Virus record (IMG/VR): IMGVR_UViG_3300036846_001441
Length of the DNA stretch: 20,000 nt
Origin: an uncultured virus (IMG/VR IMGVR_UViG_3300036846_001441)
Taxonomy: Duplodnaviria; Heunggongvirae; Uroviricota; Caudoviricetes
Direction: 5' to 3' (one strand)
Under the pieces are notes generated by a model. It searched no databases. It worked only from the letters and a program-made list of their open reading frames with translations, and was not told where the DNA came from. How positions within the stretch are numbered: the first letter of the stretch is position 1; the number at the start of each line of letters is the position of its first letter. The translations under genes were made by a program, and so were the position numbers. This document shows positions 1-20,000 of the stretch, one piece after another.

Positions 1-1355
1 TAATTCAACCTCTTCATCTCTGCCGTATTGGCCTCGACGGTCTTGACGTAGTCTTCTCCCTGCTTCAGATTACTATCTTCAACCCTGCGCTCCTCTCGCG
101 TGGGGTCGAACCACCTCCTGTCCTCGATGTTCTCCGACATCACGTTTCCCCACTTCTCTTCCCAACCCTTGGGCAGGGTTATCTGACCGCCGGCACCCTC
201 AGCCTGATCGGAGAGCAGGCGGAATGGTGCCCCAGGGGGAACGACCCTTGGAGGAAGCCGAGGCGCCCACGCTGGAGGCCTCTGCGTCGTTGGAGGAGGC
301 GGAGGAGGCAGGGGAGGCTGAGGCTGAGGCGCGGGCTGCTGCGGCCTCAACCCAGGAGGAGGCGGAGGCAATTGCCCTGGCTCGCACGTGCAGACATGCT
401 CCTTGATCTGCTTTACCGCGGTGTCTTCCTCTGTCTCCCAGAATGAATGAAGCCAGTGAATCGCGTCCTTGATCGCTCTCAGGCCGCGCATGATTATGCC
501 GTCGTCCTTAAGCTCACTGACCTTCAGGTCATCCATCAGGTCATCCCACTCCTTGGAGATGTCTGAGAGGACCTTGTAGTATCCGGCTGTGGCCTTGGAT
601 ATCTTGTCCAGTCTCGCCCTCTCCGCGTCGGAGACCTTCTCGACTGTCTTCAATGACCTGAGCGCTGGATCAAGCTGCCATAGCTTCATGAAGTCATTCG
701 CAGCCTTGGTCGCATCAGCAATGTTGCCATGAGTCTCGCGAAGCCTGTTGTCGTACACATTCTGAGCCTGAATGAGCACCTCATTCAACTTCTCGGCCAC
801 GGTGGTCTGAGCCTCGATGCGCTCGATGCCCTTCTCCATCAACTCGCCCCAAGCTCCCGCGGCCTGAATCATCTCTTCTCGCTTGGTGCCGCCTATCTTG
901 CTCACCTCCGCAATGGCATCAGAGAAACCACCCATGCTCCTCTCGACCACGCCGGCGTCTATGCCGAGGCGCTTGTACTGATCGACGATGCTCTTGAGCT
1001 CCGCTGGGTCCATGCCGATGACCTTGGCCTTATTGGTCAGGTCAACCATCCTGTCGGCGAACTCCCTCAATATCCCAAGCTCCACGGCCACAGTCGCGGC
1101 AAAGCCACCCACGGCGGCTCCAGCCACACCAAGCTTCTTCACGAAGCCCATCAGGGCCTCACTGCTGCCAGAGGCGAGGCGAGCCACCTCCTTGATCTGC
1201 TTGGCGAACTCAGAGTGCTCGGAGCGAAGGCGATTGAGAGCGACATTGCCTATCGCGCTCAGCTGCTTGATCTCATCGCGGAGCTTCGCCACGCCCTGAG
1301 AGGCCTCGTCCTGAAGGACGACGCGAAGCTGGAGTTCCTGAACCTCTGCGGCCAT
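1..1355 (-). CDS. Tail tape measure protein, N-terminal part (runs off the left edge of the window)
   Basis: Not in the ORF track because it has no stop in the window. Manual translation from the ATG at 1355 (TAATG overlap with the upstream stop) is open to base 1: MAAEVQELQLRVVLQDEASQGVAKLRDEIKQL... It is helical and Ala/Glu/Lys-rich with a GVAGAAVGGFAATVAV stretch, and lies directly after tube and chaperone genes. Confidence 0.8.
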   Translation of the reverse strand, partial: MAAEVQELQLRVVLQDEASQGVAKLRDEIKQLSAIGNVALNRLRSEHSEFAKQIKEVARLASGSSEALMGFVKKLGVAGAAVGGFAATVAVELGILREFADRMVDLTNKAKVIGMDPAELKSIVDQYKRLGIDAGVVERSMGGFSDAIAEVSKIGGTKREEMIQAAGAWGELMEKGIERIEAQTTVAEKLNEVLIQAQNVYDNRLRETHGNIADATKAANDFMKLWQLDPALRSLKTVEKVSDAERARLDKISKATAGYYKVLSDISKEWDDLMDDLKVSELKDDGIIMRGLRAIKDAIHWLHSFWETEEDTAVKQIKEHVCTCEPGQLPPPPPGLRPQQPAPQPQPPLPPPPPPTTQRPPAWAPRLPPRVVPPGAPFRLLSDQAEGAGGQITLPKGWEEKWGNVMSENIEDRRWFDPTREERRVEDSNLKQGEDYVKTVEANTAEMKRLN

Positions 1356-1546
1356 TAGTCCCCGGACTCCACTGCACGCGACCTCTCAAGCTCCGCCGTC
1401 CTGCTCAAGTGAAGCTGAACCTCACTAATGGGCATATCGAGGAATATCCTTGGATCGAGGTGATAATAGCTGGCCAATCTGTAGCAATCGAGGATCATGC
1501 CGTCGTCGATGTAGGTGACTACCACCCCCGCAGATCGGGTAAAAAA
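1355..1546 (-). CDS. -1 frameshift extension of the tail assembly chaperone (lambda gpGT / P2 gpE+E'-like)
   Basis: The -1 frame after the T8 run reads FTRSAGVVVTYIDDGMILDCYRLASYYHLDPRIFLDMPISEV...ESGD*. It ends at a TAA overlapping the tape measure ATG and has no convincing start of its own. Confidence 0.75.
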   Translation of the reverse strand, partial: FFTRSAGVVVTYIDDGMILDCYRLASYYHLDPRIFLDMPISEVQLHLSRTAELERSRAVESGD

Positions 1547-2007
1547 AATTTTCTCAGGCGAAGGGCACAACTATTCCAATCGCGAGGGTCCATGTCATCG
1601 AGCAAGACTGGAAGGACGCCGGAGAGCGCACCCATGATGTAGGTCATCTTGCGCTCCTCGATGAGGATCTCGCCGTCCCACAGCATGCGGATTGGATTGC
1701 CGATCTTGTTGATCTCAGAGGCGCGAGGCTCTCGAAAGACCAGCTTGTTAACCATCTCACCCTTGTCATTCCTGATCGACTTGTACAAGAGGTCGATGGT
1801 TATCGGCCACTGCTCGTGCCTATCGGCTATCTCTCTCCTGACTCGCTCGAGCTCTGTGAGGGCCGGCTCTGGGACTGGAGCCTCAACTGTCTTGACAGAC
1901 GGCAGAGGAGGCAGTGGTGGCGCAGTTGACGACCCAGGTGGCTCAGGCCTAGGCTCAGGTATAAAGCCTTCCCTGATCGTACCACCGTTACCCTTGTTCG
2001 GTTCCAT
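1519..2007 (-). CDS. Tail assembly chaperone (Mu gp41-like)
   Basis: Lies between tube and tape measure. Carries the motifs LVFREPRASEI and LSGVLPVLLDDMDPRDWN, with a Pro-rich N-terminal extension. SD GAGG lies upstream. Confidence 0.8.
   Translation of the reverse strand: MEPNKGNGGTIREGFIPEPRPEPPGSSTAPPLPPLPSVKTVEAPVPEPALTELERVRREIADRHEQWPITIDLLYKSIRNDKGEMVNKLVFREPRASEINKIGNPIRMLWDGEILIEERKMTYIMGALSGVLPVLLDDMDPRDWNSCALRLRKFFLPDLRGW
1540..1552 (-). promoter_or_regulatory. Programmed -1 ribosomal frameshift slippery site
   Basis: The mRNA reads AGA AAA UUU UUU UUA, which contains the X XXY YYZ heptamer U UUU UUA in the chaperone frame a few codons before its UAG. Confidence 0.75.
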
Positions 2008-2014
2008 CTCGACC

Positions 2015-2383
2015 TCACCTCAGTGAAATTTCCTGGCAGGCCAGGCCCTCCCAGCGAACCCTCACCTGACCATCCCTCGTGTTGTTCTCGAACGCGGCCT
2101 TGCAGGTCCCTCCGGTCAGGGTGTACTGCATCCCATTGGCCAGCTGCGCGATCACTGTCACATTGGTATCTGCCTCGAGATCATCGAGCAGCAGGCCAGG
2201 CACGGTGGACAGGTCGCCCTCTATGTACGGCACTCGCGGCAATTCCTGGTAGCCGTGAATGCCGTCTTGCCCGGCAATCATAGTGCGCTCCACTGCGCTC
2301 GGGCTCACGGTAAAGTTTCCACGGAGGGCCAGCTGATTGCCATCCACGGTAAGGAACGCAATGCCAGCAAAGCGCTGCGCCAT
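2015..2383 (-). CDS. Tail tube protein (Mu gpM-like)
   Basis: 122 aa with AGIAFLTVDG, GQDGIHGYQELPRVPYIEGDL, LANG and DGQVRVRWEG motifs. It follows the sheath and has an AGGAG-type SD. Confidence 0.9.
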   Translation of the reverse strand: MAQRFAGIAFLTVDGNQLALRGNFTVSPSAVERTMIAGQDGIHGYQELPRVPYIEGDLSTVPGLLLDDLEADTNVTVIAQLANGMQYTLTGGTCKAAFENNTRDGQVRVRWEGLACQEISLR

Positions 2384-2415
2384 CTTCCTCTCCTCTCTTG
2401 CTTGTTAGGTTAATT

Positions 2416-2526
2416 TTCCTATCATCCTAGGAAGGCCAGGGAGAGGCCTTCCCCCAGGTTGGCTAGGGTAGAGCCCCCGGCCCGCAAAGGCCCCTAGGAG
2501 GCCCTCCCTTGCAGCCCCTGGGGCAT
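2416..2526 (-). promoter_or_regulatory. Structured intergenic element between sheath and tube, with inverted repeats and a 10-codon mini-ORF
   Basis: Inverted repeats: GGAAGGCC 2430-2437 / GGCCTTCC 2445-2452; TTCCTA 2416-2421 / TAGGAA 2428-2433; CCCCAGG 2452-2458 / CCTGGGG 2517-2523. Mini-ORF MPQGLQGRAS* at 2526-2494 follows an AAGGAGG. Confidence 0.45.
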
Positions 2527-2534
2527 TTCCCTCC

Positions 2535-4121
2535 TTATGGAGCCCCAGAGGAGGCCTGGAAGGGAGGAGGAGCCGGACCAATGATCGACGTGTCCACGCC
2601 CCTGTCGTACTGGAGGCGGAACTGGTTCAGCACCGCGAAGACGCGCAGCTGGTTGATCAGGTCTGGCGGGTAGAGGACGTTGACGCGATTAGGATCGTTC
2701 GAGTCGCGCTCCACAATCAGGTTCTGCTTGAACGCAGTCAGGTTCTCAACGAGACCGTTCCACATGTCGAACTGATACTGGTTGACGAGCTCCGCCTTGA
2801 TGATGCCAGGAGTGACAATGGCCTGACCCGGACCGAACCTGGTTCCGTCGTCGGCCAGCTTAGAGCGTGGAAACTTGCTCGTTATGGCCTGCTTCTGATT
2901 CCTCATGAGCTTGGCCAACGTGGCCAGCGACGTCACGAGCTCATAGGCATCATCGCTCGCCCCGTACAGGTTGAGCTGATACGTAGTCTGCTCCCGCAGG
3001 ACCATCGGCTGACCATCGCTCCCCATCTCCTGAATGGCCAGGCCGTTGGAGGCGAGACTGTTCAGCTCAGCAAAGTCGAACTGATCCTGCAAGAGACAAT
3101 GCTTAATATTGTTGAGGCTCAACGACTGAAGCGGCCTCGCCGGATCATTGATCAAGGCTCGCTGTGCCTTCCCTGTGTAGGCAGCAGCCACCTCAAACAT
3201 CGGAGAGGCGGTGGATATCTCAAACGCCATGACGGACTCGACGCCGCTGTTGAGCGCGTCGCCGAATGTCAGCAGCGTATTGTAGGCCCCACGTATCGCG
3301 CTGAAGACGTGACCAAACTGCTGACGCTGCCAGCCCCATCGCCCCGTGTCGGTGAAGCCATACTCCTGATCCCAGGCGGCCAGAGAGGAGCTATCCGTCC
3401 ACGGCATCGCGACATACTCGAAGTCCATCTTCTGGATGTTCGCAATCGCCGTGGTCATGACCGGCACGCCGACTCCGCCAGTGAGCAACCCAGTGGGTGG
3501 AAGGGCAATGACCAATCCCACCGGCGTGTACTCAGAGCCGAGCGAGCCATAGTAGTTCAGCATGACGGTGATCTCATTCCCACTGACACCCTTAAAGTGA
3601 GAGGTCAGGGTCACCGTGCCAGTGGCCGCCACGGCGGTCACGGGAAGGGCCACATTGCCTATCGTGTCGGCGTACGTGTTGATGGCGCTCGCTATCGCCG
3701 AGGCTATCGTGGTGGCCGTGTCAGTCGAGGCCACGTTGACAGGAACATGACTGCCAGCAATGTAGAGGTGGATCGTTCCGGCGGCCGTCGGAGGGGTCGT
3801 GATGGTAATCGTCCCAGTGGCAGCAGTGCCAGCCGTCGGCTCTGCCAAGGGGAGGGCCCACACCTCATTGGCAAAGTTGTTGGAAAAGTACGCCTGAAAC
3901 ATTCGAGACAGCATACTGCCGGCACCGAAGTGCTTGTCGGCCTGAGCCTGGCTCCCGATCGGCATCGCCACATCGTGCACGGCGTCGCCGGTCGAGAGCA
4001 TGGTCCCGACCAACAGGGCCTTGAGATTCACGGTGGAAAGGCCAGCCATGCTTGGGTCGACTTCGACCCAATAGAGGGGCACCTTTATGTTACTGGGAAT
4101 ATTAGCAAAACTGATGGGCAT
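2535..4121 (-). CDS. Contractile tail sheath protein (Mu gpL-like)
   Basis: N-terminus ISFANIPSNIKVPLYWVEVD; internal FGAGSMLSRM and DPARPLQSL; C-terminus VERDSNDPNRVNVLYPPDLINQLRVFAVLNQFRLQY. SD AAGGAGG at 4137-4131. Confidence 0.95.
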   Translation of the reverse strand: MPISFANIPSNIKVPLYWVEVDPSMAGLSTVNLKALLVGTMLSTGDAVHDVAMPIGSQAQADKHFGAGSMLSRMFQAYFSNNFANEVWALPLAEPTAGTAATGTITITTPPTAAGTIHLYIAGSHVPVNVASTDTATTIASAIASAINTYADTIGNVALPVTAVAATGTVTLTSHFKGVSGNEITVMLNYYGSLGSEYTPVGLVIALPPTGLLTGGVGVPVMTTAIANIQKMDFEYVAMPWTDSSSLAAWDQEYGFTDTGRWGWQRQQFGHVFSAIRGAYNTLLTFGDALNSGVESVMAFEISTASPMFEVAAAYTGKAQRALINDPARPLQSLSLNNIKHCLLQDQFDFAELNSLASNGLAIQEMGSDGQPMVLREQTTYQLNLYGASDDAYELVTSLATLAKLMRNQKQAITSKFPRSKLADDGTRFGPGQAIVTPGIIKAELVNQYQFDMWNGLVENLTAFKQNLIVERDSNDPNRVNVLYPPDLINQLRVFAVLNQFRLQYDRGVDTSIIGPAPPPFQASSGAP

Positions 4122-4154
4122 CGGATGCTACCTCCTTAAAAGGTCCATGTCCAT

Positions 4155-4205
4155 TGGACTTTTCGCGCTTTCCATGGTAGTTTAACTTTCCCTACTGTAT
4201 GGAGG
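4155..4205 (+). promoter_or_regulatory. Putative sigma70-like promoter and RBS of the homing endonuclease
   Basis: TGGACT (4155-4160), 17 nt spacer, TAGTTT (4178-4183) preceded by a TG extended -10 at 4175-4176. SD GGAGG at 4201-4205 precedes the ATG at 4212. Confidence 0.4.
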
Positions 4206-4211
4206 TCTACC

Positions 4212-4760
4212 ATGAAGCACCCTTGCTGGTTCGTCTACTGGCTCTACAGCGACCATGGGACGAACCCACGACTACACGGCTACGTCGGCGTCACTTGCTC
4301 TCTATTCCGCCGCATCTGGCACCACCACAATCGAGGTCTACCGGCCTTCAAAGTCAAGATCCTCCTTCGAGGAACACAAGACCAGTGCCTCGAGCTCGAA
4401 AAGCGTCTACGACCTACGCAAGACATCGGCTGGAACACGCGCGCCGGAGGTCCAACATACCAGGGCAATGGCAAGAGCCAGATCATCGACATCAGCGACA
4501 CTAGAGAGCGCGGCGCCAACAAACCAAAATCCGCAGAGACCAGAGCCAAGATGAGAGCATCAGCACTCGCTCGCTACGCCGATCCAGCTGAGCGATCCAA
4601 GACACAGAAAGCTGTGAAGAAAGCATTCGAGAACATCGACCGCTCTGGTAAAAATAACTCTCGTTTCGGCAAGCACTGCTCAGAAGAAACCAAGCAACGC
4701 ATGCGCGACACGATTGCCAAGCGTCGGCTCATCACTCCTGCTTCTGCTCGCTCAACCTGA
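4212..4760 (+). CDS. Free-standing GIY-YIG homing endonuclease with NUMOD3 DNA-binding motifs
   Basis: FVYWL...GYVGVT..LFRRIWHH...LELEKRL...GWN matches the GIY-YIG core. KSAETRAKMRAS and GKNNSRFGKHCSEETKQRMRD are NUMOD3-like. It has a good SD and is the only credible plus-strand gene. Confidence 0.85.
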   Translation: MKHPCWFVYWLYSDHGTNPRLHGYVGVTCSLFRRIWHHHNRGLPAFKVKILLRGTQDQCLELEKRLRPTQDIGWNTRAGGPTYQGNGKSQIIDISDTRERGANKPKSAETRAKMRASALARYADPAERSKTQKAVKKAFENIDRSGKNNSRFGKHCSEETKQRMRDTIAKRRLITPASARST

Positions 4761-4995
4761 TCGAGCCCTCCCTCAGCCTCCTGAAGGTGAAGGTGTCATC
4801 GGGCCACTCGATGTCGCCCTCGGCGCGAAAGCCCCCGGCTCGAGGATGCTTGAGGAGCCGCCTCATGTCATCGTCGACTGGCTCCACGCGAACCCCCTTG
4901 ATCTGGCCCTGTCCGGTTGCCCCAGTCACCATCCTATCGGCGCGGGCCTGCCTTCTCTGACCAGGCAGCATCACTTCCGTTCTAACATTGACCAT
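4732..4995 (-). CDS. DUF2635 / Mu gp38-like small tail protein
   Basis: KHPRAGGFRAEGDIEWPDDTFTFRRLREGSI resembles the small pre-sheath protein of Mu-like tails. SD AAGGAG upstream. Confidence 0.65.
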   Translation of the reverse strand: MVNVRTEVMLPGQRRQARADRMVTGATGQGQIKGVRVEPVDDDMRRLLKHPRAGGFRAEGDIEWPDDTFTFRRLREGSIRLSEQKQE

Positions 4996-4999
4996 GACC

Positions 5000-6697
5000 C
5001 TAACTCCTTCTTGCCTCTCGCAGCACGTCGAACATGTACTTGATGGAGACCTGTTGACGCTGATCCATCTCAGCCTGAGTGTCCCCGGCCTTGATGCCGG
5101 TCGTTACATCAATCTCATCCAGGGTATCGGTGATATCTGGGTACCACTCGCTGCGATAGAAGCAGCTCACCTCGTATTGAAGCTCTCCGAACGGCGTCTC
5201 ATTGTTCAATCCAGCACTTCCGAACGTGTGGCGCCTCATCCCCCTAGGCAGGCTCTCAATGCCAACGCCATATGGATTGTCATTGACCAGCACATTCATC
5301 AGCTTTGGATCGGTCCACAGTAGACTCATGATCCTCTGATAGGTCGCATCAAGCTCGAGCTCCAACTCATCAAAGTCATTATTCTCCAAGATGGCAGAGA
5401 GACCAATGCGAGACGAGTGACTGAACCTGATGCACCCGGCATTGGCGTCTCCATCCGGAGTCATCTGCTCTTCGACGATGTAGACGCCAAGATATGGCAA
5501 GAGGTCTGGCTGAACCGGATTCATCTTCATCTTGCGAAGTGTAAAATCAGAAAAATATGGATCGGCCACGATCACGTTGAATATTGCGTCGCGAGCATTC
5601 AGGGTGTAGCTGCTCTGAGAGACTGAGATGACTGTGCCACTGACCACATCATCTGCAGAGGCTGCCTCCACCGACGAGACCGGATAAGACTCTGCCCATA
5701 GAGAGGAGTCAACCGCAGAGGCTGCCTCTATTGTGGTGGCGGCATAAAGCACCACACCAGTGATTGCGCCGGCACCAATTCCAGATTCAATCAGTGCAGA
5801 AGAAGATTTCGAAGAGACACCAAGTGCGTCTGACGCGACCGCATTCTCGACGACATCAGAGACGCCGGCATTAATTATCGATCCAGTTACCGCATCCGCA
5901 CTAAATCCCGACTCCGTCATCACTCCAGTGGCATGTAAGGCAACGCTGGACGCATCTGACACCGACGCGCTTTCGCTGATACCTGGTGCCCAGACATTGT
6001 TGACCGAACCCAACGCATCGGTTGCGGCGCCAGCTTCGTTAACCGCATCGTTGTATGTGTTCCCTACTCCAGTGCCAAAGTCAGATGTCGTGATTACCGC
6101 AGCAGGTTCAATATAAAACTCAATGTCAGCACTAGTGGAGGTGGATGTGGTGTTAATCGACCATTCGCATTGGACGTAAAGATATTCATTGTTGAACGCG
6201 ATTGGCGAACTTGGTGTGAAGGTAACGTCTGATTCACCAGAAGCTGTGATTGATACTGCGCCGCTGTCTGTTCCGGTTAGGACAGAGGTCGTAAGCTCGG
6301 TAAATGTACCGGCGGCAGCGTTGTTCGAAGTTGACTTCCAAATCCGGCAGCAGACGCTCCCGGTTTGACCTCCCGACGCCAGGGCAGCACGAAGACGGAA
6401 TGCAAGTGTCCATGGAGTCGCCGCAAACGTACCGGTGTAAGGATTTTCCGAACGCCACGAAGAAGAGGTGGTCAGATTAGGAGGCGTTAATGAATCAGCC
6501 GCAGTAAAACTAGCATTACCACGCCTCGAATTGATCTGCATCAGTGACGAATTAGGAGATGAAGATTTAGAAACAACCCATCCCGTTGATGTTATACCAG
6601 CAGATGGTGCACCTCCACCATCTTGCAGAGATAAGGAAGAGTTAACTAAGACATTCTTGAGATAGAAAGTTATTGCAGCCATTGACGGCTTCTTCAC
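5000..6697 (-). CDS. Fusion of a Ser/Thr-rich beta domain, about seven 20-aa repeats and a C-terminal tail-terminator-like domain
   Basis: The C-terminal ~200 aa (ARDAIFNVI...QPDLLPYLGVYIVEEQMTPDGD...) has the pattern and position of a tail terminator. The N-terminal part is lower in GC. Start is GTG 6697 or ATG 6682. Confidence 0.6.
   Translation of the reverse strand: MKKPSMAAITFYLKNVLVNSSLSLQDGGGAPSAGITSTGWVVSKSSSPNSSLMQINSRRGNASFTAADSLTPPNLTTSSSWRSENPYTGTFAATPWTLAFRLRAALASGGQTGSVCCRIWKSTSNNAAAGTFTELTTSVLTGTDSGAVSITASGESDVTFTPSSPIAFNNEYLYVQCEWSINTTSTSTSADIEFYIEPAAVITTSDFGTGVGNTYNDAVNEAGAATDALGSVNNVWAPGISESASVSDASSVALHATGVMTESGFSADAVTGSIINAGVSDVVENAVASDALGVSSKSSSALIESGIGAGAITGVVLYAATTIEAASAVDSSLWAESYPVSSVEAASADDVVSGTVISVSQSSYTLNARDAIFNVIVADPYFSDFTLRKMKMNPVQPDLLPYLGVYIVEEQMTPDGDANAGCIRFSHSSRIGLSAILENNDFDELELELDATYQRIMSLLWTDPKLMNVLVNDNPYGVGIESLPRGMRRHTFGSAGLNNETPFGELQYEVSCFYRSEWYPDITDTLDEIDVTTGIKAGDTQAEMDQRQQVSIKYMFDVLREARRS
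5630..6052 (-). repeat. About seven degenerate 20-23 aa repeats of pattern E-x-(A/G)-x-(A/S)-x-D
   Basis: EAGAATDALG, ESASVSDASS, ESGFSADAVT, ENAVASDALG, ESGIGAGAIT, EAASAVDSSL, EAASADDVVS. Confidence 0.75.
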
Positions 6698-7281
6698 ATT
6701 GAAGCAGTGTAAGACACGTTCAGCGTGTCACCATTACCAACAACCTTGTCGCCCTGAGCAAAGGTTCCAGCACTGTAAAGCACGCCCGCCGTACTGTCGA
6801 TGGTCGACACAGCACCAGAGCCAAAGACGATGAACGCCCCCTTGAACGTACCGGCCCCAGTTACGGCAAATGAGAGGGCCGCAGAGAGAGCCTTTGCCCC
6901 TCCGCTCGAGGCCGCCCATACACAGGTCTTGCGAGGCGCACTATAGGTCGGGACATTGGCCCCACCGGCCTCAGTCCACCCGGCATGCGACGTCATCGTG
7001 TCACCGGCAACTGGCCCAGCTCCATATCCAACCGATGAGATCAATCCCATAAATGGACCAACGACGGTGTAGGCCGCACCCGCCAGATATGTGTCGAGGG
7101 CGAGGTTCTTACCCACCGTGCAGACGACGTTGTCTATCTCGTCGCACCACTTGACACGACCATCTGGACCACAACACTCAAACATGAATTTTCCAACAGC
7201 CTCAGTGCCCTCATCCAGAGAGCCTCCACGAATAACTTCGGCGTCAATTGCGTGTCGTGCCTCAGCCTTTTCGACGGTCAT
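6694..7281 (-). CDS. Putative virion structural (fibre/appendage-associated) protein
   Basis: Gly/Ala/Thr-rich, predicted beta protein (NVVCTVGKNLALD...AGDTMTSHAGWTE...GDTLNVSYTAS), tightly coupled to its neighbours in the neck module. Confidence 0.6.
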   Translation of the reverse strand: MTVEKAEARHAIDAEVIRGGSLDEGTEAVGKFMFECCGPDGRVKWCDEIDNVVCTVGKNLALDTYLAGAAYTVVGPFMGLISSVGYGAGPVAGDTMTSHAGWTEAGGANVPTYSAPRKTCVWAASSGGAKALSAALSFAVTGAGTFKGAFIVFGSGAVSTIDSTAGVLYSAGTFAQGDKVVGNGDTLNVSYTASM

Positions 7282-7282
7282 G

Positions 7283-7630
7283 TCACGTGATCCTCTTCAG
7301 CTCCAGCGTAGTCTCTCCGCCACCGTTGTGGAAGACGTTGGTTATTTGAAAGTCGCCAAGGGTTGGCAGGCCAGAGATAGGTTCAGAGGGAATGTTAATC
7401 TGATCGCCCTGAACGGGAAGCACGGAGAACTCGCTGGCCCTGATGTCCAGGATGGTCTGCTGATCGGTGAGGATGCTGCCATCCTCAAGAATCATGTTGA
7501 GCATCCGACTGTCATAGATGCCCCGTCCAGTTCCACTGAAGGAATTACCGAGCATAGAGGTGAAGGTCACCGGCCTGCCAAACGTGTCCTGACAGGGCCC
7601 ATAGACCTCATCCGACATGTTTATTGCCAT
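7283..7630 (-). CDS. Head-tail joining / head closure protein (lambda FII-like)
   Basis: 115 aa with FGRPVTF, RGIYD, LPVQGDQINI and GGGETTLELK motifs, located in the neck module. Confidence 0.7.
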   Translation of the reverse strand: MAINMSDEVYGPCQDTFGRPVTFTSMLGNSFSGTGRGIYDSRMLNMILEDGSILTDQQTILDIRASEFSVLPVQGDQINIPSEPISGLPTLGDFQITNVFHNGGGETTLELKRIT

Positions 7631-7977
7631 GACAACCTCTCCACCATCAATTTTGTCATCCGCTCATTCAGCTTATCAACGAGCTGAGGCCTCAAGATCG
7701 GGCGAGCGCTCTTCGGCCGCTTCACGCCTCCTCCCCCAACGACCCTTCTGACTACGCTCCTTTTCTTCTTCTTCTTCGCGGCCAATCGCGTCGTGGGCCA
7801 CACGCTGGTCTGCACCACATTGTCTCTCATCGTAGTGTTTGGATAGCGACGGCGCATGTCCTCAGTCTGCCACGCCGTCATCTCCTCTCTCATGTGAAAC
7901 TCAAACAGGACGAGCTCCTTGCTCATCGCATCGAGCTTTATATCTATGGCAATGGCATCGACGACTATTGCCAGCAT
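7621..7977 (-). CDS. Basic neck/tail-completion protein (possibly HK97 gp10-like)
   Basis: Lys/Arg-rich, with a C-terminal ARPILRP resembling the PFLRP motif of this class. It overlaps the next gene. Confidence 0.5.
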   Translation of the reverse strand: MLAIVVDAIAIDIKLDAMSKELVLFEFHMREEMTAWQTEDMRRRYPNTTMRDNVVQTSVWPTTRLAAKKKKKRSVVRRVVGGGGVKRPKSARPILRPQLVDKLNERMTKLMVERLSWQ

Positions 7978-8138
7978 CGCAGTACCAGGTATGGAGCAAC
8001 TCTCTTGACCATCCGTGAAGGAACTAGCATGACCACGCGCTTGGAGCGAGCCACCCTGGCGGCGCCATCCAGGGCGTCCCGCTTGATCTTAATGACTCTT
8101 GCCGCTCGCAAGAGGTCCATGGCCAATTTCGTCTTCAC
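7965..8138 (-). CDS. Small basic hypothetical protein (57 aa)
   Basis: A GTG at 8138 overlaps the capsid-2 stop (GTGA). The ORF fills the gap and overlaps the next start. No recognisable motif. Confidence 0.35.
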   Translation of the reverse strand: MKTKLAMDLLRAARVIKIKRDALDGAARVARSKRVVMLVPSRMVKRVAPYLVLRCWQ

Positions 8139-9205
8139 CAGTTCACCGCGGTCATGAAAGAGACGTGCGGGGCACGCATGCACCAATCAACCCACACGCT
8201 CATCTTCAGCGCTATGGCATCAACCTGGAACATGCTCTTCACGGGAGGCGATGCCAGCGTCCCAGGCGAGGAGCCTCCAACGATGTCCGATGGAGTAGTG
8301 TCCTCCTGATGAATCGTGGCCACCGTCCCAACCTCAAACTCCGGGGCACTGATGGTACAGGCAAAGCTGGGCGGCTCTATGGCTATGACAGTCTTGTCCG
8401 GTATGGCCCCACTGGAAACGACCGGAAGCGCATTGGTCGCAGGATCACCGAACTGACCACCCGCGTAGAAGCGCATGGCCACGGCCTGAGATGGACTTGA
8501 CACGAACATCGCGTGAGCTCCCCCATTGCGGGTAGCCAGATCGGCAACCAGCATGCCGAGATCGCGTCCAACGGCATCAAATCCCGAGGAGGTCGATGGA
8601 GTGAGTGGCGTGAGGCCATTGAGCAACCCGGCAGATTTTTGAGGACTGGCAGCCACCGCAGAGAAGATGGCAGCATCGATTGCCGGCCCGGCAGCCTCTG
8701 CCATGAGGGCTCTCAAGATCATCTCGATGTTGGAGGCCTCGCTCATCTCATTGGTAAACGTGGCAATGACGGTGAGCTTGTGCGGCCTCAGCGTCGGCCC
8801 AAGCAAACTGTACTGACGGGCAGGGACGACCTCCCCCTCCGCCTTCCACTGGCCTGCCCCTGCGAGGGTCGTCGATCTGCCAGGAACGACGACGCTGGCA
8901 AAGCGCCCAAGATCGATGTGAAGAGCCCCCGAGGCCATGAGCCTGCCTATCGCGGACATCGACACGACATCGAATATGGCATCGGACACACTCAAGGCGG
9001 CGAGGGGACCGGCCCACACTGAGTCCGTCGTCTTCGCTGGAAGAGAGGCACCCCGCAGGATGATTGGAGTCACCTGGTCTCCAGGATAGCGGTCATCCAA
9101 GACCTTCTCGATTGCCCTGCGCTCCACGAAGCTTCGCACCTTGGCGGCAGCAGCCCTCCACAGGTACGGCGGCAGTGGCGTCACCGGCTTGCGTTCTTCC
9201 TTCAT
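8135..9205 (-). CDS. Second HK97-fold major capsid-like protein (paralogue without protease or long scaffold segment)
   Basis: Co-linear with the C-terminal part of 12892..15711: WKAEGEVVPARQ vs FVGEGQPIPVRQ; PHKLTVIATFTNEM vs PKKMAVITTWTHEM; ATIHQEDTTPSDIV vs ATLHMEDTTPLDIV; KSMFQVDAIALK vs KSMWQTDSLALR. Confidence 0.9.
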   Translation of the reverse strand: MKEERKPVTPLPPYLWRAAAAKVRSFVERRAIEKVLDDRYPGDQVTPIILRGASLPAKTTDSVWAGPLAALSVSDAIFDVVSMSAIGRLMASGALHIDLGRFASVVVPGRSTTLAGAGQWKAEGEVVPARQYSLLGPTLRPHKLTVIATFTNEMSEASNIEMILRALMAEAAGPAIDAAIFSAVAASPQKSAGLLNGLTPLTPSTSSGFDAVGRDLGMLVADLATRNGGAHAMFVSSPSQAVAMRFYAGGQFGDPATNALPVVSSGAIPDKTVIAIEPPSFACTISAPEFEVGTVATIHQEDTTPSDIVGGSSPGTLASPPVKSMFQVDAIALKMSVWVDWCMRAPHVSFMTAVNW

Positions 9206-9206
9206 C

Positions 9207-9854
9207 TCACACCCAATACCTGATGTACTTGTTCAGGACATTCTTCACATTCTGCCAAGTCTCTGGAGTCCCCATCACGCCCAGGAGGTTGGGCTGATAG
9301 TAGCCAATCCGACTCTCCTTGTGACCAACCTGGCGAATGCCGAACAGGGCTGGATTGCGTATCCAACCGGAATAGCTCTCCTTCACGAGGGCCTTGACGG
9401 CAAACTTGAGTGGGCCAGGAGCATCGGTCGGCAGCACATATCCACCAGTGTACTTGGCGTCGATGACTCCGTACCACGGGCCAGTCGTCGGGTATGAGTA
9501 CAGAGTGCCGGTGTCCTCCTCCAAGACCCACAGCACGTTCGAATTGATCATCAGATCGCTGCCATCCATGGTCAACGACGAAATGTCGGCCAGCTTCACC
9601 GGCCAGCGCGACAGGTATAGCCTCTGACTCGTGCCGTCCTCCAACTGATAAAACGTCTCGTCGACGGTATCGGCGCCAAACACGCGATTGCACATCGTCG
9701 CAACGGTCTCTGATATGCTAGTGATCAGGTCGGTGAGCAAGACATCCTTGCTGGTGTCCGTCGGGGGAATCAACAGCGACGCCTTCATCTCGGCCAGAGT
9801 AACCAAGTCATAGGATGCCGCCGGAGTGATCACATTCAGTATCTGCTGCATCAC
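9207..9854 (-). CDS. Head-tail connector/adaptor (HK97 gp6-like, long form)
   Basis: LVTLAEMKASL...DVLLTDLI...CNRVF, LYLSRWPV and YTGGYVLPTDAPGPLKFAV motifs. ATGA coupling to the collagen gene. Confidence 0.85.
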   Translation of the reverse strand: MMQQILNVITPAASYDLVTLAEMKASLLIPPTDTSKDVLLTDLITSISETVATMCNRVFGADTVDETFYQLEDGTSQRLYLSRWPVKLADISSLTMDGSDLMINSNVLWVLEEDTGTLYSYPTTGPWYGVIDAKYTGGYVLPTDAPGPLKFAVKALVKESYSGWIRNPALFGIRQVGHKESRIGYYQPNLLGVMGTPETWQNVKNVLNKYIRYWV

Positions 9855-11278
9855 TGACCTCGCAGGTGACGCTCGGCCTCATACTGATCGAGCAATGGCA
9901 GCAGCGAGAACGTCGGTCCAATGGTGCCGTCACTCATCATCGCCTTCACGGTAAAGCCATCGAGCTTGACGCCGACCCAATGAGGTGCCGACTTGCCTTG
10001 ATCGCCCCTCGGCCCCTTCTCGCCGGGAAGACCCTTCTCGCCCCTCTTGCCGACTGGGCCAGACTGCCAGCCAGGCCCAGGGATGACGCCGGGATTGTCA
10101 GTCTTGGCAATGAACCATCCGTGGTCAAGGGTCACGACATCCAGGGCCGAGTAAGTCTCATCTGCAACGTGGGTGCCTCGAATCCTAAACGAAGAGCCAG
10201 CCACGCCAGCAGTCGCTATGACCCTCCACTCATCGGTGAGTCCAGGACGCTTGGCGGTATCCCTGGCGGCCTGCCAACAGCTCCCCTCCCAGGTGACGAG
10301 CTCGCCCTCGTAGAAGACGCGATCTGACCATGGGACGACGCGCGATATCACTCCGCGTGGACCTGGCTCACCTCTATCACCCTTCTCGCCCTGAGGACCT
10401 CTCCCACCCTGAGGACCAATCTGACCCATCGCGCCAATGTGACCAGGCTCGCCGCGCTCACCGCGCTCACCCATCGGACCAGGCTCACCCTTGGGGCCTT
10501 GAGCGCCAACGACGAACTGACCCTCTGGCCCAGGCTCTCCTCGCTCGCCCTTCGGACCAATCTCGCCCTGTTCACCCCGTTCACCCTGCGGCCCCTGCGC
10601 TCCAACAATAAATTGACCATCGACTCCGCGCTCGCCCTTTTCACCACGAGGACCGGGTTCGCCATTCTCGCCTGGCTCACCCTCATTGCCACGCTCGCCT
10701 GACTCACCCTTTTCTCCGCGCTCACCCTTCTCTCCGCGTTCTCCCTGAAGGCCACATTGCCCACCCGGGCCGCGCTCACCTGGAGAGCCCCTGTCTCCCT
10801 TGGCTCCCTTCTCGCCTTGCTCGCCTCGCCACCCTTGCTCGCCGCGCTCGCCCCTCTCGCCAGACTCGCCCCTCGCGCCAACGACAAACTGACCCTCTGG
10901 GCCTTGCTCGCCCTTCTCGCCGGGAGGTCCAATGTCACCCTTCTCTCCGCGCTCGCCCTGCAGTCCACGCTCGCCCTGCAGTCCGCGCTCACCCTGCAGT
11001 CCTCGATCTCCACGCTCCCCATCCCTAATCTCATCGAGGCGCTTGGCCACCTTCGAATTGACGGAGTGCTTGAGCTGAATCACATCGGCGCGAAGATTGG
11101 CCACTATCTCATCGCGTCGAGCCTGAATCACCTCCAATTCGCGCATGAACTCGCGGCGCAGCTGATCAATGATGGCGCCACCGGCATCAAGAAGCGCGTC
11201 GGAGAAGTCGTTGTCGCTCAATCTGTCTCGATCTGCTGAGCATGATCTGGGCGTACGCGTTTCGTCGTTTTGACTCAT
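9851..11278 (-). CDS. Collagen-like head-associated protein: coiled coil, Gly-X-Y repeats and Trp-rich putative carbohydrate-binding modules
   Basis: Long GER/GEK/GPQ triplet tract. C-terminal segments WSDRVFYEGELVTWEGSCWQA and TYSALDVVTLDHGWFIA resemble CBM5/12-like repeats. The true start may be TTG at 11221. Confidence 0.85.
   Translation of the reverse strand: MSQNDETRTPRSCSADRDRLSDNDFSDALLDAGGAIIDQLRREFMRELEVIQARRDEIVANLRADVIQLKHSVNSKVAKRLDEIRDGERGDRGLQGERGLQGERGLQGERGEKGDIGPPGEKGEQGPEGQFVVGARGESGERGERGEQGWRGEQGEKGAKGDRGSPGERGPGGQCGLQGERGEKGERGEKGESGERGNEGEPGENGEPGPRGEKGERGVDGQFIVGAQGPQGERGEQGEIGPKGERGEPGPEGQFVVGAQGPKGEPGPMGERGERGEPGHIGAMGQIGPQGGRGPQGEKGDRGEPGPRGVISRVVPWSDRVFYEGELVTWEGSCWQAARDTAKRPGLTDEWRVIATAGVAGSSFRIRGTHVADETYSALDVVTLDHGWFIAKTDNPGVIPGPGWQSGPVGKRGEKGLPGEKGPRGDQGKSAPHWVGVKLDGFTVKAMMSDGTIGPTFSLLPLLDQYEAERHLRGQ
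10950..11003. repeat. 3 x 18-bp tandem repeat encoding GLQGER
   Basis: cgctcgccctgcagtcca / cgctcgccctgcagtccg / cgctcaccctgcagtcct. Confidence 0.9.
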
Positions 11279-12602
11279 CTGGGGTTACCTCCGGAGGCCT
11301 CGCCGGCGGAGCAGCTGGAGGAGCTGGCGCTGGAGGTATCTTTCCTGCAGCACTCAGCGGAACGACCTGCTGCTGGACGCGAGGCTCATCCCCGAACTTG
11401 ACGCTGGGAAGGTCCTCAGAGTTTCTCGCCTCATTGGGGGCCAAGATGCCGCCCTGCACCGCCCTGGCCAAGCCATCGATGCGATCCTTGAAGGCCGATC
11501 TCAACAGGGCCTTGGTGTCGAACTCGACGTACTCATCGGGCTGCCCCTCCAGACCAAACGTCTGACCAAACGCCTCCTCAACGTGATTCAGGCAAAAGCC
11601 AAGGCCACTGCTTATCCACTGCTGCATCATGGCCTCTGCCGACCCAGCGGTGCCGGACTCCAGGCCGAGGATCGGAGGCGGCACGCGAAAGGCCATGGCA
11701 ATGTCTTGATCGGTCATCTTCAGCACCTCGGCGAGCTGAGCGTCACGAAACGGTATGTTCGGCATCGCCATGGGCTTCAAGCCAGCGGATAGGATCGGGG
11801 TGCCTCCAACATTGACCCCAGAGGTCTGCTCCGTCCACCTGTCCCTCAGCGCGCTGGCCTCGTCCTTGGTGAGCAGGAGGTCCGTCGACAACACGGTGCC
11901 TGGCTTGGCCTGATTCTGATAGAACGTGGTCTGCTGCGACCTGATCGATACTCCAGTGGAGACATCCAGATACGCGCTGACGAGGGGGCTCTCTCCGCGA
12001 AGGGGATTCCGAAGCTGGTCGACGTGAAGCTTGATGTGCATCACGTCTCTCTGAGGGACCTGAGCCAGGGCCTCGGGATAGCGATTCTGCACGATCCAGT
12101 TACCGCCGAGGGCATAGAAGACCTCGCCCTCGCCGCCAATCAGGGCTCGGCAGTAGCGGTTATCCATCAGGTGAAGCTCGACTATCTCGAAGCGATTGTT
12201 GCGAACGCAGTAGAAATATGAATTGCCCTCGAGATAGAGCTGCCTGATGGCATTGAGCATCAGGTCGGAAATCGACTGATAATCGTTGGGCTGTCGCAGT
12301 ATTCGCGACAGCGAGGAAGTGGTGACTCGCTCGCGCCCACCATTGGGCTTGCTCCTCCAGTGGTCCCCAGGGCACATTGCCACGGTCTGACTGTAGGCGC
12401 TGAGGCACGCCTCGATGATGGCAAGCTGGGAGCCTACCAACAGAGGGGTGTATCCATTCTGCCACCAGTTAACGCTCTGCCCAACGTCACCAGGCAGCCA
12501 GCCATGAGTGACAGGCAGGTAGTAAGGGCCAGGACGATACGCGCCCTCGGTCGCCTTCGAGACGACCGAGGACACGACCTTGGAGAGCCAGTCAAAAATC
12601 AT
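11187..12602 (-). CDS. Portal protein (HK97 family)
   Basis: LRQPNDYQS, LYLEGNSY, DVMHIKL, LRGESPL, IAMAFRVPPPILG, YVEFDTKALLR and GILAPNEARNSEDLP motifs. Confidence 0.95.
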   Translation of the reverse strand: MIFDWLSKVVSSVVSKATEGAYRPGPYYLPVTHGWLPGDVGQSVNWWQNGYTPLLVGSQLAIIEACLSAYSQTVAMCPGDHWRSKPNGGRERVTTSSLSRILRQPNDYQSISDLMLNAIRQLYLEGNSYFYCVRNNRFEIVELHLMDNRYCRALIGGEGEVFYALGGNWIVQNRYPEALAQVPQRDVMHIKLHVDQLRNPLRGESPLVSAYLDVSTGVSIRSQQTTFYQNQAKPGTVLSTDLLLTKDEASALRDRWTEQTSGVNVGGTPILSAGLKPMAMPNIPFRDAQLAEVLKMTDQDIAMAFRVPPPILGLESGTAGSAEAMMQQWISSGLGFCLNHVEEAFGQTFGLEGQPDEYVEFDTKALLRSAFKDRIDGLARAVQGGILAPNEARNSEDLPSVKFGDEPRVQQQVVPLSAAGKIPPAPAPPAAPPARPPEVTPDESKRRNAYAQIMLSRSRQIERQRLLRRAS

Positions 12603-12886
12603 GACTCTCGCTTTGCCGTTGACCCAGGCCGCTGAGCACTCTCCACGTGCCTGGTCTGATACGGGGCACCAGAGCCGGCCTGAAGCTCCTTCTTGACAGG
12701 GAGCCCCTGACCAAGATCGGGTGGAGAGCCATCCGGCTCGATCGTCTCGGGTGGATGCCCGAGCATGGTCAGGTCGATCTCCATCTGAGTCGGAGTCGGC
12801 CTGCCACCAGCCTTGGCGCGTTCGGCCATGGCCTTCTGCCGCTGAGCATTCTGCTCCTCCAGCGTCTTCTTGACATCATCTGACAT
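12599..12886 (-). CDS. Small hypothetical protein between capsid and portal genes
   Basis: Likely start is ATG 12886 (AAAGGA upstream). Contains RPTPTQMEIDL..LG...EPDGSPPD and YQTR. ATGA coupling to the portal gene. Confidence 0.7.
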   Translation of the reverse strand: MSDDVKKTLEEQNAQRQKAMAERAKAGGRPTPTQMEIDLTMLGHPPETIEPDGSPPDLGQGLPVKKELQAGSGAPYQTRHVESAQRPGSTAKRES

Positions 12887-12891
12887 TTCTC

Positions 12892-15711
12892 TCATCCTTT
12901 CCAAACGACGCCGGTCATCCATGAGGAGACTGGGCGCCGCATGATCCAGTTCACGAACATGATCAGCCTCAGGGCCAGGCTATCAGTCTGCCACATCGAC
13001 TTGGTGGGCCATGCCGGCGTGCCGACAGTGCCAGTCCCCGAGACGATGTCCAAGGGAGTGGTGTCCTCCATATGGAGCGTGGCCTGGTCGCTGATCTCGA
13101 GGCGCGGCCCCTCCTGACCGACCGCAACAAAGTCGGCGGCATCGACCATGATCGCCGTGCCGGCAGGCACAGTCGAGGACTCGATGAGGTCGGCCTTGAG
13201 GACGCGACCAGCATCGACCATTCCCATGAAGGGATAGAGGGGAGCGGCCGCGGCGGCAGGCTGCAGCATGCTGAGGCTCAATCCCTGCTGAGGATTAACT
13301 ATCAGCGTCGGGCTCCTGACGTTGCCATTGGTCAGCGTCAAGAGCTGGCCATACAGCGCCATGTAGTCGGCCGTGAAGTTGACGTAGCCGGCACCGACTC
13401 CAGTGGCCGCGTTCGCAGTGAGCGCAGTCTGATACGACCTCAGGCCCGGAGGCCTGACCGACGTTGCCGCATTGGTGTCGAGCAGCAGGGTGTCCATGGC
13501 GATTGCCGTGTCCTCGAGGATGGCGGCCCTCAGCAGGCCCTCGATCGCCGGGGTGCTGTGCTCGTCCATCTCGTGGGTCCACGTCGTGATGACGGCCATC
13601 TTCTTCGGCACAACGGTCTGAGACGCGAACGCGCCCTGCCTCACCGGAATGGGCTGACCCTCTCCCACGAAGCTTCCCGAGATCGCCGGCGTCAGATTGC
13701 GAGTGGGGATGACAATCTTCCCTGCCGGGCCGAAGGTCAGTGACAGGCCCTTCGCCGCCAGCTTGGGATACACGCTCATGGGGTACAGGACCTCCATGAA
13801 GCTTGCCCACACGGTCTGGACGAGCTCCTGAGCCCACCCGGCGACTCCGGTCAGGGCCGGTGCGCTGGCTGCCTTGAGCACCAGGTCGCAGACTGCACGC
13901 GTCGCCTCATCGTCGCCGTATATCTTGCGGCGAGTGTCATCGATGGTGTGACCATCGGCACGCGACTTTGCCCGCACCACGGCCGCCCTGAAGAAGTAGT
14001 CCAGCGGCTCCGGCTTCTTGGCCCTCTTGAGGGTGAGGCCATCTGGGAGCCGGATAACATCCTTGCGCCGTGACAGAGCAAGATCATTTCCGGGCGGCCT
14101 CTCGGCGTCCTCGGCGGCAGAGCCGTTCTGCTTCTCGATGGCCTTGAGGTTGCCTATGTTGCGCGAGGACATCTCAATCTTGGCCGTTAAGTCCTCGGTC
14201 TTGATCATATCCTCTTCATTGGGATTGTCGTCGTCGACGTTGACGAGGTGCTTCTCGAGCTGCTCCTGCAGGGCGAGGTGCCTCTTCTCCGCCTCTTGAA
14301 TGCGTTGAGAGAGCAACATTGGTTGACCCTTTCTGTGCTCAATCTGTCTGGGTTCGGCATGCTCGCCAATTGATCTTGCAACGCGCCTCTTGTCGGCATT
14401 CTCGCCTCGCATTGCGTCGCGCCTCACGGTTGAGCTGGCATGCTCGCCAAACACCATGCTGAGCGTTGAGTTCGAAATCTTCAGGCTCTTGGCCACGGCC
14501 AACGCATTGGGATTGGCCGGCACCGCCACGAGAGAGACCTCGACGAGATCGGACTTGGTGTAGATGACGCCTCGGCTATCCTTCCGCGGCTCGTGAGAGA
14601 CCGCCTTGAAGCCGACGCTGACGGCGCGCAGGATGTCCGCCTCGACCAGCGTCCTTATCTCGTCGATTCGCTCCGAGGCCCCCTTCGGCGCCAGCTTGAG
14701 GTGACCCTGAAGCCGATTGTCGACGACCCTGATGTTCTGCCACTTGCCGACGATGAAGTCGCTCCTGTGACCGAACAGCGCGACGGGATTCTTCCTGAAG
14801 TTATCCAGCAGCCATCCATTGCTCATGATCACGTCGTCGAGGCGATCCGGCGTCTCGTCGGAGAGCACGAACTCCATTCCGTTGACCTCGGAGGAGTGAG
14901 TCTTGTGAACGATCGTCTCCGAGTCGGCAGCCCTGTTGTTCTCCCAGATCATGTCGCAGGCATCCTCGTCATCGATCGAGTCGAGGCACCTGTCCATGAA
15001 GTCGTCGTAGCTCTCGTCATCCTCGGGCTGGAGATCGTCCTGCTTGTTGCTCTCGCCATGCTCCTCTCGCCACGCGCTCATGCAAATTGCCACGGCCTGG
15101 TCCTGGGGACGCTTGTCGTCTCCGGTGCCGATCATCTCCGGCACGCAGCGAGTCATGAAGTCACTCTGACTCTCGCCCTTGCGAGGCTTCATTGGCATGG
15201 CGGCATCCTCCTTCGCCTTCCACAACTCATCATTGTCCAGCACACTCTTGAGCTTCAGCAGGGCATCGAGGACTGGGTCATCGTTTTCCATGCTCTTGTG
15301 ACCTCGAAGCGCAACCAGGGCATTGACTGCGTTCTGCATGTGGTCGCGAGCCTGAGCCATAGATATCTTCGCGCCATCGGCGAAGTGCACCACATTGTCG
15401 TGGATGGCATCGTGAACGTCCAGGGGGAAGTCGACGCCGGCAATGTGGTACAGCGAGATGGTGACCGCGGCCGCGAGCAGCTCCTTCTGGTTCTCCTTGA
15501 GCGCGTGACCGACCTTGTTGATGACCGCTCTGCCGTGCTGGTTGATGAACTGGCCGACCGGCCCCTTCATAAAGCCGCTGGGCACCTTCCCACCACCGGG
15601 CTTCGACGACCCTCCTCCGCCACCGCCGCCGGTCCACTTGCCCGACTCGTCGCGAGGCTCGTCGTCGCTGTATTTCAGTCGCACGTCAAGGGGTGGCATG
15701 GGATCAGACAA
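12892..15711 (-). CDS. Fused N-terminal accessory domain + HK97-type prohead protease + major capsid protein
   Basis: Protease motifs: FVLSDETPDRLDDVI, NPVALFGH, LRAVSVGF, LVEVSLVAVPANPNAL. These are followed by a coiled-coil segment and an HK97-fold capsid domain. The start may be ATG 15699. In-frame internal SD+ATG pairs occur at 15198 and 14319. Confidence 0.93.
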   Translation of the reverse strand: MSDPMPPLDVRLKYSDDEPRDESGKWTGGGGGGGSSKPGGGKVPSGFMKGPVGQFINQHGRAVINKVGHALKENQKELLAAAVTISLYHIAGVDFPLDVHDAIHDNVVHFADGAKISMAQARDHMQNAVNALVALRGHKSMENDDPVLDALLKLKSVLDNDELWKAKEDAAMPMKPRKGESQSDFMTRCVPEMIGTGDDKRPQDQAVAICMSAWREEHGESNKQDDLQPEDDESYDDFMDRCLDSIDDEDACDMIWENNRAADSETIVHKTHSSEVNGMEFVLSDETPDRLDDVIMSNGWLLDNFRKNPVALFGHRSDFIVGKWQNIRVVDNRLQGHLKLAPKGASERIDEIRTLVEADILRAVSVGFKAVSHEPRKDSRGVIYTKSDLVEVSLVAVPANPNALAVAKSLKISNSTLSMVFGEHASSTVRRDAMRGENADKRRVARSIGEHAEPRQIEHRKGQPMLLSQRIQEAEKRHLALQEQLEKHLVNVDDDNPNEEDMIKTEDLTAKIEMSSRNIGNLKAIEKQNGSAAEDAERPPGNDLALSRRKDVIRLPDGLTLKRAKKPEPLDYFFRAAVVRAKSRADGHTIDDTRRKIYGDDEATRAVCDLVLKAASAPALTGVAGWAQELVQTVWASFMEVLYPMSVYPKLAAKGLSLTFGPAGKIVIPTRNLTPAISGSFVGEGQPIPVRQGAFASQTVVPKKMAVITTWTHEMDEHSTPAIEGLLRAAILEDTAIAMDTLLLDTNAATSVRPPGLRSYQTALTANAATGVGAGYVNFTADYMALYGQLLTLTNGNVRSPTLIVNPQQGLSLSMLQPAAAAAPLYPFMGMVDAGRVLKADLIESSTVPAGTAIMVDAADFVAVGQEGPRLEISDQATLHMEDTTPLDIVSGTGTVGTPAWPTKSMWQTDSLALRLIMFVNWIMRRPVSSWMTGVVWKG

Positions 15712-16687
15712 ATTCCCAATCCACGACGCCCTTCCCCTCGATCCCGATCCTGGCCGCCAAGGCTGGGGAGAGATCTATGCCGGCAGGATTGCTGGGCACC
15801 TTGCCCTCATGGGGCCCGCTGGGGAGGGGCTCGTCGGAGTAGAAGCACTGCTCAGCGATGGGCCTGGCATCCCTGTAGAAGTAGTCGTCATCAGTCATCC
15901 ACGGGCCGACGTCCAATATATCGGCCACCTCCGACTCTTCAGTATCGCGATTATAAACCCTGACCCGCGGACGATCGCCCTGGAAGCGATACGGCAGCGC
16001 CACGTACATGCTCTCGTCGTCGAGCACCAGATCGGGGTCGTACGCCGACGTGTTGTAGTCGGCCTCTCCGCCAAACACAGTGGCGGTGATTGCGGCGCGG
16101 CAATCAGGAATGCCGACGGGGCGAATATCGCTCCCCTCTAATCTGTCATCGCCGAGAAGCTCATCGGCCAACGCCCCGGCAATGGCATCACAGATCAGGC
16201 GAAAATTCTCCCTGTACAGTGAGCAATCAGCGCCGCTGTCGACGAAGCACGTCTCGATCAAGATGGCCGGCTTCTCGGTGTTGTTCAGGAAGTAGAGGTC
16301 AGAACGATGCTTGGCACCGCGATCGATGAAGCCACCGGCAACGGCGATGGCGTCGCTGACGTCCTCCGCCAGGGTGCCATCCGTCACGTAGAGGACCTCC
16401 GTCCCCATTGGATTGCTGGTCGCCTCGTAGGCATTGAAGTGGACCGAGACGTCGATGTCCCGCTCGCACTCGTTGTGGAACGAGACGATGGCCTCGAGGT
16501 TCTCGCTCTGGGTATCAGATATGTCGTCGTGATAGGTAATGGCGCTGACGCCATCACGCATCAATAGCCTGGCAACCTCGTCGACTACGCGTCTCGCCTC
16601 GTTGACCTCATCGAGGCCCCACGGTGGCGGCCCAGAGGCTCCCCTGACCTTGAGGGAGTGACCAGAGGAGATGACCACGCCAGGCAT
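15704..16687 (-). CDS. Endolysin: N-acetylmuramoyl-L-alanine amidase (Amidase_3) plus a C-terminal RlpA-like double-psi beta-barrel domain
   Basis: Zn-amidase motifs ISSGH, LDE, VSVHFNA and PAILIETCFVD. The C-terminal domain has ATVFGG...YVALP...ILDVGPW...GIDLSPALA. SD GGAGG at 16698-16694. Confidence 0.88.
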   Translation of the reverse strand: MPGVVISSGHSLKVRGASGPPPWGLDEVNEARRVVDEVARLLMRDGVSAITYHDDISDTQSENLEAIVSFHNECERDIDVSVHFNAYEATSNPMGTEVLYVTDGTLAEDVSDAIAVAGGFIDRGAKHRSDLYFLNNTEKPAILIETCFVDSGADCSLYRENFRLICDAIAGALADELLGDDRLEGSDIRPVGIPDCRAAITATVFGGEADYNTSAYDPDLVLDDESMYVALPYRFQGDRPRVRVYNRDTEESEVADILDVGPWMTDDDYFYRDARPIAEQCFYSDEPLPSGPHEGKVPSNPAGIDLSPALAARIGIEGKGVVDWEFV

Positions 16688-16690
16688 TCG

Positions 16691-16912
16691 TCACCTCCCA
16701 AGAAAATGGACCATGGGGCTACCGAGAAGAAGAGACGCGACGCAGATGATAAATATCAGGAGAACGATGAGCAAGTAGATGCGCTGAATGTTCCATGGGA
16801 TTGGCCACTCAAATATCGACGCCACCCAGGCAACGATGGCCCCAACTAGCACCAGAACAGCGGCCAACAGGACGCAATTGAGAACGCCAACCAGGATCCC
16901 GGCAACACTCAT
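16691..16912 (-). CDS. Holin-like small membrane protein (two transmembrane segments)
   Basis: 73 aa with two long hydrophobic stretches separated by EWPIPWNIQR, immediately upstream of the amidase. Confidence 0.65.
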   Translation of the reverse strand: MSVAGILVGVLNCVLLAAVLVLVGAIVAWVASIFEWPIPWNIQRIYLLIVLLIFIICVASLLLGSPMVHFLGR

Positions 16913-16970
16913 ATTTTGCCTCTCTCAAGAGAGCCAATTCCGGCCACGGCGATGGCCAGGTACGCGACCA

Positions 16971-17195
16971 TCAGCAGGCGACTCCTTCGGCTCTGGTTGC
17001 AGCCTTTACAGCCCACATTGCGGCGTCCTCAAAGTATGTCATCGCGAAGGACCACAGACGGCCAACCTCAGGGTCGCTGGTCTCAATAGTCCCTTCGTGA
17101 CACATGTCAATCAAGACCGCAGCCATACGCTTAATCTCATTAACCTTCCTGTTGTTTCCAAATATGATCCCCACACGATATTCACCTAGTGTCAT
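16971..17195 (-). CDS. Small helical-hairpin protein resembling Acb2/Tad1-type nucleotide-signal sponges
   Basis: MTLGEYRVGIIFGNNRKVNEIKRMAAVLIDMC...EVGRLWSFAMTYFEDAAMWAVKAAT. SD GGAG upstream of ATG 17195. An alternative ATG at 17216 overlaps the terL stop. Confidence 0.65.
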   Translation of the reverse strand: MTLGEYRVGIIFGNNRKVNEIKRMAAVLIDMCHEGTIETSDPEVGRLWSFAMTYFEDAAMWAVKAATRAEGVAC

Positions 17196-17212
17196 TATCC
17201 TACTCCATTGAC

Positions 17213-18814
17213 TCATGCGATCATGGCAGAGATGTCCAGCGCCTTCGGCCGCTCCTTGACCATCCCCGCGGACAGGGCCATGGCCATGGCGACCAGTGCG
17301 TCGATCCTGCTCCTGTACTTGGACTGACTCTTGTCGAACTTCCTGCCTCCGGCGTGGTCCTTGACGATGACTGCGTTGTTGGCGCACCACGTCAGCACGG
17401 GATTGTTGCCGTGACGAATCTTGCCCTGAACGATTAACCGCTCAATGGCATCGACGGCGGGAGACATGTCCTTGAATCCCATGCCATGCTCGACCAGGGG
17501 GACGCTGCAGCCAATCGCCTCCATCTCTCGCTTCACCTCCGCCATCCTCCACCTGTCGAACGCCAGGCCCTTGATTGGAGTGATGGAGTTGATCCTGGCT
17601 ATCTCGGCGGCAACCGCCCTGGGATCTGTGGCTATGCCAGACGCGACGATGATGCCCTGCTTCTCCCAGACGTCGTAGGGGACGCCGTCCTCATCGCTTC
17701 GCTCCTTCAGGTTGCCGGGCACCCACACCGTGGGATGAACATGCCACTCGCCGCTCCTCTCATCGTGCCTGGCCGTGACGATGGCCGTGAGGTCTCGCGT
17801 GCTGCCCAGGTCAAGGCCCGCCCACACGGCAGAGCCTGGAGGAATGATTGCATCGCCCCCGCACGCCTTCCACGCCGTTGGCTCCATGAACCTCGACTCC
17901 GAGGCCACTCGCTGGTTCAGGATCAGGTTGCGAAACGCATTCTCCTTCGTCGGCATCCGCTTGGCCTGATCGGCCAGCCGCCTGACGTCCTCCAGGCTCC
18001 TGAAGTCATTCAGCGCTGGATTGGCTGCCTTCCACGCCGTTATCAGCCACGGGTCGGCATCCTCCGGCGCGGCGTAGAGCGTAAGGTGAAATGCCGGGTC
18101 AATGATCTCCTTGGAATTGACCTTGATGCCGTAGTCGATGAGGTGAGAGAGCGGGGCATAGCTATCGGCCGCCTGGGTGGAGATGATGAGCATCAGCGGC
18201 TCCCTCCTCGCACCCATGGCGCTGTCCATGGCGTCGTACAGCTCCCTGTTCAGGGCCTGACCATACTCGTCGTACACCACGAAGCTGGGCGACAGCCCCA
18301 TCTTGGTCTTCGCCTCGCTGGTGAGGGTGTGATAGATCGTGCCGTTGTGGAGGTCCTCCATGCTCTTGGTGAACTTCGATATGTTTATTCGCGCCGCCAG
18401 CCAGGGATGGCGCAGCACGATGGCCTCCATCTCGTTGAATATCTTTCCGGCCTGGAACCTGTCGTTGGCACAGGCGTAGACCTCACCCCTCGGCTCGGCC
18501 TCTGGGCCGGAGAGGTGACACAGCGCCATGGCGGCGGCGAGCTGGGTCTTGCCGTTCTTCCTGGCCATCGACAGGATCGCGGTGCGAACCGGGCGAATGC
18601 CCCTATTGTCCTCCCTGTAGACCGCCTTGATGAACCGCTTCTGAAAGGGCCTCAGCACCAGCTTCTTACCGGCCTCGGCGCCGGACGTGACGTAGAGGTC
18701 CTCGCAGAACGCCATCACTCGCTCGTCCCGCTCGAGGTCGAAATTGTCCCACGGGACCGGCATCTCAGGCGGCGGCTTCTGCTTGGGTCTTGCTCCTATC
18801 CCTCTGCGACCCAT
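17213..18814 (-). CDS. terL: Terminase large subunit (HK97-like, Terminase_1 type)
   Basis: LRPFQ, Walker A MARKNGKT, Walker B VVYDE, IISTQ coupling motif, WKAANPAL, and nuclease motifs AGLDLG, FDRW and RIDALVAMAMA. Confidence 0.97.
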   Translation of the reverse strand: MGRRGIGARPKQKPPPEMPVPWDNFDLERDERVMAFCEDLYVTSGAEAGKKLVLRPFQKRFIKAVYREDNRGIRPVRTAILSMARKNGKTQLAAAMALCHLSGPEAEPRGEVYACANDRFQAGKIFNEMEAIVLRHPWLAARINISKFTKSMEDLHNGTIYHTLTSEAKTKMGLSPSFVVYDEYGQALNRELYDAMDSAMGARREPLMLIISTQAADSYAPLSHLIDYGIKVNSKEIIDPAFHLTLYAAPEDADPWLITAWKAANPALNDFRSLEDVRRLADQAKRMPTKENAFRNLILNQRVASESRFMEPTAWKACGGDAIIPPGSAVWAGLDLGSTRDLTAIVTARHDERSGEWHVHPTVWVPGNLKERSDEDGVPYDVWEKQGIIVASGIATDPRAVAAEIARINSITPIKGLAFDRWRMAEVKREMEAIGCSVPLVEHGMGFKDMSPAVDAIERLIVQGKIRHGNNPVLTWCANNAVIVKDHAGGRKFDKSQSKYRSRIDALVAMAMALSAGMVKERPKALDISAMIA

Positions 18815-18858
18815 GCGCGTCCTAGCCCAACATCAGCACGAACGCTGCTCGACGGGAT

Positions 18859-18964
18859 TCAGCCTGACGCGGACGTCGGGTCGGTGCCGAAATCCGTGAT
18901 GACGCTCGCATTGCCGTCTCCCGCAAAAGAGAGACGCGGCGCAGGCCAGCAGAATTTTACGCAT
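18859..18964 (-). pseudogene. Possible frameshifted and truncated remnant of a signal-peptide (secreted) protein gene
   Basis: SD GGAGA and ATG 18964 give MRKILLACAASLF. A one-base shift at the T run continues AGDGNA/SVITDFGTDPTSASG* to the TGA at 18861-18859. Confidence 0.35.
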
Positions 18965-18994
18965 TCCAAAGGTCTCCATGTGACATTGACGAGA

Positions 18995-19048
18995 GGAAGG
19001 AGGCCCACCGTTGCTGGGGGCGGGGGGGACGGAAGGACCTCCTTCCGT
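18995..19048. promoter_or_regulatory. Alternative hairpins downstream of the Pro-rich gene
   Basis: ACGGAAGG-acct-CCTTCCGT (19029-19048) is a perfect 8-bp stem. CCTCCTTCC (19038-19046) can instead pair with GGAAGGAGG (18995-19003). Confidence 0.4.
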
Positions 19049-19102
19049 TGGCGAGGAGCCCGACTCAGGGAGGGTAGGAAGGCCCCTCACTCAACGCATG
19101 TT

Positions 19103-19696
19103 TTACCTCTGCGATGGAGTCGGAGCGGGCACGTTCGGAATGCCCACGATGACCCATCCAGTTCTCAGCGACCATCCCGCGTGCCAGTCGATGATCCTCG
19201 GCGGCTCTGCCGGTAGGATCGGATCGCCCCAAATCTGAGGAGGAGGCACGCCACCCCAGAATCCATCCGGCGGCACACCGGGCGGGAGAACGGGCTCGTG
19301 CCAGATGCCGGGCGGAGGCTTCTCAGTCCCAGGCGGCAGCACGATCGGAGGCGTCGGGAAGGGCTCATTGCCTCCGCCCCAAATGCCGGGAGGCTGACCA
19401 CCAGGGGCGATGGGATGAGCAGGGTGACCAGGAGAGGGCCAGATGCCGGGAGGCTGACCACCAGGGGCAATGGGATGAGCCGGATGCCCTGGCGAGGGCC
19501 AGATGCCGGGGGGAGGGCCACCTGGAGGCGAGGGCCAGATGCCAGGAGGAGGGCCACCCGGCGCAATGGGGTGAGCTGGCCAACCCGGAACGCCAAAGCC
19601 AGGATCAACCGGCGAAGGAGGATACACGGGGCCTCCGCCCACGCTCAGCGTGGGGTCATACAGCTCCCCGATGAAGACGACTTGCCTGCCAGTCAT
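19103..19696 (-). CDS. Pro/Gly/Trp-rich repeat protein of unknown function
   Basis: SD AAAGGA. Repeats of PPGIWPSPGHPAHPIAPGG, with a non-repetitive beta-like N-terminus and a Trp-rich C-terminus. Confidence 0.8.
   Translation of the reverse strand: MTGRQVVFIGELYDPTLSVGGGPVYPPSPVDPGFGVPGWPAHPIAPGGPPPGIWPSPPGGPPPGIWPSPGHPAHPIAPGGQPPGIWPSPGHPAHPIAPGGQPPGIWGGGNEPFPTPPIVLPPGTEKPPPGIWHEPVLPPGVPPDGFWGGVPPPQIWGDPILPAEPPRIIDWHAGWSLRTGWVIVGIPNVPAPTPSQR
19379..19585. repeat. Degenerate 60-bp tandem repeat with partial copies inside the Pro-rich gene
   Basis: 19381-19440 and 19441-19500 align at period 60 with mostly synonymous differences. Partial copies continue to about 19585. Confidence 0.9.
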
Positions 19697-19731
19697 GTGC
19701 TCTTTCCTTTCTGAGGGCTCGTCACTTGAAA

Positions 19732-19981
19732 CCGCGTATTTTACGCGGGAATTATCGCTAGGACTATAGTCTAGCGAGGGATTGCTACGTTAATGTTACG
19801 CGTCGCGAGAGAAGAATTTTCTTCTCCACAGGAAGCGTCACGAGAGGTAACATTAAGCCTACAAAAATAGGACCATTCTTACGTTGTTTCATGCTATTTA
19901 TGGGCTTTTAATCCCATTTTTGGGGGTAAAACGAGACTTTTTTACTACTTTTTGGAGAAATTTTTGCCACAAAAATACAAA
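19732..19981. promoter_or_regulatory. AT-rich non-coding region with clustered palindromes and phased A/T tracts (late promoter and/or packaging initiation region)
   Basis: Inverted repeats at 19732-19748, 19755-19777, 19809-19826 and 19790-19799/19847-19856. A/T tracts start at 19906, 19917, 19928, 19938, 19949, 19961 and 19971. Confidence 0.6.
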
Positions 19982-20000
19982 TGGTATGTATAGAAATTCG

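Follow-up and report, generated by a model that had tools for sequence, protein, structure and literature searches.

The window, a stretch of 20,000 nucleotides from an uncultured member of the Caudoviricetes (IMG/VR IMGVR_UViG_3300036846_001441), carries a phage head-tail module in which two separate genes encode homologues of the HK97 shell protein (Table 1). The longer product, MCP1, combines protease, scaffold-like and capsid parts in one chain, and its residues 259-929 match PHROG 617, 'major head protein'. The shorter, MCP2, is encoded 3.7 kb away, with the portal, collagen-like and adaptor genes lying between. Its ATG falls one base past the adaptor stop codon, in agreement with an earlier placement of a second capsid gene after a gp6-like connector, and in relatives without MCP2 the g118/Hc1 region directly follows the adaptor gene. 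Pfam and PHROG searches of the window found no integrase or primase near MCP2. Lying as it does inside a full phage head-tail module, the MCP2 gene is not satellite-encoded.

Table 1. Features of the head module, in coordinates of the window.
Feature	Position	Strand	Description
g118 + head-closure Hc1 gene	7283..7977	(-)	downstream of MCP2
MCP2	8135..9205	(-)	356 aa, scaffold-less HK97-fold capsid homologue of the 'solo' lineage
MCP2 N-terminal 51 residues	9053..9205	(-)	possible short propeptide (mini delta domain), putatively ending between R51 and G52
gp6-like head-tail adaptor	9207..9854	(-)	PF05135 at 0.0013; PHROG 442 at 3.6e-18
Portal protein	11187..12602	(-)	PF04860 at 1.5e-62
Small conserved gene between MCP1 and portal	12599..12922	(-)	107 aa, no family found
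MCP1	12892..15711	(-)	939-aa fusion: N-terminal extension, S78 prohead protease, scaffold-like segment, capsid domain
MCP1 capsid (HK97) domain	12895..14031	(-)	residues 561-939; BLASTP alignment, PHROG 617
MCP1 scaffold-like charged segment	14032..14466	(-)	residues 416-560; assigned from sequence; absent in MCP2
MCP1 protease part	14467..14916	(-)	residues 266-415; Pfam Peptidase_S78 match at 308-409

The MCP2 reading frame opens with ATG and has no internal stops. In BLASTP its whole length (residues 1-356) pairs with residues 561-937 of the 939-aa MCP1, with 119/382 identities (31%), 48% positives and an E value of 5e-41, confirming the preliminary description of an intact gene that pairs over its full extent with the capsid domain of its neighbor and is strongly diverged from it. 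The conserved blocks quoted there are present, namely PHKLTVIATFTNEM in MCP2 opposite PKKMAVITTWTHEM in MCP1, ATIHQEDTTPSDIV opposite ATLHMEDTTPLDIV, and KSMFQVDAIAL opposite KSMWQTDSLAL, with a terminal W in both proteins; the first, however, reads EG...P.RQ, with three residues rather than two between G and P. The PHROG 617 match of MCP2 (E 2.9e-15) is confined to the capsid part of the profile, positions 328-615 of 626, so MCP2 lacks the protease and scaffold segments. The same description had called the missing segment a coiled coil, which we would word only as scaffold-like. Profile searches give a mixed picture for MCP2, with this PHROG match but, in Pfam, no family for MCP2 itself at E <= 0.01; PF05065 is precomputed on many of its close relatives, and its satellite relatives score above the PF05065 cut-off. 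A tblastn search with MCP2 of 50,697 phage records matched fused genes only, at 25-26% identity in 3 records.

The N-terminal 51 residues of MCP2 pair with MCP1 residues 561-613, placing 'ILR GAS' opposite 'VLK AAS'. R51, which pairs with K613 of MCP1, is at least 90% conserved among 71 family members, and the structural model shows helices at residues 14-50 followed by a stretch of pLDDT<50 at 55-59. MCP2 may therefore be processed between R51 and G52; cleavage after K/R is described for the SaPIbov5 protein Ccm and for phi12 CP (PMC8569155).

An HK97 fold is predicted for MCP2. Its AF2 model has a pLDDT of 82.7 and yields 272 PDB matches at E<=0.001 in Foldseek, with phage capsids and encapsulins in the top rows, and it superimposes on HK97 prohead I (8fqk_D) with a VIA Z of 15.7 and an rmsd of 4.1 (244 aligned). 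The model of the MCP1 capsid domain is of low confidence (pLDDT 69.1), a limit that applies to the extra short A-domain helix seen in it relative to the MCP2 model. The A-domain has a median length of 104 aa (93-106) in 17 rows of the MCP2 clade versus 114 (107-120) in 52 fused rows, and medians across all scaffold-less, or 'solo', copies are 97-104 aa against the same 114; solo copies also lack the same two residues at the spine helix. Identity between MCP2 and its own MCP1, set against that of 20 distant fused orthologues less than 46% identical to the window's MCP1 (WIN_MCP1), is 46% versus 44% in the P-domain, 23% versus 52% in the N-arm and 21% versus 32% in the A-domain. Because capsid proteins in general vary most in their A-domains, the domain pattern and the shortened A-domain do no more than hint at a penton rather than a hexon position. 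MCP2 has the reduced axial domain reported for the penton protein MCPp of Mycobacterium abscessus phage Jabs (preprint 10.64898/2026.07.24.740622).

MCP2-type proteins fall into 86 clusters, most of them of about 350 aa and 47-75% identity. Of 36 distinct loci spanning the junction between the adaptor and g118/Hc1, 14 carry MCP2 at that junction, a fifteenth carrier (L014) has its copy before the sheath gene, and 21 have no copy from the MCP2 clade, L033, L089 and L121 among the latter having a solo copy at the TerL site instead. In all 9 carriers with a visible MCP1, this protein shares 66% or more identity with its counterpart in the window, and in all 21 non-carriers 58% or less; a second HK97 shell homologue beside the main MCP is found at 15 loci of one phage subclade, to which MCP2 is confined. 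Since heads are evidently built from MCP1 alone in the relatives lacking MCP2, a capsid of this type has no intrinsic need of MCP2. The frame is intact in 17/17 MCP2-clade loci extracted, and dN/dS values from unsaturated pairs indicate purifying selection: 0.113 for L017/L019 (dS 0.26), 0.104 for L023/L024 and 0.151 for L017/L015, with 0.118 for MCP1 and 0.101 for the portal gene in the first pair. Pairwise identity of MCP2, over pairs that are non-independent, tracks that of MCP1 (r 0.89, 36 pairs), portal (0.85) and adaptor (0.72) but not that of sheath (0.14) or tube (0.01). Trees and locus comparison place the second copy in its own syntenic clade, and it is neither sporadic nor decaying, so that the earlier proposal of a genuine second capsid gene in the head operon, resting on fold, selection and synteny alike, is upheld.

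The same proposal had treated the two genes as diverged paralogues within one genome, a simple form of kinship that the phylogeny does not support. In trees rooted with two distant outgroups, all solo copies form one clade, the fused domains fall on one side of a branch (98/89 support, 97% of bootstrap trees), and the sister group of the solo clade is the entire fused clade as sampled. Forcing MCP2 to group with its own MCP1 costs 313 lnL (p-AU 7.6e-5), which rules out a recent duplicate of MCP1 as its source and points to an old solo lineage. Rapid evolution, with the long branches it produces, may account in part for how deep the solo clade sits in the tree, a bias that the AU test shares. 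Phage-borne solo copies occur at two different sites, after the adaptor (MCP2) and next to TerL (a second subclade), and a single phage-borne solo clade, a group named after the tree had been seen, is rejected (delta lnL 122, p-AU 6.7e-8). None of the deeper fused clades has MCP2, and every deep branch of the solo clade includes satellites.

Most non-phage members of the solo clade lie in small islands with a PICI-like set of integrase, AlpA, primase, capsid gene and small terminase, and 16 of the 19 annotated solo copies outside phage modules adjoin an integrase and/or a primase-type gene. Across the 16 PICI-like loci (L026, L027, L115-L119, L128, L130, L133, L136, L138, L139, L141, L148 and L152), an integrase match is present in 11, a primase-type gene in 12, AlpA in two (L141, L148) and a small terminase in two (L026, L027), with no portal, protease, TerL or tail match in any of them within the DNA examined. 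As judged from gene content, these loci are consistent with PICI-like satellites, each showing part of the set only. Their hosts are soil Alphaproteobacteria, with islands in Bradyrhizobium and Xanthobacteraceae genomes. The nearest non-phage relatives of MCP2 are satellite genes 37-44% identical to it. The L026 island, composed of integrase, capsid gene and small terminase, has an MCP2-type gene that is 56% identical and nested inside the phage MCP2 clade, and its small terminase shares 28-33% identity with ORFs from 13 loci of the phages with a fused MCP; these ORFs lie upstream of TerL wherever TerL is visible. L026 shows that transfer from phage to satellite can occur.

We propose, with a probability of roughly 45%, that MCP2 is a minor shell protein of the type of Ccm, T4 gp24 and Jabs MCPp that co-assembles with MCP1, most likely as pentons. 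MCP2 would be unable to build a head alone; MCP1 would supply protease and scaffold for co-assembly and form the hexamers, and MCP2 would presumably enter the virion, most likely as the pentameric vertex capsomers. Among the roles suggested earlier for the second copy, that of a vertex capsomer is the best supported, through the precedent of SaPIbov5 Ccm, Jabs MCPp and T4 gp24. The gene itself would derive from the old scaffold-less lineage, whose observed reservoir is the PICI-like islands of soil Alphaproteobacteria; one phage subclade would have gained it, probably from that direction, and then inherited it vertically with the head module. A more speculative and rather doubtful extension is that the phage domesticated the Ccm-like penton protein of its own satellites, such that MCP2 both builds vertices and shuts out head-shrinking satellite versions, with L026 as a counter-move and the TerL-site subclade as an independent repeat of the capture.

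Homology, selection and linkage to the head module would also fit a shell subunit that is not a dedicated penton and instead forms mixed or special hexamers or determines the T number, and with it the dimensions or form of the head, so that carriers would build another capsid than their relatives without MCP2. Changes in head size caused by satellite-encoded capsid homologues are on record (PMC8569155), and contigs with MCP2-type genes reach 73-87 kb, which would be large for T=7, though such contigs are not necessarily complete genomes. We consider this unlikely, as the second HK97 shell homologue sits at the pentons in every solved case considered here (Ccm, Jabs, T4 gp24).

Improbable to a similar degree is a protein that serves mainly in conflict and is dispensable for the phage's own head, either as a domesticated satellite protein for capsid redirection that takes up assembly sites and so keeps satellite versions from shrinking the head, or as a poison for the assembly of competing related phages. 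The satellite setting of its nearest non-phage relatives and the nested position of the L026 gene would fit such an arms race, and for phi12 escape mutants Hawkins et al. proposed that CP may outcompete Ccm at pentamers (PMC8569155). Conflict genes, however, usually turn over and move, whereas the stable inheritance of MCP2, its one late-operon position and a dN/dS like that of core head genes are typical of a structural part.

MCP2 might also function as we propose and yet stem from an ancient duplication within the phage lineage, in the manner of T4 gp23/gp24, that was mostly lost and repeatedly captured by satellites. The tree alone, with the solo clade sister to the whole fused clade, cannot distinguish this from an old separate lineage, and L026 is an example of transfer from phage to satellite. 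We give the duplication little credence: it needs many losses, in the 21 of 36 junction loci and throughout the deeper fused clades, as well as several satellite captures to populate every deep solo branch, and it sits poorly with the rejection of the post hoc single phage-borne clade. Finally, a decoy for capsid-sensing host defences, for which nothing specific speaks beyond a capsid look-alike expressed late, is very improbable, and so is a non-functional passenger from an integrated satellite. Against the passenger speak intact frames, low dN/dS, conserved position, co-divergence with head genes and the lack of an integrase or primase nearby in the window.

A head made of two different HK97 shell proteins is a rarity, with T4 as the textbook case. 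A 2026 preprint calls the dual-MCP head of Jabs unprecedented among icosahedral phages (10.64898/2026.07.24.740622). To these the present analysis adds an entire lineage of myophage-like elements of soil Alphaproteobacteria that carry a second shell gene. It also adds a family of satellite islands, not described before, that bear capsid genes in Bradyrhizobium and Xanthobacteraceae genomes, and it ties the two together phylogenetically; a literature search, within the library covered, found no paper on the phage group, the islands or a phage-encoded relative of a satellite capsid protein. Should this link prove sound, the exchange of genes between satellites and helpers would extend to the capsid shell itself, and the system would be a tractable one for the origin of penton specialisation and for asking whether phages can convert the weapon of a satellite into a shield or a structural component.

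Among known head modules, that of 933W/Stx2-phage type shares with MCP1 the protease-MCP fusion of PHROG 617, and Stx2a_WGPS6 and Rhizobium phage RHph_X2_26 share the annotated order TerL, fusion, small gene and portal; unlike the window, they have a single capsid gene within the stretches inspected. T4 likewise has two HK97-fold shell homologues in one phage, the paralogues gp23 in hexamers and gp24, the minor one, at vertices. It differs in its separate scaffold core and protease, which MCP1 fuses, in its adjacent capsid genes, and in that gp24 is regarded as a local duplicate whereas MCP2 falls apart from the MCP1 of its own phage in the tree. The Jabs preprint, which cites gp24 as a vertex protein, describes a long MCPh (594 aa) and a short MCPp (257 aa) in the same phage, the latter filling 11 pentons and having a 'reduced axial domain' (10.64898/2026.07.24.740622); the A-domain of MCP2 is likewise shorter than that of MCP1. 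The Jabs genes, in contrast, are adjacent (ORF72/73), its pentons come from a solved structure where the present phage is known from genes and models, and the available part of the preprint reports no satellite link. Ccm of the staphylococcal satellite SaPIbov5 (PDB 7rwz), a 355-aa capsid homologue that redirects capsid size and has a short delta domain, is reported to fill procapsid pentamers and not to assemble alone (PMC8569155). MCP2 is likened to it by fold rather than by direct sequence comparison, and differs in being phage-encoded in a late head operon and inherited with the phage, in having a partner that carries protease and scaffold in one chain, and in belonging to soil Alphaproteobacteria instead of staphylococci. 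Both are about 355 aa long and homologous to the capsid protein of their helper or partner, and both have an N-terminal assembly domain, putative in MCP2, that is much shorter than in the main protein; relatives of MCP2, like Ccm, are satellite-encoded near integrase, primase and small-terminase genes.

The second capsid gene of the window is a real feature. MCP2, a capsid homologue without protease and scaffold segments, was aligned by BLASTP over residues 1-356 with residues 561-937 of MCP1, the protease-scaffold-capsid fusion, at 31% identity (E 5e-41), bearing out the end-to-end relationship proposed in the preliminary description. The sequence blocks listed there as shared are present in both proteins, except that one has three residues between G and P rather than two. 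The match of MCP2 to PHROG 617 ('major head protein'), a family that covers residues 259-929 of MCP1, is confined to the capsid part (E 2.9e-15), and no Pfam family matched MCP2 at E<=0.01. An AlphaFold2 model of MCP2, built on an alignment of 71 relatives, has a pLDDT of 82.7; Foldseek returned 272 matches at E<=0.001, including phage capsids and encapsulins, and comparison with HK97 prohead I gave a VIA Z of 15.7. The predicted structure agrees with an HK97 fold.

The relevant genes of the window all lie on the minus strand and together comprise a myophage-type head-tail module, as annotated with Pfam and PHROGs (Table). This arrangement, with TerL followed by the protease-MCP fusion, the small gene and the portal, is known, and is identically annotated in Stx2a_WGPS6 and Rhizobium phage RHph_X2_26. 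Within MCP1, an N-terminal extension is followed by an S78 protease domain (Pfam, residues 308-409), a charged scaffold-like segment and the capsid domain. Neither MCP1 nor MCP2 has a clear Shine-Dalgarno sequence at its start by eye, which gives no clue to stoichiometry.

Table. Head-tail genes of the window and other features discussed in the text
Feature	Position	Strand	Remark
Possible small terminase	19103-19696	-	no family match
TerL	17213-18814	-	
Amidase_3 gene	15704-16687	-	
MCP1	12892-15711	-	939-aa fusion
MCP1 residues 1-265	14917-15711	-	
107-aa gene	between MCP1 and portal	-	
Portal	11187-12602	-	
Collagen-repeat protein	9851-11278	-	Pfam E 4.6e-40
gp6-like adaptor	9207-9854	-	
MCP2	8135-9205	-	356-aa ORF
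Gap after MCP2	~7967-8120	-	157 bp
g118	after MCP2	-	
Head-closure Hc1	7283-7630	-	
Two genes of unknown type	between Hc1 and NUMOD3-like gene		
NUMOD3/homing-endonuclease-like gene	4212-4760	+	
Sheath, tube, tail chaperone, tape measure	after NUMOD3-like gene	-	
L119, satellite capsid protein	9336-10550		
L129, double TIR-domain (ThsB-like) protein	5641-6942	-	
L138, superinfection-immunity domain protein	4706-5305	+	

Several further features of the module were recorded. The collagen-triple-helix-repeat gene keeps its site between portal and adaptor throughout the phage group, also in relatives that lack MCP2; this location points to a fibre of the head or neck, though PHROGs label such proteins tail fibres. 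The gene for the N-acetylmuramoyl-L-alanine amidase separates TerL from the fusion, whose listed TTG start it overlaps, and it has a homologue at the same site only in L090 among the mapped loci. The first 265 residues of MCP1 contain a poly-Gly run as well as a 'DFMxRC ... C..W' motif, present twice, that is also N-terminal in the satellite capsid protein of L119; no family match was found. The gap after MCP2 holds, by eye, a small ORF of ~50 codons overlapping the start of g118, and of the relatives only the closest (L001, L003 and L004) have a similar gap, the other carriers being gapless. Finally, the NUMOD3-like gene, which runs against the other genes, separates the head-completion genes from the sheath gene, and its homologues in relatives occur elsewhere (between the sheath and tube genes of L005; also in L018, L020 and L023), the variation in site expected of a mobile endonuclease.

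The matches to MCP2 fall into three bands of identity: orthologues in phage head modules (at least 50%), genes without phage head or tail neighbours (37-44%), and the capsid domains of fused, MCP1-type genes (30-36%). Nineteen loci outside phage modules that carry a solo copy, that is, an MCP2-like capsid gene without protease or scaffold, were annotated with Pfam and PHROGs. An integrase and/or a primase-type gene lies beside the capsid gene in 16 of these (L026, L027, L115-L119, L128, L130, L133, L136, L138, L139, L141, L148 and L152), and neither was present in the DNA examined of L120, L125 and L144. AlpA is encoded by two loci (L141, L148) and a small terminase by two others (L026, L027); none of the 19 loci matched portal, protease, TerL or tail proteins in the DNA examined. 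Typically an integrase gene is followed by AlpA, a primase, the capsid gene, between one and three small ORFs and, finally, the small terminase; several islands are flanked by host genes. Judged by gene content, this is the layout of PICI-like satellites. Among 401 genomes searched from the family of Bradyrhizobium jicamae, 12 matched the MCP2 profile, and five of the islands came from this source. Genome G221 contains island L119 together with a fused-MCP prophage. Thirteen phage loci of the fused-MCP group have ORFs that share 28-33% identity with the small terminase of L026, and these lie upstream of TerL wherever the latter is visible. Possible defence cargo was noted beside the capsid gene in the satellite-like islands L129 and L138 (Table).

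The phylogeny of these capsid domains was examined in a quick tree of 115 rows and a careful tree of 66 rows, with the two annotated fused capsid genes as root; the solo copies have long branches, the two outgroups are distant, and 23 rows could not be classified because their contigs are too short. The fused domains all fall in one group (support 98/89; 97% of bootstrap trees) and the solo copies all in the other, in which satellite copies occupy every deep branch. The MCP2 clade (SH-aLRT support 100, quick trees) is nested among satellite copies, and island L026 lies inside this phage clade. In a second phage subclade (L033, L051, L089, L121, L153, L167, L169, L185 and L200), TerL is separated from the fusion by a different solo copy, and the clade of these copies (support 100/99, careful tree) is likewise nested among satellite genes. 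Uniting all phage-borne solo copies, a group named after the tree had been seen, costs 122 log-likelihood units (p-AU 6.7e-8). Evidence independent of branch lengths comes from the start of the spine helix, where all solo copies have a two-residue deletion (30 aa, versus 32 in 52 of 52 fused rows and both outgroups); the median length of the A-domain is 97-104 residues in solo copies and 114 in fused ones. The most economical reading of these sequences is that an old scaffold-less lineage has been kept mainly in satellites, was taken up by phages at least twice, and moved back at least once (L026). Less economically, an ancient duplication in a phage, followed by many losses, may have been the source of the solo lineage. 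A recent tandem-style duplication of MCP1 is rejected by the AU test, in which constraining MCP2 to join the MCP1 of its own phage costs 313 log-likelihood units (p-AU 7.6e-5); the earlier view of MCP2 as simply a diverged in-genome paralogue of MCP1 is not supported, the trees placing it in the solo lineage.

A further MCP-like stretch adjoins the TerL-site solo copy in L167 and L051, and some genomes of this subclade may thus hold three capsid homologues. The 383-aa ORF that follows the TerL-site copy in L121 was considered as another third homologue and rejected, as it has no similarity to capsid proteins (E 3.7 and 2.1).

Within a single phage subclade, MCP2 is conserved and under selection. 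A protein search yielded 86 clusters, mostly of ~350 aa and 47-75% identical, and tblastn was used to place the proteins of the window on loci drawn from IMG/VR, GTDB genomes and metagenomes. Thirty-six distinct loci span the junction from the adaptor to g118/Hc1; an MCP2 orthologue is present there in 14, which belong to one subclade, and absent in 22. One of the 22, L014 (the same contig as L123), has MCP2 between Hc1 and the sheath gene instead, and in L124 it directly precedes the sheath gene. With no MCP2 between them, g118 comes immediately after the adaptor gene in the Bradyrhizobium prophages L006, L008, L009 and L013. The MCP1 proteins of carriers form one starred clade: all nine that are visible are at least 66% identical to that of the window, versus at most 58% in all 21 non-carriers. 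The dN/dS of MCP2 in unsaturated pairs is 0.113 (L017/L019), 0.104 and 0.151, like that of MCP1 (0.118) and portal (0.101) in L017/L019; on these values and the synteny, a passenger or decaying gene was rejected. MCP2 diverges faster, with a mean within-clade protein identity of 56% versus 72% for MCP1. In descriptive correlations over non-independent genome pairs, its identity follows that of MCP1 (r 0.89, 36 pairs), portal (0.85, 55 pairs) and adaptor (0.72, 78 pairs), and not that of Hc1 (0.44), sheath (0.14) or tube (0.01). Between the window and L002, for example, identity is 74% for MCP2, 80% for MCP1 and 77% for portal, versus 40% for Hc1 and 59% for sheath. Thus, MCP2 travels with the head module.

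A tblastn search of 50,697 deposited phage genomes with MCP2 matched only fused capsid genes (25-26% identity, three records), so no isolate there carries an orthologue. Scanning genome contigs with the single MCP2 protein gave 70 pattern matches, none confirmed; an alignment-based scan succeeded. Six MCP2-profile matches lie in one Xanthobacteraceae MAG, G002, the genome of L005 (contigs C68, C219, C278 and C196), in which one module carries MCP2, two more contain the fused gene, a TerL-site-type solo copy accompanying one of them, and a short contig bears another solo copy; these may represent several related phages or bin contamination.

The mechanism of MCP2 is proposed by analogy with Ccm, the capsid homologue of satellite SaPIbov5. 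According to the Ccm report (PMC8569155), its delta domain has 87 residues and that of the helper capsid protein 128, cleavage follows a K or R in both, and Ccm occupies pentons. The first 51 residues of MCP2 align with the last part of the MCP1 scaffold segment; they end at R51, whose conservation is at least 90% and whose counterpart in MCP1 is K613, immediately ahead of the shared 'AAS.PA.T' block, and the model is disordered just after this residue. Since MCP2, like Ccm, has a short N-terminal segment ending at a basic residue, it would enter procapsids built on the MCP1 scaffold and be trimmed by the MCP1 protease. When MCP2 was compared with its own MCP1, beside 20 distant fused orthologues (<46% identical to the MCP1 of the window), identity in the P-domain was similar (46% versus 44%), and was lower in the N-arm (23% versus 52%) and A-domain (21% versus 32%). 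This pattern suggests a protein that would form its own capsomer yet dock on MCP1 capsomers. Complex prediction for MCP2 with the MCP1 capsid domain scored 0.00 in two runs without controls and bears neither way. Pentons are also occupied by the Jabs protein MCPp, with its reduced axial domain, and by T4 gp24, as cited in the Jabs preprint (10.64898/2026.07.24.740622). With a second shell homologue at this site in all three systems, MCP2 may be a penton subunit, a tentative assignment to which we give a probability of about 0.45; we are more confident that it would be some co-assembling component of the shell.

The literature searched yielded Ccm, Jabs and T4 as precedents, and no account of either the phage group or the islands. 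The 'second major capsid protein' of the JBD30 paper was set aside, as the term refers to two subunits of one protein. Ccm is encoded by a satellite, whereas MCP2 is encoded by a phage; Jabs MCPh/MCPp and T4 gp23/gp24 are phage-encoded pairs, as are MCP1 and MCP2. The window combines both kinds: its second shell gene is encoded by the phage, has its relatives among satellite genes, and is accompanied by a protease-scaffold-MCP fusion.

Follow-up and report, generated by a model that had tools for sequence, protein, structure and literature searches.

A phage protease-scaffold-capsid gene with conserved, probable inner starts and, in a minority of relatives, a variable N-terminal cargo

Background

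How many proteins does a phage make from a single capsid gene? The question is raised by a stretch of 20,000 nucleotides from an uncultured virus of the Caudoviricetes (IMG/VR record IMGVR_UViG_3300036846_001441; hereafter the window), in which one ORF on the minus strand (15711-12892) encodes 939 aa with zero internal stops. The initial annotation pointed to two Shine-Dalgarno (SD) motifs within this 939-codon frame, each followed by an in-frame ATG, and the stop-free frame, both motifs and both ATGs are indeed all present in the sequence. It proposed that the gene yields three co-terminal products, the minor ones carrying a protease and an additional cargo into the prohead and capsid-only protein dominating, and it offered as the alternative a recent loss of stop codons between formerly separate genes.

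Results

The window spans head and tail genes of a phage with a contractile tail, which run terminase, amidase, capsid gene, small gene, portal, collagen-like protein, connector, sheath and tube. All features given below lie on the minus strand. The N-acetylmuramoyl-L-alanine amidase gene (15704-16687; Pfam Amidase_3, E 1.4e-22) is located upstream of the capsid gene, and the portal gene (11187-12602) downstream of the capsid gene and the small gene, which is a PAJU2-like order. The named hosts of relatives are mostly Bradyrhizobium, Sphingomonas and other Alphaproteobacteria, so that the window phage probably has an alphaproteobacterial host too, and family prophages reside in cultured Bradyrhizobium lysogens (L008, L079-L082). 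Within the capsid gene two promoters and two terminators were predicted, which equals the chance expectation.

The protein starts with a tag right after Lys13 (residues 14-27, 15631-15672; aromatic-acidic, PRD, G.W), followed by a Gly-rich linker and a six-helix cargo domain without family assignment (about residues 51-170, 15199-15561). Next come a two-repeat Cys/acidic helical module (residues 172-265, 14917-15198), look-alikes of which, as a lead only, stand alone or on prohead proteases, and an HK97-type (S78) prohead protease (about residues 272-426, 14434-14898; Pfam S78 at 308-409), in which His315 and Ser365, invariant in 30 sequences, are by analogy with HK97 gp4 what we take to be the catalytic pair. 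A disordered linker (residues 426-464, 14320-14436), bearing the SD of the M465 start, leads to a scaffold/delta-like region (residues 465-613, 13873-14319) that consists of a coiled coil (467-536) and a helical part and ends at Lys613, and the C-terminal part is an HK97-fold major capsid domain (residues 614-939, 12892-13872) assigned by phrog_617, TIGR01554 and profile matches, the latter to the capsid proteins PDB 8gta and 9d9w. The phrog_617 match (E 1.3e-66) covers residues 259-929 in one piece, PF04586 matches as well, TIGR01554 stays slightly below its cut-off, and NCBIfam NF045541 (scaf_prot_MCP2) matches the protease part only, scoring 36.1 bits where the curated threshold is 525 bits. 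No protease is mentioned in the R4C paper for PDB 8GTA. We assign the gene, from these matches, to the HK97-type protease-scaffold-capsid fusions of the phrog_617 family.

The full-length structure model is weak overall (pTM 0.34) and was used for the linker/helix boundary only; it has 426-464 as a disordered linker and coiled-coil helices from 467. Both inner ATGs had been placed at domain borders, and this holds, the 5' module ending just before M172 and M465 lying between the linker and the helices. The supposed accessory/protease boundary at M172 needs qualification: the edge is real, but M172 opens the Cys/acidic module of about 95 aa ahead of the protease proper. Likewise, the M465 product would be scaffold plus capsid and not capsid alone.

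At the protein level 1146 proteins matched, most of the best 120 starting at the M172 equivalent. Among the 125 loci with a match, 112 have ORFs of at least 400 aa that span the protease-capsid junction (L113 was dropped as distant). A stop between the protease and M465 is found in 0 of these 112 loci, and the full capsid is reached in 105; of the remaining seven, five run into a contig end, L031 has a stop close to where its contig begins, and L109 is interrupted inside the capsid. The same fusion is present, at 24% identity, in PAJU2 and in the E. coli prophage PPompW. The protease-capsid join, as far as these genes tell, is family-wide and old, and with 0 of 112 loci having a stop there, the recent stop loss envisaged at this junction is refuted.

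The M465 start (ATG at 14317-14319) opens the scaffold and capsid. Its SD, AGAAAGGG (14327-14334), of which GAAAGGG (14333-14327) lies 7 nt upstream of the ATG, is complementary to CCUUUCU, with which the alphaproteobacterial 16S gene ends. An ATG at most 10 codons before a conserved Arg is present in 112 of 112 loci. The SD statistics were made on 94 non-redundant genes (<85% identity), in which the same amino acids were recoded with each gene's codon usage; the loci are related, and the counts are to be read as non-independent. GAAAG occurs upstream of M465 in 61 of the 94 genes (8.0 expected from synonymous recoding), and at exactly -14 of the M465 equivalent in 48. The Arg or Gly codon that precedes Lys at this site is GGA, AGA or CGA in 50 of 60 cases, while elsewhere only 23 of 392 Arg/Gly-Lys pairs are spelled xGA-AAG, so that the codons at the M465 SD are rare ones; a cleavage site would not need them, which argues for selection at the DNA level.

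The 16S genes of two Bradyrhizobium genomes and one Sphingomonas genome end in CCTCCTTTCT, which pairs with AGAAAGG. This longer anti-SD tail, read from the 16S genes, was adopted from these three host-like genomes after a first test; the consulted part of PMC5711450 does not print a 16S tail sequence. With the longer tail, pairing at M465 is -8.18 kcal/mol against -5.19 expected and stronger than expected in 92 of 94 genes, compared with -2.36 kcal/mol at 1440 other internal ATGs; with the shorter anti-SD the excess is smaller (-5.47 vs -4.39, 60 of 94). The site ranks first among the internal ATGs in 61 of the 94 genes and second in 17, 18 genes have a GGAG/GAGG form instead, and local folding is weaker (-8.9 vs -11.3). 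The more distant PAJU2 and PPompW have AGGAGG before M197 and AAGGA before M193, respectively. In the window itself the M465 SD (-9.2) is exceeded by that of M645 (-10.5) and equalled by GTG43 and TTG887, and on its own it does not differ significantly from synonymous recodings (p 0.18-0.67). Single-gene SDs not being individually significant, the significance rests on the family, where the inner SD and ATG at M465 are under DNA-level selection as judged from codon choice; use of this start is, on the same grounds, very probable.

The ATG of M172 (15196-15198) is the annotated start in most relatives, and its SD, AAGGAGG (15207-15213), lies within the last cargo codons, 8 nt before the ATG. 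With -12.5 it is the strongest of all in-frame ATGs in the window gene, although it, too, does not differ significantly from recoded sequences (p 0.27). Across the family the SD at the M172 equivalent averages -9.1 (n=51). In the loci in which a cargo is fused ahead of it (see below), SD and ATG are kept in 16 of 16 cases, the SD being as strong (-8.5) as in 46 unfused loci (-8.9) and above synonymous expectation in 15 of 16 (p 0.002), with none of the single sites significant alone (best p 0.11). We regard M172, from this pattern, as the ancestral gene start, and it is very probably used.

Calculated strengths thus bear out the choice of the two inner starts in the window only in part, M172 being the strongest in-frame ATG but M465 being beaten by M645. 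They lend no support to a dominant capsid-only form: predicted SD strength and opening energy do not differ between M172 and M465 (M465 comes out ahead in 24 of 49 loci), and M172 seems the stronger of the two in the window. Codon bias changes little as well, GC3 being 0.737 in the protease and 0.753 in the capsid (difference 0.016). Stoichiometric logic would favour the M465 product, but the calculations made here do not.

For the long form, ATG 15699 (15697-15699; M5, 935 aa) is a likelier first start than the alternative TTG 15711, and the ESM Atlas record of the protein likewise begins at M5. Its SD is weak (-3.8 kcal/mol) and its opening energy high, and the amidase TGA (15706-15704) lies 4 nt ahead of it; translational coupling between the amidase and the capsid gene is probable at this ATG. 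In the fused loci the long-form start often adjoins an upstream stop, and its SD is weaker than that of M172 in 12 of 14 (-4.2 vs -8.7), which fits a minor product. The proposal of three nested starts with a minor, cargo-bearing long form thereby finds support in family-level DNA evidence, i.e. the conserved inner SD and ATG and the weak long-form SD, and it seems rather likely that the long form is made and packaged.

An in-frame extension ahead of the M172 equivalent, of 74-1156 codons, was found in 16 loci, six of which came from a cargo search; in the unbiased, capsid-based scans 9 of 94 loci are fused. The PRD..G.W tag is present in 13 of the 16, the other three having been assigned by eye. 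On the capsid tree (FastTree, midpoint-rooted, without a clade test) 14 of 89 tips are fused, in about seven places, with 9 parsimony changes against 13.3 for shuffled labels; L065, whose contig ends 6 codons upstream, was counted as unfused. The window is the sole fused tip of its clade, and it shares with L119 61% identity in the cargo but 48% in the protease-capsid part, which suggests exchange of the cargo module between phages. Fused cargoes in relatives include DUF7178, a zincin-like domain (weak ATLF match) and ParB-like domains (by eye), and a module of about 70 aa is fused in L027 and L037 and free in L008, L022, L024 and L029.

Where a tagged cargo ORF abuts the protease start, which is so in 13 cases, it is always in frame and stop-free. 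Unfused tagged genes end at least 207 nt from the protease start, a small ORF intervening in each of the 9 that were examined, and the nearest upstream ORFs of 30 unfused loci, some of them shadow ORFs, are spread over the frames (7/8/15), all with stops. Nine fused proteins have seven different junction lengths, these being protein records and hence in frame by construction. An ART-like gene that carries another tag stops 80 nt short of the start in L043, and L040 has a 71-aa gene, its tag degenerate, that stops 7 nt short of it; both are out of frame. L071 and L077 have no ATG ahead of the first tag, and the junctions of L071, L073, L077 and L125 are junk-like, those of L071 and L077 being long as well. 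The recurrent in-frame fusions weaken, for the cargo-M172 junction, the idea of a stop loss, which here would have to be repeated and tolerated.

The cargo of the window has no Pfam, PHROG or NCBIfam match. Its model (pLDDT 74.5) has six helices and gave no Foldseek match at E<=0.001 and no usable match in the Atlas; the best VIA Z scores, 10.9 for BopN and 9.5 for a stressosome globin-like domain, are in a range common for helical bundles, and a likeness to either is not claimed. A protein search for stand-alone homologues of 91-293 aa gave 69 candidates, none at E<=0.001; such homologues were found later by DNA scans with alignment. The same helical domain stands alone between terminase and amidase in L120, similarly in L124, L130 and L133, and such stand-alone tagged cargo genes mean that fusion is not needed. 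It also ends the MuF proteins of L122 and L126-128, where ART and papain-like domains accompany it, and the portal of L129, for which reason a head-packaged, injected protein is its likeliest role (PMC5512222, PMC9503650). Third-position changes dominate in 11 of 11 cargo comparisons, and we take the cargo to be under purifying selection.

In 47 of 51 tag instances, at least 2 of them duplicates, a Lys or Arg is found one or two residues ahead of the tag (24% expected), which suggests that the protease releases the cargo there. Of the 74 genes that show the pattern, 73 also have a Lys or Arg immediately ahead of the capsid N-arm, and the HK97 protease cuts after Lys. From these elements we propose that one late mRNA would be read from three in-frame starts: M465 would give a scaffold-capsid product, M172 a protease-scaffold-capsid product, and ATG 15699, weak and probably coupled to the amidase, a minor cargo-protease-scaffold-capsid form. 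Since all three end in the capsid domain they could co-assemble, and this would tether protease and cargo inside the prohead, where cleavage after Lys/Arg at the module edges, i.e. before the tag and before the capsid N-arm, would free the cargo, the protease itself and the scaffold. We give this explanation as a whole a probability of about 0.6; initiation, product ratios, co-assembly, cleavage and cargo retention and ejection are all steps that we infer.

Discussion

Several other readings of the locus have to be weighed against this tether-and-release scheme. The window is a contig of an uncultured soil virus, with run X1 as its possible source among four listed runs, none of them of RNA, so that an assembly or sequencing artefact, or a very recent stop loss in this genome, might be suspected; this is already largely refuted, and we give it next to no credence, because contigs from two runs of separate studies span the M172 junction (X2) or both the M172 and M465 junctions (X4, with 58 differences), a relative 98% identical to the window protein (P0002) is a single uninterrupted protein of 932 aa, and L119, L121, L123, L125 and L131 also carry this cargo in fused form. 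Stops near the two junctions, which the initial annotation had named as the point to look at, do not appear: among the X2 and X4 substitutions listed, 0 of 14 decoded give a stop (197 further substitutions lie outside these), and the listed indels inside the ORF are of 3 nt and 15 nt (9 further indels lie outside these). Equally at odds with the data is the reading of xGA-AAG before M465 as a -1 frameshift site that ends the protease early. CGA AAG reportedly serves as such a site in B. subtilis cdd, and an in-frame xGA AAG is present in 48 of 94 genes, but the -1 frame runs 2 to 268 codons to its stop (median 29, control 35), the motif sits one base off in 8 genes, others having GGAG/GAGG in its place, and the ATG is invariant at SD spacing; with no conserved stop downstream, this very improbable reading was rejected. 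A single polyprotein, made from M172 or M5 and cut by its own protease, with the M465 SD and ATG as a relic of gene fusion, would agree with the Lys/Arg sites at the module edges, with the absence of a predicted advantage for M465 and with the way in which such genes have been described, for instance the ClpP-type tripartite head gene gp5 of MD8, a single product according to section 2.5 of PMC8508860. A relic would hardly explain, however, that rare codons spelling an SD at fixed spacing persist in genes 40-70% identical, that GAAAGG and GGAG/GAGG forms are swapped at M465, and that SD and ATG are found again in PAJU2 and PPompW, which are 24% identical, and we consider this improbable.

A further possibility is that only M172 and M465 are real starts, the cargo having been joined by repeated, tolerated stop loss or being barely translated, so that the long form is incidental and packaging, if any, proceeds via the tag alone. 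Fusion in a minority of loci (9 of 94) agrees with this, as do the lack of a cargo fusion in the closest relatives (P0003 and P0005, 68-70% identical, and L002 and L003), the free cargo versions in L120 and L130, the weak long-form start, the unfused neighbours in L040 and L043 and the junk-like junctions of the four loci named above. It is hard to reconcile with all 13 abutting tagged genes being in frame, whereas upstream ORFs of the 30 unfused loci use all frames and have stops, with the conservation of the cargo at the protein level, with the recurrence of fusions over the capsid tree, and with the fact that a translated cargo meets no stop until the capsid end; on balance we find it unlikely, and prefer three starts with a minor packaged long form.

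Much of this is familiar from other systems. PAJU2 ORF003, PPompW and the Stx-phage head genes (phrog_617) have protease, scaffold and HK97-fold capsid in one frame, followed by one or more small genes and then the portal, as in the window. These phrog_617 fusions are annotated as one product, whereas in the window family an inner SD and ATG are under selection and some members, unlike the annotated fusions, have an extra N-terminal cargo of 70-1150 aa. Gifsy-2 reportedly has a ClpP-type analogue of the fusion gene, and I/Z of Mu are said to be nested in-frame protease/scaffold genes. For lambda C/Nu3, HSV-1 protease/scaffold and HFTV1 gp17/gp17.5 nested in-frame starts are described (in part of bioRxiv 10.64898/2026.09.13.751334), a start after the protease giving a co-terminal, scaffold-first product; judged from the genes, the window has the same start arrangement. 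In the lambda type, as described there, the capsid gene is separate and two products are made, while the inner product of the window would run into the capsid and a third, longer tier is added; the window gene would thus work like C/Nu3 without being a member of that type. Effectors fused to MuF, portal or a capsid-processing peptidase (in part of PMC9503650), and phage-type polyvalent proteins, whose variable modules are encoded in the terminase-portal-capsid cluster and joined to head proteins (in parts of PMC5512222 and PMC9503650), resemble the window family in placing such modules on head proteins; in the window family, however, the major capsid protein itself serves as carrier, and the inner starts are retained. 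The consulted passages of these two papers make no mention of the tag or of nested starts; the tag or the architecture may be listed in the supplements of PMC5512222. The internal proteins of T4 are, as sections of PMC3012670 describe them, diverse cargo with a capsid targeting sequence; like the cargoes of the window family they are varied, with only a short conserved N-terminal sequence in common, a likeness by description and not by sequence comparison, but unlike them they are not fused to the capsid protein. Each element, i.e. nested starts, tripartite genes, effector fusions to head proteins and a shared targeting sequence, has a precedent by these analogies; the literature searched, mostly open-access main texts, contained no description of protease-capsid fusions with an inner start or with a cargo attached.

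Conclusions

Annotation of such a gene as one protein leaves open how several hundred capsid subunits arise together with few proteases, a question to which the conserved inner start would be an answer. The third tier suggests a simple route for loading variable effectors into phage heads. More tentatively, and with considerable doubt, the tag after Lys/Arg may be a portable signal for head loading and protease release and the 5' end of the protease-capsid gene a swappable slot, with which soil alphaproteobacterial phages might join modules directed against the host or its defences (ParB-like, zincin-like, DUF7178, the helical domain) to their major capsid protein, the dose being set by the weak, coupled start and head assembly being spared by the two inner starts. 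The tag offers a sequence handle for finding head-packaged proteins without known function, and may be useful for the laboratory loading of phage capsids.

Capsid-like, accessory and unassigned genes in the window

A second capsid-like gene is located at window positions 8135-9205 on the minus strand and encodes a product of 356 aa that shares 31% identity with polyprotein residues ~561-937 and has neither the protease nor the coiled-coil scaffold. A comparable paralogue is found close to 24 of the 94 non-redundant loci, either upstream or downstream, and the window product may serve as a minor capsid component or as a vertex protein of the capsid. The head cluster also includes a gene with an Amidase_3 match and an extra C-terminal part (15704-16687, minus strand), downstream of which the cargo is encoded. 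This order is opposite to that in the comparison locus L120 (L120:6603-7574), where a stand-alone cargo gene precedes an amidase gene of similar appearance.

Directly after the terminase, a minus-strand ORF (16971-17390), whose actual start is probably later than the listed one, matches the Acb2/Tad1 hairpin domain (E 1.6e-10, residues 81-133); the product is a candidate anti-defence sponge. The ORF at 4212-4760 (plus strand), which is situated between tail genes on the strand opposite to theirs, bears a NUMOD3 domain match and probably encodes a homing endonuclease. Searches against Pfam and PHROG yielded no match for the Pro/Gly-rich ORF at 19103-19696 (minus strand), which carries about six repeats of 15 aa of the type HPIAPGG.PPGIWPSP, nor for the 565-aa ORF at 5000-6697 (minus strand), in which, by eye, a Ser/Thr/Ala-rich N-terminal part appears to be joined to a tail-completion-like C-terminal part.

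Fused and stand-alone genes at related loci

In two exceptionally long fusions, with 1938 (L073:775-6588) and 1682 (L061:2289-7334) open codons, several tagged modules precede the protease-capsid part. At another related locus an unfused gene, ART-like by eye (L043:4255-4923), ends 80 nt ahead of the protease start, and its product has an N-terminal motif with two cysteines. Finally, four Bradyrhizobium prophages (L008, L019, L080 and L081) encode stand-alone tagged proteins of ~1100 aa (with DUF7178 in L080), from genes that precede the protease start by ~1-3.6 kb. The hosts of these prophages are cultured strains in which any packaging driven by the tag could be assayed.
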